Positions 1 through 64,000 of a stretch of DNA of 64,000 nt are shown here, piece by piece (the first letter of the stretch is position 1; every line of letters begins with the position of its first letter). Source of the stretch: Thermoplasmata archaeon (GTDB taxonomy: Archaea > Thermoplasmatota > Thermoplasmata > Lutacidiplasmatales > UBA184); assembly GCA_052326305.1 (NCBI GenBank), contig JBKQPJ010000015.1, forward strand, positions 35,208-99,207, read 5' to 3'. The translations under genes and the position numbers were made by a program. The notes beneath the pieces are model-generated. The model was not told the origin of the DNA. It searched no databases and was given only the letters and a program-made list of their open reading frames with translations.

Positions 1-251
1 CCGATATCCGTCCCGGTCGACTCCTTCCATCGGGAGAAGATGTCGAGGCTCTGCTGACAGAGCCGGATCTTCGCCGGATCGGAGTGGGTCGCCCGCACGC
101 CCCCGATCGCGGCCTTGTTCTGCCCCTGCCCGGAGGACGGCCGCTCGTCGAGGACGAGGGTCCTAAGCCCCTCGCGCGCGAGGAAGTACGCCGTCGGGTT
201 GCCGACCGACCCCGCCCCGATGACGACGGCGTCAAACTCCGGACGCGCCAT
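1..251 (-). CDS. FAD-dependent oxidoreductase, DAO / sarcosine-oxidase-beta-like; only the 5' part is in the window
   Basis: Minus-strand translation from the ATG at 251 gives MARPEFDAVVIGAGSVGNPTAYFLAREGLRTLVLDERPSSGQGQNKAAIGG..., a Rossmann GxGxxG start typical of the DAO family. It overlaps the stop of the upstream alpha-type gene by about 20 bp. It is absent from the ORF track because it runs off the window edge. Confidence 0.6.
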   Translation of the reverse strand, partial: MARPEFDAVVIGAGSVGNPTAYFLAREGLRTLVLDERPSSGQGQNKAAIGGVRATHSDPAKIRLCQQSLDIFSRWKESTGTDI

Positions 252-2325
252 CGTCCACCGCCAGGAACGCCGCGATCGGGACCTCCTGGGTGAACGGGCG
301 GTGCACGGGCGGGGTCACCGTCCGGGCGTCCACCCCGAGCTCCCGGAAGACCCGCAGGATCAGCTCTTCGCAGGTCTTCCCACCGCACGGTCCCATTCCG
401 CTGCGGAGCCCCGCCTTCACGGCGTTCAGGTCCCGCGTCCCGGTCGTTTGAATGTAGTCGACGATCGTCTCCCGGGTGACGCGCTCGCACCGACAGATGA
501 CGGTCTCGGGCGGGATCGTCCCCGGGGCCTCGACGGAACGGACCAGCGGCTCCGGCTCGCGCATCCGGACGCCGGCCACGCGGTCCGCTTCCCCCACGGG
601 AACCTCGAGGACCATCATCCGGCGCTTGTGGAGGGCCTTCCCCGAGAGGATCCGGATCACCTTCCCGAAGCCGACCGGCTCCCCCTCGAAACCGGTGGTC
701 GGGACCGTCTGGCCGGCTTCGACCAGCCCCTCGGGCATCTCCCAGGGGATCGTCACCTTCGCCTGACCCGCCGTGCGGTCGTACCGGCGGTCGACCATGC
801 TGATCGCGAGGCCGGGGCAGATCGCGACGCACTTCAGGCAGCCCACGCAGTCCCCCACGAGCTTCGGGCGCCCGAGGATGTTCCCCTCCGGGATGACGAT
901 GCTATCCTCGGGGCAGACGGTCGTGCAGGGGTTGCAGGGGATCTCCTGGGCGCAGCGGATCACCGGGTAGACCTTCATCTCCGAGGGCACGGGATACGTT
1001 CCGAGCACCGGTCCCGGATGCGAGGCGAGCAGCGTGCCCATGGTGCGCCAGGCCTCCGGAATATCGGCCGGGAGGCCGAGGTCCTGTAGGATCGTGCGCG
1101 CCACGATCTTCCCGGAGAAGATCGCCGCCGACGCTTCCGCGATCTCGTGCGTGTCCCCCGCCGCGTAGGCCCGCAGGCCGAGCCGCTGAGCCTCCTCGAA
1201 CAGCTCCTTCACGGGAGAGAGTCCCACCGCGACGAGCACGGTATCGACCTCGAAGACGACCTCCGTGCCCGCGATCGGATGGAACTTCTCGTCGACGCGG
1301 GCGGCGATCACCCGTTCCACCTGGTCCCTTCCCTCGGCGCGCAGCACCGTGCACGAGGTGTACACGGGCACGCCCAGGCGGAGGATCTTGTCCCGATGCA
1401 CCCTGTATCCCCCGACCTGGGGCAGGATCTCCACCAGCGCGACGACGTCGATCCCCGCCTGTAGCGCCTGGTAGGCGACGATGAGGCCGACGTTCCCCCC
1501 TCCGATGATGAGCAGTCGCCGGGACGGCCGGATCAGGTCCCGGTTGACGAGCGTCTGGAAGGCGCCCCCGCCGTAGACCCCGGGGAGGTCCGCGCCCGGG
1601 AACGCCAGCGCCTTCTCGCGGGCGCCGGCCGCCACCAGGAGCGCCTTCGGCTTGACCACGGTGAAGCGGCCTTGCTTCACGACGCCGACCACGCCGTCCT
1701 GGAAGACGCCGACGACCGGCGAGTCGGTCCACACATCGACCTGGGGCTGGGCCCGGACCTGCTCCTCGAGCAACTGTCCGATCGCCGTGCCCCGGTGGCC
1801 AGCGTAGCAGTCCTCGACCGATCCGAAGAAGTTGTGCGTCTGCAGGCTCAGCTTGCCGCCGAGCGACGGCTTGTCGTCGCACAGGGTGACCGCGACGCCG
1901 TGCGAGGCCAGTTCGACGGCCGCGGTCAGGCCGGCCGGTCCGCCCCCGACGATCAGGACGTCGGTCTCGACCTGCCGGATCCGGGGGATCGCGTCGATCG
2001 GGACGTCGTCCGCTTCGAGCTCGGGATCCCCGGCGAGGGAGACGACGCGCATGCCGGGCCGGACCGGGGTGATGCAGGCCTTGACGGCGCGGCCGTCGGC
2101 GACGACGAGGCACTGGGAGCACTGTCCGTTGGCACAGAAGATCCCCTGCGGCGCGCCGTCCCGGGCGTGGCGACCGATGACGCGGATCCCGTTCGCGAAG
2201 AGCGCCGAGGAGATCACCTCGGACCTGCGCGCCGGCAGGACCTGCCCGTCGAAGGTGAACTCCACCATCTCGGGGTGGGGGGGAACCTCCAGGATCGGAT
2301 GTTGAACGAGCCGGTCCGACGCCAT
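232..2325 (-). CDS. FAD/NAD(P) oxidoreductase alpha-type subunit with N-terminal 2Fe-2S, 4Fe-4S dicluster and BFD-like 2Fe-2S domains (sarcosine oxidase alpha / HcnB / OoxA-like; proline/opine-type dehydrogenase complex)
   Basis: ORF 232..2379. Motifs seen: CANGQCSQC (2Fe-2S), VLIVGGGPAGL and LLIIGGGNVGL (two Rossmann folds), CNPCTTVCP...CVGCLKCVAICP (ferredoxin), ICRCERVT...GPCGGKTC (BFD-like). Start is probably MASDRL at 2325, with a TTTAAA box at 2358-2363. Alternative starts are 2379 and 2268 (MVEFTFDG). Confidence 0.8.
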   Translation of the reverse strand: MASDRLVQHPILEVPPHPEMVEFTFDGQVLPARRSEVISSALFANGIRVIGRHARDGAPQGIFCANGQCSQCLVVADGRAVKACITPVRPGMRVVSLAGDPELEADDVPIDAIPRIRQVETDVLIVGGGPAGLTAAVELASHGVAVTLCDDKPSLGGKLSLQTHNFFGSVEDCYAGHRGTAIGQLLEEQVRAQPQVDVWTDSPVVGVFQDGVVGVVKQGRFTVVKPKALLVAAGAREKALAFPGADLPGVYGGGAFQTLVNRDLIRPSRRLLIIGGGNVGLIVAYQALQAGIDVVALVEILPQVGGYRVHRDKILRLGVPVYTSCTVLRAEGRDQVERVIAARVDEKFHPIAGTEVVFEVDTVLVAVGLSPVKELFEEAQRLGLRAYAAGDTHEIAEASAAIFSGKIVARTILQDLGLPADIPEAWRTMGTLLASHPGPVLGTYPVPSEMKVYPVIRCAQEIPCNPCTTVCPEDSIVIPEGNILGRPKLVGDCVGCLKCVAICPGLAISMVDRRYDRTAGQAKVTIPWEMPEGLVEAGQTVPTTGFEGEPVGFGKVIRILSGKALHKRRMMVLEVPVGEADRVAGVRMREPEPLVRSVEAPGTIPPETVICRCERVTRETIVDYIQTTGTRDLNAVKAGLRSGMGPCGGKTCEELILRVFRELGVDARTVTPPVHRPFTQEVPIAAFLAVDDGASGV

Positions 2326-2426
2326 CGCGGCCCTCTGCGTGGGTTTCAGGCGGAGCGGGCGTCTTAAATGCCGTATCAAGGCGACTTGACGGTAGCGTTA
2401 CCCTCGCACCGGCGCTGGCGCCGACC

Positions 2427-4046
2427 ATGAGCTGGAATATCGAGCGCCCGGTCAACGACGTCAACACCATCCGTGCCTACGCGACCGGTTCCGCCGACCG
2501 TCGGAAGCTCGAGGAGGAGCTCTCCGCCATGCGCCGGGCCAGCGTGGAAGTCCCGCTCGTCATCGGCGGCAAGGAGCTCCGCACGGGTACCGTCCTCGAG
2601 GTCCCGTGTCCCGACGACCACGGGGTGGTCCTCGCCCGGGCCCACCTCGCGGGGCCGGACGAGCTGCGTCGGGCGGCCGAGAGCGCGCTGGCCGCGCACG
2701 ACGCCTGGGCCCGGATGAACTGGTATCATCGGGCCGCGGTCTTCGTGAAGGCGGCGACGCTGCTCGCGGGCCCGCGTCGGACCCGGAACATCGCGGCGAT
2801 CATGCTCAATCACTCGAAGAACCCGTACGAGGCGGAGATCGATCTCGCCGAGCTCGTGGACTTCTGGAACTTCAACGCCTACTTCGCCCGGCAGATCTAC
2901 GAGATCCAGCCGAACCAGTACCCGGGGGAGACCAACCGGTTCGACTGGCGCCCGCTCGAGGGGTTCGTCCTCGCCATCCCGCCGTTCAACTTCTACTCGA
3001 TCGCGGGCAACCTGCCGACGGCGCCCGCCCTGGTCGGGAACGTGGCCCTGTGGAAGCCGGCGCGCTCGGTGATCCTGTCGAACTACGAGATCTTCAAGGT
3101 CCTCGTCGAGGCGGGTCTGCCGGCCGGGGTCATCAACTTCGTACCGTTCTCGAGCAAGGACGCGAACGTCCTCCTCGACCATCCCGACCTCGCCGGCATC
3201 CACTTCACCGGGAGCTACGACACCCTCGTGCACGTCTGGAAGCGGGTCGGGGCGAACCTCGAGAAGTACCGCAACTTCCCCCGGATCGTGGGGGAGACCG
3301 GCGGCAAGGACTTCATCTTCATGCACCCGTCGGCCGATGTCCGGGGCACCGCGATCAACCTCCTGCGCGGGGCGTTCGAGTACCAGGGCCAGAAGTGCTC
3401 GGCCTGCTCCCGCGCCTACATTCCCGCGAGCCGGTGGCCGGAAGTGGAGCGGATCCTGCGCGAGGAGGTCCCGAAGATCCCGGCCGGCCCGGTGCACGAC
3501 CTCGGCAACCTGATGGGCGCGGTGATTGACGAAGCGGCGTTCACCAGCATCCAGCGCTACCTCGACTTCGCCCACGCGCATTCCCAGGACTACGCGTTCG
3601 TCGTCGACGGCGGGACCGACCGCTCGAAGGGCTGGTTCGTACGCCCCACCGTGATCCGGTCGATGGACCCGCGCGGGAAGCTGATGTCCGAGGAGATCTT
3701 CGGACCGGTGCTGACGCTCTACGTCTACCCCGACGAGAAGTTCGAGGAGACCCTCACGCTCTGCGATACCACCTCCCCCTACGCCCTGACGGGCGCCGTC
3801 TTCGCCCGGGACACCGGGGCGGTGGCCCGGGCCGAGGAGGCGTTGCGCTGGAGCGCGGGGAACTTCTACATCAACGACAAGCCGACCGGGGCGATCGTCG
3901 CGCGCCAGCCGTTCGGAGGAGCCCGACGCTCGGGCACCAACGACAAGGCCGGCTCGATCCTCAACCTCTTGCGCTGGGTGACCCCGCGGAACATCAAGGA
4001 GACCGCGGTGCTGCCGGACGACTGGCGTCGCCCGTTCATGAGCTGA
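2427..4046 (+). CDS. 1-pyrroline-5-carboxylate (L-glutamate gamma-semialdehyde) dehydrogenase, aldehyde dehydrogenase family
   Basis: 539 aa ORF with an ATG start. The translation has the typical P5CDH/ALDH layout (…FTGSYDTLVHVW…GETGGKDF…EYQGQKCSACSRAYI…) with a catalytic Cys. It is divergent from the oxidase alpha gene. Confidence 0.9.
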   Translation: MSWNIERPVNDVNTIRAYATGSADRRKLEEELSAMRRASVEVPLVIGGKELRTGTVLEVPCPDDHGVVLARAHLAGPDELRRAAESALAAHDAWARMNWYHRAAVFVKAATLLAGPRRTRNIAAIMLNHSKNPYEAEIDLAELVDFWNFNAYFARQIYEIQPNQYPGETNRFDWRPLEGFVLAIPPFNFYSIAGNLPTAPALVGNVALWKPARSVILSNYEIFKVLVEAGLPAGVINFVPFSSKDANVLLDHPDLAGIHFTGSYDTLVHVWKRVGANLEKYRNFPRIVGETGGKDFIFMHPSADVRGTAINLLRGAFEYQGQKCSACSRAYIPASRWPEVERILREEVPKIPAGPVHDLGNLMGAVIDEAAFTSIQRYLDFAHAHSQDYAFVVDGGTDRSKGWFVRPTVIRSMDPRGKLMSEEIFGPVLTLYVYPDEKFEETLTLCDTTSPYALTGAVFARDTGAVARAEEALRWSAGNFYINDKPTGAIVARQPFGGARRSGTNDKAGSILNLLRWVTPRNIKETAVLPDDWRRPFMS

Positions 4047-4429
4047 TGGCGCGCCCCGCCGGGCGAGCGGGCCCGCGCCCCCGGGTCCGCCCGGCCGCCG
4101 TCGGGACCAACGTAAATAGCCGACGGCCGTCCGACCGCGCGATGCCACCCGCGGGCCGCCGCTCCTCTCGGCCGGAGCACCGGCCACCGCCCCGTCCCGT
4201 CGTGCAGGTCCCCGTGCGGCCCGCGGGGGTCGACCTCGGAGAGGAGCCGCACGCGCACATCGTCTGCCGCGTCTGCGGACGCATCCAGGGCCTCGAGCTG
4301 AACGAGCTCGACCGCCACCTCCTGACCGAGCTCGCGGCGCTCCACCCCGACGGTTGGAGCGTCGATCGGATCGCCTTCTCGCTCACCGGCGCGTGCCGCC
4401 GGTGCCGCGAGGGTCCCCCCGTCCGCTGA
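4046..4429 (+). CDS. Fur-family-like C-terminal metal-binding domain protein; the N-terminal DNA-binding domain appears to be missing (possible remnant)
   Basis: The C-terminal HAHIVCRVCGRI...TGACRRC pattern resembles the Fur/PerR dimerisation and metal-binding domain. The N-terminal 60 aa are Arg/Pro-rich low complexity. There is no room for a winged helix between the P5CDH stop and this motif. Confidence 0.25.
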   Translation: MARPAGRAGPRPRVRPAAVGTNVNSRRPSDRAMPPAGRRSSRPEHRPPPRPVVQVPVRPAGVDLGEEPHAHIVCRVCGRIQGLELNELDRHLLTELAALHPDGWSVDRIAFSLTGACRRCREGPPVR

Positions 4430-4442
4430 GATCCGACCCGGG

Positions 4443-5609
4443 ATGACCGCGTACTTCACCGGTCCGGCCGTCGCCTGGGGCCCCGGCGCGGTCGAGCAGC
4501 TGAGCGGGCTCGGCCTCCGCCGGGCGTTCGTCCTCGTCGACCCGGCGGTCGCTCGCGTCGACGGCGCCCGCCGCGTGCTCGAGGAGCTCGAGAAGATCGG
4601 CGCCGCCGTCGAGACCTCCACCGACGCCGTCGATCCGGACCACGTGCCGTCCCTGAACCTCCTGCGGGAGAGCGTGCGGCAGCTCGACCCCGACGGGATC
4701 GTGGCGGTCGGGGGCGGCCGGACGATCGACGCCGCGAAGGGCGTCCGGCTCGCCTTCGAATGTCCGGAGCTCTCGCTCGATGAAACCCCGGCGCTGCTTC
4801 CGCTCCCGGAGCGCCCGAGGTCGCAGCTGGTCGCCATCCCGACCACGAGCGGCAGCGGGGCGGAGGCGAGCTGGACCGCCGACCTCGTCAGGTCGGACGG
4901 GACGCTCCTCGAGATCTCCGACCGACGGCTCGTTCCCGACTGGGCGCTCGTCGACCCGACGTTCGCCTCGTCGACCCCTCCCTCCGAGATCGTTCCGCAA
5001 GCGCTCGAGGTCGCGGCCCTGGCCGCCGAGGCGTATCTGTCGGCCTGGTCGAACCCGTTCTCGGACGCGCTCGCCCTCGACGCCGTCGCGACCGTCGTCC
5101 GCCGGCTTCCGCACGCGGTCAAGTGGAGCGACGACCCGGACGCGCGCTCGGCGGTCCACTACGCGGCCACCGGCGCCGGCCTCGCCGCGTCGAACGCGCA
5201 GCGCGGGATCGCCCACGCCCTCGCGCGGGCCCTCGTCACCCCGACCGGGCTCGCCTACGCGACGCTCGTCGGGATCCTCCTTCCGTACGCCCTGGAGTTC
5301 GACCGGCCCGCCGCGCGCGACCGCGTCGAGATCCTCGCGCGGGCGGCGGCCTCCCCCGACGACCGGGCCGCGACCCCGCTCTCGGGCCGTCTCCGGAAGC
5401 TCTACGAGACCCTTCGGTTCCCGGCGAGCCTTCCCGCGGCCGGAGTTCCGGCCGAGCGACTCGCGAGCGCCCGGAAGGCCGTGATCGACGCCACGCTCCG
5501 GTCGCCGGCGATCCTCGCCAACCCCCGGGTCCCGAGCGCCGCGGACGTCGCGGCGCTGCTCGACGCGGTCTCGGGACAGGCCCCGGAACGCGGACCGACG
5601 ACGCCCTAG
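4443..5609 (+). CDS. Iron-containing alcohol dehydrogenase family protein
   Basis: 388 aa. It has the GGGRTIDAAKG (GGGSxxD) motif and the overall Fe-ADH layout. Confidence 0.85.
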   Translation: MTAYFTGPAVAWGPGAVEQLSGLGLRRAFVLVDPAVARVDGARRVLEELEKIGAAVETSTDAVDPDHVPSLNLLRESVRQLDPDGIVAVGGGRTIDAAKGVRLAFECPELSLDETPALLPLPERPRSQLVAIPTTSGSGAEASWTADLVRSDGTLLEISDRRLVPDWALVDPTFASSTPPSEIVPQALEVAALAAEAYLSAWSNPFSDALALDAVATVVRRLPHAVKWSDDPDARSAVHYAATGAGLAASNAQRGIAHALARALVTPTGLAYATLVGILLPYALEFDRPAARDRVEILARAAASPDDRAATPLSGRLRKLYETLRFPASLPAAGVPAERLASARKAVIDATLRSPAILANPRVPSAADVAALLDAVSGQAPERGPTTP

Positions 5610-6685
5610 GCCGCGGGACCCGCGGCGCCCCGACCGGTCCCCGACGGCGCCTCCGTCGGCCGGACGGGCGACTCGACGGCGCGGTTGATCGCGATCTCGG
5701 CGAGGTCGCTGGCATAGAACGCGGCCCGCTCGAGGCTCTCGAGCACGTAGGCGAGCCCCACGGCGAGCCGGCCGCGCTTCGACGTGATCTCGTGCAGGAT
5801 CTGGCCGCGCTCTTTCGCCAGCTGCTCCGCCGCGTCGATCACGGCGTTCGCCTTCTCGATGTTCCGGCTGTCGAGGCTCTCGAGGGCATCGACGAGGCCG
5901 CTCGCGGCGCGGGCGGCCATCCGCTCGAGCGACTCGACGATCCGCGGCGGCAGCGTCTCCTTCCCGATGATCTCGACCGTCTCGGCGATGCGGACCGCGT
6001 GGTCCGCGATCCGCTCGAGGACGCGGGAGGCGAGCATGTACGTCGAGCACTCGGGCAGCGTCAGGTCGAGCGTGGCCAGCATCCGGGCATCCCGGAGCGC
6101 GCTGATCACCTGCTTCTCGAGGAACCAGTGGAGCCGGTCGACCTCCCAGTCCCGCTCGATCACGTCGCGCGCGATCGACGCGTCGCCGTCGCGCAGCGCG
6201 GTCATCGCATCGGCCTGCATCGCGCGGACCATCTGGTGCATCCGGCGCACGATCGACGGGATCGGCAGCGGGTTCGCGCCCACGACGTCCTGCAGGACCA
6301 CCGACTCGGCGGTCTCCTCCAGGATCTCAGGGCCGATCATCCGCTGGGCGAAGCTCCGCACCACTTCCCGGGTGCGCGCGTTCATCCGCGCCGGCGTCCG
6401 CACCTCGAGGAGCGGGTGCCCGGCGATGTACTCCGCGATCAGGCGCCGGAAGAGGTGCTCCCGGTCCATGTCGTTGGTGACCTCGACCACGCGGCGCTCC
6501 CCTTCGGGAGCGCTCGACGCCTCGGGGAAGACGGTCAGCGACCCGTCGGCGCGCGGGGTGAAGAAGAGGATGTCCCCGGGGCCGAGCCCCCGGGTGACGA
6601 CCCAGTTCTTCGGCAGGGAGATGATGTAGGTCGAGCCCCCGGTCTTCTGGATCCGACGCCCGTGGAATCCCCCGCTCGTTCGCAT
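5606..6685 (-). CDS. Phosphate-uptake regulator-like protein: N-terminal AbrB/SpoVT swapped-hairpin domain plus PhoU domains
   Basis: From the ORF 5606..6814, the internal ATG at 6685 gives MRTSGGFHGRRIQKTGGSTYIISLPKNWV... (AbrB-like) followed by PhoU-like helical repeats. The palindromic TATA CTATATAG at 6715-6722 lies about 30 bp upstream. Confidence 0.8.
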   Translation of the reverse strand: MRTSGGFHGRRIQKTGGSTYIISLPKNWVVTRGLGPGDILFFTPRADGSLTVFPEASSAPEGERRVVEVTNDMDREHLFRRLIAEYIAGHPLLEVRTPARMNARTREVVRSFAQRMIGPEILEETAESVVLQDVVGANPLPIPSIVRRMHQMVRAMQADAMTALRDGDASIARDVIERDWEVDRLHWFLEKQVISALRDARMLATLDLTLPECSTYMLASRVLERIADHAVRIAETVEIIGKETLPPRIVESLERMAARAASGLVDALESLDSRNIEKANAVIDAAEQLAKERGQILHEITSKRGRLAVGLAYVLESLERAAFYASDLAEIAINRAVESPVRPTEAPSGTGRGAAGPAA

Positions 6686-6714
6686 GGACCGGCCCCGGTC
6701 GGACCGAATGTACT

Positions 6715-6722
6715 CTATATAG
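6715..6722 (-). promoter_or_regulatory. TATA box for the PhoU-like gene
   Basis: ctatatag sits about 30 bp upstream of the ATG at 6685, inside a divergent intergenic region. Confidence 0.5.
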
Positions 6723-6774
6723 CTTGGGTCGCGCCGGCGGAGCGGCCGACCCGCCGCGCCGGCCGGGCCCGAGC

Positions 6775-6782
6775 GTAAATAC
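6775..6782 (+). promoter_or_regulatory. TATA box for oxidase alpha-like gene 2
   Basis: gtaaatac sits about 31-38 bp upstream of the ATG at 6813. Confidence 0.45.
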
Positions 6783-6812
6783 GTACGGCGGGGCTCCCGG
6801 ACCGAACGGACC

Positions 6813-8477
6813 ATGGTCTCGCCCGGCGTACGGCGGTTTCGTCACGTTGAGCGCGACCGGGAGGCGCTCGCCGGCGACACCCTGCTCGAGGCCCTGGCGC
6901 GGCAGGGCTTACCGAACCTCACCCGTTCGGTCCGATACCATCGCCCCCGCGGTCCGTTCTGCGGGACGGGCGACTGCACCGGCTGCCTCGCCCGGGTGAA
7001 CGGCCGCCCGAACGTGCGGGCGTGCCGCCACGTGGTGGCGGACGGCGACCTCGTTGACCGGGGGAACGCGTGGCCGACCCCGGGACTCGACTTCCTCGGG
7101 GCGGTCGACTTCCTCTTCCCGAGCGGGATCGACACGCTCCGCGGGTTTCGGCGGCCGACCTGGGCCCGCAACGTCTACCACTGGGTCAATCGTCGGCTCG
7201 CGGGATACGGGGCGGCCCCGGCACCCGGGGCGGCGGAGCCCCTCCGCGCGCCCCCTCGCACGTTCGACGTCGAGGCCGCGGTCGTCGGCGGGGGAGCCGC
7301 CGGGGCGGCCGCCGCGGCCCGGCTCGCGGGCCGCGGGCTCCGCCCGCTCCTCCTCGACCGTCGGAGCGACCTCCCCCCGGTACCCGGCGTCGAGATGCTG
7401 CTCCGCACCACCGTCACCTTCGTGCCGCCCCCCGATCCGGGCGCCGCCCGCCCGTTCACCGTCCTCGCCTTCGAAGAGCCCGGGCGGGGGGTCCGGGTCC
7501 GGTGCCGGGCGCTCGTCGTGGCGGCCGGGAGCTACGACGCCCAGCTCTTGTTCGGGGGCAACGACCGGCCCGGCATCGTCGCCGCGGATCTCGCGCTCCA
7601 GATGGCCCGGCCGGGTCGATCCTCGCCGCTTCGTCGGGCGGTCGTGGTCGGCGGAGGATCGCGGGCGGGCGAGGTCCTCGACCGGCTCGGCCGGACGGTC
7701 TGCGCGGTCGTTTCGCCGACCGACATCGGGCCGGAGGTCACCCGACGCGCCTCCGAACTCGGGGTCCCCCTCTATCCCCGGTCGCTCGTGCTCCACGCCG
7801 AGGGACGTTCGCGGGTCCGCTCGCTCCGGCTCCGGGGCCGCAGTCGCGGGCCCGGCTTCTCGATCGCGTGCGACTCGGTCGTCCTCGCCCACCGCCGCCT
7901 CCCCCTCGGCCAGTTGCTCTTCCAGGCCGGCGCCGCGCTCGCCTGGCGGCCGGATCCCGGGGCGTACTTCCCCCGCGTCACCGCCGGAGGAGCGACGACC
8001 GTTCCCGGACTCTTCGTCGCGGGCTCCGGCGCGGGGTTCGGCCGGGAGGAATCCGGGGCGAGCGGCGAGCGAGCGGCCGAGTCGCTCGTCGGCGGCGCGG
8101 CCCCGGCCCTTCCCTCGACGGACCCCCCGTCGTCGGAGGCCGGCCCCCTCGAGGGGTACTATCGGGAGCTGCTCCGCGAACCCCGGAGGGGCAAGTGGAT
8201 CGCCTGCGCCTGCGAGGATATCCTCCTCGAAGAGATCGAGAGCGCGGAGAAGCGGGGATACTCCGGCATCGAGGTCATCAAACGGTACACCGGGACCGGG
8301 AGCGGCCTCTGCCAGGGCCGGTACTGCCTGCCCGACGCGTTGCTGCTCCTCTCCATCCTCGAGGGTCGGCCTCCGCCCGAGGTCGGCTACATCACCCAGC
8401 GTCCCCCGGCGGTCCCGATGCCGCTGGCGGCCCTCGCCGCCCTCTCGGAAGGGTTCCCCGCCGAGGGGGCCGGATGA
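6813..8477 (+). CDS. FAD oxidoreductase alpha-type subunit 2 with N-terminal 2Fe-2S and C-terminal BFD-like 2Fe-2S (sarcosine oxidase alpha / HcnB-like)
   Basis: 554 aa. Motifs: CGTGDCTGCLARV (2Fe-2S); VVGGGAAGAAAAARLA and VVVGGGSRAGEV (dinucleotide binding); CACEDI...GLCQGRYC (BFD-like). Its stop overlaps the next start as ATGA. Confidence 0.8.
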   Translation: MVSPGVRRFRHVERDREALAGDTLLEALARQGLPNLTRSVRYHRPRGPFCGTGDCTGCLARVNGRPNVRACRHVVADGDLVDRGNAWPTPGLDFLGAVDFLFPSGIDTLRGFRRPTWARNVYHWVNRRLAGYGAAPAPGAAEPLRAPPRTFDVEAAVVGGGAAGAAAAARLAGRGLRPLLLDRRSDLPPVPGVEMLLRTTVTFVPPPDPGAARPFTVLAFEEPGRGVRVRCRALVVAAGSYDAQLLFGGNDRPGIVAADLALQMARPGRSSPLRRAVVVGGGSRAGEVLDRLGRTVCAVVSPTDIGPEVTRRASELGVPLYPRSLVLHAEGRSRVRSLRLRGRSRGPGFSIACDSVVLAHRRLPLGQLLFQAGAALAWRPDPGAYFPRVTAGGATTVPGLFVAGSGAGFGREESGASGERAAESLVGGAAPALPSTDPPSSEAGPLEGYYRELLREPRRGKWIACACEDILLEEIESAEKRGYSGIEVIKRYTGTGSGLCQGRYCLPDALLLLSILEGRPPPEVGYITQRPPAVPMPLAALAALSEGFPAEGAG

Positions 8478-9637
8478 CGCTCGCCCGCGACCGGTACCGG
8501 ACCGTGGTCGTCGGGGCCGGCATCGTCGGCCTGTTCACCGCCTATCGGCTGGCCCGCGCCGGTGCCGGACCGATCCTGGTCGTCGACCGCGGGTTCCTTT
8601 CGAGCGGCGCCTCCGGACGCAACGGCGGAGGCGTCCGGCAACAGTGGGAGACCCGGTCGACGGTGCGTCTGGCCCGCGAGAGCGTCCGGGACTACCGGGC
8701 CTTCGGACTCGAGTTCGGATACAACCTCTGGTTCCGCCAGGGCGGCTACCTGTTCCTCGCGGAGAGCCCCTCCGAGCTCGCCCGCCTCGGAGCGGTCCAC
8801 GACCTCGTACGGTCCGAGGGGCTCCCCAGCCGGCTCCTCGACCCGGAGGGAGTGGCACGGCTCGTCCCCGGGATGGCCCCGGGCGCGGTCGTCGGGGGCT
8901 CGTACCTCGGCTCGGATGGGACGCTGTACCCGTTCCCGGCGGTCTGGGGCGTCTTTGACGCGGACCGCTCCCTCGGGGTGGAGGTCGCGCTGCGCGTCGA
9001 GGCCCTCGGCGTGACGGCGCGCGACGGGAAGGTCGCGGCCGTCACCACCTCGAAGGGCACGGTAGCGACCGAGTCGGTCGTCAACGCCGCGGGCGGATGG
9101 TCCGGCGACTTCTCCCGTCGGGTCGGCCTCGACGTCCCGAACGTGGCGACCCGACACGAGATCCTGGCGACCGAACCGATGAAGACGTTCCTCGACCCGA
9201 TGGTGGTGCGGCCCCGGGACGGCCTCTACTTCAGCCAGACGCTGCGCGGAGAGCTCGTGGGCGGGCTGACGGTCCCCCATGCGACCGGAACGGCGCGGGG
9301 GGTCCCGAGCTCCCCCCGCTTCCTCACGACGATGGCGCGCGCCCTGGTCGGCCTGATCCCGCGGCTGGGGGCCCTCAACGTGCTCCGGGCCTGGACCGGG
9401 TTCTACGACGATACTCCCGATGGGTTCCCGGTGATCGGGGCGGACCCCCGCCTCCCCGGGTTCGTGCACGCGAACGGGTTCGGCGGCCACGGGTTCATGA
9501 TCGCTCCGGCGGCGAGCCGCCGGGTCGCCGCGGCCGTCCTCGGCGAACCGGTCGACCTCGACCCCGCGGAGTGCGCGCCGTCCCGGTTCCTTGGCTCCGC
9601 CGGCGAACGGCGCGTCGAGCGGCTGCAGCTCGGCTGA
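8474..9637 (+). CDS. FAD-dependent oxidoreductase beta-type subunit (DAO family; sarcosine oxidase beta / proline dehydrogenase beta-like)
   Basis: MTLARDRYRTVVVGAGIVGLFTAYRLA... begins at the ATG at 8474, which is the internal Met of the long ORF 7070..9637. The stop of the upstream gene at 8477 overlaps it. Confidence 0.85.
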   Translation: MTLARDRYRTVVVGAGIVGLFTAYRLARAGAGPILVVDRGFLSSGASGRNGGGVRQQWETRSTVRLARESVRDYRAFGLEFGYNLWFRQGGYLFLAESPSELARLGAVHDLVRSEGLPSRLLDPEGVARLVPGMAPGAVVGGSYLGSDGTLYPFPAVWGVFDADRSLGVEVALRVEALGVTARDGKVAAVTTSKGTVATESVVNAAGGWSGDFSRRVGLDVPNVATRHEILATEPMKTFLDPMVVRPRDGLYFSQTLRGELVGGLTVPHATGTARGVPSSPRFLTTMARALVGLIPRLGALNVLRAWTGFYDDTPDGFPVIGADPRLPGFVHANGFGGHGFMIAPAASRRVAAAVLGEPVDLDPAECAPSRFLGSAGERRVERLQLG

Positions 9638-11021
9638 TCCGAGCGGCCCGCCCGCCACCGTATTGACCCCGTCGCCCGGTCCGGTCCCCGTGATCGGCCG
9701 GCTCCCGTGGGACCCGTTCCCCCCCGGCACGCCCGACCCGAAGGGCCCCGATCCGCTCCAGGCGCTCGTCTACCGCTCGGCGGTCACCGGGGCGGACGCC
9801 TACCGCTCGGTGAGGTTCGCCCTGCGCCGCGAGCACGGGGTGTTGCGCGTGGGGAACCGGTTCGTCGCCGACGGCCGGTACCGGGAGGTCGCGTTCGTCG
9901 CGGCGGGGCACGCGTCGAACTCGATGGCCCTCGCCACCCTCGCGGTCCTCGACGACCGGGTCACGCAAGGGTTCCTGGCCGGTCCGGAACCGGTCTCGGA
10001 GGAGGTCCCCTTCCCGGGGATCCAGCTCCGACCGGGCTGGGGAGGCGACGAGAGCGCCCCCGAGGCCGTGCAGGCCGTCCGGGAGATCGCCGAGCGGCTC
10101 GGGGAGTCCGACCTCCTGATCCTGCTGCTCTCGCCCGGAGCGCTCCGCGCCTTCGGGACACCGCCCCCCGGGATGAGCGCCCCGGAGTTCTCACGGTTCC
10201 TCGAGACCGCGCACACCCGGGGAGCGTCCGGCCGGGAGGTCGGGCTGCTCTCGCGGGTGCTCGGTACGGAAGGCCGGGGGGGCGGCCTCCTTCCCCCCAC
10301 GATGCAGGCGGACGTCGAGACGTTCGTGGTCGAGCGGGGGGACGGGGCGGCGTACGTGGGGGGCGGGCCCACGGTGGCCGTCCGGCCGAACGAGCGGGCC
10401 GAGGCGCGAGCGACGCTCGAGCGGATCGGACTCGGGGACGAGCTCCCGACCGCGGCCCTGGAGGCGTTGCGACCCGACCCTGCCTCCGGACGCGCGCTTC
10501 CGACCTCGGTGCGACGCCCGGTCGTGATCGCGGGACCCCCGGACGCGGTGCGCTCCGCCGCCGACACGACGTTCGACAAGGGGTGGACCGCCCGTCTCGC
10601 CGCGCTCCAGCTGCGCGAACCGCCCGTCGCGGCCGCCGACCGGTTCCTCGACCTCGTCGACGGGATCGTGCGGACCGACCGACCAGGGGCGGATCGCCAC
10701 GCGAAGGGGATCGCGGCGTTCGCGATGCTGACCCTGGACCTTCCCGAAGGGATCGACGAAGGCCCCGCGATGACCGAGTTCCTCGAACGTGCCCGCTTGG
10801 GACTCCGCCGCCGGGAGATGAGCGTCGGACTGTTCCGCACCGCCGGAGCGATCGGCGCCCCCGAACATCCGGCCGGTGCCGTCGTCGGAGCGCCCGCGGA
10901 TCGTTCGGCCCCGGCGGAGCCGAGCGGCTCGCGAGCGCTCCGGATGCAGCCCGGGATCACGGACGTCGGCCTGATCGCGGCCGCCGTCATCCCCCGGCCG
11001 GCCGCCGCGGCGCCGCCGTGA
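9591..11021 (+). CDS. MOFRL-family glycerate kinase-like protein (divergent)
   Basis: 476 aa. It has degenerate versions of the MOFRL signatures (LILLLSPGALRAFG, GGGPTVAV). Start is uncertain because the N-terminal 40 aa are low complexity. Confidence 0.4.
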   Translation: MAPPANGASSGCSSADPSGPPATVLTPSPGPVPVIGRLPWDPFPPGTPDPKGPDPLQALVYRSAVTGADAYRSVRFALRREHGVLRVGNRFVADGRYREVAFVAAGHASNSMALATLAVLDDRVTQGFLAGPEPVSEEVPFPGIQLRPGWGGDESAPEAVQAVREIAERLGESDLLILLLSPGALRAFGTPPPGMSAPEFSRFLETAHTRGASGREVGLLSRVLGTEGRGGGLLPPTMQADVETFVVERGDGAAYVGGGPTVAVRPNERAEARATLERIGLGDELPTAALEALRPDPASGRALPTSVRRPVVIAGPPDAVRSAADTTFDKGWTARLAALQLREPPVAAADRFLDLVDGIVRTDRPGADRHAKGIAAFAMLTLDLPEGIDEGPAMTEFLERARLGLRRREMSVGLFRTAGAIGAPEHPAGAVVGAPADRSAPAEPSGSRALRMQPGITDVGLIAAAVIPRPAAAAPP

Positions 11022-11023
11022 GG

Positions 11024-11626
11024 TCAGCGAAGCCCGCCGGGCCCGGCCCCCTCGTTCTCGGCCGTCTCGAAATGGCGTTTGAGGGCCATGTACTCGGCGA
11101 ACGATATCTGACGGCGGGCCCGGACCGCCCCGGCCTGCTTGAGCGACGCGATCTGGTAGGTCCGCAACAGATCGGCGACGGGGCGCGCCGCCGGCAGCGC
11201 CTGGTCGGAGGCGACGGGCGCCGCGGCGATCGGATGCTCCGGCACGGGCTCCGGGGGGACCGCGGCGGGCGGTCGGTGCTGCTTCGCGAGGTGCTCGATG
11301 AGGCGATCGTGCTCGGCCAGCGTGATCTCTCCGTCCGAGAAGAGGAGGTCGACCAGGTCGCGCCGCCGGGGCCGGTAGGTCTCCACCAGTTCGGTGATGT
11401 CCCTCTCGGGCCGACCGAGCGGGGCCGCCGCCAGAGGCAATCCGAGCACGGCGTCCAGGTCGGCCGCTAGCCGCTCGAGGGCGGCCTTCAGCTCGGCGGG
11501 CGTCGGCCCGCTTCCGTCGGAGATCGGTTCGAAGCGCACGGTGAGCCGCGCGACACCCGCGCCGGACCCCGGCGGTCCGATCGGGCGCTCGACCGACAGT
11601 TCCACCTCACGGCGACGAGCCGCCAC
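11024..11626 (-). CDS. Hypothetical protein
   Basis: 200 aa ORF with non-repetitive composition and no recognisable motif. Confidence 0.4.
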   Translation of the reverse strand: MAARRREVELSVERPIGPPGSGAGVARLTVRFEPISDGSGPTPAELKAALERLAADLDAVLGLPLAAAPLGRPERDITELVETYRPRRRDLVDLLFSDGEITLAEHDRLIEHLAKQHRPPAAVPPEPVPEHPIAAAPVASDQALPAARPVADLLRTYQIASLKQAGAVRARRQISFAEYMALKRHFETAENEGAGPGGLR

Positions 11627-11735
11627 GGCGCCGGATGGGCTCGGCGGGAGAAAACGTACGCCGAACCGGGCGGTCCGCGACGCCCGGTAGACGGCGCATC
11701 GAAGTTACTGTGTTTCACCTGATATAGGGCAGTAA

Positions 11736-11743
11736 CTATAAAT
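11736..11743 (+). promoter_or_regulatory. TATA box (CTATAAAT) for the HxlR-type regulator
   Basis: It sits about 30 bp upstream of the ATG at 11772. Confidence 0.5.
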
Positions 11744-11771
11744 CCGCTCGCGGCGTTCCACCCTCGGAGCG

Positions 11772-12260
11772 ATGGCGATGGAGAGCGACCGGGGTCGGCG
11801 GCCCGCTGGCCCGGGCATGGAGGGTTCCGGGAGCTGCGACGAACGCGAAGGCGAGGCGATCTGCCCCGTACTCGCGGCGGTCGGGGTCATCGGCACGGAG
11901 TGGCGCCTCGCGATCGTGCACCGACTGCTCGAGGGTCCCCAGCGGTTCAGCGAGATCCTGAAGTCGAACCCCCGCCTCAATGCGAAGACGCTCAGTGCGA
12001 CGCTCAAATTCCTCGAGAGCCAAGGGGTCGTGCAGCGCACCGTTGTGAGCACCCGGCCGTTCTCGGTCGTCTACTCGCTCACGGAGATGGGGCTCGGGCT
12101 CGCCCCGGCGGCCCGGGAGCTCCGTCAGTGGGGAGAGCGTTGGCTCCTGCCGCGGCGGGCCGCGGCCCGCGCGGGGACGCCCGCCCGGCGGACCCCGGTG
12201 ATCCAAGGGGAGCTCCCCCGTATCGTCGTCGCCGAGACCGAGGGACGCGGGAAGCGCTGA
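11772..12260 (+). CDS. HxlR-family winged-helix transcriptional regulator
   Basis: The CPVLAAVGVIGTEWRLAIVHRLLEGPQRFSEI signature matches HxlR/DUF24. Confidence 0.8.
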   Translation: MAMESDRGRRPAGPGMEGSGSCDEREGEAICPVLAAVGVIGTEWRLAIVHRLLEGPQRFSEILKSNPRLNAKTLSATLKFLESQGVVQRTVVSTRPFSVVYSLTEMGLGLAPAARELRQWGERWLLPRRAAARAGTPARRTPVIQGELPRIVVAETEGRGKR

Positions 12261-12967
12261 CGGAGCGGCCGGGTCCCTCCGGCGCGATACGGTACTCCCT
12301 CCTGACCGTTTCAGGACCTCCCGTTCCGGGCCTCATATAGCCGGGACGGCGTCTTCTCCTTGCAGCCACCCCAGGAAAGGTATCCCCTACATCGCCCAAA
12401 GGAGACAGCACCGTGTCTCGGGCGTGCGGGGACCCTTTCCGTCCCTATCGATCTCGGCCCTACGTTCCATCGTTCAAGAGGGGCGCAACGAGCATCGGCC
12501 ACGACCGGGGTGAAAGGGCGACCTCGATGAACCGCCCACGACCGTCCGACCCGCCCCAGCGTCCGCCCGACCCCCAGGTCCGGCTCCGCGCTTCGACGGA
12601 ACCCGACGATCGAACCCTTCCGCCATCCCCGCCCGGACCCCGCGATCCCCGCGGACTCGCCGTCCGCCCCCGGATCCCCGGGACCGACATTACGGCCGAC
12701 TAGTCTCCGCCCCCGATCCGACCCCTCGGGTCCTCGTGCGGACGCTCGGTCGGCCCGGCGGGATCCCTTGCCCCACCCCGCGCCGAGTCCAGCCACCGGG
12801 TGGGACCGCGTCGGCTCGAGACGGGGGTCGACGGGCGGTGTGCTCGAGGTTGGAGTACCTGAGAAGATGGGAACACGACCGAGCGCGTCCTCGCGACCCC
12901 AGACCGACCGCCCCCAACCCGTTCCTCGCCGAACGCTGCCGTCGGCCCGCCCCCGAGGGTCACCGCC

Positions 12968-15589
12968 ATGACGCTCGAGGAGGCCGCCACCCTCCGTTGC
13001 CAAGGCCCCGAACCGCTGCGACGCCGCCTCTACCGGGCGCTGGCGCGGGCGCTCGAGGCGAGCCGGTCCACCGCCGTGGTCGCCTTCCTGACCACGTTGG
13101 AGACCCCCGAGCCGTGGGTCGTGGTTCGTCCCCGTGCCCTCGTCGACGTCGTCCGGTCGGAACCGGTGCTCGAGGCGGCCTGGAGCCCGGCCCGCGCCCC
13201 GTCGATCCTACCGCCGGCGAGTTGGTTCGGCCGGCTCGCGACCGGCGTTCCGCATCGGGGTAGCTTTGTACGTACCGACGCGGACCCGATCGACGTCCCT
13301 CTTGCCGGGCCGCTCGTAGGGCCCACGGGCTGGCTCGCCATCCAAACGTTCTGGGTCGGAGGGAACGGTGGAGGACCCTGGGTGGCCCGACGCTGGTGGT
13401 TCGCCGCCCCCTCGCGCCGACAATCGGCCGACCGCCTCGAAGCGGTCTCCACGGCGGTCGCCCACACCTGGGGCCTCGCGACGGGGCGGCCCGCGCGCCC
13501 GACCCGGCTCCGCCCCGGGGCGCGTCGCGACTGGGTCCGCCTTGGAACCGGTTCGTTCCCCCGACTCGCCTGGATCCCCATCGCCCCCGACCGAATCGAC
13601 GGCACCCCGGAGCCCCGATGGGCCCCGAACGCGCGGTTCGTTCCGGCCCGGGCGGGACACGCGGTCGTGCTCGGGGCGTCGGGCGCCGGGAAGACCTGGT
13701 TCCTCGCGGACCGGGCCGCCCACGCGATCGCGCGGGGAGAGCCGGTCGTCGCGCTCGATCTGCACGGAGACCTCACCCCCTCCATCGTCGCCCGTCTCGA
13801 CCCGGGGGCTCGCTCCCGAGCCGTATGCCTCGATCTGTCGGACCGGCCCGTGCCCGGTATCGCGGCGATCGCCCCGGGGGCCTCCCCCGAACGAGCGGCG
13901 GCCCATCTCGTCGCCGCCCTCAAGCGGTTGACCCCCGACGGCTCCGAGGTCTACTGGGGTTTCCGGCTCGAACGGATCTTCGATTCGTTCGTCCGGCTGG
14001 TCCAAGAGTCGGGGGGCTCGTTGCTCGACCTGCACGCGCTGCTCACGGACCCGGACCTCCGGGACGCGGCTCGGCTGGCCACGCGCGAGCCCGACCTCGC
14101 ACGGTTTCTCGAGGAACTTGGTCCGATCGTACGGCGGACCCCCGATTTCCTGTGGGCGGCGACGGCCCGGCTGGCGAAGGTCGCCGCGATCCCTTCGCTC
14201 GCCGAGCTCTTGGCCCCGGGGGACGGGGGCTTACCGGTCGAGGAGCTCCTGGGGGCCGGGCGCCCGCTCCTCGTCCGGATCCCGCTGGCGCTGCTCGGCC
14301 CGGAGGCGGCCGCGTTCGCCGGGACCCTCGTTCTGGCCCGGATCTACCTCGGGGTGGCCGCGGGGAGGTCGGAGGGCGTACGTCGACCGCCCGCCACGGT
14401 GGTCCTCGACGAGGTCCAGTGCCTCTCTCCCCGGTTGGTCGCGGAGATGCTCGCCGACGGGAGGAAGTTTGGGTTCCGACTCCTCGTCGCGACCCAGTTC
14501 CCCGAGCGGCTGGCCCCCGACCTCCGGTCGGCCGTCGCCGGGGTGGTGCGGGACTTCGTCGCGTTCCGGATCCCCCGACCGAGCGTGGCGGTCGCCGGGG
14601 AATGGCTCGGACTGACCCCCGCCGATTCCGAACGCTGGCTGACCGACCTGCCGGCAGGGCACGGGCTCGCAAGGAATCCGGACGTGCCGGCGATCCAGCC
14701 GATCGGTCCGGTCCCGGGGTCGGCCCTCCCGGAAGAGGAGACCTGGGCGCAGGCGGTGCGCGCCACGCGCGAGGAGTTCGGTCCGTCCGCCTCGAGCGAC
14801 CTCGGCCCGGTGCCGGACGACCCCGCGAGCGAGCGGCTGCTGCTCGCCATCCTCGCCGCGGAAGAGCAGTCGCGGCCCCTCGGCGTGGCCGAGCTCGTCG
14901 GCGCGGCCGGGCGCCTTCCGGGCCCGGCGATCGACGGCGCGTTGTTGTCCGACCGCATCCTCCCGCTCGAGCGTCGCGGCTATTTCCGGCGGGCCGGGGA
15001 CGGCGTACGGCTCACTCCCGCGGGAGAACGGCGCCTCGGCCTGGGCGCTCCGTCCGGCGCTACCCGGGAGAGCGACGAGCATCGGGCCCTCGTCCTCCGA
15101 GCGTTCCGACTGTTCGCGCGCCGGGGGCACCTCCTCGAGGTCGTCCGCCAGGGTCGGTACGACACCCGGCTCCCCGACGCGTTCTACCGCCAGATTCCCG
15201 AACGCGTGCGGGTCGGCCCCCCGGGGGAGCTGGCCGAGACCCTGGACCGGGTCCGGGAGGGATGGGCCTGGCGATTCTTCCGCGGACGCGATGTCCACGT
15301 CGAGGCGGAGGTCTCGGGCGCGCTCCGGCCCGCCCGGATACGCCACGGTCTGGCCAAGGCCCAAGCCCGTCGCGCGTTCGCGCTCTTTCTCGTGACCGAC
15401 GGTCGTCGGGCGGCCCGGGTCCGCGCCACCTTGCGCGGGCTCGGGATCGGCATCGACCGGGCCCAGGTGTGGACCTTGGCCCCCCCCGGAGCCGGCGGCC
15501 CGTCCGGGAGCCCCCGGGACCCCGACCGGTTCGCCCGAGAGACCGCCCACCGGACCGCCGTAGCGGCCCCACCCGTGGATGCATCGTAA
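12968..15589 (+). CDS. Large P-loop NTPase of the FtsK/HerA/TraD (DUF87-like) type with a C-terminal winged-helix-like region
   Basis: 873 aa. Walker A VVLGASGAGKTWFL, Walker B VVLDEVQ, and an FtsK-like LLVATQFPERL motif are present. Confidence 0.7.
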   Translation: MTLEEAATLRCQGPEPLRRRLYRALARALEASRSTAVVAFLTTLETPEPWVVVRPRALVDVVRSEPVLEAAWSPARAPSILPPASWFGRLATGVPHRGSFVRTDADPIDVPLAGPLVGPTGWLAIQTFWVGGNGGGPWVARRWWFAAPSRRQSADRLEAVSTAVAHTWGLATGRPARPTRLRPGARRDWVRLGTGSFPRLAWIPIAPDRIDGTPEPRWAPNARFVPARAGHAVVLGASGAGKTWFLADRAAHAIARGEPVVALDLHGDLTPSIVARLDPGARSRAVCLDLSDRPVPGIAAIAPGASPERAAAHLVAALKRLTPDGSEVYWGFRLERIFDSFVRLVQESGGSLLDLHALLTDPDLRDAARLATREPDLARFLEELGPIVRRTPDFLWAATARLAKVAAIPSLAELLAPGDGGLPVEELLGAGRPLLVRIPLALLGPEAAAFAGTLVLARIYLGVAAGRSEGVRRPPATVVLDEVQCLSPRLVAEMLADGRKFGFRLLVATQFPERLAPDLRSAVAGVVRDFVAFRIPRPSVAVAGEWLGLTPADSERWLTDLPAGHGLARNPDVPAIQPIGPVPGSALPEEETWAQAVRATREEFGPSASSDLGPVPDDPASERLLLAILAAEEQSRPLGVAELVGAAGRLPGPAIDGALLSDRILPLERRGYFRRAGDGVRLTPAGERRLGLGAPSGATRESDEHRALVLRAFRLFARRGHLLEVVRQGRYDTRLPDAFYRQIPERVRVGPPGELAETLDRVREGWAWRFFRGRDVHVEAEVSGALRPARIRHGLAKAQARRAFALFLVTDGRRAARVRATLRGLGIGIDRAQVWTLAPPGAGGPSGSPRDPDRFARETAHRTAVAAPPVDAS

Positions 15590-15616
15590 ATCTGGGCCCT
15601 CTCTCACCGGCGCGGC

Positions 15617-16198
15617 ATGCGCGCGTTCGTCGCGGTCGAGGTCCCGCCGATCGGAGGGCCCGCCGAAGGCGGCGGTTCGGCCCCGGAGCACCTCACCCTC
15701 CTCTTCCTGGGCGAGGTGCGCGCGGAACGGGTCGGCCCGATCACCGAGCGTCTCGAGGAGGTGGCCCGGGGCCACGCTCCGTTCGACGTGCGGATCGAGG
15801 GGGTCGGCGCCTTCCCGTCGGCCGACGCCCCGCGCGTGCTCTGGATCGGGTCGACCCTCGGAACGGCGGAGCTCATCGGTCTCGCCGGGAAGGTCCGGGA
15901 GGCCCTGCGGGGGGAAGGGACCGCGACCCCGGAGCAAACGTTCGTTCCCCACGTCACCTGGTTTCGCGTGCGGTCGGCGGAGAGCCGGCGGGCGGCGGTC
16001 GATCTGCTCCGGGGCCGGCGACCCGTTCCGCCCCCGCGGCAGACCCGGATCGAGGAGTTCGTGCTGAAGGAGAGCCTCCTCAGCGCTCGAGGCGCGGTTC
16101 ACCGGACGGTCGCGGTCTTCCGCCTCGGGGGCCGGGGCTCCCCGGACGACATCGCCGATCCGCTGGCCCGGTCCTCGACGAGCTTCCGCCAGAGATAG
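15617..16198 (+). CDS. thpR: RNA 2',3'-cyclic phosphodiesterase / 2'-5' RNA ligase (LigT/ThpR family)
   Basis: It has the two H-x-T/S-x motifs, HLTLLFLG and HVTWFRV. It lies 27 bp downstream of the ATPase. Its 3' end overlaps the convergent AlkA gene by about 100 bp. Confidence 0.8.
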   Translation: MRAFVAVEVPPIGGPAEGGGSAPEHLTLLFLGEVRAERVGPITERLEEVARGHAPFDVRIEGVGAFPSADAPRVLWIGSTLGTAELIGLAGKVREALRGEGTATPEQTFVPHVTWFRVRSAESRRAAVDLLRGRRPVPPPRQTRIEEFVLKESLLSARGAVHRTVAVFRLGGRGSPDDIADPLARSSTSFRQR

Positions 16199-17055
16199 AG
16201 CGTGGCGTAACTCCCCCAGCCCGGGTAGTTCCGATCGGCCCAGGCCCGGGCCGCCTCCTCGGGGGCGGCGCGCGGCACGGCCCCGAACCGGTCCAGGGCG
16301 ACGCGCAGCCCGAGGTCCCCGGCGACGAAGACGTCCCGCCGGCCGACCCCGCGCAGCAGCGCGTTCTCCGCGGTCCAGCGCCCGACCCCGTCCAGCTGTT
16401 CCAGCAAGGCGCGCGCCGGGCCGAGCGGCAGACCCGCCAGGCGCGCGGCCGGGGGCGGTCGGCGCGAGGCCCAGGCGGCGAGACCGAGCAGGGCGCGCGA
16501 TTTGGCGGCGCTCAGCCCGACCGCGCGGAGCACCGGCGCTCCCGCCGCGAGGAGGCGGGACGGGGGCGGGACCCAGGGGACCGAGATCCCGTCCGCCTCG
16601 AGCCATCCGTCGAGGCGGGCCAACAGCCGGGCCTTGATCGCGTTCGCCGCGGCCACGGAGAGTTGCTGGCCGACGATCGCATGGAGCAGCGCCTCGTACA
16701 GGTTCGCATCCCGGGGGATGCGAAGACCTCGGAACGAACGTTCCGTGCCCCGAAGTGCCGGCTCCGCGCGCGTGAGGCGGTAGAACTCCTCGATCGGATG
16801 ATCGAGGGAGAATAGGGCGCGGGCTCCCGCCCGAGCCTCGGCCGGTCCGGCGCCCCAGGCCTCGACCCGCCAACGTCGTCCGTCGATCTCCACCCCGAGG
16901 ATCCAGGGCCGTTCGGGCGGGCCCCACGCGCGCAGCAACCGGCGACCGTCCTCCGCGAACACGAGCGCCCGCGAGGAGTACTCCAGCTGGGCGCGTTCTC
17001 CCGGAAGGGAGGAGAGCCGCGGGGGAGCGAGCGACGTCCGGACCGGTCGAGACAC
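16099..17055 (-). CDS. HhH-GPD superfamily DNA glycosylase (AlkA / 3-methyladenine glycosylase II-like)
   Basis: Contains LDGVGRWTAENALL (HhH-GPD) and a catalytic Asp region. GTG start. Confidence 0.8.
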   Translation of the reverse strand: MSRPVRTSLAPPRLSSLPGERAQLEYSSRALVFAEDGRRLLRAWGPPERPWILGVEIDGRRWRVEAWGAGPAEARAGARALFSLDHPIEEFYRLTRAEPALRGTERSFRGLRIPRDANLYEALLHAIVGQQLSVAAANAIKARLLARLDGWLEADGISVPWVPPPSRLLAAGAPVLRAVGLSAAKSRALLGLAAWASRRPPPAARLAGLPLGPARALLEQLDGVGRWTAENALLRGVGRRDVFVAGDLGLRVALDRFGAVPRAAPEEAARAWADRNYPGWGSYATLYLWRKLVEDRASGSAMSSGEPRPPRRKTATVR

Positions 17056-17193
17056 GTCCGATCGACCGGCACGCCGCTATGAGGAGATTGCGGGGGTCAT
17101 CGTTCAACGGCCCTCCGCCGTCAGGGAACGGTTAAACGTCCCGGGCCCGTTCGAGTCCGACCCGCGCCCGTCCCGGGGGTCCAGGCGGAGAGG

Positions 17194-19968
17194 ATGGCGG
17201 TCGGACGACTCGTCGGGCGGGCGGCCCTCGTTTGCTTGGTGGTCGGGGCGCTGATGTCGGTCGGCGTCATCGCGCCGTCCTCCCCGGCGCGGACGGACGC
17301 CCCGCCGGTCGTCGCGTTCGCGGGGCCGTGTTCCCATGCGACCGCGCCCGAAGCGCCCTCCGGCGTAGTGACGGTGGAGGGGGGGCCGCTCCCGGCGACG
17401 GCCGCCTCGGGAGTGACCGTCGACTACTCGTACAGCTACGAGCTGCGGCTGGTGAACAACGCGACCGGCGCGGTCCTCGCGGTCAACTGCGATCGGCGCA
17501 CGGTGACCGCGACGACCGACCCCACCGGGGCGTTCGAGCTGCTCGCGCAGATCCCGTCGAACGACTGCGGTTCCGTCCCCCGGTTCTGCACCTACACGAC
17601 CGGGCCCTTCGGGCCGTTCTCCGTCGGCCTGAGCGCCCCGCCGCCCGTCGGCTACGCTTCCTCGGTCTCGGGAGGCCCGAGCACGTTCGCGATATCGGAA
17701 GTGTACGAGCTGGCCGAGGTGCGCGTCTCGCCGGAAGGACCCACCCTTACCGTCGCCCCGGGGGCGCCGACCACGTTCACCGCGGAGGGGTTCATGGCGA
17801 ACGGGTCGGAGACCCCCCTCGAGGCCACCTTCTCCTGGTCGCTGAACGGGAGCGGATGGTCGTTCCCCTCCGCTCCGTCGGGACCCACCGCCACGGTCCT
17901 CGCCGTTCCGGGGGCCGGGGTCGGCGCTCTCGAGGTCGCGGCGACGGCCGGGGTCCCGGGGGCCACCCTCGCCCCGCCGCCGGTCCACCTCACGCTCCTC
18001 CAGCAGTCGACCGCGATCGAGGAGGCGGAGCTCGACCGTACGACCGTCGACGCGAACTCGACGATCGTCGCCCATCTTGTCGCCGTCGGGGCGGCCGGGT
18101 ACCCGTACTCCGCGACCGTCGCCCCCGGGTTGGGGCTTCGGCCGGTGGCCGCGTCGTGCGTCTCGGATCCCTCCGGGGCCGGGACGACGAACGTCAGCTG
18201 CTCGGCGAACCTCACGTACCCCTTCCCGGGGATCGCCCAACCGACCGCCCGGCTCACGAACGGCTATTCGTCGACCACCTGGCAGTACCCGGACGTGACG
18301 ATCGATCCTCCTCCGGTGCTGTCGGCGGAGCCGGGAGCTCCCGTCGGCTACGCCGCGTCCCCGCTGCCGATCGAGCTCGTCGCCGCGACCGGTTCGGGGG
18401 CGCCTCCCTACTCCCGCGCCTGCCTCGAGCTCGCGACCCAGCGGACGAGTTGTGAGATCGCGCCGGGCCCCACGTGGAGGTTCCTTCCCACGTTCCCCGC
18501 GCCCGGCGACTACGTCGCCCTGGGCTGGGCCTTCGATTCGGAGGGCGCCAACGCGTCGACCTCCTTCACCGTCACCGTCGTCCCTCCCCTCGCCGTGGGA
18601 TCGATCGGCGTCGACCCCGGGAACGTGACCGCGGGGACCGCCGTGGCGCTGACCGCCACGATCTCGGGGGGAGACCTTCCCCTGCGGTACTGGTGGAACG
18701 CCTCCGACCTCGGCGGATCGATCGTCGCCGGGACCTCCTACGAGGACGGCGTGATCTCGGTCGACCTCGTCGCGCCCGCGCCGGCCGCGGTGTCGGTATC
18801 GCTCACGGTCATCGACGCGCTCGGGACGTTCGCGGAGGCCGACCGGCTGCTCTCCGTCGGTCCGGAGGCGGCGATCACCCTCGCCGTCATCGACCCACCG
18901 CCGGCCACCACGGTCGTCGCGGGGTCCCCGTTCGATGTGGCGTGGGAGGCGATCGACCGGTCGGGGGCCCCGGTCCGAGGCTTCGGGTCGACGGCCGAGA
19001 TCCTCCTCTCGCTCTCCGGTACGCCGGCGGCCGGCCACGTCAACGCCTCCGGGCTCGGACCGCTTCCCTCGCTCGGGAACGGGTCGTACGGCGTCCCGAC
19101 GACCGGCTGGGTGGGCGGGGTCCTGAACCTTTCCGTCACGGTCACGACCGCGGGGGTCCTCACCGTCGCCCTCACGGGGCCGGGGCTCCCCGGGCCGGCC
19201 AGCTCGTTGGCGGTCGCGATCGCCCCGGACCGCGCCCACCTCCGGCTCCTCGACCCGGTCGTGGCGGTCCGCGGGAGCCGCACGAACTCTACGTTCTGGC
19301 ACGTCATGGATCGCTTCGGCAACCCCGCGACCGGTGCCCTCGTGACCGTCCGGCTCGACTGGGGACCGGCGAGCGAGACCGCCCTCGTCGCCACCGTCCC
19401 GGGGGCGAACGGCACGACGGGCGCGTGGGTGAACTTCTCCGCCCCGGGGCCGGGCGGCGGCCAGCTGACCGTTCTCGATTCCTCCGGCGAGGCGCTCCTC
19501 GGGCCGCTCGAGATACCCCCGGCCGCCGCTCCCTCCTCGGTCAGTGCGGCGACCGTGACGCTCGCCGCTGCCGTGCCCCTCGGCGCGATCGGGGCGGCGT
19601 GGGCCGGCCTCGTGCGACGCCGCTCCCGGCTGCGCTCCCACCCCCCGGGCGACGAGGCGGAGCTCCGGCGCCTGGCCGAGGGACGCGCCCAGGCCGTCGA
19701 GATCGTGCGACGGGCCGGGACGGCCGACCTCGCCGAGATCGAGGCGGCCTGGCGACCCCCGCCCGCCCCGACGGACCTACCCGAATGGATCGCCTCGCTC
19801 GTGACCGACGGAACCTTCGGTGCGACGCTCGGGAACGACGGCCACGCCCGGTTCTGCCTGGCGGCCGGGCCCCGCCCCGATCCCCAGGTGACGGTCGATC
19901 CCGAGGAACTCGACCGGGCCCTGCACCGCCGGGACGAGGTCCTCGGCGACGAAGGCCCCGGGCCCTAG
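17194..19968 (+). CDS. Cell-surface glycoprotein (S-layer-like) with N-terminal signal/TM segment, at least 15 N-X-S/T sequons and a C-terminal TM anchor plus cytoplasmic tail
   Basis: The N-terminal hydrophobic stretch is AALVCLVVGALMSVGVIA. Sequons seen include NAT, NGS (several), NST, NVS, NLT, NAS, NVT, NGT and NFS. The C-terminus has a TM helix (TVTLAAAVPLGAIGAAWAGLV) followed by RRRSR and a roughly 100 aa tail. Confidence 0.75.
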   Translation: MAVGRLVGRAALVCLVVGALMSVGVIAPSSPARTDAPPVVAFAGPCSHATAPEAPSGVVTVEGGPLPATAASGVTVDYSYSYELRLVNNATGAVLAVNCDRRTVTATTDPTGAFELLAQIPSNDCGSVPRFCTYTTGPFGPFSVGLSAPPPVGYASSVSGGPSTFAISEVYELAEVRVSPEGPTLTVAPGAPTTFTAEGFMANGSETPLEATFSWSLNGSGWSFPSAPSGPTATVLAVPGAGVGALEVAATAGVPGATLAPPPVHLTLLQQSTAIEEAELDRTTVDANSTIVAHLVAVGAAGYPYSATVAPGLGLRPVAASCVSDPSGAGTTNVSCSANLTYPFPGIAQPTARLTNGYSSTTWQYPDVTIDPPPVLSAEPGAPVGYAASPLPIELVAATGSGAPPYSRACLELATQRTSCEIAPGPTWRFLPTFPAPGDYVALGWAFDSEGANASTSFTVTVVPPLAVGSIGVDPGNVTAGTAVALTATISGGDLPLRYWWNASDLGGSIVAGTSYEDGVISVDLVAPAPAAVSVSLTVIDALGTFAEADRLLSVGPEAAITLAVIDPPPATTVVAGSPFDVAWEAIDRSGAPVRGFGSTAEILLSLSGTPAAGHVNASGLGPLPSLGNGSYGVPTTGWVGGVLNLSVTVTTAGVLTVALTGPGLPGPASSLAVAIAPDRAHLRLLDPVVAVRGSRTNSTFWHVMDRFGNPATGALVTVRLDWGPASETALVATVPGANGTTGAWVNFSAPGPGGGQLTVLDSSGEALLGPLEIPPAAAPSSVSAATVTLAAAVPLGAIGAAWAGLVRRRSRLRSHPPGDEAELRRLAEGRAQAVEIVRRAGTADLAEIEAAWRPPPAPTDLPEWIASLVTDGTFGATLGNDGHARFCLAAGPRPDPQVTVDPEELDRALHRRDEVLGDEGPGP

Positions 19969-21257
19969 GACGGCTCCCGGCCGACGAGGTCGTAGAACCG
20001 GTACGCCGCCTCGCCCGCGGCGAAGCAGTACTTTAGGGTCGTGAAACCGCGCTTGAGCTCCGCCGCCCCCGCGGCGACCTCTGCCGGGGGGCGGCCGCGG
20101 TGCAAAAGGTCGTCGAGCAACCCGGCGATCCGCTCCATCTCCCGCGGGCCCATGCCGAGCCGGGTCACCTCCGGCGTGCCGAGCCGGATCCCCCCCGGCT
20201 GCTTCGGGCTGCGGTCCCCGGGCAGCAGGTTCTTGTTCGAGATGATCCCGACGCCCGCGAGCCGGCGAGCGACCTCCGCCCCGCCGCCCTCGCGTTCTAC
20301 CCGGACCGCGAGCGTGTGGGAGCGGGTGAACCCTAGGTCGGCGGCGAGCACGTCGAACCCCCGGGCGTGGAGGGCCCCCGCGAGGGCCTGCGCGTTCTCC
20401 ACCGTGCGGTGGGCGTACTCCCGCCCGAACTCGAGGTGCTCGGCGAGGCTCACGGCGAGCGCCGCCATCGCGTTCAGGTGGTGGTTGCTCGTGACCCCGG
20501 GGAACGCCCCGGACTGGAGCCGTTGGGCGACCTCGGGAGGGAGCCCCTCGCCGAGGAGGATCCCGTGCTGCGGGCCGGGGAGGGTCTTGTGGGTCGAGGC
20601 GCTGATCACGGAGCACCCCTCGCGCAGCGGGTCCTGGAACTCGCCGCCCGCGATCAGGCCGAGGACGTGCGCGCCGTCATACCAGCCCCGCGCTCCGATC
20701 TCCTCGAGCGTCGGGCGCAGCTCGTCGATCGGCATCGGGAACAGGAACAGCGATAGCCCGAAGAGGCACGTCTTGGGGCGCACGGCCCGGAGGATCTCCC
20801 GGGTGCGGGGCACGTCGATCGTCATCCGCGATTCGTCCCAGGCGTAGTAGACCGGTTTCACCCCGCGCAGCCCGAACGCCCCGAACGCGGCGCTCGAGAT
20901 GTGCGCCCCGTCGGCGAGGCGGCTCGTTCCCACGAGGTCCCCGGGCTCGGCGAGCGCCTTCAGGACCGCGAGGTTCGCGACGGTCCCGGACGTCGGACGC
21001 ACGTCGGCGAACGAGCACCGGAACAGCCGGCGGGCGAGCTCCAGGCAGAGGATCTCGACCTCGTCGACCTGCTCGTTCCCTTCGTAGTACCGCTCCCCCG
21101 GCAATCCCTCGGCGTACCGGGAGTGGAGGTCGGAGATCAGGAGCTCCTTCGCGTACGGAGAGAGGAGGTTCTCGCTCGCGATCAGCGGGATCGCCCGCTC
21201 GAAGCGCTCGGTATGCCTTCGGACCGTCGCCCGGATCCGGGCCACGGTCTGGGCCAT
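19965..21257 (-). CDS. glyA: Serine hydroxymethyltransferase
   Basis: Contains IPLIASEN, the PLP-Lys region (TSTHKTLPGPQHG) and the full SHMT layout. I take the start as MAQTVARIRAT at 21257, an internal Met of the ORF 19965..21434. The Met at 21317 is an alternative start. Confidence 0.9.
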   Translation of the reverse strand: MAQTVARIRATVRRHTERFERAIPLIASENLLSPYAKELLISDLHSRYAEGLPGERYYEGNEQVDEVEILCLELARRLFRCSFADVRPTSGTVANLAVLKALAEPGDLVGTSRLADGAHISSAAFGAFGLRGVKPVYYAWDESRMTIDVPRTREILRAVRPKTCLFGLSLFLFPMPIDELRPTLEEIGARGWYDGAHVLGLIAGGEFQDPLREGCSVISASTHKTLPGPQHGILLGEGLPPEVAQRLQSGAFPGVTSNHHLNAMAALAVSLAEHLEFGREYAHRTVENAQALAGALHARGFDVLAADLGFTRSHTLAVRVEREGGGAEVARRLAGVGIISNKNLLPGDRSPKQPGGIRLGTPEVTRLGMGPREMERIAGLLDDLLHRGRPPAEVAAGAAELKRGFTTLKYCFAAGEAAYRFYDLVGREPS

Positions 21258-21370
21258 CTCGCCCGGCGCCGGTGGGGAGACCCCCACCCCCCCACTGCCA
21301 CTGGAACCCGGAGTCATCGAGGTCCTGCCGGACGGGCCACGCCGTCCGGCGGTTCCGCACCCGCTCGAGC

Positions 21371-21380
21371 CCATATATGG
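21371..21380. promoter_or_regulatory. Palindromic TATA element (CCATATATGG) shared by the divergent glyA and thioesterase genes
   Basis: It sits 24-33 bp upstream of the thioesterase ATG at 21404. On the other strand it lies upstream of the candidate glyA starts. Confidence 0.5.
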
Positions 21381-21403
21381 ACCCCGGGTCTCCCGACCCG
21401 GAC

Positions 21404-21862
21404 ATGGAGGAGCCGCCACCGGACCCGGTCCCATGGCGGGTCCGGCGCCGGTTCTACGTCCCGTACCACGACATCGACGTGCTAGGCCATCTCAACCACG
21501 TCGCGTACTTTCCGATGATGGAGACGCTCCGGTGCGACTACTACCTGCCGATGCTCGGTACCCCGGGACCGGCATCGCTCGACATCATCGTCGCCGAAGC
21601 GACGTGCCGGTACCTCGCACCGGTCGCCTACGGGGCCGAACTGCTCGGCGAGGTCGCCCCCGCCCGACCGATCGGCCGGACGAGCTTCGTCCTCCTCTAC
21701 CGGTTCCGGGACGTCGCCACCGGGACCCTCACAGCTCGGGGCCGGACCGTGATCGTCACCTATGACTACCCTGCCAAGGCGAAGGCCCCCATTCCCCCGG
21801 ACCGACGGGAACATATGGTCCGCGATGCGGTCGATCCGCGGCACGAAGGTTGGCCGTCCTAG
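21404..21862 (+). CDS. Hotdog-fold acyl-CoA thioesterase (4HBT/YbgC-like)
   Basis: Contains YHDIDVLGHLNHVAYFPMMETL...IVAEATCRYLAPV. I place the start at the internal ATG at 21404, about 27 bp downstream of the TATA. Confidence 0.7.
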   Translation: MEEPPPDPVPWRVRRRFYVPYHDIDVLGHLNHVAYFPMMETLRCDYYLPMLGTPGPASLDIIVAEATCRYLAPVAYGAELLGEVAPARPIGRTSFVLLYRFRDVATGTLTARGRTVIVTYDYPAKAKAPIPPDRREHMVRDAVDPRHEGWPS

Positions 21863-22310
21863 GCTCCACTGGAAATGGAGGGGTGGGGGTCGGGCGGAGG
21901 GCCGCCGCGGGACCGGGCCTCGGCCCGGCGGCGTGCTAGGCCAGCAGGATTGCCGTCCGGACGGACCGCGCGGAACCCTCGCAGGCTCCTCAGCCCCGTT
22001 GCCCCGCCAGCGTCGACGGGTCACGGTAAGGCTGCTCCCGTCAGGACCTGACCCGATGCCCGTGATGGATACCCGCTAGGGCGCTCCTCCGAGCGCTCGT
22101 CGCGGAGCCCGCGGCCCGGCGGAACAGGACGTCTACGAAGCCACGCGAGGCGCGTGATTCGTCCGGACGTCGCTCCTGCCTGTCACCCCCGCTAAGGACG
22201 GTTTCGGTGTGTAAGGGGACGCCCAACCCCCCGGTCTAGCCTAGCGAAGGTACGACGCCCCGGCTCCTACATAGCCCTTGGCGTGCCGGCCCGGACGCCT
22301 CCGGCCCGCC

Positions 22311-24545
22311 CTAGCGGATGTGTTCGAGGCTGAACGAGCCGAGGTTGAAGGAGCGTTTCGTGAACGTGTAGCCGACCCAGCTGCGGGCCTGGGCCTCGCC
22401 GATCCCGCGCACCGAAAGGAACGTCTTCATCTGCTCGACCTTGAGGTTCAGCGAGCCGTCGACCATGTGCTCGAGGGTCTCCATGTCCGACTCCGAGTGC
22501 ATGCCGCTGTCGAGGATGTAGTACCCGACCGCCGTGTCGAGCTTGCGGCGTCCGATGAACGGCTGCAGGAATCGGAACGTCGACGCCGAGTCCATGTAGG
22601 CCGTGATCGTCGAGACCGATTCGAAGATCAGGCGGTACGTCGAGTGCTTTTCCTTGAGCTCCTCCGCGATCCCGTTGACCGACTGGCCGAGCTGCTCGAG
22701 GACCCCCTTGTCGGTGGAAGAGAGGAGGCGAACGCCGGGGCCCGAGATCGTAGAGCCGACCGACCGGGAGTACAGGTCGACGTACCGGATCATCCCGTTC
22801 TTCTCCGCCTCCGCGTAGGCGGGGTAGAGGGCCACGAGGTCGTCCCGGACCTGGCCGAAGGTCTTGTCCGTCACGACCCAGATCGACGGGATGCCCACGC
22901 GGAGCCCCTCGACGCTGAAGAGGCGCGCGAGCACGTCCTTCCCCGTGTGCGCCGGACCGTTCACCATGACCTGGACCCCCGGGGGGAATCCGCCGAACAG
23001 CAGGTCGTCGAGCCGTCGGACCCCGCTCTTCACCTTGCTCGATTGCGCAGCGGTGACGCTCTCCTCGTGCATCCGGTCCGCCTCGGCCTCCGCCGTCTTT
23101 CCCGAGAGGCGCTCGAGCTCCTGGATCCGCTCCAGCATCTGGCCCTCCCGGGCCTTCAGTTCGGCCTCCTTCTGGGAGAGCTCGTGCCGCAGGTCCTCGA
23201 GCCGCTGGGCCTCGCTGACGGCGACCACCGAACCGCTCGCGTTCAGCCCGCGTCGGATCTCCTCGAGGCGACGGGCCTCGATGTCGAGCGCCTGCCGTCG
23301 GGTCTGGAGCTGCTGGTCGTAGGCGGCGAGCTCCCGCTCCTTGAACTCGATCGGGCCCCGGCGCCGTTCGACCTCCTCGGCGCTGATCCGGATCTCCTCG
23401 AACTTGGCCCGCAGCTCGTTCTCCCGGCCGACGAGGTCGCGCTGGCGCTGGGCGATCTCCTCGAGGCGTTTGGCCGTCTCGGCATCGATCTGCCCGGCGC
23501 GCGAACTGACCATCGATTCGCGTTCCTTGGCCTGCTCGGTCTCGCCGACGAGGCGTCGGACGTCCCCTTCGAGCTGGACGACCCGGCGGCGCAGCTCCGT
23601 CTCCCGCTCGATGTACTCGTGCTCCCGGTCGGCGAACTCCTCGCGAAGGCGGGTGTCGCCCTCCCCCGGCCGGGCCGCCGGGGCGGCGGGCCCCGGGGGG
23701 GCCCCGGCCCCGTCGATCCCGGGGGCCGGGCGGGGCGTCGTCTCGCCCAGGGCGGAGAGGCGGAGCCGGAGCTCCTCGAGCTCCTTTTCCTTCTCGCGGA
23801 CGGCCGTCTCGCGCTCCTTGGCCTCGCGCGAACGAACGTACTTGATCACGGCGATCGAGCCCCGCTTGACGTGCTCGACCTGGTCCTCGAGCGTCTTGCG
23901 CCGGGTGCGCTCGTCGTAGAGCTGGCGCTGGAGGTCCTGGACCTCCTGGATCATCGCGGCCGGATCGAACTGGTCCGACTTCACCCGGTCGAGCAGCCCG
24001 GTGAGCCAGCGGACGACCGTCTCCTCCCGGTCGCTCACCGCCGGGCCGGCGGCGATCTCCGCGCCGGACCGGTGCCCTCCGTCCTCCGACCGGGCGGACG
24101 ACGGTCGCACCGGGGCGGCGATCCCCCCGCCGGCCCCTTCGGAGGACTGGATCCAGTCCTCCATCGCCCGATCGTCGCCGCCGACCCACTTGCGGAGGAC
24201 GTCGGCCGAGTCCTTCGGGGCGGAGGCGACCTTCCGACGACGGGGTCGGTCCGTCTGCCGCACCATGCCGGCCCACCGCTCGACGAGCTGTTCGCTCTGG
24301 GCGGCCGCCGTGGGGTCGGAACCGCCGGCGGGCGGGGCGGCGTGGATCGCGGAGCGTTCCTGGACGTCCGCGCCGAGGCGTTCGAGATCCTCGACCGAGA
24401 GGCCGCGGACCGCCTCCGGGGTCGGGAAACCGGCCTCGACGAAGCGCCGGGCGGTCTCCGGACGGATCCCGAGCGACCGGGCGAGCTCCTGCTCCGGCGA
24501 CGACGGACCGGGCGCGGCAGGCACGATCTCCGTCGAGCCGTCCAT
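22311..24545 (-). CDS. KaiC/RadA-like RecA-superfamily ATPase with N-terminal HhH-like segment and long coiled-coil
   Basis: The C-terminal domain reads RLDDLLFGGFPPGVQVMVNGPAHTGKDVLARLF (KaiC-type Walker A). The middle roughly 350 aa are heptad-rich, charged E/R/K/L coiled-coil. The N-terminus has SLGIRPETARRFVEAGFPTPEAVRGLSVEDLERLG. I take the start as the Met at 24545. Confidence 0.7.
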   Translation of the reverse strand: MDGSTEIVPAAPGPSSPEQELARSLGIRPETARRFVEAGFPTPEAVRGLSVEDLERLGADVQERSAIHAAPPAGGSDPTAAAQSEQLVERWAGMVRQTDRPRRRKVASAPKDSADVLRKWVGGDDRAMEDWIQSSEGAGGGIAAPVRPSSARSEDGGHRSGAEIAAGPAVSDREETVVRWLTGLLDRVKSDQFDPAAMIQEVQDLQRQLYDERTRRKTLEDQVEHVKRGSIAVIKYVRSREAKERETAVREKEKELEELRLRLSALGETTPRPAPGIDGAGAPPGPAAPAARPGEGDTRLREEFADREHEYIERETELRRRVVQLEGDVRRLVGETEQAKERESMVSSRAGQIDAETAKRLEEIAQRQRDLVGRENELRAKFEEIRISAEEVERRRGPIEFKERELAAYDQQLQTRRQALDIEARRLEEIRRGLNASGSVVAVSEAQRLEDLRHELSQKEAELKAREGQMLERIQELERLSGKTAEAEADRMHEESVTAAQSSKVKSGVRRLDDLLFGGFPPGVQVMVNGPAHTGKDVLARLFSVEGLRVGIPSIWVVTDKTFGQVRDDLVALYPAYAEAEKNGMIRYVDLYSRSVGSTISGPGVRLLSSTDKGVLEQLGQSVNGIAEELKEKHSTYRLIFESVSTITAYMDSASTFRFLQPFIGRRKLDTAVGYYILDSGMHSESDMETLEHMVDGSLNLKVEQMKTFLSVRGIGEAQARSWVGYTFTKRSFNLGSFSLEHIR

Positions 24546-24637
24546 GGGTCCCGGACCCGTCCTAGCGCTACGTAAGGTCATAATATGTCCCTCGGACGGT
24601 CGCCGGAACGGGCGCCGGCGCCGGCGGTACGTTACGG

Positions 24638-24647
24638 GATAAATACC
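24638..24647 (+). promoter_or_regulatory. TATA box (GATAAATACC) for tyrS
   Basis: It sits about 25 bp upstream of the GTG start at 24667. Confidence 0.5.
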
Positions 24648-24666
24648 GGCCGGCCTCAGGCTAACC

Positions 24667-25737
24667 GTGGACATCGACGAGCGCGTCGACCGGGTCGTTC
24701 GCTACACCGTCGAGGTGCTGACGCCCGACGAGGTCCGCGCGCTCTTCGAGCGGACCGACCGTCCGAGGGCGTACATCGGGTTCGAGCCGTCCGGCGCACT
24801 CACCGTCGCCCACCTGATCACCGCCCGGAAGATCCGCGACCTCGCCGAGGCCGGATGTGACGTCACCATCCTCCTCGCCGACTGGCACGCCTGGATCAAC
24901 GACAAGCTCGGAGGAAGCCTCGAGCGAATCGACGCGGCGGGTCGGTACATGCAGGCGACCTTCGAGGCGCTCGGAGCCGACCCGGGGCGCGTCCGGTTCC
25001 GGTGGGCCCACGAGCTCTCCGGCGATTCCGACTACTGGGCCCGGGTCGTGCGCGTGGCGAAAGCGACCACGCTCGCCCGCACGAAGCGGGCGATGTCGAT
25101 CATGGGTCGGTCCGAGGAGGAGTCGAACCTCGACACGTCGAAGCTCTTCTATCCGGCCATGCAGGCCGCCGACATCTTCGAGCTCCCCGTCGACCTCGCC
25201 TACGGAGGGATCGACCAGCGACGCGCGCACGTCCTCGCGCGGGAGGTCGCGCACCATTACTCCTGGCCGGTGCCGGCCGCCGTGCACACGCCCCTCCTCT
25301 CGTCGTTGAAGGGCGGTGCCCGGATGGACCCGGTCGAGGGGCTCATCGAAGGAAAGATGTCGAAGTCCGACCCGGGCACGGGGATCCCGATCCCGGCCGA
25401 GCGGTCCGAGATCGCATCGCGGATCGCCTCGGCGTTCTGCGAGGCGAAGACGGTCGAGGGGAACCCGATCGTCGAGGTCGTCCGGTACATCGTCTTCCCG
25501 TGGGAGGGGCGCCTCGCGATCGAGCGCGCCGAGAAGCACGGCGGTCCGGTGGCGTTCGAATCGGTCGACGAATTCCTCTCGGCGTGGCGGGACGGAAAGC
25601 TCCACCCGCAGGATCTCAAGTTGGCCGTCACGGCGGCGCTCGACCGGCTGGTCGAGCCGGCGCGACGGCATTTCCGGGCCCATCCCGATCTCTCGCCCGC
25701 TTCGTTCGCCCCGCGCCCGGAGGCGCGGGCCGGCTGA
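24667..25737 (+). CDS. tyrS: Tyrosine--tRNA ligase, archaeal type
   Basis: Matches IGFEPSGALTVAHL...ILLADWHAWINDK and KMSKS, i.e. a class I aaRS with an archaeal TyrRS N-terminus. GTG start. Confidence 0.9.
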   Translation: MDIDERVDRVVRYTVEVLTPDEVRALFERTDRPRAYIGFEPSGALTVAHLITARKIRDLAEAGCDVTILLADWHAWINDKLGGSLERIDAAGRYMQATFEALGADPGRVRFRWAHELSGDSDYWARVVRVAKATTLARTKRAMSIMGRSEEESNLDTSKLFYPAMQAADIFELPVDLAYGGIDQRRAHVLAREVAHHYSWPVPAAVHTPLLSSLKGGARMDPVEGLIEGKMSKSDPGTGIPIPAERSEIASRIASAFCEAKTVEGNPIVEVVRYIVFPWEGRLAIERAEKHGGPVAFESVDEFLSAWRDGKLHPQDLKLAVTAALDRLVEPARRHFRAHPDLSPASFAPRPEARAG

Positions 25738-25747
25738 GGACCGATCG

Positions 25748-26455
25748 ATGGCCGCCGGCGAACCCGACCTCTACGCGGCCGAGGGCCCGGTGGGCGTCGT
25801 CGTCATCCATGAGGTGTTCGGGCGAGACGAGTACGTCGGCTCGGTCGGGCGCGCGCTCGCCACCGCCGGCTTCGCCGCCGCGACGGTCGACCTGTACCAC
25901 GGGCGCCACGCCGGGACCCTCGACGAGGCGCTCGCCCTCCGCGGGGCCCTCGACGAAGGCACGGTCCTCTCCCAGCTCGACGCCGCGGGGGCGGCCCTGC
26001 GCTCGATGCCGCGGCCACCGACGCGCGTCGGCCTCCTCGGGTTCTGCATGGGCGGCGGGTTCGCGCTGCTCGGGGCGTGCCGGCGGCCGTTCGACTTCGC
26101 CGTCGACTACTACGGGCGGATCGACCGGGCGGAGGAGATCGACGGGGCCGTGGGGCCCGTCCTCCTGCTCCTCGCCTCCGAGGACGAGCGCGTCACGCCG
26201 TGGGCGTTCTCGGAGCTCCTTCCGGCGGCACGGAAGTCGAAGAAGCGGGTCACGGTCGAACTGTACCCCGGGGTCCGGCATGCTTTCCACCGACCGGGCT
26301 GGGAGGGGCACGATCCCTCGGCGGCGCGGGATGCGTGGAGCCGCACCCTGGGTTTCCTGCGGGAGCAGCAGCCCGGCGGCGGGAGCGGCCGTTCCGGACG
26401 CGACGGCCCGCGCCGCTCGGCGCGCCAGAGCGTGCGGCACGGGCATCGTAGTTAA
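25748..26455 (+). CDS. Dienelactone hydrolase family protein
   Basis: MAAGEPDLYAAEGPVGVVVIHEVFGRDEYV... matches DLH layout with a GFCMGGG nucleophile elbow. I place the start at the internal ATG at 25748 of ORF 25316..26455. Confidence 0.75.
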   Translation: MAAGEPDLYAAEGPVGVVVIHEVFGRDEYVGSVGRALATAGFAAATVDLYHGRHAGTLDEALALRGALDEGTVLSQLDAAGAALRSMPRPPTRVGLLGFCMGGGFALLGACRRPFDFAVDYYGRIDRAEEIDGAVGPVLLLLASEDERVTPWAFSELLPAARKSKKRVTVELYPGVRHAFHRPGWEGHDPSAARDAWSRTLGFLREQQPGGGSGRSGRDGPRRSARQSVRHGHRS

Positions 26456-26479
26456 ATCCTCCCTGGACGGGCCATTCTC

Positions 26480-27838
26480 CTACTGCCCTGCCGATTCCCC
26501 TACAAGCATAGCGGATGGGGCTCCGGCAGGGGCCGGACCGCTGAGGAAGTCGGGCATGACTCCGTGCTCGAAAATCTCGTGGATTAGGACGGTCAGGTTG
26601 TAGGCCAGGATCTTCGCCAACAGCTCGTTGACCTGGGCTGTGGGATTCTTGGATCGTAGCGTCTCCCCGAACTTCCGCTTGAGGGCCGAGAAGACTGACT
26701 CCACATTCGACCGAGCATGGTACTTGGCCTCGAACTCCTCCCGGTGCATCTGGAAGAACAGGTACGCCTTGCGCCATAGAAGCGAATGGCTGCGGGCGCG
26801 CGCCTCCGGTGTTCCGCTCCTCAACGTTGTGCGACCGGTTTGATTGGACCGGAACGGAACGTAGAGGTCGAAACCCATCTCTTCAGCGAGTGCGTAGTTC
26901 GCCCGCGCCGAATACGCCTTGTCACCGAAGACTTCCTTGAGGCAAAGACCCGCCTTCGCTGCCTGCCGGATGAGCGGCTCGAACTGTGGATTGTCCGCTC
27001 CCTCCTTTCCTGTCACGGAAACCGCGGCGATGATGTGTGTCTTGACGCCGGCGAGGGCATGGGCCTTGATCCAGAGGTGTTCCCGCTTCTCCCCGTGCTT
27101 TTCCTCTCTCCACGCGCCGAACGAGGTCGTTTGGATGCCCGTCGAGTCAGGGGCGAAGCCACTTTCCAATGCCGCGACCGGGAGGGCCGACCGTGTGATG
27201 AGTTCGTGCAGTATCGGGGTCACATCCTCCCTATTCAGGACTTCCGAGGAGATCGTGTAGTGCGGGGCCTTCGGCAACTGACCCCGCTCGACGGCGAAGC
27301 CGAAAAGACCCCTCGCCCGCCGGCACGAAAGCTGCGAATAGACTTTCTGGACTGAGCAAAAGAGTTGATCCGCGAGCGCAATCGGCGGCCGCCCGGCGTG
27401 GTGGGGATCCCTCTCCGGCTCGGGGATACCCACGACGAGGTCCCGGAGAAGAATGTCGAAGAGACGAATCTCCTCTGTTTGCGCCCGGTCGTACGCCGCC
27501 CATGCCTGGGGGTAGGTGAGCGGAACTCGCTCGGAGACCGTCTCGCCCGAGGGGAGAGTTGTCTGCTTTTCGAGGTAGAACCGAACGGATGCTGCATGCT
27601 TGCAGGGCAGGCCACGCGAGGAGTAGTCCTGGCAGGAACACTCGGGACCCTTCTCGGCGAGATGCACTCGGTACGAACCCGGTCCGCTCTGAGACTTGAC
27701 CAGGAAGAGATCATCACGCACTTGTTCAATGGCTCCGGGAGTCGCTGCGATGAGCCTGCCCTTCGCGACCCGATCAGCGTCGATACTCCAGCCCCCCCAC
27801 CCCGAGGCTGGACTCGGCGGGCCCTCCAGACTCTGCAT
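26480..27838 (-). CDS. DDE transposase (IS4/IS5-like DDE_Tnp_1) with N-terminal SWIM-type zinc finger
   Basis: Contains CSCQDYSSRGLPCKHAASV (SWIM CxCx(n)CxH), DKAYSARANYALAEEMG, and YHARSNVESVFSALKRKFGETL (R..VE..F..LK). Start is uncertain: the Met at 27838 is preferred and Mets at 28000 and 28231 are alternatives. Confidence 0.75.
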   Translation of the reverse strand: MQSLEGPPSPASGWGGWSIDADRVAKGRLIAATPGAIEQVRDDLFLVKSQSGPGSYRVHLAEKGPECSCQDYSSRGLPCKHAASVRFYLEKQTTLPSGETVSERVPLTYPQAWAAYDRAQTEEIRLFDILLRDLVVGIPEPERDPHHAGRPPIALADQLFCSVQKVYSQLSCRRARGLFGFAVERGQLPKAPHYTISSEVLNREDVTPILHELITRSALPVAALESGFAPDSTGIQTTSFGAWREEKHGEKREHLWIKAHALAGVKTHIIAAVSVTGKEGADNPQFEPLIRQAAKAGLCLKEVFGDKAYSARANYALAEEMGFDLYVPFRSNQTGRTTLRSGTPEARARSHSLLWRKAYLFFQMHREEFEAKYHARSNVESVFSALKRKFGETLRSKNPTAQVNELLAKILAYNLTVLIHEIFEHGVMPDFLSGPAPAGAPSAMLVGESAGQ

Positions 27839-27886
27839 CGTTCCTCCCCACCTACCGTTGCCTACGTGTAGGCTATGGGCCTGCCG

Positions 27887-27893
27887 ATATAAA
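27887..27893 (-). promoter_or_regulatory. Strong TATA (ATATAAA) upstream of the transposase, flanked by two gcctacgtg direct repeats
   Basis: The sequence reads gatataaagg. cgcctacgtg occurs at 27859-27868 and 27902-27911. The first copy is part of the palindrome GCCTACGTGTAGGC at 27860-27873. Confidence 0.45.
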
Positions 27894-27971
27894 GGTGTAT
27901 CGCCTACGTGGGCGCCAACCCATAGGCTATAGTTAAGTAGCCGACCCCCCGTCAAGGAGATTGGAGAGTCC

Positions 27972-28178
27972 GTGCCGGGAATCTTCAGGTCCCCAATCAT
28001 TCTCGTCCGCGAGAAGTCACCCTCGGTCCGCGTGACGATCCCCGAGGGTGTCGCCAAGGCCCTCGGAGCAGAGCCCGGTAAGGACTTGGTTTGGACGCTC
28101 GACCTCAAGGCAGGTTGGGTTACGGTCTCGGCGGAGCCGCCTGAATTTGCTCCCAAGAATGCGTCCAAGCGACGCTGA
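27972..28178 (+). CDS. AbrB/MazE-like (SpoVT/AbrB swapped-hairpin) small DNA-binding protein
   Basis: 68 aa with a GTG start. VRVTIPEGVAKALGAEPGKDLVWTLDLKAGWVTV matches the AbrB-type pattern. Confidence 0.45.
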   Translation: MPGIFRSPIILVREKSPSVRVTIPEGVAKALGAEPGKDLVWTLDLKAGWVTVSAEPPEFAPKNASKRR

Positions 28179-28319
28179 ACCCAAGCCCGACCCGCGGGCC
28201 CTTGGCGCCGCCGATTCCCGTCAGAGCGCACGAAGAACTAGCTCGGAGGCATTGAAAGGACTTTCCTTCCAAAGGAAAGTGCCTAATAGGAAGGTTGTGT
28301 TAGGAATGTCGATTAGAAC

Positions 28320-28676
28320 ATGTCAGCCTCGACAGGAGCGCAGAGACTATTCTCCCAGACGTTCCTTCAAGAAGCGTTGGCTCAGGAAGTTCATCGACTA
28401 CTGTCACTTCAGTACGCCCGAGGGATTCTCGAGGCGCTAGACGAACATCACGAGGGGCTGGACGTCAGGTGGTTTGATGTCAAGGTTGTCGGCGTTGAAG
28501 GGTCGGGCAGGACTGCGTACGTAGTGGTCAAGAAGCTCTCCGCCGCCGGTTGGATATCTTCTAGGGCAGGCACCAAGCCCCAGCGTTGGCTTCTAACCCC
28601 GAAGGGGAAGGAAGCACTGGATCTCGCTCGTCAGGGAGATTCCATAGGAAACGGGGGGCGGGGGCCCGCTAGATGA
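28320..28676 (+). CDS. Putative winged-helix regulator translationally coupled to the C5-methyltransferase
   Basis: 118 aa. Its stop overlaps the methyltransferase start as ATGA. The C-terminal WISSRAGTKPQRWLLTPKGKEAL looks like a wing. Confidence 0.4.
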   Translation: MSASTGAQRLFSQTFLQEALAQEVHRLLSLQYARGILEALDEHHEGLDVRWFDVKVVGVEGSGRTAYVVVKKLSAAGWISSRAGTKPQRWLLTPKGKEALDLARQGDSIGNGGRGPAR

Positions 28677-29923
28677 GGGGGAATCGGTTCGGGTTCGTCG
28701 ACCTCTTTTGTGGAGCGGGCGGGTTTGCCGAGGGGTTCCTACAGGCCGGGACCGACCGTTCGGAGTTCCAACTGCTCGCGGCCTCGGATGTGCATCGCCA
28801 CGCGCAGGCAACTCACGAGTACCGATTCGGCACTCAGCTCGGTATCCCGTACCGGTTCATCCGGAAGGACATCAGGGACCCGGGCCTCCTTCCTGAGGTC
28901 CGCGAAGCGGTTTCATTAGGGTCCGAAGTCGATGTGGTTTGCGGTGGCCCACCCTGCCAGGGATTCTCGGTCTTCGGCGCAAGGCGCCGGGACGACCCGA
29001 GGAACGATCTGTTCCACCCCTACCTACAGATAGTGCATGCGCTCAGGCCGCGATACTTCGTCATGGAGAACGTGCCCGGCTTCGTCTACATGTATCGGGG
29101 TATGGCCGAGCAACGCATCCGCGAGGCGGTCGATAGCCTGAGGCGGCCTGGTTACACCCTAGCGGGACCGATCTTCGTCAATGCGGCGTCGTTTGGGGTT
29201 CCCCAGTCTCGGGAGCGGGTCATCTTCCTGGGATCGCGCGATGACCAACCGAGGATCGGCTCGGTGCCGGTGCCCGAGGGCATCCACTCCCCATCGGTGG
29301 GGGAGGCGATTTCGGACCTCGCGTTTCTCGGGTCGGGCATGAAGGCAATCGACTATGATCCCCGGTTCCCCCCGGCTTCCGATTACCAGAGGGACTCCCG
29401 TCTCGGCCGGTCCAAGACGCGACCGACTTGGGACGGCAGGCTCCAAAACCACGAGTCCTCGCGGCACACTTCCAGGGTCCTGACACGGTTTCGGCTCGTT
29501 CCGAAAGGGCACTCGACCAAGGATGTGAAAGAGGTGCTGGTCCGCGAAGGGGTCGACTCCGGCAAGAAATGGTGCGTGCGCATTGACGATGCCGACCCGT
29601 CCTTCACGCTCACGACCATTCCGGACGACTTCATCCACTACTCGCAGGACAGGAGCCTGACCGTGCGTGAGTGTGCGCGCCTCCAGTCCTTCGATGATTC
29701 GTTCGTGTTCCTCGGTCCCCGGACAACGGGTGGCGGAGGCGCGGGAAACAAGGTGCGGAACACCGATCTTCCCCAGTATACACAAGTCGGAAACGCCGTG
29801 CCACCGCTAATGGCGCGGGGCATCGCGTTGACGCTTCTCAGGAATCTGGAGAAGACATCCGCTCACCCAGATGGGCCCGAACGACCTTCAGGAACCGCGC
29901 GAGTTCCTTTGGTCGCGGTCTGA
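28673..29923 (+). CDS. DNA (cytosine-5)-methyltransferase
   Basis: Motif I FCGAGGF, motif IV PPCQGFS, motif VI ENVPGF, and a C-terminal QVGNAVPP are present. Confidence 0.9.
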   Translation: MRGNRFGFVDLFCGAGGFAEGFLQAGTDRSEFQLLAASDVHRHAQATHEYRFGTQLGIPYRFIRKDIRDPGLLPEVREAVSLGSEVDVVCGGPPCQGFSVFGARRRDDPRNDLFHPYLQIVHALRPRYFVMENVPGFVYMYRGMAEQRIREAVDSLRRPGYTLAGPIFVNAASFGVPQSRERVIFLGSRDDQPRIGSVPVPEGIHSPSVGEAISDLAFLGSGMKAIDYDPRFPPASDYQRDSRLGRSKTRPTWDGRLQNHESSRHTSRVLTRFRLVPKGHSTKDVKEVLVREGVDSGKKWCVRIDDADPSFTLTTIPDDFIHYSQDRSLTVRECARLQSFDDSFVFLGPRTTGGGGAGNKVRNTDLPQYTQVGNAVPPLMARGIALTLLRNLEKTSAHPDGPERPSGTARVPLVAV

Positions 29924-30623
29924 CGTTCCCCTCCTGACCGTCGCCGAACAGGAAGAACAGGTCGCGTGCCTGGGCGGCCTCCACGATGTCAAAGTCCATT
30001 TCCTTGCGAAGGGCAGCCTGCGTTGAGAGGCAGTGGGGGTGGCCCTTCGACATCAACATCGTCCGTCCCATGAAATCGAAGAACTCCGACTGGGAAATCC
30101 TCACCTTGCTGTTGACGAGAAGAAGGGGCACGATTGACGAACCCGGCGGGAGATGGGTGACGACGTCGGCCGGCCACCGGGCAGTTTGTCTATTTACCAC
30201 CCCATCCGCACCGAGAATGTACCCGATGGCGACGTCGGTCTTCTCCGAAGGTTCTGATTGAGTCGGCTCTCCGGCCTTCCATAGCGTGTAAGTCCCGTAA
30301 GTCGTGGAGACCTCATTGAAGACGAAGAGGGAGGGCCAATCGTGCACGAACTCGAACGCCAAGTGGGTCAGGTAGTCCTGGAAGAGGGCACCGACGATGT
30401 TGCGGGACAGGTTCTGATTGAGGGAGAACTCCGTCTTCGTATTCCTCCGCCCTAGCCAGTTGTAGCCGTCCACGAGTTCCGTCAAGTGTTCTGAAGGTGC
30501 GCGCCCTGCTCGGACATCGTAGCATGATTGGATCTTGGCGAGCCTCATCGCTAGCTCGTCATGTCCGGGCGTCCCGTCATTGACGAGCACCTCGCGAATA
30601 TACACCGACAGCAGATGGGCCAT
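29838..30623 (-). CDS. Putative type II restriction endonuclease, cognate of the adjacent methyltransferase (the enzymatic call is speculative)
   Basis: 261 aa unique ORF. It is convergent with the M gene and its 3' end overlaps it by 86 bp. It has a possible D...(N/E)xK core (TDVAIGY...LLLVNSK). The call rests on position alone. Confidence 0.35.
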   Translation of the reverse strand: MAHLLSVYIREVLVNDGTPGHDELAMRLAKIQSCYDVRAGRAPSEHLTELVDGYNWLGRRNTKTEFSLNQNLSRNIVGALFQDYLTHLAFEFVHDWPSLFVFNEVSTTYGTYTLWKAGEPTQSEPSEKTDVAIGYILGADGVVNRQTARWPADVVTHLPPGSSIVPLLLVNSKVRISQSEFFDFMGRTMLMSKGHPHCLSTQAALRKEMDFDIVEAAQARDLFFLFGDGQEGNVRPRPKELARFLKVVRAHLGERMSSPDS

Positions 30624-30750
30624 CCGGGGTCCATCTGCGAATCTGTAGATAGTCGTTCACACGCCTTAGCGGCCGGTTCTGTGTCCATGTGGCAATTCGC
30701 CGGCAGGGGTGGCGGTGCGGTTACCTATCGTGCTAGACTGACCTGAAAGT

Positions 30751-31224
30751 GTGGCGGATCGGTTGACTCACGCCCAGAGGAGCCGACTGATGTCTCGAAT
30801 ACGGGGTAGGGACACGTTTCCGGAGCTGGCACTCCGGAAAGCCCTGCGCAGACGGGGAGTGCGGTACCGGTCAAACCAGCGGGTCCACGGCATCCGTGTC
30901 GATTTGGTCCTGCGGGGAACGAAGACCCTCGTGATGGTCCAGGGCTGTTTCTGGCACGGCTGCCCCCGTCACTATATCGCTCCGAAATCCAACTCCCGAT
31001 TCTGGAAGAAGAAGATTGTAGCGAACAGAGAGAGGGACCGGTGGCAGGCGGCAATCCTCAGCGCGATGGGGTGGCAGGTGGTCGTGTTGTGGGAGCACGC
31101 CCTCAGGACCGACCCGGCCCGCGCCGTGGAACGATTGATAACCACCGCGCCTCTCCCGTGTAGGGCGGCCCGGCAGGGGGATGCCGGTTACCTGTCAGAT
31201 GAGCGGGGAATGGAGATCCGATAA
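30751..31224 (+). CDS. vsr: Very-short-patch repair endonuclease Vsr
   Basis: TFPELALRKALRRRGVRYR...MVQGCFWHGCPRHY gives a full Vsr signature. Confidence 0.85.
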   Translation: MADRLTHAQRSRLMSRIRGRDTFPELALRKALRRRGVRYRSNQRVHGIRVDLVLRGTKTLVMVQGCFWHGCPRHYIAPKSNSRFWKKKIVANRERDRWQAAILSAMGWQVVVLWEHALRTDPARAVERLITTAPLPCRAARQGDAGYLSDERGMEIR

Positions 31225-33337
31225 GCAGGGCGCGGAGGTCTTCCGCCCCCGAGCCCGCGTCATCAACGTCCTCGGCCGCGACCTGATCCAGAACCCGGTG
31301 GTCGCGATCCAGGAGCTGGTCAAGAACGCGTACGACGCGGACTCCCACCGCATCCGGCTCACTTTCGAGGGACCGCTGGAGAAGGGGCTCGGCGGCCTCA
31401 CCATCGAGGACGACGGGGATGGGATGACCCTCGAGACCGTCCGCACCGCGTGGATGGAACCGGCGACGATCGCGAAGCGCCGCCAGACCCGGACCCGGGC
31501 GGGCCGTCGGGTTACCGGGGAGAAGGGGATTGGCCGGTTCGCTTCCGCCCGCATAGCCAGCCAGCTCGAACTCGACTCCGTTGCCCGGGAGAACGGTCGC
31601 CGGGTTATGGCGCATTTCAACTGGGGAGAGTTCGAGGGCGAGGACCGGTACCTCGACGAGATCCGATGCCGCTGGGAAGAAGGGGCTGCTCCTAGGGGGC
31701 GCGGCCACGGGACGATCCTTCGACTCCGGCAGTTCACCCAGAAGTGGAACGAGGAGAACCTGAGGAATCTGCGGGTCCAGTTATCGAGGTTGCTGCCTCC
31801 CACCGGACCGAAGGCAGACTTCGAGATCGGGTTCGCGGTCGGGGGAACTCTGGGGAAGCGCCTCTCGGGCCCGATCGAGAGGCCCACGTTCATCGAGCAC
31901 GCCCGCTACCAACTACGAGGTCGCGTCGAAGCCGACGGCTCGGTGACGGCGGAGGTATCGTACCGGTCGAGAAGCGAGCCGTTCGTCGAGAAGGGGGGAG
32001 CCCCAGTCCGTGTTGTCATCGAGCGGGAGGGGGAGGAGGACCGACCGCCGACATGCGGTCCGTTCGAGTTCGACATCCGTGTTTGGGACCGCGAGCCCGA
32101 GGACATGAGGGAGCTCGCCAAAGCGGCCGGGTCGACCCTCAGGGACGTGAGGATGGACCTCGACGAGCTGAGCGGGCTCCAAGTCTACCGGGACCGGTTC
32201 CGCATCGTCATGCAAACGCGGGATTGGCTGGGCCTCGACCTTCGCCGGGTCCAGAATCCTAGCCTACGCCTGAGCAACAACCAGATCGTAGGTCACGTCC
32301 AGATCGAATCCGACCGGAACACCGGGCTCGTGGACCAGTCCAACCGCCAGGCGCTCGTAGACAGCCCGCAGCTCGACGACTTCGAGGAAGCAATCCTGTT
32401 CCTGCTCAACCGCCTGGAGGTGTTCCGGCGCCTCAAGAGGCGGAGCCCTGAGAGACCGCCGCCCCGTGCCAGCCTGCTCGAAAAGTTCAACCTGACCGAA
32501 CTCCAAGACTACGTAGCGAAGTCGGACCACTCCAAGGACGAGAAGCTCACCTCCATCATCCAGTCGACGGCGGCCGGAATCAAGACCGGCCTCGGCCAGG
32601 TCCGGGAGATTGTATCACGCTACCGACGCCTGGCAACCCTCGGTACCCTCGTCGACGTGATTCTGCACGAAGGGCGGACGCCCATCGCCGCGATCTCCAA
32701 TTCCGTGGAGATTCTGAAGAAGAGCCTGGCCGGAGGACTCCCCGCACGCGAGGCCGCCGAGGTCAAGCACCAGCTCGATGTGGTCGACCACCAGGTCCAA
32801 GTCCTAACCCAACTCTTCGACCGGGTGGCTCCGTTCAGCGGACGGGCCCGGGGCCGCGTCGAGGTAGCCCCCCTGGAGGACATCATCGCTCGGGCGTTCG
32901 CGGTTCACGCCGGTAGGATCGAGAAGGAGGGGGTGCGGGTCGAACTGCCGTCGGGGCAGACAACCATCCGGATGGACCCCATCGATTTGGAGCTCCTCTT
33001 CCTGAATCTCATCGACAACGCCCTCTACTGGCTACAGAAGGTCCCTGCGGGAAAGCGAGCCATCCGGGTAGAGGTGGCCCGAACCGATGGTAGGGTCGAG
33101 GTCGTGTTCTCAGACAGTGGACCAGGGGTCCAACCGGAGATTGCTGACATGATCTGGGACCCCTGGTTCACCACGAAGCCGGGGGGGATCGGCCTCGGGC
33201 TTACCATCGCCGGGGAGACGGCCGCCGAGCACGACGCGACCCTAGGTCTCTCCGAGAAGGGCCCGCTCCCGGGCGCGACGTTCGTTGTCACCTTCAACTC
33301 TCCCGGCGGTGAAGCCACCCGCGAAGGAGTGGAGTAG
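31181..33337 (+). CDS. Fusion protein: N-terminal paraMORC/MutL-like GHKL ATPase (HATPase_c_3-type) plus C-terminal histidine kinase (HisKA + HATPase_c)
   Basis: The N-terminal GHKL has an N-box (IQELVKNAYDAD), G1 (IEDDGDGM) and G2 (GEKGIGRFASA). The C-terminal region has an H-box (HEGRTPIAAISNSVEIL) and a classical kinase ATPase (FSDSGPGV...GGIGLGLTIA). It overlaps the vsr 3' end by 44 bp. Confidence 0.8.
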   Translation: MPVTCQMSGEWRSDKQGAEVFRPRARVINVLGRDLIQNPVVAIQELVKNAYDADSHRIRLTFEGPLEKGLGGLTIEDDGDGMTLETVRTAWMEPATIAKRRQTRTRAGRRVTGEKGIGRFASARIASQLELDSVARENGRRVMAHFNWGEFEGEDRYLDEIRCRWEEGAAPRGRGHGTILRLRQFTQKWNEENLRNLRVQLSRLLPPTGPKADFEIGFAVGGTLGKRLSGPIERPTFIEHARYQLRGRVEADGSVTAEVSYRSRSEPFVEKGGAPVRVVIEREGEEDRPPTCGPFEFDIRVWDREPEDMRELAKAAGSTLRDVRMDLDELSGLQVYRDRFRIVMQTRDWLGLDLRRVQNPSLRLSNNQIVGHVQIESDRNTGLVDQSNRQALVDSPQLDDFEEAILFLLNRLEVFRRLKRRSPERPPPRASLLEKFNLTELQDYVAKSDHSKDEKLTSIIQSTAAGIKTGLGQVREIVSRYRRLATLGTLVDVILHEGRTPIAAISNSVEILKKSLAGGLPAREAAEVKHQLDVVDHQVQVLTQLFDRVAPFSGRARGRVEVAPLEDIIARAFAVHAGRIEKEGVRVELPSGQTTIRMDPIDLELLFLNLIDNALYWLQKVPAGKRAIRVEVARTDGRVEVVFSDSGPGVQPEIADMIWDPWFTTKPGGIGLGLTIAGETAAEHDATLGLSEKGPLPGATFVVTFNSPGGEATREGVE

Positions 33338-33340
33338 ACG

Positions 33341-34432
33341 ATGGCGGCCGCACCCATCCCGGCTCCCGCCGGCGATTCCTGGCGGATCGCAGTCGTGGAG
33401 GATGAGGAGGATATCCGGGGGCAGATTTGTCACTGGCTGGGGAGGATGGACCCGGTCGAGGGCAAGTCGTTCCAACCCACCCCGTTCCCGGACTTCGACG
33501 GGGCCTGGGCTGGGCTCATGGATTGGAAGTTCGACATTGTCATCCTCGACATCTTCCGAGGACACGGGGGAGTGCCTGCCAGCCCGGGGCTCGATATCAT
33601 GGAGCGAATCAAGCGGACCGCCTTCGTCCCGCTCATCGTCTACACCGCGCTCCCGGAGCGGGTCACGGGACTTCGTTCTCCCATGGTTCGCGTTGTGGGC
33701 AAGGTCTCGGGCCTGGGTGCCCTAGAAGGCGAGGTCCGGCAGTTCCTCGCGTGGCGATTACCCCAGCTCGCGCGGGCGCTGAGAGCCACGTTCGATGACA
33801 CGCTTCGGGACTACATGTGGAGGTTCGTGGACGCCCACTGGGATCGGTTCGAGTCGATGGTCGACAAACCGGACTTCGGACGATTGGTAGTACAACGCCT
33901 CTCGGAGGCATACACCGCTGACGGCTCGAGGGGAGTCCTAGGTGCAGCCTACGGCCCGGTGGCTACGACCGGGCCCCCCGCGGACAAGGTCCATCCCGCC
34001 TCGGTCTACGTCATGCCGGTCCCTACCGGCGTCCTCCGTCTGGGAGACATCCGCGTGCGCCGGGCAGGTGAGAGCCCACCGAAGTATCTCGTGGTCCTTC
34101 AACCGAGCTGCGATACCGTCCGGATCGCACCCGACGCAGAAGGGCAGGGTGCGAGGGACCCCAACGTCGACCGTGTCCTCTGCGCGCGGGCGTACCCACG
34201 GCCCCCGCACAAGTCGGATCACGATTATCCACTTCCGGCGTTCCTCGCGGTTCCGGACCTGATGGTCGAGTTCCACGACCTCGAGATTGCTCCGATCGAT
34301 GACCTGTTGAGTCTCGACTGTGTAGCGAGGGTGGCGAGCCCGTTCGCCGAGCAGCTCGCCGCCAAGTTCGCTGCCTACATCGGACGTATCGGAACGCCAG
34401 AGATAGAAGCGCCCCCGGCCCCTGCGACGTAG
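33341..34432 (+). CDS. Response-regulator receiver (REC) domain fused to an uncharacterised C-terminal effector domain (about 240 aa)
   Basis: The REC region reads IAVVEDEEDIRGQ...FDIVILDIFRGHGG...PLIVYTALPE, with the phospho-acceptor Asp. The C-terminal domain matches nothing I recognise. It starts 3 bp after the HK stop. Confidence 0.75.
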   Translation: MAAAPIPAPAGDSWRIAVVEDEEDIRGQICHWLGRMDPVEGKSFQPTPFPDFDGAWAGLMDWKFDIVILDIFRGHGGVPASPGLDIMERIKRTAFVPLIVYTALPERVTGLRSPMVRVVGKVSGLGALEGEVRQFLAWRLPQLARALRATFDDTLRDYMWRFVDAHWDRFESMVDKPDFGRLVVQRLSEAYTADGSRGVLGAAYGPVATTGPPADKVHPASVYVMPVPTGVLRLGDIRVRRAGESPPKYLVVLQPSCDTVRIAPDAEGQGARDPNVDRVLCARAYPRPPHKSDHDYPLPAFLAVPDLMVEFHDLEIAPIDDLLSLDCVARVASPFAEQLAAKFAAYIGRIGTPEIEAPPAPAT

Positions 34433-34471
34433 TCCAAGTTCCGAGCATAGCAGATTGTCACGTTCCGTTGC

Positions 34472-35764
34472 GTGTGGCAAACCTATTACCAGGAAGCGAG
34501 TATCAACCCCGGCGTGCGCTCTTCCGCCGATGAATGTCGCCGCCCGATTCCCTGCGGTATTGACTTGTTTTCGGGTGCCGGCGGGTTCGGCCTGGGATTC
34601 GAAGCGGCGGGCTTACCCGTCGTGGCCTCCCTAGACAAGGATGCGGATGCCGTAGCCACCCTCGCCGCGAACCCCCCCATTGGCCCCCGGCTTGTCTTCC
34701 ACACCGACATCCGTTCGTTTGGCCCATTAGCGATGGACAAAGCAATCGAGGGCCTTTCTCCCCGTTACCGAGTCGACTTCCTCATCGGCGGGCCGCCATG
34801 CCAGGGCTGGAGCAGGGTCGGACGAGGGAAGCTACGGTCACTCGGGCGTATCGGGTCCACTCCCGCGCCCTTCGCCGAGGAGCGGAACAGGTTGTATCGT
34901 CCGTTCCTCCGGTATGTGTCCCACTTCCGGCCGCGCGTCGTCCTCCTGGAGAACGTGCGGGGAATGGAGTGCTACTACGGGCACGATGGAACGAAGGCGA
35001 TCACGACAGCACTGGACTCTCTGGGGTACCGGACTAAGGTGGTTCCCCTCGACGCCGCCGACTTCGGGGTGCCCCAGCAGAGAAGGCGACTCGTTATTGT
35101 GGGCGTTAGAGAGGACCTGGGACTGGAGCTGGACACACCGATTGGCCCACCCGCCGGATTGGGCATGGATGGCGCCGCACCGACAGTCCGCGACGCGATC
35201 GGCGATCTCCCGTGGGTCCCGTCGGGGAACCAGAGGGATGTGATGCCTTACCGGAAGCTGGAGGATGCCTCTGCGTACCTCAGCCTCCTCCGCCCCGGAT
35301 GGATGAACGGCTCGGTCACTGCCCATATCACCCGGCCCCACCGCCCGGAGGACCGCGAGGCGTTCCGATCGATGAAACAAGGCGGGATCTACTCTGACCT
35401 ACCCGACCGTCTCAAGCGGTATCGCGACGACATATTTGCCGACAAATATCGGAGGTTGGAGTGGGACAAGCCCAGCCCGTGCCTGACGGCCCACCTCGCG
35501 AAGGACGGCTACTCGCACATCCACCCGAGTCAGACGAGGACGATCTCTGTACGGGAGGCGGCGAGGATTCAGGGGTTCCCCGATTGGTACGTCATAGCCG
35601 GGTCGATGGGGAGCCAATTCCGCCAGATTGGAAACTCAGTCCCCCCTCTGCTAGCGTACGCGCTCGCGATTGCTGTACGGAATTTCCTCGGAGTGAAGTC
35701 GGAAATCTCGTGGGACGTTCTATCGTGTTCCGTCTTGCAGACTGGTACGGTCACGAACGAGTGA
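34472..35764 (+). CDS. DNA (cytosine-5)-methyltransferase (second copy)
   Basis: Contains FSGAGGFGLGF, PPCQGWS, ENVRGM and QIGNSVPP. Confidence 0.9.
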   Translation: MWQTYYQEASINPGVRSSADECRRPIPCGIDLFSGAGGFGLGFEAAGLPVVASLDKDADAVATLAANPPIGPRLVFHTDIRSFGPLAMDKAIEGLSPRYRVDFLIGGPPCQGWSRVGRGKLRSLGRIGSTPAPFAEERNRLYRPFLRYVSHFRPRVVLLENVRGMECYYGHDGTKAITTALDSLGYRTKVVPLDAADFGVPQQRRRLVIVGVREDLGLELDTPIGPPAGLGMDGAAPTVRDAIGDLPWVPSGNQRDVMPYRKLEDASAYLSLLRPGWMNGSVTAHITRPHRPEDREAFRSMKQGGIYSDLPDRLKRYRDDIFADKYRRLEWDKPSPCLTAHLAKDGYSHIHPSQTRTISVREAARIQGFPDWYVIAGSMGSQFRQIGNSVPPLLAYALAIAVRNFLGVKSEISWDVLSCSVLQTGTVTNE

Positions 35765-36089
35765 ACTTGTCGCTATCATCCTGCGCGTCCAGGATCTCGT
35801 CTCCAAGTAGGAAGACAACAACGCGGCCGGTTCCAAGGTCGCGTCGTTCCCCATCGTCCAGCTCCCGCCCGAGTGCTTCGTGGGCGGAGTCGACAATGGT
35901 GTGACTCAAGACCTGCCGGCGATGGACTTGGCCGCCGCAGACAAAAACCGCCTCGCTAGGTCCGCCATTCGCGGTCGTAATCCACTTTGGTGTTGCCTTT
36001 CGCACCTCCACACGCTTGAAACCGACTCGAATCAGATCGAAGTACTTCCGACGCACCATGAAGAGGACCTTCCCGGTAACTGTGCTCAC
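35751..36089 (-). CDS. ASCH-domain protein (PUA-like fold; a candidate reader of modified nucleic acid)
   Basis: FDLIRVGFKRVEVRK matches the ASCH GxKxxExR motif. It is convergent with methyltransferase 2 and overlaps it by 14 bp. Confidence 0.55.
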   Translation of the reverse strand: MSTVTGKVLFMVRRKYFDLIRVGFKRVEVRKATPKWITTANGGPSEAVFVCGGQVHRRQVLSHTIVDSAHEALGRELDDGERRDLGTGRVVVFLLGDEILDAQDDSDKFTRS

Positions 36090-36263
36090 CCCCCTACGTC
36101 CTATCTACAGACCGGGCGTAGTTAGGGTGATTGGGGAGACACTCCAATGACGGGGGTGGGGGGGTCGGTGCGCCGGCCCCCGAAGTTCTTCTCGGAAGTT
36201 CGAACATTCTTAGTCCAATCATTCGTTTCATCTACCGCCTCGACCCGAGGCGGGAGGTGGTGA

Positions 36264-36443
36264 ATGGGAAAGGGAAGCAAGGGCGGACCGACTCCGAACG
36301 ACCAGCGATCGCGTGCGATGAACTCGCAGGACGTTGTCGGCAAGATGGCGATAGACCACCGTGCCGGACAGCTTGATCCACGCAATCCTGATTTTTCTAA
36401 GGCTCGGGCTCCGCCCGACCAAACCACTGAATCCACACAGTAG
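36264..36443 (+). CDS. Small protein (59 aa) with Shine-Dalgarno-like site; below the ORF-track cutoff
   Basis: GGAGGTG sits 6 nt upstream of the ATG. The product is MGKGSKGGPTPNDQRSRAMNSQDVVGKMAIDHRAGQLDPRNPDFSKARAPPDQTTESTQ. A hairpin+T-run (possible terminator) lies 19 nt downstream. Confidence 0.3.
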   Translation: MGKGSKGGPTPNDQRSRAMNSQDVVGKMAIDHRAGQLDPRNPDFSKARAPPDQTTESTQ

Positions 36444-36461
36444 GGGCACCGTAGCCCTACC

Positions 36462-36492
36462 GGCCCCCGGCCTTGGCCGGGGGCCTCTTTTT
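36462..36492 (+). terminator. Possible terminator: perfect 11-bp GC hairpin followed by a T-run (bacterial intrinsic-terminator-like signal)
   Basis: The sequence is ggcccccggcc-tt-ggccgggggcc-tcttttt. Confidence 0.4.
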
Positions 36493-36994
36493 CGTCAGAG
36501 ATTCGAGAGTAGGTCCCGACCCGTTACAGCGCAATTTTGACGGCCGGTAGGCCGCGACTTGTTGCAGAACCCGCGGGTAGGAAGGGTTTAGCGGTGGGGG
36601 CGCGTGTCATTGCCCTCGAATGCCGTCTAAGAAGCGCCGCGACTTGACGAGTCAGTGGCTCGTCAAGCAGGACAAGAAATCGCAGAGGCTCATCCCCGTT
36701 GGGCTGTTCGGTTTGGTTGGGGCTTGCCGCCACTTCACCATCGATTGTAAGTCAGACCGCCTTACCAACAAGGGTCCCGGAGTCGTCGCCATCGAAATCG
36801 TAAGGCTGGTGGGCCGGCGTATCGAGGTGACGCTTGAGAACCTTCCTGCTGGGCAGACCTCGGCGGTCAGTCCCTATGCGGTCCGAAACGTGGTTTGTGC
36901 GTTAGATGGATTGAGCTATGCTCTCCCGACCTTCCGAAACCCGCGAACCAAGCGTGCCTCCGACTGAGGGCGGAACTGTACCGCTATCGCGGCA

Positions 36995-38074
36995 TCACAA
37001 TTCTTGATTTTCTCTTGTAACAGCTCGTGGCTTTTGTTTCGGGTCCATCGATATCGTTGTAGCCGATTCGACTTTCACTGCCGTCGCCGGAGGCGGTGGA
37101 CGAAGCACCGGGCGTTCGATTAGGCCGACCAGGGCGCTGCCGAACATCGCTTCGAGGTCCAGGGCGTTGATTCTCTCCTGAGCGGTACTCTCGAACTCCT
37201 TGAGCGCAGGGTCCTCGGAGAACTTCTTGAGATCCCGGAAGAAGTCGCCTAGGCCGGCCTCTTCCGCCAGTCCCTCTAGCTCGGCGTCGCTCGGGAAAGT
37301 GATCATGACTCCGCCGTACGTCCGGAGTTGCGCTAGCGCGGCCTCAATGGTCAGTTTCAGCACCCCTGCGGAGGGGACTTCCTTGGGAAGGTGCTCGAAA
37401 TCTTCACTCTCAAAGACGTTGATGAAGACAGTGCGCCGCTCGTTCCCATCCACAGAGAGTATCACCATCGACTGCCGCCGAATTAGACCTCGCGCTCTCA
37501 ACCACGCTAGGTCCGAGGCAAGCCGGTCGGTGTTCTCGAACTCAACCTGTTGGATCGATTCTGCGAGTCGATCCGCAGGAATTTCCACTCGGGTCTTTTC
37601 CTCCCGGACCATGTCAGAGAACTCGGGCGGTACAATCACGCCCAACGCCCTTTTCCCCGGCTCAGGCGTTCGAAGCAGCTTGACGAAGGTGGAGTCCAAA
37701 GAACCGGTAAGTAGGCCCGAGACGACACGCTGAAGGTCGATTCTGGCGACTGTTTCGAAATCCCTTCCCTTTAGGTGAATCTCACCGGAGGGATGGAACG
37801 AGATGTGTAGACCTGCCGGCAGGAGGCCGGGCATCGGAATGACGTACTTTCCGCCATCGGTGGCCGTCACGGTTTTCAATACGCGCAGACCCGGCGAAGT
37901 AGCCCCCGGCGCGGCCGTCGTGGGCACAACCCGAAGTTCCTTCTCCCTGGACGGCATTTGCTGGGGGAAGGAATCGGACCTAAAGGATAGCTCGGAGTCG
38001 CAATACGGCTTCACTTGTCGAATCTGTTCAGTTCTCGGGATATGGCCGCCATCGGAAGCCAAGCCGTACAACAC
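36995..38074 (-). CDS. Hypothetical protein (359 aa), last gene of a three-gene island operon
   Basis: Unique composition with no motif I recognise. It lies 30 bp downstream of the preceding gene. Confidence 0.5.
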   Translation of the reverse strand: MLYGLASDGGHIPRTEQIRQVKPYCDSELSFRSDSFPQQMPSREKELRVVPTTAAPGATSPGLRVLKTVTATDGGKYVIPMPGLLPAGLHISFHPSGEIHLKGRDFETVARIDLQRVVSGLLTGSLDSTFVKLLRTPEPGKRALGVIVPPEFSDMVREEKTRVEIPADRLAESIQQVEFENTDRLASDLAWLRARGLIRRQSMVILSVDGNERRTVFINVFESEDFEHLPKEVPSAGVLKLTIEAALAQLRTYGGVMITFPSDAELEGLAEEAGLGDFFRDLKKFSEDPALKEFESTAQERINALDLEAMFGSALVGLIERPVLRPPPPATAVKVESATTISMDPKQKPRAVTRENQEL

Positions 38075-38104
38075 AACCCGAAGGGCTGAGAGGCACCGGG
38101 CATT

Positions 38105-38895
38105 TCATGCATGGGCCGTTAGGTGCTCCAAGAAGTCCTCCTTTTCCTCCCAGAAGCCAACGATGTCGGCCCGCCTCTTGAGGGTGGATACTATCGGTCC
38201 CGTCCAAACGTCGTCTTCTACTGAATCGTCCAGTAGGCAAGCAGACCGGAACTGGAGCCCCGTATCCCGAATTTCGAGGAACGCGACGATGGCCTTGTTA
38301 ACCAGTGTGCTAGCCCAACCGGAACTCAATGACGAGAAGGCATACATCAACGTCCGTGGCTGCGAAGCACTCAGAGGTTCAAGGTCGAAATCAAAGACCC
38401 AGTGTTTCCCACCGGCTCCTGTATAGTCCCTCCAACGTGCGTGCTCGATATGGGCCGAAGTCAGCCATCCCGCAACGTCGTCAGCGAACCCAAGTTTAGA
38501 TCGAGCCTTCGCCGTCATTGCGATGTGCTGGGCTGACCTCGCCGCCTCGGTGACCCGGGTGAGTGCTTCGGACAGATCACCTATCGGCGCCCTTGCTACA
38601 ATCTCACTGCCATGCGCCGACACTCCGAGCCTCCTCAGAGTGGTTTCAAAGAACCAGTTCTGGCGCGATCCCTCCTTGAGTTCCACTCCGTGGAGGAATA
38701 GGAAGCCGACTGATTCGCCCATGTCGGACAGTTCGACGGTCTGGCCACGAATCGAAATGCGCACCTGTATCGGGTCGTTGTCCTGGTTTAGGAACGGCGT
38801 GGTGAGCACACAGTCCTCCCCATCCTGCTCGACTGAGAACACGGCCTCCAAGTGAGAGAGGTACTGGCCGAGGACGCGCGTACAGTCAGTCACGG
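38105..38895 (-). CDS. Hypothetical protein (about 263 aa), middle gene of the operon
   Basis: GTG start (VTDCTRV...) preceded by GGAGGA at -8. It overlaps the upstream stop as GTGA. I do not use the track ORF's N-terminal extension out to 39115. Confidence 0.5.
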
Positions 38896-39363
38896 GAAAT
38901 CCTCCATTGACGTCTGAGTGTGGATTGGGTATGGGCCGGGAGCGATCCTGCACTCCTTTAGAAAGTCCACGAGCGCCCCGTCGGGGTCGCCCGACCTGAC
39001 TTCGGAAACCGGATAGGAGGGGCTGTCTGCGAACCTCTCGTCTGGATAGTGCTTGTGCGGTCCCTTCATACGGGAGTTCGTAACGGGGTCGAGATGGCCT
39101 GGCTTGTAATCCCACCGGCGAATAATCACGCTGTTACGAACCACCAGAGCGAATCCGTAACGATTCGGCTTGCCCGGGCTGAATTTCCTGCTTACCCAGC
39201 CTCGAATCGTCATCGGGGTTCCATCCTCACCGATGACCGGGAGCACGAGGTACCTGCTGCCGTCGGCCCTCGAATCCCATTGGACCGGACCGGCAAGCTG
39301 TTTGGGCAGCTCGTAGAGGTAGTCAGCCTCTCCCTTGCTGATAGGGGCCGCTCCCTCTGCCAT
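38890..39363 (-). CDS. Hypothetical protein (157 aa), first gene of the operon
   Basis: Non-repetitive ORF translationally coupled to the next gene. Confidence 0.45.
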   Translation of the reverse strand: MAEGAAPISKGEADYLYELPKQLAGPVQWDSRADGSRYLVLPVIGEDGTPMTIRGWVSRKFSPGKPNRYGFALVVRNSVIIRRWDYKPGHLDPVTNSRMKGPHKHYPDERFADSPSYPVSEVRSGDPDGALVDFLKECRIAPGPYPIHTQTSMEDFP

Positions 39364-39537
39364 ATCGGTTCGCCGGACGCTTCCGCTGTCTCTGAGCGCT
39401 GTTGAGCACTGGAGACATAAAGCGAGGGGTCGGAGGGGTATCGAAACGGTTTCAGTTCGGAACCAGTTCGATTTCGGGGTAGCGGCTCTTCGGCTGCGGC
39501 GCGGCCCGCTTGAGCAGCTAGTGCCACCAGAACCCCC

Positions 39538-39604
39538 GATTCTCCTACAGCCGCCAAATCCAGGCGGGAATTCTCCTACTGCCGAGGATTATCCCTACAA
39601 AGCC
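39538..39604 (+). repeat. Right-hand copy of the island-flanking direct repeat (tandem 1.5 copies); its left partner is at 26474-26510
   Basis: gattctcctacagcc...attctcctactgccgaggattatccctacaaagc is compared with attctcctactgccctgccgattcccctacaagc at 26474. Confidence 0.5.
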
Positions 39605-39698
39605 TGCGGCACGCGCACCGTTAAATAGCGGGGGCCGTACCTCGGCCCTACCCGTGAGCCGAGGATCCCCTCTGGGGGTTCCGCTGACGCGAGGCACC

Positions 39699-40070
39699 AT
39701 GGCGCGACCGATTTACGTGCGATTCGAGACCCCGAGCGACCTCGCCGACAAGGCCCTGCAGCTCGTCCAGATCGCGAGCGAGACCGGCAAGGTCCGGGTC
39801 GGGACGAACGAAGTGACGAAATCGAGCGAGCGCGCGGAAGCGAAGCTCGTCGTCATGGCGGAGGACGTCGACCCGGTCGAGATCCTCGTCCACATCCCGA
39901 TGCTCTGCGAGGAGAAGCGGATCCCGTACGTCTACGTGCCGAAGAAGCAGCGGCTCGGCCAGTCGGCCGGGCTGTCGAAGTCCGCGGCGAGCGTGGCGAT
40001 CGTGGAGGCCGGCGACGCGAAGGCGCTTCTCGACGAGATCGCGGCCACCTTCCCCACGCTGAAGAAGTGA
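39699..40070 (+). CDS. rpl7ae: Ribosomal protein L7Ae (K-turn binding)
   Basis: [12 protein letters not shown]...[12 protein letters not shown]...[10 protein letters not shown]...[12 protein letters not shown]. is a 123 aa canonical L7Ae. GTTAAATAG at 39620-39628 is a likely TATA, which leaves a 5' leader of about 50 nt. Confidence 0.9.
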
Positions 40071-40095
40071 GGGGAGGCCGGGACGGGGGCGCGCC

Positions 40096-40308
40096 ATGCC
40101 GGAAGAGAAGGGCTCGCCCGCCGAGGTCGTGGAGCTGGTCGGCCGGACGGGCATGGCCGGCGAGGCGACCCAGGTGAAGGTCCGCGTGCTCGCGGGGCGG
40201 GACCGGGGCAAGATCATCACCCGCAATGTCGCCGGCCCGATCCGCCTCGGCGACATCCTGATCCTGCGCGAGACGGCGCGCGAGGCGCGCAAGCTCTCCG
40301 TCCGCTGA
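40096..40308 (+). CDS. rps28e: Ribosomal protein S28e
   Basis: [57 protein letters not shown] matches S28e. Confidence 0.9.
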
Positions 40309-40318
40309 GGGTGGGTCG

Positions 40319-40723
40319 ATGGTCGTCAAGCGGCAGTGCTCGTTCTGCGCCCGGGAGATCGAACCCGGCACCGGCACGATGTTCGTCAAGCGCGACGGCA
40401 CGGTCTTCCATTTCTGCACCTCGTCGTGCCGCAAGCAGCAGCTCCACCTCGGCCGCGTCGGCCACCGGTTCAAGTGGACGCGGGCCCACGAGCTGAAACG
40501 GGCGGCCGAACGCTCGAGCGCCGAGCGCGCGCCCGCCGCCGCGGCCCCGTCGAAGAGGTCGTCGCGCCCGGCCCGACGCCCGCCGGCCGAGAAGCTCCCT
40601 GCCCCGGCCGTGGCCGAGACGACCCCCGCGACCCCTCCGCCGGCCGCTCCCGCCTCGGCGCCGCGGACCCGGGCGCGAAAGCCCCGGGCCGCCGCTCCTC
40701 CCCCTCCCGCGCCCGAGACGTAG
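40319..40723 (+). CDS. rpl24e: Ribosomal protein L24e with Ala/Pro-rich C-terminal extension
   Basis: CSFCAREIEPGTGTMFVKRDGTVFHFCTSSC is the L24e zinc-ribbon motif. It carries an extra low-complexity tail of about 70 aa. Confidence 0.85.
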   Translation: MVVKRQCSFCAREIEPGTGTMFVKRDGTVFHFCTSSCRKQQLHLGRVGHRFKWTRAHELKRAAERSSAERAPAAAAPSKRSSRPARRPPAEKLPAPAVAETTPATPPPAAPASAPRTRARKPRAAAPPPPAPET

Positions 40724-40790
40724 GCCCGCTCTCCGCCCCGATTCCTGTCGAGCGGAATCCGTAAGCGTCCGTCCGGCGCGCCGAAGCTTC

Positions 40791-41557
40791 GTGAGCTCGC
40801 CGCCCGCCTGGGCATCGGCCTCGGACCTCGCCGAGTACGCCTACTGTCCCCGGGCGCTCCACTACCGCGCCCGTTTCCCCGACGCCCCGGACACGCCGGC
40901 GGCCGCGGGGGGCCGTCGCTACCACGAGCGGGTCCTCGGGGCCGAGCGGCGCCGGGCAGAGCATCCCACCGCCTATTGGGCGGGGGTGCTGGTGGGGATC
41001 CTGCTCGCCGTGGCCGGGGTCGCGGGAGCTCTCCGTCCTTGAACGTCTGGGCCGCGGCGCTCCTGCTGGCGGTCGGGATCGGCGTCGCGGCGCTGAGCGC
41101 CCGCGCGCTCTACCGGCGGAGTGGCGAGGCGCGGTGGGGCACGCTCGAGGCGATCGACGCGGGGCGCCCCGAGACGCTGCGCTCGGAACGGTTCCGCCTG
41201 GTCGGCCGCCCCGACGTCGTCCGACGCGGAAAGGACGGCCGGCGCGTTCCCGTCGAGGTCAAGCGACGACCGGCGCCGCGAGGGGGTCCGTTCCGCTCGC
41301 ACCTCGTACAGGTATGGACGTACTGCCTCCTGGTCGAGGAGGTCGACGGGCGTTCCCCCCCGTTCGGGGTCGTTCGATACTCCGACCGGGAGTTCCGTGT
41401 CCCGTGGAACTCGAGCGCGCGCGGGGAGCTCCTCGCGATCCGCCGGGCGGTGGCCGCGCCGTACGACGGCCGCGCGACGCCGAGCCCGGCCCGCTGCGGG
41501 CGTTGCCGGTGGGCTCCCCGCTGCGACGCCCGCCTCGACGCGGCCTCCCCGGGCTAG
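40791..41557 (+). pseudogene. Cas4/DUF83-like PD-(D/E)xK nuclease with Fe-S Cys motif, split by a frameshift (or sequencing error) near 41040; contains two TM-like segments
   Basis: Frame A (40791-41042) has EYAYCPR (N-terminal Cys) and a TM-like stretch. Frame B (40976-41557) has a second TM-like stretch, a D...EVK core (RPDVVRRGKDGRRVPVEVKR), QVWTYCLL (QxxxY), and C-terminal CGRCRWAPRC (Cx2Cx5C). There is no CRISPR array or other cas genes nearby. Confidence 0.5.
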
Positions 41558-42363
41558 CAGCGCGGGGCCCAGTACGCGTCCGTCCAGTACGGGAGCTCGA
41601 TCGACCGACGGCCTCGGGTGGCGGGATCCTCCTCGAGGAGGACGCGCACCTCCCGGGTGATCTTGCGCCGCTCGGACGCGGGAAGCACGGCGATCACGCT
41701 GACCGAAAGGACCCGGTCCACGATCCCGTCGGGGTCGAGCCGCTGACGGTGCGAGAACCGGCGGTGATGCAGCCGACCGAACGGTCCCCCGGGCCGGTCG
41801 AACGCGGCCTGCCATCGTCTCCTTCCCCCCGCCGAGCCCCCCCGTTCCGGTCCCGGCGTCCCCGGAACGGACCCGCGGTAGCGGCGCATGATCTCCGAGA
41901 GCCGGTGGGAGTAGGGGACCGTCTCGTCCCGGAGGTTCCAAACGAGCCCGAGCCTGCCGCCCGGGCGCAGCACCCGGGCGATCTCCTCGAGGGCCGCGCG
42001 GGGGCGGAACCAGTGGAACGCCTGCGCGGCGACGACCGCGTCGGCGAACGCCTCCGGGAGCGGGATCGCCTCCGCCGTCCCCGCGACGACCGCCACGTCG
42101 GGGACCGTCCGCTCGAACACTGCGCGCATGCCGGCCGTCGGCTCGACACCGACGATCGCCGCCCCCACCGGCCGCAGGGCCCGGGTGAACTTCCCGGTCC
42201 CGCTCGCCAGCTCGACGACCGTCCGTCCGGGACCGAGGTCGAGGGCGCGGGCCAGCCACCCGACCGCCGCGGCCGGATAGCCAGGCCGGGCCCGCTCGTA
42301 CGTCTCGGCGGCCCGGTCGAAGCCGCGGACCGCGGCATGGGTCCGCCATCGCGGCGCGCTCAC
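41554..42363 (-). CDS. Class I SAM-dependent methyltransferase
   Basis: VVELASGTGKFTRAL (motif I), LRPGGRLGL and a Methyltransf_11-like layout are present. Confidence 0.75.
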   Translation of the reverse strand: MSAPRWRTHAAVRGFDRAAETYERARPGYPAAAVGWLARALDLGPGRTVVELASGTGKFTRALRPVGAAIVGVEPTAGMRAVFERTVPDVAVVAGTAEAIPLPEAFADAVVAAQAFHWFRPRAALEEIARVLRPGGRLGLVWNLRDETVPYSHRLSEIMRRYRGSVPGTPGPERGGSAGGRRRWQAAFDRPGGPFGRLHHRRFSHRQRLDPDGIVDRVLSVSVIAVLPASERRKITREVRVLLEEDPATRGRRSIELPYWTDAYWAPRC

Positions 42364-43034
42364 GACCGTCCCCTCCGGCGGAGGGGGCTGGGGCGTTCGA
42401 CCCGGCGGGGACGGGGCAGGATGAGCAGTCCCTCGGTCGGGTCGCCGAGCGCCGTCGTGCGGCCGGCGAGGTGCTCGCGCCCGGTGTACGCGCAGACGAC
42501 GGCGTCCATCTCGTCGTGGGTGATACTGCGGTGGGCGACCGACCCGGTGAACCCGAACCGCACGAGCGCCCGTCGAAGCCGCTCCTCGCCCGCCCCCTTC
42601 CGCGGGATCCCGAGGACGTCCTGGGCGCCGCCGGGGTACGCTTCGATGACGGGGTAGCCCTCCCCGCGCAGCCGGGCCGCGAGGTCGATCCCGCGCCGGG
42701 TGAGAAGCCGCATCGGTCCGAGGGTGATCGGGAAGAACCGGATCCCGAGATCGAACAGCGCCCGGTCGCAGGCCCGGAAGTGCGGCGGGCTCGGCACATC
42801 GAGGGAGAGGCGCCCGCGGGGCAGCGAGAGCGGCGCATCGACGGCGACGATGCTCGGCCGGGCGTCGCGGACCGCGTTGAGGATCTCCTCGTCGGAGCCG
42901 AGGACGCGCGTCTCGGCCGCGAGCCCGGGGCCGAGGAGGCAGAATCCGGTGCGTCGATGGGGGCTGCCCGCAAGATCGATTCCCGCGGCCCGCCGGCGCA
43001 CGGGACGGTTCACGGGGGGAGGCTGCGGGGTCAC
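42360..43034 (-). CDS. DUF429-like protein (predicted RNase H-like fold)
   Basis: 224 aa. IDLAGSP...IVAVDAPLSLP resembles DUF429 layout. It overlaps the downstream methyltransferase start. Confidence 0.45.
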   Translation of the reverse strand: MTPQPPPVNRPVRRRAAGIDLAGSPHRRTGFCLLGPGLAAETRVLGSDEEILNAVRDARPSIVAVDAPLSLPRGRLSLDVPSPPHFRACDRALFDLGIRFFPITLGPMRLLTRRGIDLAARLRGEGYPVIEAYPGGAQDVLGIPRKGAGEERLRRALVRFGFTGSVAHRSITHDEMDAVVCAYTGREHLAGRTTALGDPTEGLLILPRPRRVERPSPLRRRGRS

Positions 43035-43111
43035 CTCCGCCCCAGCCTCGCCTCGGCCATACCGCTGTCCCCGCGCGATAACGTTACCCGCCGGACCGCC
43101 TCCGCGACCCG

Positions 43112-43570
43112 ATGGCAGAAGGGAACGTCGAGCGAACCTTGGTGCTGGTCAAGCCCGACGGGGTCCGGCGCGGGGTCGTCGGCGAGATCCTCTCCCGGCT
43201 CGAACGCAAGGGGCTCAAGCTGCTCGCCGCGAAGACGCTCCGGGTCGCCCCCGAGCTGGCCCAGCGGCACTACGCCGAGCATCAGGGCAAGCCGTTCTAT
43301 CCCGCGCTCATCCAGCACATCACGAGCGGGCCGATCGTGGCGCTCGCCCTCGAGGGCCGCTCGGCGATCGCGGTCGTCCGACTGCTGACCGGCGCGACGA
43401 ACCCCCAGCTCGCGGCCCCGGGTACGATCCGCGGGGACCTGGGCCTCGGGATCACTCCCAATCTCGTCCATGCGTCCGACTCCCCGGAGTCCGCCGCGCG
43501 CGAGCTGGCGCTCTACTTCCGCCCGGAGGAGTTCCTCGCGTACTCCCGGGTCGGCGAGGAGTACTTCTAG
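43112..43570 (+). CDS. ndk: Nucleoside diphosphate kinase
   Basis: ERTLVLVKPDGVRRGVVGEI...NLVHASDS contains the catalytic His motif and spans 152 aa. Confidence 0.9.
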   Translation: MAEGNVERTLVLVKPDGVRRGVVGEILSRLERKGLKLLAAKTLRVAPELAQRHYAEHQGKPFYPALIQHITSGPIVALALEGRSAIAVVRLLTGATNPQLAAPGTIRGDLGLGITPNLVHASDSPESAARELALYFRPEEFLAYSRVGEEYF

Positions 43571-43574
43571 GCCG

Positions 43575-44138
43575 ATGGGCCCCTCGCTCGACCGCGCCGT
43601 GCGGGCGCTCGGCTCGGGGCAGCTCGTTGTCTACCCGACCGACACGCTGCTCGGGCTCGCGGCTCGCGCGGCCGATCCGGAGGCGGTCGCCCGCCTCGTT
43701 CGCGCGAAGGCGCGGCCAGGGGCTCAGCCCCTCTCCGCCGCCGTCAGTTCGGTGGACGAGATCGAGCCGCTCGGCCGCCTGTCCCGGACGGCCCGGCAGT
43801 TCGTCCGCCGTCACCTGCCGGGTCCCTACACGATCCTCCTGCGTCCGACGTCCGCGGCCCGACGCCTCCTCGCTCCGGCGGTCGCCGGAGGACGCACGAT
43901 CGGCCTCCGGGTGCCGGATCACCCGGTCGCGCGCGAGCTGGCGCGCCGGGCCGGCCCGATCGTCGCCACGTCGGCGAACCGGCATGGGGCGCGCCCCGCC
44001 CGGACCGTCGCCGAGGCCGAGCGCGCGTTCGGCCGGGAGGTACGGGTCTACCTCGCGGCGCGCCCGCCGCCGACCGGGCGCCCGTCCGAGCTCGTGGACT
44101 TCACCGGCACGCGCGCCGGGAGGGTGGTTCGCCGATGA
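43575..44138 (+). CDS. tsaC: L-threonylcarbamoyladenylate synthase (TsaC/YrdC/Sua5 domain)
   Basis: GQLVVYPTDTLLGLAA...IVATSAN matches. I place the start at the internal ATG at 43575 of ORF 43470..44138. Confidence 0.75.
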   Translation: MGPSLDRAVRALGSGQLVVYPTDTLLGLAARAADPEAVARLVRAKARPGAQPLSAAVSSVDEIEPLGRLSRTARQFVRRHLPGPYTILLRPTSAARRLLAPAVAGGRTIGLRVPDHPVARELARRAGPIVATSANRHGARPARTVAEAERAFGREVRVYLAARPPPTGRPSELVDFTGTRAGRVVRR

Positions 44139-45031
44139 CCTCCCCCGCCCGGTACCCGGAGCACCTCGAGCAGTGGCGCGAGGCGGCGCGGATCGCGGCC
44201 GGGGCCCGGGAGCTCGGGGTCCGGCTCGCCGTGCCCGGGGCGTCCCGGCGAGGGATCGCCGAGGCGGTCGAGGGGTACATCCGGGACGCCGGGGCGGAGC
44301 CGGCGTTCCCGGCGAACCTCTCCCGGAACGAGGAGGCGGCCCACTACACTCCGTACGCCGAGGATCCGTCCACGCTCGTCGAGGGCGACCTCTTGAAGGT
44401 CGACGTCGGGGCCCACATCGACGGAGCCGTCGCCGACACGGCCGACACGGTCGAGGTCGGGGGCCGCGGCCGCCACGCCCACCTGATCCGGGCCGTGCAC
44501 GACGCCGTGGAAGCGGGGATCCGCGCCGTTCGCCCGGGCGGCGCGGTCGACGACGTCAGCCGCGCGATCGCCCAGGCGATCCGGGCCCGCGGCCTGAAGC
44601 CGGTCGTCGACCTCACCGGTCACACGATCGAGCGGTACGTGCTCCACGCGGGGAAGTCGATCCCGAACGTCCCGGGGGCGACCGACGCCGTCTTCGTCGA
44701 GGGCGAGGTCGTGGCGATCGAGCCGTTCGCGACGAACGGCCTCGGTAGGATCGACAACGGTCCGTTCGGCCACATCCTGCGGTTCCGCCGTCCGCCCGGG
44801 CCGGACGACGCGGTCCTGGCCGAACTGTTCGGGCGGTTCCGAACGCTGCCGTTCACGGCCCGCTGGGCCCGGTCCCCCGAGGAGCGCGCGGCGCTCGAGC
44901 GCGCCCGGCGGACGCTCCAGTCGTACCCGATGTTCATCGAGCGCGGCGGCGGGCTCGTCGCCCAGGCGGAGCATACCGTGCTCGTCGGGCCGGAGCGCGC
45001 CGAGGTCCTGTCGGTCGCTCCCGCCGCCTGA
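44135..45031 (+). CDS. map: Methionine aminopeptidase, type 2 (archaeal, M24 family)
   Basis: The metal ligands VDVGAHIDGAVADTA...HTIERYVLHAGKSIP...EPFAT follow the M24A archaeal layout. The start overlaps the tsaC stop as ATGA. Confidence 0.85.
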   Translation: MTSPARYPEHLEQWREAARIAAGARELGVRLAVPGASRRGIAEAVEGYIRDAGAEPAFPANLSRNEEAAHYTPYAEDPSTLVEGDLLKVDVGAHIDGAVADTADTVEVGGRGRHAHLIRAVHDAVEAGIRAVRPGGAVDDVSRAIAQAIRARGLKPVVDLTGHTIERYVLHAGKSIPNVPGATDAVFVEGEVVAIEPFATNGLGRIDNGPFGHILRFRRPPGPDDAVLAELFGRFRTLPFTARWARSPEERAALERARRTLQSYPMFIERGGGLVAQAEHTVLVGPERAEVLSVAPAA

Positions 45032-45094
45032 TCGGGCCTTCCCCGCCGGCGGGGTCCGTCAATTGTCGAACGGTCGGCTCGTCTTCGGCAAAAT

Positions 45095-45103
45095 GTAAAT
45101 ACC
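45095..45103 (+). promoter_or_regulatory. TATA box (GTAAATACC) for the malic enzyme gene
   Basis: It sits about 29 bp upstream of the ATG at 45128. Confidence 0.45.
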
Positions 45104-45127
45104 TTGGTCCCCGGTCCACGGCTGGCC

Positions 45128-46567
45128 ATGTCCGAGAGCACGGCGGCGCCCGTGGCGCCCCCGCGCACCGGCCGCCGGAAGCCCCGCGTGGCGGCCCCGT
45201 CGCTCGCCCGTCGGAGCGAGGACGCGACGGACCAGCTGGGCCGTCGGGCCGTCGAACTGTCTCGGTTCTACGGCGGGAAGATCGAGACGGTCCCGAAGGT
45301 GCCGGTCCGATCGTTGCACGACTTCGCCCTCTGGTACTCCCCCGGCGTCGCGGAGGTCTCCCGGGCGATCCACCGCGAGGCGGAGCTGTCGTTCGAGCTG
45401 ACCGGGCGGTGGAACACGGTCGCCATCGTCACGGACGGCTCGCGCGTCCTCGGGCTCGGCGACATCGGCCCTACGGCCGCGCTCCCGGTCATGGAGGGGA
45501 AGGCCCTCCTCTTCAAGTTCCTGGGCGGGGTCGATGCCGTGCCGATCCCGATCCGGGTCGCTTCTCCGGACCAGTTCATGTCGACCGTCGAGGCGATCGC
45601 CCCCGCGTTCGGCGGCATCAACCTCGAGGACATCGCCTCCCCGAAGTGCTTCGGCATCCTCGAGGAGCTGTCGAAGCGCCTCGAGATCCCGGTCTGGCAC
45701 GACGATCAGCTCGGGACCGCCGCCGCGACGGTGGCGGGCCTGATCAACGCCCTCACCCTCACGGGGCGCTCGGTCCGCGAGATCCGTACCGTCCTCCTCG
45801 GGGCCGGCGCCGCGAACGTCGCGACGGCCCGGCTGCTGCTCGCCCTCGGCCAGGACCCCCGCCGGCTCTCGCTCGTCGACCGCGAGGGGATCCTGCACGC
45901 GGAACGCGACGACGTCGACGAGCTGATGGTCCGCAACCCGTGGAAGTACCGCCTCGCCCTCCGGACCAACGGGGGCGGCCGGACCGGGGACCTGTCGGCC
46001 GCGCTCGCGGAGGCGGACGTCCTCGTCGCGGCCTCCACGCCGACCCCGGGGTCGGTCCGGCCCGAGCAGATCCGGGCGATGGCGCACGACCCGATCGTCT
46101 TCGCCCTCGCGAACCCGGATCCCGAGATCTGGCCGGACGAGGCCCGCGCCGCGGGGGCGGCGATCGTCGCGACCGGTCGCAGTGACTTCCCGAACCAGGT
46201 GAACAACTCGCTGGTCTTCCCCGCGGTGTTCCGCGGGGTCCTCGACGCGCGCGCCAAGTCGATCCCGGACGAGATCGTGCTCTCCGCGGCCCGGGAGCTC
46301 GCCCGGGGGGCGGAGCGGCGGGGGCTGAGCTCCCATCACCTCCTCCCGACGATGGAGGAACCCGAGGTCTTTCCCGAGATCGCGGCGGCGGTCGGGGACG
46401 CGTCGGTCCGCCTCGGGATCGCCCGGCATCGCCTCTCGCACGACGAGTTCCTCGCGCGCGCCCGGAACCTGATGGGTCGGTCGGCGCGCCTGGTGCGGGC
46501 CCTCAGCCGGGCCGGGCTGACCTCTCCCATGCCCCGCGCGCCGGGCCCGCGAAGGAGGGCGGCATGA
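45128..46567 (+). CDS. NAD(P)-dependent malic enzyme
   Basis: YSPGVAEVSRAI...VTDGSRVLGLGDIG...GAGAANVATARLL...NPDPEI matches the malic enzyme family. I place the start at MSESTAAP, the internal ATG at 45128. Confidence 0.85.
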   Translation: MSESTAAPVAPPRTGRRKPRVAAPSLARRSEDATDQLGRRAVELSRFYGGKIETVPKVPVRSLHDFALWYSPGVAEVSRAIHREAELSFELTGRWNTVAIVTDGSRVLGLGDIGPTAALPVMEGKALLFKFLGGVDAVPIPIRVASPDQFMSTVEAIAPAFGGINLEDIASPKCFGILEELSKRLEIPVWHDDQLGTAAATVAGLINALTLTGRSVREIRTVLLGAGAANVATARLLLALGQDPRRLSLVDREGILHAERDDVDELMVRNPWKYRLALRTNGGGRTGDLSAALAEADVLVAASTPTPGSVRPEQIRAMAHDPIVFALANPDPEIWPDEARAAGAAIVATGRSDFPNQVNNSLVFPAVFRGVLDARAKSIPDEIVLSAARELARGAERRGLSSHHLLPTMEEPEVFPEIAAAVGDASVRLGIARHRLSHDEFLARARNLMGRSARLVRALSRAGLTSPMPRAPGPRRRAA

Positions 46568-47100
46568 CGGCGGACGAGGCCGCCCACCCCCCCGATCCGA
46601 CCGCCGCGAAGGCCCCGGCCGCCCCGATCCATCTCCGGCCCGCGCGGGAGGCCGATATCCCTGCGATCGTGCCCCTCCTGCTGCGGTTGAAGCGGCTCAA
46701 CGAAGAGTTCGACCCGCTCCTAAAGGTCCGCGAGGACGCCGAGGCCCAGGCCCGGCAGGTGCTCCACCAGCAGATCGGCGACCCGAAGGCGGTCCTCCTC
46801 GCGGCCGAGGGGATCGGCCCGGACATCGGCAAGGTCGTCGGGTTCGTGCGGGCGGTCGTCCGCGAGCGCCCGTTCTACGCCCCCGAGTTCGAAGGGGTGA
46901 TCCTCGACATCTATCTCCTGCCGCTCTACCGCCGCCGGAGCGTCGGCGAGTTCCTTCTCCGCGAGGTCTCCGCCGCCCTGAAAGCGAAAGGGGCCGGGAT
47001 CGTCACCGCCGAGTTCCCGGCGCAGAACGAGATCGCCCTCCGGTTCTACGCGAAGCGCGGGTTCCGCCCGGTCACGGCGATCCACGCCCGCACGCTCTAG
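46564..47100 (+). CDS. GNAT-family N-acetyltransferase
   Basis: IHLRPAREADIPAIVPL...LYRRRSVGEFLLREV...RFYAKRGF matches GNAT motifs A and B. Confidence 0.7.
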   Translation: MTADEAAHPPDPTAAKAPAAPIHLRPAREADIPAIVPLLLRLKRLNEEFDPLLKVREDAEAQARQVLHQQIGDPKAVLLAAEGIGPDIGKVVGFVRAVVRERPFYAPEFEGVILDIYLLPLYRRRSVGEFLLREVSAALKAKGAGIVTAEFPAQNEIALRFYAKRGFRPVTAIHARTL

Positions 47101-47121
47101 CGACCCCTTCGTCGATCGGGG

Positions 47122-47607
47122 TCACCGATCGGGCCCGGGGGGTCCGGTGACGATCGTCGGTTCGCACCGCACCGGGAAGTTGACCGAGTTGGCGATGAAG
47201 CACTTGCGATGCGCGGAATCGTGGAGCGACCGGGCCGTCGCCGGGTCGCCCTGCGAGATCCGCACCCGGGGACGGAGCACGACCTCGGTGAATCGCCCGC
47301 CGCCGTCGTCCCCCTCGACCATCGTCCCGGAGGCCGGGTCGACGTACTCGACGACCACCACGCCCCCCACGGAGCACAGGTGCAGGTACCACAACATGTG
47401 ACACGCCGAGAGCGCGGCCACGAGCAGTTCCTCGGGATCGTACCGGGAAGGATCGCCGCGGAACGCCGGGGCCGAGGAGCCCGGGATCGCGGGCTTGTCG
47501 GGGGACCGAACCGTGTGGGAGCGACTGTACGCCCGGTAGTCGCTCGTCCCGGTCCCCCGGTCGCCGGTCCAACGGACCTCCGCGCGGAACGAGTGGACCC
47601 GGGCCAC
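47122..47607 (-). CDS. OsmC/Ohr-family peroxiredoxin-like protein
   Basis: ELLVAALSACHMLWYLHLC...AHRKCFIANSV carries the two conserved Cys. I take the GTG at 47607 as start, giving a protein of about 161 aa. The upstream 90 aa of the track ORF are low complexity and I do not include them. Confidence 0.65.
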   Translation of the reverse strand: MARVHSFRAEVRWTGDRGTGTSDYRAYSRSHTVRSPDKPAIPGSSAPAFRGDPSRYDPEELLVAALSACHMLWYLHLCSVGGVVVVEYVDPASGTMVEGDDGGGRFTEVVLRPRVRISQGDPATARSLHDSAHRKCFIANSVNFPVRCEPTIVTGPPGPDR

Positions 47608-47728
47608 GAGGGGTGGACCTCCCGGCCCCCTACGACCGGGCGCGGAGAAGAGATCTACGGCGGTGCGCGCGGACCGCCGTCGGGGTCGGACCGACTCCCT
47701 CTTGCGCCGAGGAGGATAGGAGGCCGGC

Positions 47729-48415
47729 ATGCGGGTCATCCTGTTCGGCGCCTCTGGGATGGTCGGGCAGGGGGTCCTGAGGGAATGCCTGCTCGATCCG
47801 GCGGTCGAGACCGTCCTCTGCGTCGGACGCCGTCCGCTCGGGCAGTCGTCGGAAAAGCTACGGGAGCTCGTCCGGTCCGACCTCACCGACCTTTCCGAGG
47901 TGGAGGATCGGCTGCGGGGCTACGATGCGTGCTTCTTCTGCCTCGGGGCCTCTTCCGTCGGAATGGCCGAGGCCCAGTACCGCCGCGTCACCTACGGCCT
48001 CACGATTTCGGTCGCGCGGACGCTCGCGCGCCTCGATCCCGGGATGACGTTCGTTTACGTCTCCGGGGCCGGCACCGACCGCACCGAGCGCGGGCGGAGC
48101 ATGTGGGCGCGCGTCAAGGGGCAGACCGAGAACGCCCTCCTGCAGATGCCGTTCCGGGCCGCGTACATGTTCCGCCCGGGGATCATCCGGCCGCTCCACG
48201 GCATCCGGTCGAAGACGGCCGGCTACCGGGTCGCCTACCTCGTGCTGGGCCCGTTCCTCTGGGTCGTCCGGCAGGTCGCGCCGGGCTCGATGACCACGAC
48301 CGAGTCGGTCGGTCGCGCCATGATCCGGGTCGCGCAGCACGGCGCGCCGAAACCGCTCCTCGGCACATCGGAGATCAACCAGCTCGGGTCGACGGCGCCC
48401 GGTCCCGCCCCGTAG
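47729..48415 (+). CDS. NAD(P)H-binding (NmrA/atypical SDR-like) protein
   Basis: MRVILFGASGMVGQGVLRECL is the Rossmann fold of the NAD(P)-binding domain family. Confidence 0.7.
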   Translation: MRVILFGASGMVGQGVLRECLLDPAVETVLCVGRRPLGQSSEKLRELVRSDLTDLSEVEDRLRGYDACFFCLGASSVGMAEAQYRRVTYGLTISVARTLARLDPGMTFVYVSGAGTDRTERGRSMWARVKGQTENALLQMPFRAAYMFRPGIIRPLHGIRSKTAGYRVAYLVLGPFLWVVRQVAPGSMTTTESVGRAMIRVAQHGAPKPLLGTSEINQLGSTAPGPAP

Positions 48416-48465
48416 GGGCGGCGTTCTCCCGCGAACGTTAAGCGGGTCGGCACTCGTCGGTCGTC

Positions 48466-49425
48466 ATGCCGAAGCCGACCGCGGCGTCCGCTCCCGCCGC
48501 CCCCGTGTTCCTGCGACGGGGGAAGGTGAAGGAGGTCTACGAGCTGTCGCCGACCGAGCTCGAGTTCCGCTTCACGAACGACATCTCCGTCTTCGACAAG
48601 CACATCCCGAGCGAGATCCCGTTCAAGGGCGAGACGCTCGCCCGGACCGCGGCCCACTGGTTCAAGATGTGCTCCCGGCACGGGATCCCCCACCACTTCC
48701 TCGGTCTCTCGGGGCCGACCTCGATGCGGGTCCGGCGGGTACGGATCGTTCCCCGCCCCCGCACCCTCGGTCCGCATCCGACCGACTACCTGGTGCCGCT
48801 CGAGGTGATCGTCCGGTACTACCTCGCGGGGTCGCTCTGGGACCGCGTGCGCTCCGGCCAGGTGTCGGCCCGGGACCTCGGGTTCCCGACCGACCGCTCG
48901 CTCGCGTACGGCCTGCCGCTCCCCGCGCCGCGCTTCGAGGTGACGACCAAGCTCGAGCCGGTCGATCGACTGCTCACGATCCCCGACGCGCTCGAGCTCG
49001 CGGCCCTCGACCGGCCCCAGCTCGAGTCGATCCACGAGACGATCCTGAAGATCGACGCGGCGATGGAGGCGGAGATCGAGCCGCGGGGGTTGCTGCACGT
49101 CGACGGGAAGAAGGAGTTCGCCGTCGACGCGGAAGGCCAGTTGATGGTCGTCGACACCTTCGGCACGGCCGACGAGGACCGGTTCTGGGACAAGGACGAT
49201 TTCGCGCGGGGCCGCCAGGTCGACTTCTCGAAGGAGTTCGTCCGCCAGCACTACCGCCAGACCGGCTATTACGGCGAGCTCCAGCGCGCCCGCGAGGCCC
49301 ACGCCTCCGAACCCCCGATCCCGGCCCTTCCTCCCCTCCTGGTCGACGAGGTGAGCCGCCTCTACACGACGGTCTTCCAGCGGTTGACGGGCGAGCCGTT
49401 CGTCACGCAGGGCGCCCTGACGTAG
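48466..49425 (+). CDS. purC: Phosphoribosylaminoimidazole-succinocarboxamide synthase (SAICAR synthetase)
   Basis: GKVKEVYE...FTNDISVFD...LLHVDGKKEFA is the PurC signature. Confidence 0.85.
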   Translation: MPKPTAASAPAAPVFLRRGKVKEVYELSPTELEFRFTNDISVFDKHIPSEIPFKGETLARTAAHWFKMCSRHGIPHHFLGLSGPTSMRVRRVRIVPRPRTLGPHPTDYLVPLEVIVRYYLAGSLWDRVRSGQVSARDLGFPTDRSLAYGLPLPAPRFEVTTKLEPVDRLLTIPDALELAALDRPQLESIHETILKIDAAMEAEIEPRGLLHVDGKKEFAVDAEGQLMVVDTFGTADEDRFWDKDDFARGRQVDFSKEFVRQHYRQTGYYGELQRAREAHASEPPIPALPPLLVDEVSRLYTTVFQRLTGEPFVTQGALT

Positions 49426-49497
49426 CCGGGCCCATCGCCCACCGTTTCGCGACCTCTCCCCGCACCCTTATCTCCCGCGGGCCCGGTCCGTCCGGTC

Positions 49498-50496
49498 GTG
49501 CCCGCCAAATCGCCCTCACGCAACGCCGGTTCCGGATCCTCCGACGCCGAGCCCCGAGAGGAGGTCGCGCTCGAGGACCTCTCGGGTGTCGGCGAAACGA
49601 CCGCCACGAAGCTCCGCGAGGCCGGGTACACCGACCTGATGGAGCTCGCCGTCGCCTCCCCCGGCGACATCGCCGAGGCCGCGGAGATCGGGGTCGTCAT
49701 CGCGCAGAAGATTATCGGCGAGGCCCGCCGCCGGGCGGACGTCGGCGGCTTCGAGAGCGGCACGACGCTGCTCGAGCGGCGCAAGAAGCTCGGGCGGGTC
49801 ACGACGAACTCGAAGGCGCTCGACGAGCTGCTGGGCGGGGGCGTCGAGACCCAGGCGATCTCCGAGTTCTCCGGGGAGTTCGGGACCGGGAAGACCCAGC
49901 TGGGGCACCAGATCGCGGTGGATGTGCAGCTCCCGGCCGCGCAGGGAGGGCTCTCGGGGGAGGTCGTCTACATCGACACCGAGAGCACGTTCCGCCCCGA
50001 GCGCATCGTCGACATGGCGAAGGGCGCCGGCATCGACCCCGAGGCGGCGCTCGGCCACATCCACGTCGCGCGCGCGTTCAACTCGAACCACCAGATGCTC
50101 CTCGTCCAGAAGGCCCAGGAGCTCGCCCGCGAGAAGCCGATCCGACTTCTCGTCGTCGATTCCCTGACGGCCCATTTCCGCGCGGAGTACCTGGGCCGGG
50201 GCGAGCTGGCGCCGCGGCAGCAGATGCTCAACAAGCACCTCCACGAGCTCTTGCGCTTCTCGGACATGTACAACGCCGCGATCGTCGTGACGAACCAGGT
50301 CTCGTCGCGGCCGGACGTGCTCTTTGGGGACCCGACCCGCCCCATCGGCGGGAACATCGTCGCCCACGCGGCGACGTACCGGGTCTACCTGCGGAAGTCG
50401 AAGCCCCCGCGACGGATCGCCCGCCTGATCGATTCGCCGAACCTCCCCGAGGGGGAGGCGGTCTTCTCCCTCACGACCGAGGGGATCCGCGACTAG
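49498..50496 (+). CDS. radA: DNA repair and recombination protein RadA (archaeal Rad51/RecA homolog)
   Basis: The N-terminal HhH ([20 protein letters not shown]), Walker A ([13 protein letters not shown]) and Walker B ([15 protein letters not shown]) are present. GTG start. Confidence 0.9.
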
Positions 50497-51157
50497 CCCG
50501 CCCCGGGGACCGCCCGATGCGGCGGAGCGCGGTCGCCTTCACGTAGAGGAAGACCCGGCGCCCGGGGGCGAGGCCGAGCGTCCGGACCGGCTCGGCGGTG
50601 ACGGCGACCGTGAGTCGGATCGGACCGGCCCGGGCCACGACGAGCCGGCCGAACGGGACGGCCCCGGGTCGCACGGACTCTACCGTCGCCGCCACGACGT
50701 TGCGCGCGCTCGAGGGGAACCGCTCCCGGGCGACCACGATCGCCTCGGGCTCGAGGAGCAGGCGGAGGCGCTCCCCGTCGACGCCGGCGAACGCGACCCG
50801 GAGGGCGAGCGAGCCGTAGAGCTCGACCCGGGGGGGCGGCCCGGCGCGGTACGTCCCGGCCAGCAGGTTGACCGGCGCCGCCACGCGGCGGCGCGCGAGC
50901 AGCTCGAGGATGTCGAACCCCCCGTGGGCGATCCGGTCCCCGAGCGGGGTCAGGAGCGTCCCCCCGTGGCCCGTGCCGCCCCGCTCCGCCGCGACGACCG
51001 GGCCGCCGAACGCCCGCGCGAGGCGTCGAAGGTGGTAGTTCGCCCGGTCGCGCGAGATCCCGAGATCCCGGGCGGCGGCGACGACGGTCGTCGTCCGGCC
51101 GATCCGTTCGAGGAGCGCCACGTCGAGCGAGCTGATGACGTGCGGTCGGTCGGTCAC
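50471..51157 (-). CDS. ModE-like molybdate/tungstate-responsive transcriptional regulator (wHTH + TOBE domains)
   Basis: [35 protein letters not shown]...[17 protein letters not shown] matches the ModE N-terminal domain. The GTG start at 51157 overlaps the ABC ATPase stop as GTGA. Upstream parts of the track ORF 50471..52306 are antisense to the ATPase and I reject them. Confidence 0.6.
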
Positions 51158-52194
51158 GGCTCTCCCGGGGGGGTACGCCCGGACGCGCCGAGGGCGCATA
51201 GCTCGCCGGGGTCGAGGTCGAAGCCGATCGACGCCCCCGAGACCGGCGGTCGCACGTTCGGCGTGCGGGGGCAGCGCAGCGTGAGGGGGAGCCCGTCCGC
51301 GAGGACCTCGACGACGACTCCGTGGGGGGTCGGCCGCGCGCTCCGGACCACGCCGGTCCAGCGCCGGGGGCTCCGGTCGGCGGCCGCTCCCGGGGCGGCG
51401 AACGCCACTCCCTCCGGTCCGGCGTGACCGAGCAGCCAGGACGCGAGCCCCGACGCGGGGGCCGCCTCGAGCTGGGGCCGGTCGAAGACGTTCTCGAAGC
51501 CGACGAACCGCGCGGCGAACGCGTTCGGCGGGGCGTCGAGCAAGGTCGTGGCGTCGCTCGCGAACTCCACCCGACCCTGGCGGAGCAGGAGGAACCGGTC
51601 GGCGAGGGAGAACGCGAGGGACGGGTCGTGCGTCACCACCACCACGGGCACCCGTTCGGTCTCCCGTAGATCGTGCAGCACCCGCCCGAGGTCGTGGCGG
51701 GCCTCGACGTCGAGGGCCTGCCACGGTTCGTCCCAGAGGATCAGCTCCGGATCGGCCGCGAGGGTCCGGGCGAGCGCCACGCGCTGCGCTTCCCCGCCGC
51801 TCAGTTGGCCGGGGTGGCGGTCCGCGAGCCCTACGAGCGAGAAGCGCTCGAGCAGTTCCCGGGTCCGGGTCCGCGCGTCGGTCCGTTCCCGCAGCTCGAG
51901 GGGGTAGCGGACGTTCCGCTCGACCGTCCGGTGGGGGAAGAGGCCGAGCCCCTGGGGCACGTACCCGAGCCCCCGGCGCTCCGGGAACCAATCGGTGACC
52001 TCGGTGCCGTCGCGCAGGATCCGGCCCCGGTCGGCCGCCAGGAACCCGGCGAGCGTGCGCAAAAGGGTCGTCTTGCCGGCCCCGGAGCGTCCGAGCACCG
52101 CGACCGCGCCCCCGGGGGCGAGGGTGAGGTCGACCGGACCGAGGTGGAACCCTCCGAGGTCGCTTTCGAGCGACTCGATGACCCAGGAGCTCAT
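51154..52194 (-). CDS. ABC transporter ATP-binding protein, molybdate/tungstate/sulfate type with C-terminal TOBE
   Basis: Walker A GRSGAGKTT, the LSGGEAQRV signature, Walker B ILWDEP, and a C-terminal TOBE-like region are present. I place the start at the ATG at 52194 (MSSWVIE). Confidence 0.85.
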   Translation of the reverse strand: MSSWVIESLESDLGGFHLGPVDLTLAPGGAVAVLGRSGAGKTTLLRTLAGFLAADRGRILRDGTEVTDWFPERRGLGYVPQGLGLFPHRTVERNVRYPLELRERTDARTRTRELLERFSLVGLADRHPGQLSGGEAQRVALARTLAADPELILWDEPWQALDVEARHDLGRVLHDLRETERVPVVVVTHDPSLAFSLADRFLLLRQGRVEFASDATTLLDAPPNAFAARFVGFENVFDRPQLEAAPASGLASWLLGHAGPEGVAFAAPGAAADRSPRRWTGVVRSARPTPHGVVVEVLADGLPLTLRCPRTPNVRPPVSGASIGFDLDPGELCALGASGRTPPGEP

Positions 52195-53087
52195 CCGCCG
52201 AGCTCCCCCCGGCCCCACGGGAGCCGGCCGTAGCGTTCCGCGAGCCGAACCGCGAGGAAGAGCCCGAAGGCGAGGAGGAGGAACAGCGAGCTGATCGCCG
52301 CGGCACCCGGATAGTCCCCGAGCTGGACGATGTTGTAGACGTAGACGGAGATCGTCGTGGTGACCGGCCCGGAGTAGAGGCCGCTCGGGTAGACGACCCA
52401 CGCGAGGATCAACAGGCCGCCGATCTCGCTGACCGCCCGCGCCCAGGTGAGCAGGAGGCCCGCGACGATGCCGCGGAGCGCGATCGGCAGGGTCACCGTC
52501 ACGAACGCATCGGGGCCCCCCGCCCCCAGCGAGCGGGCGGCCTCGACGACGCGCCCGTCGACCGCGCGGAACGACAGATCGCTCGCGAGGACGGTGTACG
52601 GGGCGCTCACGAACACGAGGACCAGGACGACCCCGAGGACCGTGTCGTAGACCGGTAGGCCGAGGGCCGCCGTGACGTGGTGGAGGGTCGTTCCCGGGGC
52701 GAACAGGAGGAAGAGGCCGAACCCGACCAGGAGGTGGGGCACGACGACCGGGAGCGCGACCACCGATTCGACGATCGCGCGGCCCCGAAAGGCGCGCCGG
52801 GCGAGCAGGTATCCGAGCGGGATCCCGAAGACGGCGGCGACCAGGACCGCGACGCCCGAGGCATAGAAGGTCAGCCAGATCGACGCCCAGACGCCGGGGC
52901 TCCCCGCGGTCGCGAGGAATCGGGGGAGGGTCGCCTCGCGGAAGAGCGCGTAGATGGGAAGCAGGAACAGCAGCAGGAGCGACGCCGAGAGGATCGCCTG
53001 AACGAAGGTCCACGGCGATAGCCGGCGTCCCCGATGCGGACCCGAGGGCTTCGATCCGCCCGTCAAGGGAGGAGCGCGCTCGCCCAC
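52191..53087 (-). CDS. ABC transporter permease (ModB/WtpB/CysTW-type)
   Basis: It has multiple TM helices and an EAA-like loop (VEAARSLGAGGPDAFVTVTLPIA). Its stop overlaps the ATPase start as ATGA. Confidence 0.8.
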   Translation of the reverse strand: MGERAPPLTGGSKPSGPHRGRRLSPWTFVQAILSASLLLLFLLPIYALFREATLPRFLATAGSPGVWASIWLTFYASGVAVLVAAVFGIPLGYLLARRAFRGRAIVESVVALPVVVPHLLVGFGLFLLFAPGTTLHHVTAALGLPVYDTVLGVVLVLVFVSAPYTVLASDLSFRAVDGRVVEAARSLGAGGPDAFVTVTLPIALRGIVAGLLLTWARAVSEIGGLLILAWVVYPSGLYSGPVTTTISVYVYNIVQLGDYPGAAAISSLFLLLAFGLFLAVRLAERYGRLPWGRGELGG

Positions 53088-54187
53088 CCCGGCATGGGTA
53101 CCACGTCCGGGGCGAGTATGGAAGGCACCGGGGCCGGCGAGCTCGGCAGGATCCAGCCCGGGAAGATGGGGGTGAACGCACCGCCCGCGCTCAGGATCGC
53201 GCTCCCCTGCGGAGAGAGGAGCAGGTGAAGGAACGCGAGGCCGAGGGTCGGGTTGGGGGCGTCGTACGGCACGGTGACGGCGAACACGACCGGGGCCGCG
53301 TGGACGGCCGTCGTACCGCCGGTGGACGTCTCGATCGTGGTCGCCAGGCCGTGGTAGTAGGAGAGCGCCGTCGAATTGTTCGCCCCGAGACCGACGATCG
53401 GATTGAACGAGACGAAGCTCAGGTGGTTCGCGACCGCGTACGACCGGTAGGTGATCACCGCGGAGACGGTGCCTTTCGCGATCAGCGAGGCGGCCGCCGA
53501 CTCGTGCTCGGGGAGGATGAGGCTCGGGTTGGAGATCGGTCGGGCCAACCGCCAGGGGGAGTTCGAGTAGAAGTGGCTGTAGACCGAGAGGTTGCTACCG
53601 TTGTAGATCTCGCCCTGAAGCTCCAGGCTGAAGATCTCGTTGTAGCCGTTCGGGTCGGTCGAAGCGTTCCAGACGCCGAACGGAGCGGCGCCGCCCGATA
53701 TCGCGTTGACGAGCTTCCAACCCCAGTTGGAGGTGTTGATCCCATCGAAGGCGGTGAGGATCGGGTTGTACGCGAGCACCTCCGGCGTCATTCCGAACGC
53801 CACCTCAAAGCCGGTGTACTGGGGCTCGAGGTCCTGGGGGATCAGGCGGAAGTCGGCGACCGCCGCCACGTCGGCCTTGGCGGCGGATCCCGTGAAGGCG
53901 TTCACGACGTCGAGCGATCCTTCGTAATCCTGGGCCGCGACCGGGGCGGTGATCCCCGGGGTCTCGTTCACGAGGAGGCTGGCGAGGCTCGGGAAGAGGC
54001 CCACCGGCTGGCCCGAGGGGAGGTCGTGGCCGCCGAGGGTGCCGGCCGCGAGGATCGAGAGCGTCGAGTTGGCGACCGTGGAGGAGGACGCCGCGGCATG
54101 GTAGTGCCCTACGAAGTAGCCCACGCCCCCCGCTCCGGCTCCGACCACGACGACGACCACGACCCACGCTAGGGTTTTGGCGAGCAT
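53063..54187 (-). CDS. Periplasmic-type substrate-binding protein of the ABC transporter, anion (molybdate/tungstate-like) binding, with N-terminal TM anchor
   Basis: MLAKTLAWVVVVVVVGAGAGG is the anchor. It is Ser/Thr/Asn-rich with several N-X-S/T sequons. Assignment rests on operon position with the permease and ATPase. Confidence 0.65.
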   Translation of the reverse strand: MLAKTLAWVVVVVVVGAGAGGVGYFVGHYHAAASSSTVANSTLSILAAGTLGGHDLPSGQPVGLFPSLASLLVNETPGITAPVAAQDYEGSLDVVNAFTGSAAKADVAAVADFRLIPQDLEPQYTGFEVAFGMTPEVLAYNPILTAFDGINTSNWGWKLVNAISGGAAPFGVWNASTDPNGYNEIFSLELQGEIYNGSNLSVYSHFYSNSPWRLARPISNPSLILPEHESAAASLIAKGTVSAVITYRSYAVANHLSFVSFNPIVGLGANNSTALSYYHGLATTIETSTGGTTAVHAAPVVFAVTVPYDAPNPTLGLAFLHLLLSPQGSAILSAGGAFTPIFPGWILPSSPAPVPSILAPDVVPMPGWASALLP

Positions 54188-54239
54188 CGATGTGCCATAA
54201 TGACACATCGGATAACGGCTTGGGGGGGGGCCTCGGGCG

Positions 54240-54695
54240 CTAGAGCTCCCCGCGGCGGCCCGCGGGCGCGTAGCGCCAGTAGACCTTCCCGATCAGCTTC
54301 TCGACCGGCACCGGTCCGAACCTCCGGCTGTCTCGGGCCGGCCCGGGGGCGTCCGATGCGACGAGCACCATCCCCGGCGGGGCCTCCGGGGAGGGGTGGC
54401 CGATGTCGGTGAGATCCGGCCCCGAGGGGACGGATCCCGGCCCGACGGCCGCGACCCGTTTCACGAGCCATCGGGTGGGCGCTTCGGGGTCGACGAGCAC
54501 CACCAGGTCCCCGACCCTCGGTCCCCGGTTCCGGTACGCCCGCCGGTCCACCAGGAGCCGGTCGCCCGGTCGAAGCGTCGGCCACATGCTCTCGTCGTGC
54601 ACCACGACGCGTTGCCTCCACCACCACCGTACGCGGCGGGGGACCTCCGCCGCCGTGCCCGCCACCGCTCGGGCGGCGGCGTTGGCGTCCGGCAT
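54240..54695 (-). CDS. sodX: Ni-SOD maturation protease SodX (S26/S24 signal-peptidase-like)
   Basis: HDESMWPTLRPGDRLLVD...GDLVVL...WLVKRVAA is the Ser/Lys peptidase signature. It is divergent from sodN. I place the start at the ATG at 54695, an internal Met of ORF 54240..55067. Confidence 0.65.
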   Translation of the reverse strand: MPDANAAARAVAGTAAEVPRRVRWWWRQRVVVHDESMWPTLRPGDRLLVDRRAYRNRGPRVGDLVVLVDPEAPTRWLVKRVAAVGPGSVPSGPDLTDIGHPSPEAPPGMVLVASDAPGPARDSRRFGPVPVEKLIGKVYWRYAPAGRRGEL

Positions 54696-54725
54696 CTTTA
54701 TCCTACCTCCGTGGCTCGCGGGGAC

Positions 54726-55259
54726 ATGTCCGTCCGCGACACATCCCGCGCGCTCGTAGAACGTCTCCGGGACGCCGTGCATCCCCCCCATCCCGTCTAC
54801 GCCCATTGCGACATCCCGTGCGGCATCTACGACCCCCACGAGGCCCAGATCTCGGCGCTGACCGTCCTGCGGATGGACCAGCTGATCGCGGAGCTTCCCG
54901 CGCCTGCGGCCGACGCGAAGCCGGAAGACCGCGCGACGTACGTTTCGAAGCTGGCCCGCTACGGCGCGGTCAAGGAGTCCCACGCGGAGCGGGTGAAGGC
55001 CGAGGTCCGGGTCATCTGGGGCGATTACTTCACCCCGGATCACGCGAAGCAGTTCCCCCATCTCCACGAGCTCACCTGGAAGATCCTGAAGCAGGCGTCG
55101 AAGGCCCGCCAGGGGACCACGCTCGCGGACGCCCAGGAACTGCTGAAGCTCGTCCAGGAGTTCTCGGAACTGTTCTGGCAGTCCAAGGGAGCGAAGACCC
55201 GTCGGCAGCCGTCGCTGCAGAAGTCGGGCGGCGACCTCGTCGTCCCGATCCCGGCCTGA
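54726..55259 (+). CDS. sodN: Nickel-containing superoxide dismutase precursor
   Basis: A 26 aa propeptide is followed by HCDIPCGIYDP (the Ni-hook). Downstream, WGDYFTPDHAKQFPHLHELTWKILKQAS and LFWQSK align with Streptomyces NiSOD. Confidence 0.8.
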   Translation: MSVRDTSRALVERLRDAVHPPHPVYAHCDIPCGIYDPHEAQISALTVLRMDQLIAELPAPAADAKPEDRATYVSKLARYGAVKESHAERVKAEVRVIWGDYFTPDHAKQFPHLHELTWKILKQASKARQGTTLADAQELLKLVQEFSELFWQSKGAKTRRQPSLQKSGGDLVVPIPA

Positions 55260-55302
55260 CGTCGTTCGAGACCTTCGCCCCCGTCATCGGCCTTCGGAAA
55301 CG

Positions 55303-56832
55303 ATGACCGAGACGCTCCCGCTCGACGGCCGGTCGCTGACCCTCGAGCAGTTCCTCGCCGTAGTGCGCCAGGGCTGCGGGGTCTCGCTGCTGCCCGAGGC
55401 GCTCGGGGCCGTCGCCGCGGGCGGGCGAGCGGTCGAACGGGCCGTGGCCTCCGGCCGACCCGTGTACGGCGTCACGACGGGGTTCGGGGCGTTCTCCGAT
55501 CGGACCATCCCGACCGACCGCTCCCGGGAGCTCCAGCTCTCCCTCGTTCGGAGCCACGCCTGCGGCACCGGACCTCCCCTCGCGCGCGACGTCGTCCGCG
55601 GGATGCTCCTTCTGCGCCTCAACTCCCTCCTCCGGGGCGTCTCCGGCGTCCGACCGGCGCTGGTGGAACGCCTCGCCGACCTCCTGAATCGGGGCCTCGT
55701 CCCCTGGATCCCCGAGCAGGGGTCGGTCGGCGCCTCCGGGGACCTGGCGCCGCTCGCGCACCTCGCGCTGGCCCTCATCGGGGAGGGCGCGTTCCTCGGG
55801 CCGAGATCGTCCGACCCGGAGCCGGCCCGCGACGTGCTCGCTCGGGAGGGCCTCCCGCCGATCTCGCTCGTGGAGAAGGAAGGGGTCGCGCTCCTGAACG
55901 GCACGTCGCTGATGGCGTCGTACCTCGCCCTCGCGGTCGCGGACGCCCGGGAGCTGCTCTCCGCGGCCACGATCGCGTGCGCCCTCTCGTTCGACGCGCT
56001 GGAGGGCGACCCGGAGTCCCTCGACGATCGCCTCGGCGAGGTGCGCAACTCGCCCGAGCAGCGACAGAGCGCCCGATCGATGCGGGTGCTGCTCGAGCGG
56101 AGCGAGCTCGCCGCGCCCCGGACGGCCTGGAAGGGCCAGGACCCGTACACGCTCCGCTGCATCCCCCAGGTCCTCGGCGCCGTTCGGCTCGGGACGGAGC
56201 TGGCCGAGGGGGTCGCCTCCCGCGAACTGAACGCGGTGACCGACAATCCGCTGGTGTTCGAGGGGGACCAGTTCGTGAACGGCGGGAACTTCCACGGCCA
56301 GCCGCTCGCCTTTGCCCTCGACGCGCTGGCGCTGAGCGTTCAGTACATCTCCGGATTCGCCGAACGCCGGGTCGCCCGGATCCTTCACCCCGCCCTGAAC
56401 CGGGGTCTCCCCGCCTTCCTGGCGCCCGAGCCGGGGATCAGCTCGGGGTTCATGATCCTCCAGTACCTGGCGGCGGCCCTCGTGAACGAGAACGCGACCC
56501 TCGTGCACCCGGCCAGCGGCACGAGCCTATCGACCTCGGCCGACCAGGAGGATTTCGTCAGCATGGGGGCCTGGGCCGGCGCGAAGTTGTTCCGGATGCT
56601 CGAGAACGCGCGTCGGGTGGTCGCGGTCGAGTGGATCGTGGCCGGCCAGGCGCTCGAGCTCCGCCGGCCCCGCTCGGGGGGGCGCGGCAGCGAGGCTGCG
56701 GTCCGCTCGTTGCGGGCGAGGGTCGCCCCGTGGTCGCACGACCGCAGCCCGGCGCCCGACGTCGCGCGCGTCGCCCAGGCGATCGCCGACGGCACCCTGG
56801 TCGGCGAGGTGCGGGCGGCGGTGCCGTTCTAG
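55303..56832 (+). CDS. hutH: Histidine ammonia-lyase
   Basis: GSVGASGDLAPLAHL contains the MIO-forming ASG triad and matches the aromatic amino acid lyase family signature. Confidence 0.85.
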   Translation: MTETLPLDGRSLTLEQFLAVVRQGCGVSLLPEALGAVAAGGRAVERAVASGRPVYGVTTGFGAFSDRTIPTDRSRELQLSLVRSHACGTGPPLARDVVRGMLLLRLNSLLRGVSGVRPALVERLADLLNRGLVPWIPEQGSVGASGDLAPLAHLALALIGEGAFLGPRSSDPEPARDVLAREGLPPISLVEKEGVALLNGTSLMASYLALAVADARELLSAATIACALSFDALEGDPESLDDRLGEVRNSPEQRQSARSMRVLLERSELAAPRTAWKGQDPYTLRCIPQVLGAVRLGTELAEGVASRELNAVTDNPLVFEGDQFVNGGNFHGQPLAFALDALALSVQYISGFAERRVARILHPALNRGLPAFLAPEPGISSGFMILQYLAAALVNENATLVHPASGTSLSTSADQEDFVSMGAWAGAKLFRMLENARRVVAVEWIVAGQALELRRPRSGGRGSEAAVRSLRARVAPWSHDRSPAPDVARVAQAIADGTLVGEVRAAVPF

Positions 56833-57503
56833 GACGAGTGGATCACCGCGGCGGCCCCCGGCTCGGCGGCCTTGGGGAAGCGCACCGACTGCCCGCAGCT
56901 GGGGCAGCCGTACTCGGCGAGACCGCGGTGGCGGAGCGGGGTACGGCATTTCGGGCACGGGATCGGGCGTGACGTCACGTAGGCGGCGAACAGTTCCTGC
57001 GACCGCCGGTCGGTCCCGGGCTCCGCGGCCCGGGGCGGATCGACGGCGGTGGTGGGAGGCTCCGGGGCAGGGAGTACGGGGGCCTTCTCCGAGGAGAGTC
57101 GCCCGCACTCGGGGCAGACCGCCAGCTTGCCCGACCCGGTAGAGATCAGCGGGATGTGGCAGGAAGGACAGAGGATCTTCAGCGTGGTCCCCCGTAGGAC
57201 CGGCGGCGGCGCCGGGGGGGCCGCCCGGGGCTCCGCCGTCGGTGCCGGCGGGGGGCTCGGAGCGTCCGCGGTAGGGGCCGGAGGAGGCGGCAGGGGACGC
57301 TTCCAACGCACCAGCCGGCGGCTCGGTTCGTAGACGATCTGAGAATCGGCCCGGGCGAGCTCGTGCGCGAGCAGCTTCTCGGTCTTCCGTTCGCGCCAGG
57401 AGAGCGCGGCCGCGAGTCCCGGGACGCTCGTCACCCCGAGCGTACGGACGGTGGTCCGGAGTCGCTCATGCTCCTCTGCCGAACGGCCGAAAATCGATAC
57501 CAT
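56829..57503 (-). CDS. Double zinc-ribbon protein, hypothetical
   Basis: CPSCHIPL...CPECGRL and CPKCRTPL...CPSCGQSV are separated by a Pro/Ala-rich linker. Confidence 0.45.
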   Translation of the reverse strand: MVSIFGRSAEEHERLRTTVRTLGVTSVPGLAAALSWRERKTEKLLAHELARADSQIVYEPSRRLVRWKRPLPPPPAPTADAPSPPPAPTAEPRAAPPAPPPVLRGTTLKILCPSCHIPLISTGSGKLAVCPECGRLSSEKAPVLPAPEPPTTAVDPPRAAEPGTDRRSQELFAAYVTSRPIPCPKCRTPLRHRGLAEYGCPSCGQSVRFPKAAEPGAAAVIHSS

Positions 57504-57769
57504 CGGAGCTTCCTCCGACGCCGCGGCAAAAGAACCTATCGTTCAACGCGAACCGAAGGGAGGCACCGGCCGGATTCCCCGACCCAGTGGACGAAGCCGT
57601 CGGGGAGGGCTCGGCCGGTGCCCATGGCCGCTGGGGGAGCTTGCCGGCCGCCCAAAAAGGCCCGGGGGCCGCTGAACGGTGGGCGATGGGGCGTCGAGCC
57701 GGCCCCCTCCGTCGGTTGCTTCATTACCTCCCGGCGAGGTACATTACTGGGTCGTCAACGGAGAGCGGC

Positions 57770-58255
57770 ATGCCCGAACCTGCGCGCGCCCGCGGTGTTC
57801 CCGAGCGCCTCGCCCCAACTCCGGCATCCGAGCCCGCGATCCTCATCGGGGCGAACGAGGACCACCGGCGGATGCTTCGGGGGCTGCTCCTGATGCACCA
57901 TCAATCGATCGCGCTCGAAGCCTCGTCGCTCGAGGAGGTGCCCCAACTCCCCGCCGACGCGAAGGCACGCACCCTCGTCTTCGTCGCCCCCCGGGACGAC
58001 GCCCGGTGGGCGGACGACCTGCGCGGGACCCTCGTCGCGCGCCCCGAGCTCCACGCCCTCGTGCTCCTCCCCCTCGACAAAGCGTCGGTCCGGTCGTCGG
58101 CGGCGCGGGCGGGGGCCCGGGCCATCCTGAGCCAGCCGTTCACGAGCCGGGAGTTCCTCGAAGCGCTCGACAGCCTGGGCGCGGACGCGCCTCGACCGCG
58201 TCGGCGCGCCTCGGCCCGGCGCCCCTCCGGTACCCGTAAGTTGCGGGAAGGCTAG
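57770..58255 (+). CDS. Single-domain receiver-like (CheY-like, degenerate) protein
   Basis: AILIGANEDHRRMLRGLLLMHH...TLVFVAP...ALVLLPLD resembles a REC fold. I take the ATG at 57770 as start. Confidence 0.4.
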   Translation: MPEPARARGVPERLAPTPASEPAILIGANEDHRRMLRGLLLMHHQSIALEASSLEEVPQLPADAKARTLVFVAPRDDARWADDLRGTLVARPELHALVLLPLDKASVRSSAARAGARAILSQPFTSREFLEALDSLGADAPRPRRRASARRPSGTRKLREG

Positions 58256-58264
58256 CGCCGGGTC

Positions 58265-59674
58265 GTGCCGGAGGCGTCTTCCCTCCCCCTCGAGCGGGCG
58301 GTCCGCGGTCGGGTGCGGGTCGACCCGGCCTCCCTGCGGGCCCTCGGTCACGACGAATCCCACCTGGCCGGCGCTCCGCGGGCGATCGTCGCTCCCAAGG
58401 ATGCCGAGGACGTCGCGGCTCTGATCGGCTGGGCGCGCTCGCACCGCGTCCCGCTCGTGCCCCGCGGCGGGGGAACGTCGCTGGACGGGGAGTCGGTTCC
58501 GGAGGACGGAGGGATCGTCGTCGATATGTCGGAATGGTCGGAGGTCGGGGAGGTCTCCGCCGACGATCGATGGGCCCGGGTCGGGCCCGGGGTCGTCAAC
58601 CTCTCCCTTCAGGGCGCGGTTCGGCCCCACGGTCTGTTCTTCCCGCCGAACCCGGGGTCCTGGACGCGCTCCACGATCGGCGGGAACGTGGCCACCAACG
58701 CCTCCGGACCGCGCTCGTTCCGCTACGGGGCGACGCGGGGGTGGGTCCGCGAGCTCGAGGTCGTCCTCGGGAACGGCGGGCGCCTGCGCCTCGGAACCCG
58801 GTGCGCGAAGCGGTCGCTCGGTCCCGATCTTCTCTCCCTGATCGTCGGGAGCGAAGGGACCCTGGGGATCGTGACGGAGGTCACGGTGAAGCTGGCCCCG
58901 CTCCCGCCCGTCCGACGCGGCCTGGTCGTGCCGATCCCCGAGGGGACCCGCCTCGGCGCGCTCGCCGCCCGGCTGGCGAACGCCCCGATCGGCGGGCTTG
59001 CCGCGGTCGAGTACATCGACCGGGCCTGCGCGCAGGCGCTCTCCCAGGACGGCCGACCGATCGGACCGGAGGGCGCAGCCTGGTTGCTCCTCGAGCTCGA
59101 GGCGGCCGATCCCGCCGAGGCCGAACGCCGGACGGCCCACCTCGCCCGCGAGCTCGCCTCCGCCGGACTCCCCGCGGCGCCGGTCCCGTTCGACGACGCC
59201 GACGAGCTGTGGACGCGGCGCGGCGAGAGCAGCGTCGCCCTCGATCGCCGGCTCGGTCACCGGATCCGCGAGGACATCGCCGTGCCGGTCCGCCGGGTGG
59301 ACGAGCTATTGGCGGACCTCGCCCGCATCTCCGAGGAGGAACGGGTCCCGATGTTCCTCTTCGCCCATCTCGGCGAGGGGAGCCTCCATCCCAACTTCGC
59401 GGTGGACCCGACGACCCCCGCCGCCGGTCGGATCCGCGAACGTACGCTGCTCGCGGCGCTCGCGCTCGGCGGGACGATCAGCTCCGAGCACGGGATCGGC
59501 CGTCTCAAGCGTCCGTTCGTGGAGCGCGAGCTCGGGAGCGTCGCGGTCGCCTGGCTTGGGTCGGTGAAGCGATGGTGCGACCCCGACGGGATCCTGAACC
59601 CGGGGAAACTGTATCCACCGTCTCGAGGCGACGAACGATCTTCTCGGTCGCCCTCGGCAGCGGAAGTCTCCTGA
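58265..59674 (+). CDS. FAD-linked oxidase (GlcD / D-lactate dehydrogenase family)
   Basis: It has an FAD-binding PCMH domain (VAPKDAEDVAALIGWARSHRVPLVPRGGGTSLDG) and a C-terminal FAD-oxidase_C. Confidence 0.8.
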   Translation: MPEASSLPLERAVRGRVRVDPASLRALGHDESHLAGAPRAIVAPKDAEDVAALIGWARSHRVPLVPRGGGTSLDGESVPEDGGIVVDMSEWSEVGEVSADDRWARVGPGVVNLSLQGAVRPHGLFFPPNPGSWTRSTIGGNVATNASGPRSFRYGATRGWVRELEVVLGNGGRLRLGTRCAKRSLGPDLLSLIVGSEGTLGIVTEVTVKLAPLPPVRRGLVVPIPEGTRLGALAARLANAPIGGLAAVEYIDRACAQALSQDGRPIGPEGAAWLLLELEAADPAEAERRTAHLARELASAGLPAAPVPFDDADELWTRRGESSVALDRRLGHRIREDIAVPVRRVDELLADLARISEEERVPMFLFAHLGEGSLHPNFAVDPTTPAAGRIRERTLLAALALGGTISSEHGIGRLKRPFVERELGSVAVAWLGSVKRWCDPDGILNPGKLYPPSRGDERSSRSPSAAEVS

Positions 59675-60707
59675 GCTCCTCGCGCCGGACCCAGCGGCGG
59701 TTCCCGGGCAGCGACCCCGGGGGCGTACCGTGGAACCGGCCCCGGAACACGTGGAGCTCGACCGAGAAGTGGCTGTACGACTGGCGCACCACGCCGATCG
59801 GAGCCAGCCGACGGACCCGGAAGCCCGTCTCCTCCGCCAGCTCGCGACGGGCGGCCCTCTCGGGCGGCTCGCCGGGTCCGATCTTGCCGCCGGGGAACTC
59901 CCAGAGACCTCCCAGCAGGCCCCGAGGAGGTCGGCGCTGGAGGAGCCAGCGGCCGCCCGGGTCGACGAGCACGACCACTGCCGCCCTCACGTGGGGTCGG
60001 GGAGGTCGTCGGGCACGGTGGGGCAGGGTGCCCGGGTCCGCGAGCTCGTGGCGGGCCCGGCAGGCGAACGCCACGGGGCAGGTCCCGCACCGCGGGGCGA
60101 CGGGCGTGCAGACGGTCTCGCCGAGCTCCATGACGGCCTCGTTGAACTCTCCGGGCCGGCGCGGCGGCAGAAGTTCGACGAGCGTGCGCTCGAGTCGGTC
60201 CCGGACGGGGGCGGACGCTAGGTCCCCCTCCTCGCGGGTCCAACGTGCCGCGACGCGCAGGCCGTTCGCCTCGAGCGCGACGACCGGTCGATCGAACGCC
60301 AGGCTCGCGATCGCGCGCGCGATGTAGGGCCCTACACCGGGGAGGCGCTCGAGTTCCTCGACGGTGTCGGGAAGCGCTCCCTTCCGCTCGGCCACGAGGA
60401 TCCTCGCCGACGCGTGGAGGTGGCGGGCCCGTGCGTAGTAACCGGCGCCCTCCCACGCCTTGAGAACCTGCGACAGGGGGGCGTCGGCGAGCGCCCGGAC
60501 GCTCGGGAACCGGCCGACGATCCGTTCGAAGTAGGGGATCGCCTGGGCGACCCGGGTCTGCTGCAGCAGCGCCTCGGCTACCCAGATGCGGTACGGGTCC
60601 CGGTCCCGGCGCCACGGGAGCGGGCGCGCGTGGCGCGCGAACCAGCGGAGCAGCGCGGTCGGGATCTTGGGGGCGGAGGCCGCCGCCGGAGAGGCCCGCC
60701 CGACCAT
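59505..60707 (-). CDS. mutY: A/G-specific adenine DNA glycosylase MutY (HhH-GPD + 4Fe-4S + NUDIX-like C-terminus)
   Basis: LLQQTRVAQAIPYF, LPGVGPYIARAI, the Cys cluster CTPVAPRCGTCPVAFAC, and C-terminal GLWEFPGGKI...ELAEETG are present. The 3' end overlaps the convergent oxidase gene by 170 bp. Confidence 0.8.
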   Translation of the reverse strand: MVGRASPAAASAPKIPTALLRWFARHARPLPWRRDRDPYRIWVAEALLQQTRVAQAIPYFERIVGRFPSVRALADAPLSQVLKAWEGAGYYARARHLHASARILVAERKGALPDTVEELERLPGVGPYIARAIASLAFDRPVVALEANGLRVAARWTREEGDLASAPVRDRLERTLVELLPPRRPGEFNEAVMELGETVCTPVAPRCGTCPVAFACRARHELADPGTLPHRARRPPRPHVRAAVVVLVDPGGRWLLQRRPPRGLLGGLWEFPGGKIGPGEPPERAARRELAEETGFRVRRLAPIGVVRQSYSHFSVELHVFRGRFHGTPPGSLPGNRRWVRREELRRLPLPRATEKIVRRLETVDTVSPGSGSRRGRTIASPTQARRPRRSRARAPRTDA

Positions 60708-60733
60708 CGAGGGGTCGCCAGACGAAGGTCATG

Positions 60734-60742
60734 CTTAAAACA
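60734..60742 (+). promoter_or_regulatory. TATA box (CTTAAAACA) for thioredoxin
   Basis: It sits about 30 bp upstream of the GTG at 60768. Confidence 0.45.
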
Positions 60743-60767
60743 GGGGACGAGTTCGAATCGCCGCGGG

Positions 60768-61148
60768 GTGGTTCAGCTGACGGGCCGGTCGGAATTGGTG
60801 CGCGTCGATGACGCGACGTTCGATGCCGAGGTGATCCGATCGCCGGTGCCGGTGGTGGTCGATTTCTACGCCGATTGGTGCGCACCGTGCCGGGTCGCCG
60901 AGCCGGTGCTCCTCGAGCTCTCGAACCGCCTGGCGGGGAAGATCAAGTTCGCCCGGGTCAACGTCGACGAGGCCACGGTCGTCACGCAATCGTTCGGCAT
61001 CCAATCGATCCCCACGTACCTCTTCGTGGCCTCGGGCACCGAGCGCGGTCGGGAGATCGGTCCGCTCGACCCGGTGGCGATCCGCGCGATGCTGAAGCGC
61101 TACTTCCCCGCCCGATCGGCTAGTGGCGGAACACCCGCCACCCGGTGA
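60768..61148 (+). CDS. trxA: Thioredoxin
   Basis: VPVVVDFYADWCAPCRV is the CxxC active site, and the product spans about 126 aa. GTG start inside track ORF 60414..61148. Confidence 0.8.
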   Translation: MVQLTGRSELVRVDDATFDAEVIRSPVPVVVDFYADWCAPCRVAEPVLLELSNRLAGKIKFARVNVDEATVVTQSFGIQSIPTYLFVASGTERGREIGPLDPVAIRAMLKRYFPARSASGGTPATR

Positions 61149-62688
61149 AGTACATCGCCATCCCATGCCGCTCGGCGGCCTCGATCGCATCGGGGTCGCG
61201 CACGCTCCCGCCCGGCTGAAGGACCGCGCGGACCCCAGCGCGGCCGGCGACCTCGAGCCCGTCGGCGAACGGGAAGAACGCATCGGAAGCGAGCACCGAG
61301 CCGCGGGCACTCTCGCCTGCGACCTCGACCGCGAGTTCGGCGGCCTTCACGCGGGTCGGCTGCCCGGAGCCGATCCCGACCGTCCGGGTGCCCCGCGCGA
61401 GGACGATCGCGTTCGACTTGGCATGCCGCACGACGCGCCAGGCGAACTCGAGGGTGCCGCGCTCCTCGGGCGACGCGGCCCGCGAGGTGACGAGGCGGAA
61501 CTCCTCGGGAGCGAGCTGGCGGCGGTCCGCCTCCTGCAGGAGGAGGCGTCCGAACGCGCTCTTCGCCTCCCATCGCGGAATCGTCGGGTCGGGCGGGTCG
61601 GCGCGGACGAGCCGGATCTTCGGCCGGCGACCGAGGTGCTCGAGGGCGAGCGCGTCGAAGGCGGGGGCCGCGAGGAGGTCGACGAACACCCCGTGGAGCG
61701 TCGTCGGGTCGTCCGGGCCCAGGGGGCGGTTGACGGCGATCGCGCACCCGTACCGCGCGACCGGGTCGGTCGCGATCGCGCCCTCGAGCGCTTCGCGGAT
61801 CGTCCCCGCTGTCGCCACGCCGCAGGGGGTCGCGTGCTTCACGACCGCGGCCGTGGGCTCCGAGAACTCGGCGACGATCCCCAGCGCGGTGTCCAGGTCG
61901 AGGAGGTTCGTGAACGAGAGGCCGTTCCCCTTGAGGAGGTCGACCGGCGCGGGGGTGAGCCCGGAGCCCCCCGGGAGGACCCCTCCGAAGACGGCGGCGG
62001 CCTGGTGGGGGTTCTCCCCGTACCGGAGCGTCATGGGCTCCCGGCGGAAGAGCAGCTGCGCGGGGAACGGTTCGGTCGGCCCGAGGGGGGTCCGGAGGCC
62101 GAACGCGATCGCGGCGTCGTACTCGGTGCACCGCTCGAACGCCCGAACGGCCAGGTGTCGGCGCGTCCCGGCCGAGACCGTGCCGTCGTGGCCCCCGAGC
62201 TCCTCGAGGAAGGGTCCGTACTCGGCCGGGTCGGTCAGCACCGCGACGTCCGCGTGGTTCTTGGCCGCGGCGCGGGCGAGCGTCACCCCGCCGATGTCGA
62301 TGAACTCCTCCCGATCGGGGGCGCGAGGGGCCTCGGCCAGGTGCTGCTCGAACGGGTAGAAGTTCACGACGACCAGATCGAACGGCAGAAGGCCCCGTTC
62401 GGCGAGCTCCCGCCGTCCGGCGTCGGTCCGCGGGGCGAGAACGCCCCCGAGGATCCCCGGGTGGAGGGTCTTGATCCGGCCCCCGAACCACGATCCGATG
62501 CCCGTGAGCTCCTCGGCCGCGCGGACGGTGTAGGCGCCTCCCCCGAGACCGCGGCGGGTCCCCTCCGTCGCCCAGAGCTCGACCCGCGCCTCGGCGAGGC
62601 CCTGGGCCAGCGTCGCGAGCCCGGTCTTATCGTGGACCGATAGGAGCGCGCGCCGGATCGGTGCCCACCGCTCCTCCGCCGGCGTCAC
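61120..62688 (-). CDS. purH: Bifunctional AICAR transformylase / IMP cyclohydrolase
   Basis: ALLSVHDKTGL near the N-terminus, the MGS-like domain, and a C-terminal AICARFT region are present. The GTG start at 62688 gives a normal PurH N-terminus. The track ORF extends to 62904. Confidence 0.85.
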   Translation of the reverse strand: MTPAEERWAPIRRALLSVHDKTGLATLAQGLAEARVELWATEGTRRGLGGGAYTVRAAEELTGIGSWFGGRIKTLHPGILGGVLAPRTDAGRRELAERGLLPFDLVVVNFYPFEQHLAEAPRAPDREEFIDIGGVTLARAAAKNHADVAVLTDPAEYGPFLEELGGHDGTVSAGTRRHLAVRAFERCTEYDAAIAFGLRTPLGPTEPFPAQLLFRREPMTLRYGENPHQAAAVFGGVLPGGSGLTPAPVDLLKGNGLSFTNLLDLDTALGIVAEFSEPTAAVVKHATPCGVATAGTIREALEGAIATDPVARYGCAIAVNRPLGPDDPTTLHGVFVDLLAAPAFDALALEHLGRRPKIRLVRADPPDPTIPRWEAKSAFGRLLLQEADRRQLAPEEFRLVTSRAASPEERGTLEFAWRVVRHAKSNAIVLARGTRTVGIGSGQPTRVKAAELAVEVAGESARGSVLASDAFFPFADGLEVAGRAGVRAVLQPGGSVRDPDAIEAAERHGMAMYFTGWRVFRH

Positions 62689-62834
62689 TCCTCGTACCCC
62701 TGCACGGGAGGGGAGGCCCAAGATAAGAACGGCGGGCGGGCCGGCGCGGCGGGCGGTCTCCCGCCGAGTCGAAGCACGCCCGAAACCATACGAATAAATA
62801 CCGGGAACCGGGCTAGTGACAATTCTCTCTGACG

Positions 62835-63812
62835 ATGAGTCTGCATGCCCGTGGGCACCGTGTCTGCCGGGCCCGAGCGACCGCGGTCCGGACCGGCCGG
62901 TCACGCCATTCCGTGCCGCGCCGTTCGTGGCGCCACCGGGGCCGCAAGGCCCAGGTATCGGCCGTGGCGACGATCCTCGCGCTCATGCTTCTCGTGACGT
63001 TCATCGCGAACTACCTGACGACGACCCTCCCGCAGACGATGTCGGTGAACGACATCAACCACGACCTCGTCGTCCAGAACGAGGTCGGTCGGTTCGCCGC
63101 CCTCCTCTCCCAAGCCGCGTCGAACGGCGCGGTCGGCGCGGAGCTCACCCAGCCGTTCGTCCTCGGTTCGGTCGGCCAACCGCCGTTCGCCCAGCAGGAC
63201 GGGAGCTCGATCGCCCCGGTGATCACCGGCTCGAAGGAGACGGTCGGCTTCGCGCTCGCCGGCGCGACCGGGGCATCGATCTTCCAGGTCTCGACCGGGG
63301 CGGCGTTCTTCGTCCAGCTCCACAACACGTACGCCCCCATCGCGGAGGTCGCGTTCGACTACGGCGGCGTCATCTTCACCCAGCAGAGCGGGATCCCGGC
63401 CATGATCGACCCCCCACCGATCACGGTCACCGGCACCGGTTCCGCCAAGGCGGCGACGATCTGGATGCCCGTCTTCACGTCGGCGCTCGCTACCGAGGGG
63501 GGCATCGGCACCGCGATTCTCACCGTGCGGCTGACCTCCGTCACTACCCAGAGCTTCCCCGCGGGCGGTCTGACGCTCACCTCCGCCGGGGTCACGGTCA
63601 CCGTCACGACCCCGTTCTCCGCCGCTTGGATGGCGTACCTCCACTCGAACAGCGCGTTCGCCGGCGATGCGACGTGCACCCCGGCCGCCTCGTCGGTCTG
63701 TTCGACCTCGGGAACCTTCTCGCTGTACGGCCCGCTCGGGACGGTCAAGATCTCGTTGCCCGTGGCCAGCGTCACGCTCGAGGTCGCGACGTTCTCGATC
63801 TCCCTCTCCTAG
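62835..63812 (+). CDS. Archaeal type IV pilin-like / class III signal peptide protein
   Basis: RGRKAQVSAVATILALMLLVTFIANYL has a basic stretch, a KAQ-like cleavage context and a hydrophobic helix. The rest is Thr/Ser/Ala/Gly-rich and beta-like. The true start may be the internal GTG near 62913, which would give an 11 aa leader. AATAAATA at 62794-62801 is an upstream TATA. Confidence 0.5.
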   Translation: MSLHARGHRVCRARATAVRTGRSRHSVPRRSWRHRGRKAQVSAVATILALMLLVTFIANYLTTTLPQTMSVNDINHDLVVQNEVGRFAALLSQAASNGAVGAELTQPFVLGSVGQPPFAQQDGSSIAPVITGSKETVGFALAGATGASIFQVSTGAAFFVQLHNTYAPIAEVAFDYGGVIFTQQSGIPAMIDPPPITVTGTGSAKAATIWMPVFTSALATEGGIGTAILTVRLTSVTTQSFPAGGLTLTSAGVTVTVTTPFSAAWMAYLHSNSAFAGDATCTPAASSVCSTSGTFSLYGPLGTVKISLPVASVTLEVATFSISLS

Positions 63813-64000
63813 AGACGGGCCTCCGGGCGCCGCGCTCGCCGGCAGGGTCGGGCCGAGGACCCGCCCTTCCCCCCCTCACCCACACTCACCCGATCCGAAG
63901 GGCCCGGGGGGGCGTTCGGCCGGCCCCCGGCGGGACTCGCACCGCGACCTCTCGGGGATCCCCGGCCCATCTCCCCCGGTGGGAGGAGCGGCGGCCCCAT

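What the first reader, a model, noticed from the sequence alone, without database searches (positions are those of the whole stretch)
31181..33337. Protein with two GHKL ATPase modules (MORC/MutL-like plus histidine kinase)
Within one 718 aa polypeptide there are two separate Bergerat-fold signatures. The N-terminal one is ELVKNAYDAD / IEDDGDGM / GEKGIGRF. The C-terminal one is the HK catalytic domain.

There is no TM or obvious sensor domain. Together with the weak linker (the 200-430 region), this suggests that the MORC-like module itself is the sensor, for example for DNA-state sensing.
Basis: seen in the sequence. Interest (0 to 1): 0.7.

Follow-up and report, generated by a model that had tools for sequence, protein, structure and literature searches.

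The report
MORC-like histidine kinase beside DNA methylase
The gene does encode one protein with two ATP-binding modules (a MORC/MutL-type ATPase fused to a histidine kinase), but it belongs to a widespread, already described and experimentally untested gene set (DNA methylase, this kinase, an unusual response regulator) that most likely acts as a restriction-like defence switch.

Summary
ORF 31181-33337 (718 aa) carries an N-terminal MORC/MutL-type GHKL ATPase and a C-terminal HisKA-type histidine kinase, with all catalytic residues invariant across 49 homologues. It has no transmembrane segment.

The gene sits in a vsr / kinase / REC-protein / C5-methylase operon on a low-GC mobile island in a Thermoplasmata archaeon. 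At least 582 species genomes encode a relative. In 79 reference loci the REC protein is adjacent in 69 of 73, a C5-methylase is within 6 kb in 63, and Vsr in 31.

This architecture and context were described computationally in 2021 (Bellieny-Rabelo et al., PMC8011034). I found no experiments.

- The REC protein's C-terminal domain, which has no sequence match, resembles PemK/MazF toxins at fold level only.
- Two variant loci have a small REC-like protein plus an HNH nuclease in place of REC-X.
- N6/N4 methylases can replace the C5 enzyme.

Most likely this is a methylation-linked defence phosphorelay. It is a new (archaeal) member of a known kind, and its mechanism is unproven.

The parts
30751..31224 (+). 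vsr: very-short-patch repair endonuclease gene, first gene of the operon. Its 3' end overlaps the kinase start by 44 nt.
   Evidence: NCBIfam TIGR00632 E 6.2e-33, above cut-off; PHROG endonuclease 2e-39; 48% identical to the Vsr beside the Pyxidicoccus homologue.
31181..33337 (+). The flagged ORF: a soluble paraMORC-type GHKL ATPase fused to a histidine kinase (718 aa).
31223..31780 (+). N-terminal GHKL (Bergerat) ATP-binding domain, aa 15-200. Motif I is E45-N49-D52-D54, motif II D77xGxG81, motif III G113xKGxGRF120, motif IV G177-T178.
31823..32440 (+). It is the S5-type transducer half of the MORC/MutL ATPase module plus the conserved segment containing R356-V-Q-N-P-x-L-R-L-S-N-N-Q368.
32474..32839 (+). 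Long helices, aa 432-553: coiled-coil connector and DHp (HisKA-type) domain. The phospho-accepting H496 is at nt 32666-32668, in the H-box H-E-G-R-T-P.
   Evidence: Pfam HisKA E 1.5e-5; H496, G498, R499, P501 invariant and T500 at least 90% conserved; H-box variants H[E/D]GRTP; PDB hits FixL, ZraS, HK853.
32861..33298 (+). C-terminal catalytic ATP-binding (CA) domain of the kinase, aa 561-706, with N-box N613, G1 D645xGxG649 and G2 G669xGLGL674.
33341..34432 (+). REC-X: the partner response-regulator-like protein (363 aa), starting 4 nt after the kinase stop codon.
   Evidence: Adjacent on the same strand in 69 of 73 reference loci, median gap -4 nt.
33380..33751 (+). Receiver (REC) domain of REC-X, aa 14-137. 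Acidic pair E20-D21, phospho-acceptor D70 (nt 33548-33550), T102, K121.
33758..33952 (+). Long helical hairpin, aa 140-204, connecting REC to the output domain.
   Evidence: AF2 model, helices 140-173 and 177-204, pLDDT about 86-95.
33968..34390 (+). C-terminal beta-rich output domain of REC-X, aa 210-350. It has no sequence match to any known family. Conserved motifs: G235-D236, P255-x-C257-D258, S333-P-F-x-E337, G348-R349-x-G351. Candidate PemK/MazF-like fold.
   Evidence: No Pfam or PDB sequence hit. 1,987 cluster representatives carry it, always at about aa 200-385 of 365-420 aa proteins. Foldseek against viral structures gives about ten PemK/MazF-like hits, best E 1.8e-3 with target-normalised TM 0.68. 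hhalign against a MazF profile is not significant.
34472..35764 (+). C5-cytosine DNA methyltransferase (MT2), last gene of the operon, 40 nt after REC-X. Probable modification partner.
   Evidence: Pfam DNA_methylase E 6.7e-56; PADLOC DrmMII-like 3e-94. It is closer than MT1 to the methylases adjacent to the homologues (201 vs 110 bits for L003, 172 vs 137 for L004).
30700..30726 (+). Copy 1 of the bipartite motif CCGGCAGGGG-N9-GGTTACCT, 25 nt upstream of the vsr start. Candidate operator or promoter element; its role is untested.
   Evidence: Exactly two matches in 64 kb against 0 expected in 100 shuffles.
31170..31193 (+). Copy 2 of the same motif (N6 spacer), spanning the kinase ATG.

Best explanation
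The ORF is the sensor kinase of a conserved, horizontally mobile gene set linked to DNA methylation. In this window the set is the operon vsr / MORC-like kinase / REC-X / C5-methylase.

Proposed mechanism:
1. The methylase marks the host's own DNA. (Inferred from homology.)
2. The N-terminal MORC/MutL-type ATPase (GHKL plus S5 transducer) takes the place of a sensor domain. Like MORC and MutL, it engages DNA or a DNA-bound partner through ATP-driven dimerisation. (The fold and intact ATP site are shown; the DNA input is inferred.)
3. That conformational change travels through the long helices to the HisKA-type DHp. The CA domain then phosphorylates H496, or the kinase switches between kinase and phosphatase states. 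(The catalytic residues are shown; the activity is inferred.)
4. The phosphoryl group moves to D70 of REC-X, whose gene is translationally coupled. (The intact REC site and tight linkage are shown; the transfer is inferred.)
5. Phosphorylation releases the C-terminal beta-rich output domain. I predict this is a toxic or nucleolytic effector, possibly with a PemK/MazF-like fold. (Weakest step.)

The net effect would be a restriction-like or abortive-infection defence, gated by a phosphorelay instead of by direct coupling of recognition to cleavage. Vsr only offsets the mutagenic cost of 5-methylcytosine.
For: Both ATPase sites, H496 with the H-E/D-x-x-T motif, and the REC residues D21, D70, T102 and K121 are invariant or nearly so.

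Linkage across 79 reference-genome loci: REC-X is adjacent in 69 of 73, with a median gap of -4 nt; a C5-methylase is present in 63 of 79 and directly adjacent in 47; Vsr is present in 31 of 79. The same core appears in four metagenomic or genomic loci at 44-63% identity and on Hymenobacter and Campylobacter plasmids.

The methylase is exchangeable, as in R-M systems. The C5 enzymes are only 26-33% identical to each other, while the kinases are 44-63% identical to the window protein. N6_N4 or N6 methylases replace the C5 enzyme in L077 and L083.

In two loci that lack REC-X, the kinase is followed by a small REC-like protein (Response_reg is its top weak hit, E 0.005-0.008) and then an HNH endonuclease.

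The N-terminus resembles the GHKL N-terminus of BbrUII/HgiDII-family restriction enzymes (NF050001, E 4e-18; PADLOC REase_II, 3.5e-10).

Foldseek gives PemK/MazF-like hits for REC-X.

Precedent: Detocs shows that a His-Asp phosphorelay can drive an anti-phage effector directly (bioRxiv 10.1101/2023.01.24.525353).
Against: No experiment exists for any member (literature searches).

The output domain has no sequence match. Profile-profile comparison with genuine MazF/PemK toxins is not significant (E 0.37), and MazF's invariant Arg-Pro has no counterpart in REC-X. The fold assignment rests on Foldseek E-values of 2e-3 to 1e-2 against one library.

Neither protein has a large hypervariable region that could match the swapped methylase specificities, so how methylation status would be read is unexplained.

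In 16 of 79 loci no C5-methylase lies within the 6 kb flanks. At least two of those have another methylase type instead.

The system is absent from PADLOC v2.

The HNH variant is seen in only 2 of 79 loci, and the REC identity of its small protein is weak.
Confidence: 0.5

Rival explanations
1. It is an ordinary regulatory two-component system. The kinase senses an intracellular cue, and REC-X is a DNA-binding regulator that tunes expression of the adjacent methylase, vsr or restriction genes, much like a controller protein of an R-M system. This is essentially the speculation of the 2021 paper.
For: Most response regulators are transcription factors. The 2021 authors proposed signalling that controls R-M systems (PMC8011034). 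A bipartite motif occurs twice, ahead of vsr and at the kinase start, and could be an operator. Beta-rich DNA-binding output domains such as LytTR do exist (general knowledge).
Against: No HTH, winged-helix or LytTR signature is found in any of 22 members, even at E up to 10, and there is no PDB sequence match. The output domain's only non-REC structural analogues are toxins. Variant loci put an HNH nuclease where the output domain would be. The module travels with methylases of unrelated type and orientation, which fits poorly with a regulator tied to a specific promoter.
Confidence: 0.2
2. It is an addiction (post-segregational killing) module. The kinase/phosphatase continuously holds a toxic REC-X in the off state. 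If the island or the methylase is lost, REC-X is unleashed, which stabilises the mobile element instead of defending against phage.
For: The H-box has the E/DxxT motif of bifunctional kinase/phosphatases (role of the motif from the literature, summarised). The window copy lies on a low-GC island next to a transposase. Relatives sit on conjugative Campylobacter pTet plasmids next to vapD. The output domain has toxin-like fold hits.
Against: There is no evidence that the two proteins differ in stability. The strong association with defence-island genes and with methylases fits self/non-self discrimination equally well. This rival overlaps with the main explanation and is hard to separate from it computationally.
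Confidence: 0.12
3. It is a MutL-like accessory of very-short-patch repair. The N-terminal MutL-type ATPase assists Vsr at T:G mismatches that arise from deaminated 5-methylcytosine, and the kinase reports that damage.
For: The vsr gene overlaps the kinase start by 44 nt. The N-terminal domain hits MutL by sequence and by structure. E. coli MutL is known to stimulate Vsr (from my own knowledge, not checked here).
Against: Vsr is present in only 31 of 79 loci. It tracks the C5-methylase, not the kinase. No Vsr was detected in the two loci found to have N6 or N4 methylases (L077, L083). The closest structural match is MORC, not MutL. No MutL C-terminal dimerisation or endonuclease domain is present.
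Confidence: 0.08
4. It is a nucleotide-pool sensor. The extra GHKL domain measures intracellular NTP levels, as the 2021 paper also speculated, and DNA is not the input.
For: The domain has an intact ATP-binding site. The idea was suggested in PMC8011034.
Against: The full GHKL plus S5 transducer module with a catalytic Glu (E45) is the hallmark of ATP-hydrolysing DNA clamps (MORC, MutL, topoisomerases), not of ligand sensors. The context consists of DNA-modification genes.
Confidence: 0.05

Closest known systems
HEF_HK / Response_reg_2 'two-component-system-like' elements (Bellieny-Rabelo, Pretorius and Moleleki, Genome Biol Evol 2021; PMC8011034)
   Same: The architecture is the same: N-terminal HATPase_c_3, a DHp with His followed by an acidic residue, a C-terminal HATPase_c, soluble. 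The partner is the same: an adjacent RR-like protein with intact REC residues and no recognised output domain. The context is the same: a C5-methylase (usually upstream), frequent Vsr, R-M genes, and a proposed descent from paraMORCs. The Hymenobacter relative L100 shows the vsr / dcm / kinase / RR-like order the paper describes.
   Different: Neither the window proteins nor any of the 14 relatives scanned hit PF19191 or PF19192; they score just below threshold on HisKA and Response_reg instead. The window family keeps the Thr four residues after the His, which PF19191 is reported to lack. The paper analysed bacteria only, whereas this copy is in an archaeon. In this window the methylase lies downstream.
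Prokaryotic MORC and paraMORC GHKL ATPases of restriction-modification systems (Iyer, Abhiman and Aravind, Biol Direct 2008; PMC2292703)
   Same: GHKL plus S5 module with intact ATP motifs. Genomic association with DNA methylases, Vsr and endonucleases. Sporadic distribution across bacteria and archaea.
   Different: The paraMORC1-5 families described there are fused to, or sit next to, nucleases, TIR domains or helicases. None is described with a DHp/CA kinase module. I did not determine which paraMORC family is closest.
Detocs (defensive two-component system; Rousset et al., bioRxiv 10.1101/2023.01.24.525353)
   Same: A soluble histidine kinase plus a response regulator whose output is an effector instead of a DNA-binding domain. 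The His and Asp residues are required for defence, and the effector domains are modular.
   Different: The Detocs sensor has TPR repeats, not a MORC-like ATPase. Detocs has a third 'buffer' REC protein. Its effector is usually a PNP ATP-nucleosidase, and it has no methylase partner. No sequence relationship was found (PADLOC gives no Detocs hit).
BbrUII/HgiDII-family type II restriction enzymes (NCBIfam NF050001)
   Same: The N-terminal ~180 residues (GHKL domain) are similar: E 4e-18, profile positions 8-185. Two PADLOC REase_II models also hit aa 28-134. To my recollection (not checked here), these enzymes partner C5-methylases.
   Different: The score of 65 bits is far below the 550-bit family cut-off, and only the N-terminus aligns. 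The rest of those enzymes is replaced here by the kinase module, with the presumed effector on a separate REC protein.
PemK/MazF/Kid toxins (type II toxin-antitoxin endoribonucleases)
   Same: There is fold-level resemblance to the REC-X output domain: about ten Foldseek hits, with target-normalised TM scores up to 0.68. As far as I recall the MazF topology, the order of strands and the C-terminal helix is the same, and both begin with a G-D-hydrophobic motif at the first strand.
   Different: No significant sequence or profile similarity. The invariant MazF residues (Arg29-Pro30, Pro50) are not matched. REC-X has its own invariant Cys257-Asp258. There is no antitoxin gene; control would be through phosphorylation.

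Membership tests
HEF_HK / Response_reg_2 TCS-like elements (PMC8011034) | Kinase architecture: N-terminal HATPase_c_3, then a DHp with His followed by Glu/Asp, then C-terminal HATPase_c; soluble. | tested here: met
   Pfam domains; H496-E497 with H[E/D] in all 49 homologues; no TM segment.
HEF_HK / Response_reg_2 TCS-like elements (PMC8011034) | An adjacent gene encoding an RR-like protein with conserved REC catalytic residues and no other known domain. | tested here: met
   [not shown]
HEF_HK / Response_reg_2 TCS-like elements (PMC8011034) | Neighbourhood enriched in C5-cytosine methylase, Vsr and R-M genes. | tested here: met
   The window has vsr upstream and a C5-MTase downstream. Across 79 loci, a C5-MTase is present in 63 and Vsr in 31.
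HEF_HK / Response_reg_2 TCS-like elements (PMC8011034) | A match to the Pfam models PF19191 (HEF_HK) and PF19192 (Response_reg_2). | tested here: inconclusive
   There is no hit at E up to 10 for the window proteins. There is also none for any relative scanned, including Citrobacter, Enterobacter, Hymenobacter, Campylobacter, Roseobacter and Streptococcus, and none in the precomputed Pfam calls. I could not obtain a positive control. So either the models are narrow or missing from this copy, or this whole clade is a sister group. PF19191 is reported to lack the Thr that this family conserves.
MORC / paraMORC GHKL ATPases (PMC2292703) | A GHKL domain with intact ATP-binding and hydrolysis motifs. 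| tested here: met
   E45, N49, D52, D77xGxG, G113xKGxG and G177-T178 are invariant.
MORC / paraMORC GHKL ATPases (PMC2292703) | An S5-fold transducer domain directly after the GHKL domain. | tested here: met
   [not shown]
MORC / paraMORC GHKL ATPases (PMC2292703) | The MORC-specific sequence motif that separates true MORCs from paraMORCs, and assignment to one of paraMORC1-5. | not tested
Classical HisKA-type sensor histidine kinase | H-box H-E-x-x-T/N-P, an N-box, and G1 and G2 boxes in a DHp plus CA unit. | tested here: met
   HEGRTP; N613; D645xGxG; G669xGLGL, all invariant or nearly so. PDB profile hits to FixL, ThkA, ZraS and HK853 at E 1e-20 to 1e-29. The Pfam HisKA score is 25.4 against a cut-off of 26.9.
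Classical HisKA-type sensor histidine kinase | Autophosphorylation and phosphotransfer to the partner REC domain. | not testable with these tools
   This needs biochemistry.
Detocs | The three-gene set DtcA (TPR-kinase), DtcB (stand-alone REC) and DtcC (REC-effector, mostly PNP). | tested here: not met
   There are no TPR repeats, no stand-alone REC gene and no PNP domain. The resemblance is functional only.
BbrUII/HgiDII-family restriction enzyme (NF050001) | A full-length match above the family cut-off of 550 bits. | tested here: not met
   65.3 bits, and only profile positions 8-185 align.
PemK/MazF toxin family (for the REC-X output domain) | Sequence or profile similarity, including the conserved Arg-Pro and Pro-x-Thr/Ser catalytic region. 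| tested here: not met
   No Pfam PemK hit. hhalign against 12 genuine toxins gives E 0.37 over 8 columns.
PemK/MazF toxin family (for the REC-X output domain) | The MazF/CcdB-type beta-barrel fold with a C-terminal helix. | tested here: inconclusive
   [not shown]

The most novel reading that the evidence does not exclude
The system could be a new class of methylation-keyed immune phosphorelay. A MORC-like ATP-driven DNA clamp would detect DNA that lacks the methylase's mark, either directly or by watching the methylase. It would convert that into His-to-Asp phosphotransfer, which switches on a previously unrecognised toxin domain with a MazF-like fold but a new active site built around Cys257-Asp258. 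Restriction would then be executed by signalling instead of by a recognition-coupled nuclease. That would be a prokaryotic precedent for MORC ATPases acting as sensors of the epigenetic state of DNA.
Probability: 0.25. Interest if true: 0.8.

Novelty: new member of a known kind. Interest (0 to 1): 0.45.

Why it matters
This gene set is common. At least 582 species-level genomes encode a relative of the kinase, 1,987 protein clusters (at 50% identity) carry the output domain, and copies sit on conjugative Campylobacter pTet plasmids and in several archaeal lineages. Yet nobody has tested what it does.

If the proposed mechanism holds, it would be only the second known case, after Detocs, of a two-component phosphorelay acting directly as an immune effector pathway. 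It would be the first such case tied to DNA methylation. It would also give a tractable bacterial or archaeal model for how MORC-type ATPases, which silence transposons in animals and plants, read DNA state.

It matters for annotation as well. These genes are currently labelled 'ATP-binding protein', 'sensor histidine kinase', 'CheY-like' or 'hypothetical'. The deposited start codon for this very protein removes invariant N-terminal residues.

Tried and rejected
1. Pfam PF19191/PF19192 as a membership test. There was no hit for the window proteins or for any relative, including the genera named in the paper, and I had no positive control. The test is uninformative.

2. The paper's supplementary tables, to match strains. 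They are not held.

3. A DNA search of complete E. coli genomes with the Citrobacter-branch locus. No match.

4. Identifying the REC-X output domain by sequence. A PDB profile search gave nothing better than E 0.98. Pfam on 22 members at E up to 10 gave nothing.

5. Identifying it by domain shuffling. A profile search of 1.84 billion representatives found the domain only in the same REC-hairpin architecture.

7. Homology of the output domain to MazF/PemK by profile-profile comparison. Rejected as not significant. Only a fold-level lead remains.

8. A cytidine-deaminase-like reading of H218-P-A-E plus P-x-C257. Rejected on inspection of the alignment: the Glu is Ser in the window clade and a second Cys is not conserved.

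9. A PD-(D/E)xK nuclease reading of the output domain. No conserved (D/E)xK, and the candidate Lys is Asn in the window clade.

10. A search for a hypervariable target-recognition region in either protein. None larger than about 30-40 residues.

11. Confirming the archaeal host from flanking genes. Only weak archaeal-type KaiC and WtpC hits, so I rely on the source labels of the identical database proteins.

12. The REC-X HMM and hhalign on the small proteins of the HNH-variant loci. Not significant. Pfam Response_reg is the top but sub-threshold hit.
Full report
**1. The observation**

The ORF at 31181-33337 (+) is real: ATG start, 718 aa.

Pfam finds two separate GHKL domains: HATPase_c_3 at aa 41-155 (E 5.7e-19) and HATPase_c at aa 599-706 (E 6.2e-21). 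A HisKA phospho-acceptor domain lies at aa 488-549 (E 1.5e-5, 1.5 bits under the curated cut-off). By sequence against solved structures, the C-terminal 230 residues match FixL, ZraS and HK853-type kinases, and aa 31-132 match MutL.

An alignment of 49 homologues (43-85% identical) shows that every catalytic residue of both ATP sites is invariant. In the N-terminal site these are E45, N49, D52, D54, D77xGxG81, G113xKGxGRF120 and G177. In the kinase they are H496, N613, D645xGxG649 and G669xGLGL674.

There is no transmembrane segment: the maximum Kyte-Doolittle 19-residue window is 0.99.

**2.

The "weak linker" at 200-430 is not a linker. In the AlphaFold2 model (pLDDT 79, pTM 0.72) residues 215-420 form a folded alpha/beta region, with block pLDDT values mostly between 77 and 96. 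Only aa 421-431 are predicted disordered. Residues 321-400 are among the most conserved in the protein, including an almost invariant R-V-Q-N-P-x-L-R-L-S-N-N-Q stretch.

So the N-terminal half is a complete MORC/MutL-type ATPase module.

**3. Genomic context in the window**

The gene sits in a low-GC island: about 26-39.5 kb at 58-65% GC, against 72-75% in the flanks. The island begins with a DDE transposase.

On the + strand there is a tight four-gene unit:
- vsr (30751-31224; TIGR00632, E 6e-33), whose end overlaps the kinase start by 44 nt
- the kinase (31181-33337)
- a 363-aa ORF starting 4 nt after the kinase stop (33341-34432)
- a C5-cytosine DNA methyltransferase 40 nt further on (34472-35764; Pfam E 7e-56)

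A second C5-methylase (28673-29923), with two small unknown ORFs, lies upstream and looks like a separate module. Identical copies of the kinase and of the 363-aa protein are in the database, labelled as coming from a Thermoplasmata archaeon MAG on a 442-kb contig.

**4. The partner protein, REC-X**

The 363-aa protein has 58 homologues in the word-indexed search. Its model is confident (pLDDT 89.4, pTM 0.82) and shows three parts: a REC domain (aa 14-137), a long helical hairpin (aa 140-204) and a beta-rich C-terminal domain (aa 210-350).

The C-terminal domain has its own invariant residues (G235-D236, P255-x-C257-D258, R349, G351). It has no detectable sequence relative in Pfam or the PDB. 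A profile search of 1.84 billion representative proteins finds it in 1,987 clusters. In full-length hits it always starts at about residue 200 of a 365-420 aa protein, so it occurs only in this architecture.

**5. Conservation of the gene set**

The kinase family is large. The top 120 hits in the 5.8-billion-protein collection all have the double-GHKL architecture. These span Acidobacteriota, Actinomycetota, Chloroflexota, Verrucomicrobiota, Planctomycetota, Cyanobacteria, Bacillota, Pseudomonadota and Bacteroidota. Archaeal hosts include Methanoregula, Bathyarchaeota and Methanobacteriota.

In the 79 reference loci where my script found the kinase:
- REC-X lies directly downstream on the same strand in 69 of the 73 loci with room for it. 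The median gap is -4 nt, which suggests translational coupling.
- A C5-methylase lies within 6 kb in 63 loci and is directly adjacent in 47.
- Vsr is present in 31 loci.

**6. Features that bear on mechanism**

(a) The methylases beside different homologues are only 26-33% identical to each other, while the kinases are 44-63% identical to the window protein. In some loci an N6_N4 or N6 methylase replaces the C5 enzyme (L077, L083). The methylase is therefore an exchangeable partner, as in R-M systems. Vsr follows the C5-methylase, not the kinase.

(b) In the two loci where REC-X is replaced (L081, L083), the kinase is followed by a 210-250 aa protein and then by an HNH endonuclease (E 2e-6 and 2e-7). 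The small protein carries REC-type motifs, and Response_reg is its best, sub-threshold, Pfam hit (E 0.005-0.008).

(c) The kinase N-terminus resembles the GHKL N-terminus of BbrUII/HgiDII-type restriction enzymes.

(d) The H-box is H-[E/D]-G-R-T-P, the motif of bifunctional kinase/phosphatases.

(e) Neither protein has a large hypervariable region that could encode a sequence specificity matched to the varying methylases. This is the main unexplained point.

(f) A Foldseek search of the REC-X model against viral protein structures, where REC domains are rarer, returns about ten PemK/MazF-family toxins besides REC-containing proteins. The best has E 1.8e-3 and a target-normalised TM score of 0.68. 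As far as I recall the MazF topology, the order of strands and the C-terminal helix in the model agrees with it.

I tested (f) independently by building a profile from 12 annotated PemK/MazF toxins. hhalign against the REC-X output domain is not significant (E 0.37), and MazF's catalytic Arg-Pro is not matched. The toxin-fold idea is therefore a lead, not a finding.

**7. Most likely mechanism (confidence about 0.5)**

The methylase marks self DNA. The MORC/MutL-type module stands in for a sensor domain and engages DNA, or a DNA-bound partner, through ATP-driven dimerisation. This is transmitted through the long helices to the DHp/CA unit, so that H496 is phosphorylated or the kinase/phosphatase balance shifts. 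The phosphoryl group passes to D70 of REC-X. The freed output domain then acts as a toxic or nucleolytic effector, giving restriction-like or abortive-infection immunity.

Shown here: the folds, the intact catalytic residues, the tight genetic linkage, the exchangeable methylase, the defence-island context and the HNH-bearing variants.

Inferred: the DNA input, the direction of the switch, and the effector's activity.

Detocs provides experimental precedent for a phosphorelay that drives a defence effector directly.

Rival explanations:
- a regulatory two-component system controlling R-M gene expression (0.2)
- an addiction module (0.12)
- a MutL-like helper of Vsr repair (0.08)
- an NTP-pool sensor (0.05)

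**8. Comparison with what is known**

This architecture and its context were described computationally by Bellieny-Rabelo, Pretorius and Moleleki (Genome Biol Evol 2021, PMC8011034). They reported HATPase_c_3 + HEF_HK + HATPase_c kinases next to Response_reg_2 proteins in 91.6% of 644 regions, with C5-methylases and Vsr nearby. They linked the kinases to Iyer and Aravind's paraMORCs and suggested that the HATPase_c_3 domain is the sensor.

The window gene set meets every architectural and contextual criterion of that description. The one formal test I could not settle is a match to their Pfam models PF19191 and PF19192. Neither the window proteins nor any relative I scanned hits them. I had no positive control. 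PF19191 is also reported to lack the Thr that this clade conserves. The clade may therefore be a HisKA-like sister branch.

I found no experimental study of any member, and the system is not in PADLOC v2.

**9. Verdict**

The finding is real, but the architecture is not new. It is a new (archaeal) member of a known, uncharacterised kind.

- structural confirmation of a full MORC-type GHKL plus S5 module
- correction of the "linker"
- the operon structure and translational coupling
- a large census that includes archaea and plasmids
- methylase-type swapping
- the REC plus HNH variant
- a tentative toxin-like fold for the output domain

Interest is moderate (0.45). The system is widespread, untested and mechanistically intriguing, but a specialist who knows the 2021 paper would not be surprised by the architecture itself.

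Noticed in passing
window 30700-30726 and 31170-31193 (+): A bipartite motif, CCGGCAGGGG-N(6-9)-GGTTACCT, occurs exactly twice in 64 kb, against 0 expected in 100 shuffles. One copy is 25 nt upstream of the vsr start and the other spans the kinase ATG. It may be an operator or promoter element, or a small duplication.
   Followed up: partly
window 28320-30623: A second, apparently independent methylase module lies upstream. It has a 118-aa ORF (28320-28676; weak PadR-like hit, E 0.11) overlapping the start of a C5-methylase (28673-29923). A convergent 261-aa ORF (29838-30623, minus strand) with no database match overlaps the methylase end by 86 nt and may be its restriction enzyme.
   Followed up: partly
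window 26480-28231 (-) and the GC profile at 26-39.5 kb: A DDE transposase with a SWIM zinc finger marks the left edge of a ~13.5 kb low-GC island (58-65% GC against 72-75% in the flanks). No tRNA gene and no clear flanking direct repeats were found.
   Followed up: partly
window 31181-31297: The database copy of this protein (P0001, 'MAG: ATP-binding protein [Thermoplasmata archaeon]') is annotated as 679 aa. That start is 39 codons downstream and removes residues R22-N38, which are invariant across homologues. The deposited start codon is probably wrong.
   Followed up: partly
window 36995-39115 (-): Two more island genes have unknown function: a 359-aa ORF with no hits, and a 336-aa DUF1828 protein that matches PHROG 5059 (E 4e-19). 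They could be further defence or mobile-element cargo.
   Followed up: no
L081:5946-7372 and L083:8160-9427: In these variant systems REC-X is replaced by a 210-250 aa REC-like protein with a coiled-coil tail, followed by a ~215-aa HNH endonuclease. L083 also has an N6 methylase upstream and a large RHS-repeat protein downstream.
   Followed up: partly
L099 (Campylobacter coli pTet plasmid NZ_AP028372.1) and hits H44-H80: The kinase / response regulator / dcm module is carried on many ~51-55 kb conjugative Campylobacter jejuni and C. coli tetracycline-resistance (pTet) plasmids, next to vapD and a recombinase. This could be a convenient experimental model.
   Followed up: partly
[not shown]
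   Followed up: no
window 22311-24674 (-): A 787-aa ORF just outside the island has a C-terminal archaeal-type KaiC domain (TIGR03877 and TIGR03881, E 1e-10 to 1e-11, below cut-off). This is weakly consistent with an archaeal host.
   Followed up: no

Follow-up and report, generated by a model that had tools for sequence, protein, structure and literature searches.

Gene content of the locus

The open reading frame at 33341..34432 on the forward strand of the window (the whole 64,000-nucleotide stretch of DNA that was analysed) is genuine and encodes a protein of 363 residues, referred to below as the target, which matches at 100% an NCBI 'hypothetical protein' from a Thermoplasmata archaeon MAG. 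Its ATG lies 3 nt past the stop of the upstream kinase ORF, and the surroundings form a low-GC island. The cassette in the window is ordered Vsr, MORC-like histidine kinase, target (a receiver, or REC, domain fused to a predicted MazF-like domain) and C5 methylase. The features and the evidence used to assign them were:

28673..29923, + strand: second C5 methyltransferase, Dcm1 (Pfam DNA_methylase, 3.1e-50)
30751..31224, + strand: Vsr very-short-patch endonuclease (Pfam Vsr, 2.6e-19), with a 44 nt overlap with the kinase start
31181..33337, + strand: kinase, 718 residues (Pfam, NCBIfam, motif conservation, position)
33341..34432, + strand: target gene, comprising REC, helical hairpin, predicted MazF/PemK-like β-domain and conserved tail (ORF, homologues, AF2)
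33374..33706, + strand: REC domain, residues ~12-122 (conserved residues, Foldseek, weak Pfam and PDB sequence matches)
33713..33967, + strand: helical hairpin or stalk, residues ~125-209 (AF2 secondary structure, conservation)
33980..34381, + strand: predicted MazF/PemK-like β-barrel and C-terminal helix, residues ~214-347 (Foldseek, weak HHalign, conservation)
34382..34408, + strand: C-terminal tail G348-R349-x-G351-T-P353-(D/E)354 (conservation; low-confidence model)
34472..35764, + strand: C5 cytosine DNA methyltransferase Dcm2 (Pfam DNA_methylase, 6.7e-56), 40 nt 3' of the target

An orthologue of Dcm2, 76% identical, occupies the equivalent position in a related locus (L015), and at nearly all other loci Dcm2, not Dcm1, is the better-scoring counterpart of the linked methylase; Dcm2 is likely the cassette's cognate modification enzyme. 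Dcm1 and a convergent ORF of 261 residues (29838-30623, reverse strand) probably constitute a separate type II restriction-modification (R-M) system.

Across related loci, the kinase gene is immediately 5' of the response-regulator gene wherever sequence is available at that position. A C5 methylase was found nearby in 14 of the 16 contexts with enough flanking sequence, the two contexts lacking one being those of Acidobacteriota (L002-5) and Enterobacter mori (L020), and Vsr adjoins the kinase and response-regulator pair in eight (L006-8, L010-12, L015, L018). The neighbours of the target are a kinase, a methylase or Vsr; no conserved small antitoxin-like ORF of the MazE/PemI type was found beside it, which fits control by phosphorylation. 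A search for direct repeats flanking the island and for tRNA integration sites gave nothing convincing. The data support a defence-island or mobile context for the target, not a housekeeping one.

The homologue family

A total of 58 full-length homologues of the target were retrieved, and the family amounts to ~1,960 clusters at 50% identity, counted as cluster representatives. It is large and conserved and has no family name, its members being labelled 'CheY-like chemotaxis protein' or 'response regulator' in the source databases. Besides archaea, at least eight bacterial phyla contain carriers, and the gene is often plasmid-borne (Campylobacter jejuni/coli conjugative plasmids of ~51 kb, Acaryochloris marina pREB1, and plasmids of Bacillus, Hymenobacter and Enterobacter mori). 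The distribution is patchy, which fits horizontal transfer. Bacterial members carry a helical insert of ~40 residues. Occurrence of the C-terminal domain as a stand-alone protein was considered and rejected, as the short matches in the search of representatives were contig-edge fragments (inspected for P0071).

Receiver domain

The N-terminus of the target is a divergent yet complete REC domain. The hallmark residues E20/D21, D65, D70, T102 and K121 are conserved at 93-100% in 170 homologues and are placed as expected of a receiver, with E20-D21 after β1, D70 at the end of β3, T102 after β4 and K121 after β5; the codon of the phospho-acceptor D70 occupies nt 33548-33550. The AF2 model of the full protein has a pLDDT of 88 and a pTM of 0.78, and its REC portion shows a predicted (βα)5 flavodoxin-like fold with a shortened helix α4. 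In Foldseek comparisons of this AlphaFold model, target-normalised TM values against the AdeR, PhoB and RR468 receivers were 0.75-0.83. Against Pfam Response_reg (PF00072), the full protein scored 14.4 bits and its first 140 residues 17.6 bits, both below the gathering cut-off of 30.2, and some homologues reach 32-33 bits. The acidic pocket and the Asp of the 'DIVILD' motif, both pointed out in an earlier note made from the sequence, are thus present and conserved; its description of the domain as canonical holds for the hallmark residues and the fold but was slightly generous in view of the sub-threshold Pfam score and the reduced α4.

Stalk, output domain and tail

The receiver is followed by three predicted helices (residues 125-137, 140-173 and 177-204; AF2), in which P141, R145, Y158, W160, W167 and R186 are conserved. 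At the other end of the protein, the tail is modelled with a pLDDT of 45-64 (AF2), and its residues R349 and G351 are conserved at 99% and 100%, respectively, in the 170 homologues.

Searches with residues ~125-363, whether the single sequence or a profile of 25 sequences was used, returned no significant match in Pfam, NCBIfam, PADLOC or the PDB sequences, in agreement with the earlier note, which had found no recognisable family in this region. When 25 family members were searched against Pfam at E<=5, no C-terminal match was obtained, PF02452 (PemK_toxin) included. For the AlphaFold model of the C-terminal domain (pLDDT 87.5, a confident model), the top 50 Foldseek matches in the PDB were all MazF, PemK or Kid proteins, with E-values from 8e-4 and TMt of 0.55-0.73, and PemK/MazF proteins led the matches in the viral BFVD library. 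The order of strands and helix in the predicted structure is the same as in MazF/PemK/Kid. Alignment with hhalign against a MazF profile, built from relatives of E. coli MazF and three further, approximate sequences, gave the same register, with scores that are weak and short of significance (P-values of 0.0005-0.02 and a probability of 2-13%). The output half of the target is therefore predicted, from modelling, to take the MazF/PemK-toxin fold. The structure-based comparison proposed in the earlier note (AlphaFold followed by a fold search) thus led to toxins of this group and not to a housekeeping output domain. The outcome which that note had named as contrary to its view, a standard winged helix-turn-helix in a conserved non-defence context, was not observed, as no helix-turn-helix was detected and the context is that of a defence island or mobile element.

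Residues conserved in the β-domain are H218, Y223, G235-D236, P255-x-C257-D258, P299, S333-P334 and E337. The archaeal clade carries N275, H294 and E310 in place of the near-invariant K, R and D of the family. The segments LGDIRV, YLVVLQPSCD and RVLCARAY, singled out in the earlier note, are real motifs, conserved family-wide, and make up β1 to β3 of the C-terminal barrel. As in MazF/PemK/Kid (PF02452), a 'GD' stands at the start of β1, a hydrophobic β2 ends in Pro, β3 contains 'LCA', β5 carries a D(x)Q motif and the C-terminal amphipathic helix starts with S/A-P. The target nevertheless differs from these toxins: its sequence is not significantly similar to theirs, it does not conserve the catalytic Arg and Thr/Ser, C257-D258, R/H294 and R349-x-G351 are its own invariant features, and the domain follows REC and a helical stalk in one chain and has no antitoxin partner. 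In the register given by the weak hhalign and secondary-structure alignment, and hence provisionally, the position of MazF R29 is variable and the region of T52 corresponds to the conserved Ala282. Since the catalytic residues of MazF are missing here, a nuclease activity is putative, and the invariant Cys-Asp together with several acidic residues suggests another chemistry, which makes the assignment as an RNase weak.

A classical nuclease core, of the PD-(D/E)xK or another type, was considered and rejected, since no such motif occurs among the conserved residues and the fold search gives MazF-like barrels; the sequence-library searches likewise found no PD-(D/E)xK, HNH, GIY-YIG or PLD signature in the target. 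The guess of a degenerate nuclease-like core made in the earlier note is consequently upheld in so far as the predicted fold is that of the MazF/PemK/Kid endoribonuclease toxins, but not as regards a PD-(D/E)xK-type core or the MazF catalytic residues. Its suggestion of a new output domain agrees with the failure of every sequence library to name the domain, but understates a family of this size and a cassette kind already in the literature (PMC8011034).

Kinase partner

The adjoining protein consists of a MORC/paraMORC-type GHKL ATPase (residues ~26-203), a DHp domain with H496 in the motif LHEGRTP (residues ~488-549) and a HATPase_c domain (residues ~599-706), as indicated by Pfam matches to HATPase_c_3 (5.7e-19), HisKA (1.5e-5) and HATPase_c (6.2e-21). 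The first ~185 residues, and only these, match the N-terminus of the BbrUII/HgiDII restriction enzymes in NCBIfam (NF050001, 4e-18), and the REase_II models of PADLOC match the same end of the protein. Each of H496, the N, G1 and G2 boxes and the Bergerat motifs of the N-terminus is unchanged in 14 orthologues or deviates in one at most. On these sequence grounds, the protein appears to be the cognate histidine kinase, with a conserved phospho-His from which phosphotransfer to the target is predicted.

Comparison with known systems

A literature search returned nothing on a system of MORC kinase and REC-MazF protein, on MADS, or on GHKL proteins with response regulators in antiphage contexts; what it did return were the 2021 study, the Detocs paper and Iyer et al. 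(2008), all taken up below. The kind of cassette found here was described bioinformatically in 2021 as a paraMORC-associated two-component-like system with the families HEF_HK (PF19191) and Response_reg_2 (PF19192) (Bellieny-Rabelo, Pretorius and Moleleki, 2021; PMC8011034). That study covered bacteria only, left the region C-terminal to the receiver unanalysed, so that the output domain was never assigned there, and proposed a regulatory role. Its system resembles the target cassette in having a soluble kinase-like protein with HATPase_c_3, a DHp-like His domain and HATPase_c, in the adjoining response-regulator-like gene, in its patchy spread and in its linkage to a C5 methylase, there usually upstream, and to Vsr, there typically just downstream of the response-regulator-like gene. 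In contrast, the receivers of the target family match the classical Response_reg and the kinase in the window matches HisKA. No match to PF19191 or PF19192 was obtained at E<=0.1-10 for ~15 proteins (from the window, Bacillus, Acaryochloris, Hymenobacter, Campylobacter, Enterobacter and MAGs), with the reservation that the Pfam copy searched may lack both models, and both are absent from the precomputed Pfam annotation of the homologues. Membership in Response_reg_2/HEF_HK was rejected on this non-match at the level of the Pfam models.

Detocs (DtcA/DtcB/DtcC) is an antiphage phosphorelay running from kinase to REC to effector (Rousset et al., 2023; 10.1101/2023.01.24.525353). By analogy, the target may likewise couple a histidine kinase to a REC domain that carries a cell-killing effector in place of a DNA-binding domain, and both systems share the defence-island context and a modular effector position. 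Detocs differs in its TPR-based sensor, where the target kinase has a HATPase_c_3/MORC-like one; in the third, REC-only 'buffer' protein DtcB, for which no REC-only ORF exists in the window cassette or related loci; in its effectors, which are mostly PNP ATP nucleosidases and not of the MazF-like fold; and in having no methylase or Vsr linkage, whereas the target cassette has both. Apart from REase_II on the kinase, no PADLOC model matches the target or the kinase. Membership in Detocs was rejected on the different sensor, the absence of DtcB and the lack of an HMM match.

The cassette also resembles BbrUII/HgiDII and the paraMORC R-M systems, where paraMORC ATPases occur in linkage with C5 methylases and Vsr (Iyer et al., 2008; PMC2292703), in the type of N-terminal GHKL ATPase and in the linkage to a C5 methylase and Vsr-family protein. 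Compared with BbrUII/HgiDII, the target kinase has a histidine-kinase core where the nuclease part would be, and the output resides on a separate REC-fused protein.

Proposed function and alternatives

Overall, the cassette looks like an R-M system under the control of a two-component signalling pair. We give about even chances to the reading that the target is the effector, a toxin activated by phosphorylation, of a Detocs-like defence or addiction module that is linked to methylation and carried as a four-gene mobile cassette. The analysis shows how the domains are arranged, that all phosphorelay residues are conserved, which fold is predicted and which genes are linked; what is sensed, which way control runs, and that the protein is toxic and on what it acts are inferred. 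The methylase would mark the host's own DNA, and the MORC/paraMORC GHKL module of the kinase would engage DNA and respond to unmodified DNA, either foreign or post-segregational, leading the kinase to phosphorylate itself on H496 and pass the phosphoryl group to D70 in the receiver. Phosphorylation of D70 may relieve autoinhibition, promote dimerisation via the helical stalk, or both, switching on the MazF/PemK-fold domain as a toxin, most likely directed at RNA or another nucleic acid, with growth arrest or abortive infection as the result. Vsr would repair the T:G mismatches that arise from deamination of 5-methylcytosine.

Precedents for a toxin effector are provided by the Detocs phosphorelay (10.1101/2023.01.24.525353) and by R-M contexts in which paraMORC ATPases occur together with C5 methylases and Vsr (PMC2292703, PMC8011034). 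Kinase or response-regulator genes are split or truncated at several loci, as is often seen for costly toxic modules, which also favours a toxin. Against it stand the lack of conservation at the MazF catalytic positions described above, the archaeal substitutions K275N, R294H and D310E at otherwise near-invariant positions, the two contexts without a nearby methylase, and the regulatory role, not that of an effector, proposed in the sole paper on such cassettes. A more specific form of the toxin reading is put forward tentatively, as a possibility that we would not yet back: an R-M system with a phosphorelay as its restriction arm, in which a MORC-like DNA-clamping ATPase-kinase reads methylation and signals, by phosphorylation of an Asp, to an antitoxin-free and hitherto unrecognised family of MazF-fold toxins, giving methylation-gated abortive infection or post-segregational killing.

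Several other readings were weighed. The kinase and response regulator might be a restriction enzyme split in two, with a C-terminal DNA nuclease or nickase that uses a new active site on a MazF-like scaffold and cuts unmethylated DNA when phosphorylated. The pair does hold the 'R' position beside the C5 methylase, most cassettes contain no other nuclease except Vsr, the kinase shares its N-terminal homology with BbrUII/HgiDII, and the conserved D236, D258, K275, D310 and E337 could bind metal; but the absence of the four nuclease signatures searched for, and structural neighbours that are RNases, make this unlikely, and proteins of the MazF/Kid/CcdB fold are not known to cut double-stranded DNA. 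The C-terminal domain could also act as a poison without being an enzyme, since CcdB and MazF share one fold (the CcdB/MazF superfamily), or as a protein-binding module, such as one that binds gyrase or the ribosome, or an adaptor recruiting Vsr or the kinase. The missing MazF catalytic residues and a conserved flexible tail, GRxGTPD, that resembles an interaction motif would suit such a role, which is nonetheless improbable given that the best structural matches are MazF/PemK and not CcdB and that the invariant polar residues, of which there are many (C257, D258, R294/H, D310/E), would be more usual in a catalytic site.

Quite doubtful, too, though less so than a non-enzymatic poison, is a regulatory two-component system that tunes the neighbouring R-M genes through a C-terminal nucleic-acid-binding or mRNA-processing regulator which is not a toxin. 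This was proposed for the published sister system (PMC8011034), the majority of response regulators act as regulators, and R-M systems require the timing of methylase versus nuclease; a toxin-like fold without a helix-turn-helix or other detected DNA-binding output domain, the many cassettes that hold no restriction gene to control, and a MORC-like ATPase, an odd sensor for gene regulation, argue the other way. That the target is an ordinary housekeeping response regulator, by chance in a variable region, is hardly credible: the database labels would suit it, but the same link to a MORC-like kinase, C5 methylase and Vsr recurs on plasmids, in archaea and in at least eight phyla of bacteria, and both the patchy distribution and the low-GC island speak against it.

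If the toxin-effector reading is correct, the cassette would unite three subjects hitherto treated apart, namely methylation-based self/non-self discrimination, MORC-type GHKL ATPases and two-component phosphotransfer as an immune trigger, and would define a new antitoxin-free, phosphorylation-regulated branch of MazF-fold proteins. MORC-type GHKL ATPases are the ancestors of the eukaryotic MORC chromatin proteins, and their prokaryotic roles are largely unknown; for two-component phosphotransfer as an immune trigger, Detocs was the sole precedent found here. A phosphorelay restriction arm, if real, would occur in archaea as well as in many bacterial phyla, and on conjugative plasmids of Campylobacter. 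The toxin-effector reading provides a functional hypothesis for ~2,000 sequence clusters now labelled only 'response regulator' or 'CheY-like', and cultured carriers (Campylobacter, Acaryochloris, Bacillus, Hymenobacter and Enterobacter mori) make it directly testable.

Response regulator gene and receiver domain

The response regulator (RR) ORF (33341-34432, forward strand) encodes 363 aa from an ATG placed 3 nt past the stop codon of the upstream kinase ORF, and its product shows 100% identity to a Thermoplasmata archaeon MAG protein annotated as 'hypothetical protein'. The earlier note had described a canonical receiver with an acidic pocket and the DIVILD Asp, followed after about residue 125 by a region of no recognisable family. 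The receiver occupies the N-terminal ~120 residues and carries all of the hallmark residues (E20-D21, D65, D70 as the 'DIVILD' Asp, T102 and K121), which are 93-100% conserved across 170 homologues. The PhoB receiver was the top PDB sequence match (E 7e-4), and in the AlphaFold model (pLDDT 88, pTM 0.78) the domain overlays the receivers of AdeR, PhoB and RR468 at target-normalised TM values of 0.75-0.83. However, Pfam Response_reg matched weakly, scoring 14.4 bits on the full-length protein and 17.6 bits on its N-terminal part (cut-off 30.2 bits), and helix α4 is reduced; the receiver is divergent, not textbook. Residues ~125-363 gave nothing significant in Pfam, NCBIfam, PADLOC or PDB sequences, whether a single sequence or a 25-sequence profile was used. 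As the receiver hallmarks and fold are present and the output region is unmatched in these libraries, the observation is confirmed in all but the word canonical.

An initial search returned 58 full-length, mainly metagenomic homologues (27-73% identity), and an exhaustive search of 1.84 billion cluster representatives with a profile of the C-terminal region returned 1,961 proteins at E<=1e-3 (321 at E<=1e-30), labelled in databases only as 'CheY-like chemotaxis protein', 'response regulator' or 'hypothetical'. Since nearly all are 350-420 aa long and the output domain begins near residue 115-125, the architecture of a receiver plus this domain is common to nearly the whole family; one shorter match that was inspected is a contig-edge fragment. 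Past the receiver, the near-invariant residues (window numbering) are R186, H218, Y223, P226, G235-D236, P255-x-C257-D258, K275, R294 and P299, and towards the C-terminal end D310, Q312, P334, E337 and R349-x-G351-x-P353-D354. The archaeal clade, consisting of the window protein and its five nearest relatives, has N275, H294 and E310 in place of three of these residues and lacks a ~40-residue insert carried by bacterial members.

Predicted fold of the output region

Modelled on their own, residues 122-363 gave a confident prediction (pLDDT 87.5) with a long helical hairpin (residues ~125-209) followed by a β-rich domain, ordered in full-length numbering as β(236-240), β(248-252), short helix, β(278-285), β(295-298), long β(307-318), short helix, β(326-331) and C-terminal helix (335-346). 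We take this order of elements to be that of the published MazF fold. In a Foldseek search of the PDB all 50 of the top 50 matches were MazF/PemK/Kid toxins (best E 8e-4, probability 1.00), with TM values of 0.55-0.73 normalised to the ~110-aa target over ~120-130 aligned columns, and PemK/MazF-family proteins again came top in BFVD, an independent collection of viral protein predictions. Profile-profile alignment to a profile centred on E. coli MazF was not significant (P 0.0005-0.02, probability 2-13%) and fell in the structurally expected register, with GD in β1, VVLxP in β2 and K...LCA in β3, and, in one run only, (R/G)Y.F in β4 and D(F)Q in β5. In the register of this non-significant alignment the MazF catalytic residues Arg29 and Thr52 are unconserved in the family, whose own invariant Cys-Asp follows β2.

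Kinase, cassette and genomic island

Features in and beside the island (window positions, strand where assigned individually):
22311-24674, reverse: 787-aa ORF, HHH_5, weak MEDS and KaiC-like ATPase/DUF7504
26480-28231, reverse: SWIM and DDE_Tnp_1 transposase, one island edge
28673-29923, forward: Dcm1, second C5 methylase
29838-30623, reverse: 261-aa ORF with no family match, convergent with and overlapping Dcm1
30751-31224: Vsr, 44-nt overlap with kinase start
31181-33337, forward: kinase, 718 aa
34472-35764, forward: Dcm2, C5 methylase
38105-39115, reverse: PADLOC candidate defence PDC-M24B (E 7e-24), Pfam DUF1828
38890-39363, reverse: PADLOC candidate defence PDC-M24A (E 1e-3), DUF6978
39654-40070: host L7Ae gene, other island edge

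The kinase has three recognisable parts. Residues 26-203 match HATPase_c_3 (MORC-type GHKL, 5.7e-19), the NCBIfam BbrUII/HgiDII restriction-enzyme family (4e-18) and PADLOC REase_II (3.5e-10); residues 488-549 match a HisKA-like DHp (1.5e-5) and the C-terminus HATPase_c (6.2e-21). Among 14 orthologues there is no more than one exception to each of the N-terminal Bergerat motifs (E45, N49, D77xGxG81, G113xKGxG118), to the phospho-His H496 ('LHEGRTP') and to the kinase N, G1 and G2 boxes.

Vsr, kinase, RR and Dcm2 are tightly packed on one strand, with 3 nt between kinase and RR and 39 nt between RR and Dcm2, inside a low-GC island (26000-40000, GC 0.59-0.65 against 0.70-0.75 in the flanks) that also holds the mutually overlapping PDC-M24A and PDC-M24B ORFs. 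A search for integration marks turned up no tRNA gene and no convincing direct repeats on either side of the island, and the L7Ae gene agrees with an archaeal host. Dcm1 and the 261-aa ORF could form a classical type II restriction-modification (R-M) pair of their own, with an unrecognised nuclease. In PADLOC, Dcm2 is matched best, over nearly its full length, by the DISARM class 2 methylase DrmMII (E 3e-94), with no other DISARM component present. Just outside the island, whether the 787-aa ORF is a true gene is uncertain because long ORFs overlap on both strands in this high-GC region.

The closest homologous locus has the same gene order (transposase-Dcm-Vsr-kinase-RR-Dcm), with identities of 86% (kinase), 73% (RR) and 76% (Dcm2), and continues past the cassette into GmrSD and AIPR genes. 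A kinase gene lies immediately upstream of the RR gene at every locus having sequence there. The pair occurs in archaea (Lutacidiplasmatales), in bacterial MAGs (Acidobacteriota, Planctomycetota, Zixibacteria, Polyangiaceae) and on plasmids from cultured strains. The plasmid carriers are Acaryochloris marina MBIC11017 (pREB1), Bacillus sp. H8-1, Hymenobacter sp. NBH84, Enterobacter mori and Campylobacter jejuni/coli/armoricus, the last with 41 records, most of them conjugative plasmids in the range of ~51-56 kb and the largest 75 kb. A C5 methylase, usually more similar to the window's Dcm2 than to Dcm1, lies near the pair in 14 of the 16 distinct contexts with enough flank, and Vsr adjoins it in 8. 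Several homologous loci carry a split or truncated kinase gene (L003 7682-10008, L014 4920-7001, L012 5449-7008), and two Campylobacter plasmids (CP120245.1, CP120299.1) a split RR gene, which may reflect recurrent inactivation of a costly module or assembly error.

Relation to published systems

Iyer et al. 2008 (PMC2292703) connected prokaryotic MORC/paraMORC GHKL ATPases with R-M operons that encode C5 methylases and nucleases of the Vsr family. A 'two-component-like' pair was described, considering bacteria only, by Bellieny-Rabelo et al. 2021 (PMC8011034): an HK-like protein (HATPase_c_3, a new DHp 'HEF_HK' and HATPase_c) and an RR-like protein ('Response_reg_2') without known domain apart from the receiver. 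The two are 91.6% linked in 644 regions, where C5 methylases precede them and Vsr typically follows directly. The window cassette is clearly of the same kind. However, the families of that paper (PF19191/PF19192) match 0 of ~15 proteins scanned, and the receivers here match classical Response_reg, so that by Pfam matching the present family is at least a sister of the published one. One bioinformatic paper has described this kind of system, and Detocs (Rousset et al. 2023) follows a parallel logic: experiments there show that abortive infection can be brought about by a phosphorelay from a kinase to a REC-effector protein. Detocs uses a TPR sensor, a buffer receiver and mainly PNP effectors. 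The literature search found no paper that assigns the output domain of a response regulator to a MazF-like fold, and none that tests a cassette of MORC-like kinase and REC-MazF-like protein. New here are the predicted assignment of the output domain, at fold level, to the MazF/CcdB class, the recognition of the RR family as large, as escaping published Pfam models and as present in archaea, and a specific, testable mechanism.

Proposed mechanism and alternatives

The most likely mechanism, given about even probability, is a methylation-linked phosphorelay that switches on a MazF-fold toxin. The methylase would label self DNA and Vsr mend the resulting deamination damage; the MORC-like module of the kinase would bind DNA and react to unmodified DNA, either an invader's or that left after methylase loss; H496 would be phosphorylated and pass its phosphate to D70 of the receiver; and the MazF-fold domain, freed or dimerised via the helical stalk, would become toxic, most plausibly on RNA. 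The analysis shows the domain anatomy, the conservation of all phosphorelay residues, the predicted fold, the linkage of the genes and their mobile or defence setting; from these the signal, the control logic, and the toxicity with its substrate are inferred. Against the mechanism stand a modest structural match between models and toxins that is wholly a prediction, the absence of the MazF catalytic residues, an invariant Cys-Asp and acidic residues suggestive of different chemistry, the replacement of three near-invariant residues in the archaeal clade, and two contexts lacking a nearby methylase.

The kinase and RR protein might instead form a split restriction enzyme whose C-terminal domain cuts DNA, an unlikely reading that the restriction-enzyme matches of the kinase favour and the toxin matches of the output model oppose. 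Somewhat less probable again is that the pair regulates R-M genes, the role suggested in 2021. Should the C-terminal domain be a non-enzymatic, CcdB-like poison or adaptor, which seems improbable, the missing MazF catalytic residues would be expected, and the invariant Cys-Asp less so. That the protein is an ordinary housekeeping regulator, as its database labels might imply, is very improbable given its mobile, defence-rich surroundings. The Campylobacter plasmids offer a tractable cultured model; there the kinase-RR-Dcm cassette (e.g. locus L019, C. jejuni pCJ14980A 1-4454) adjoins HicAB and an AAA ATPase.
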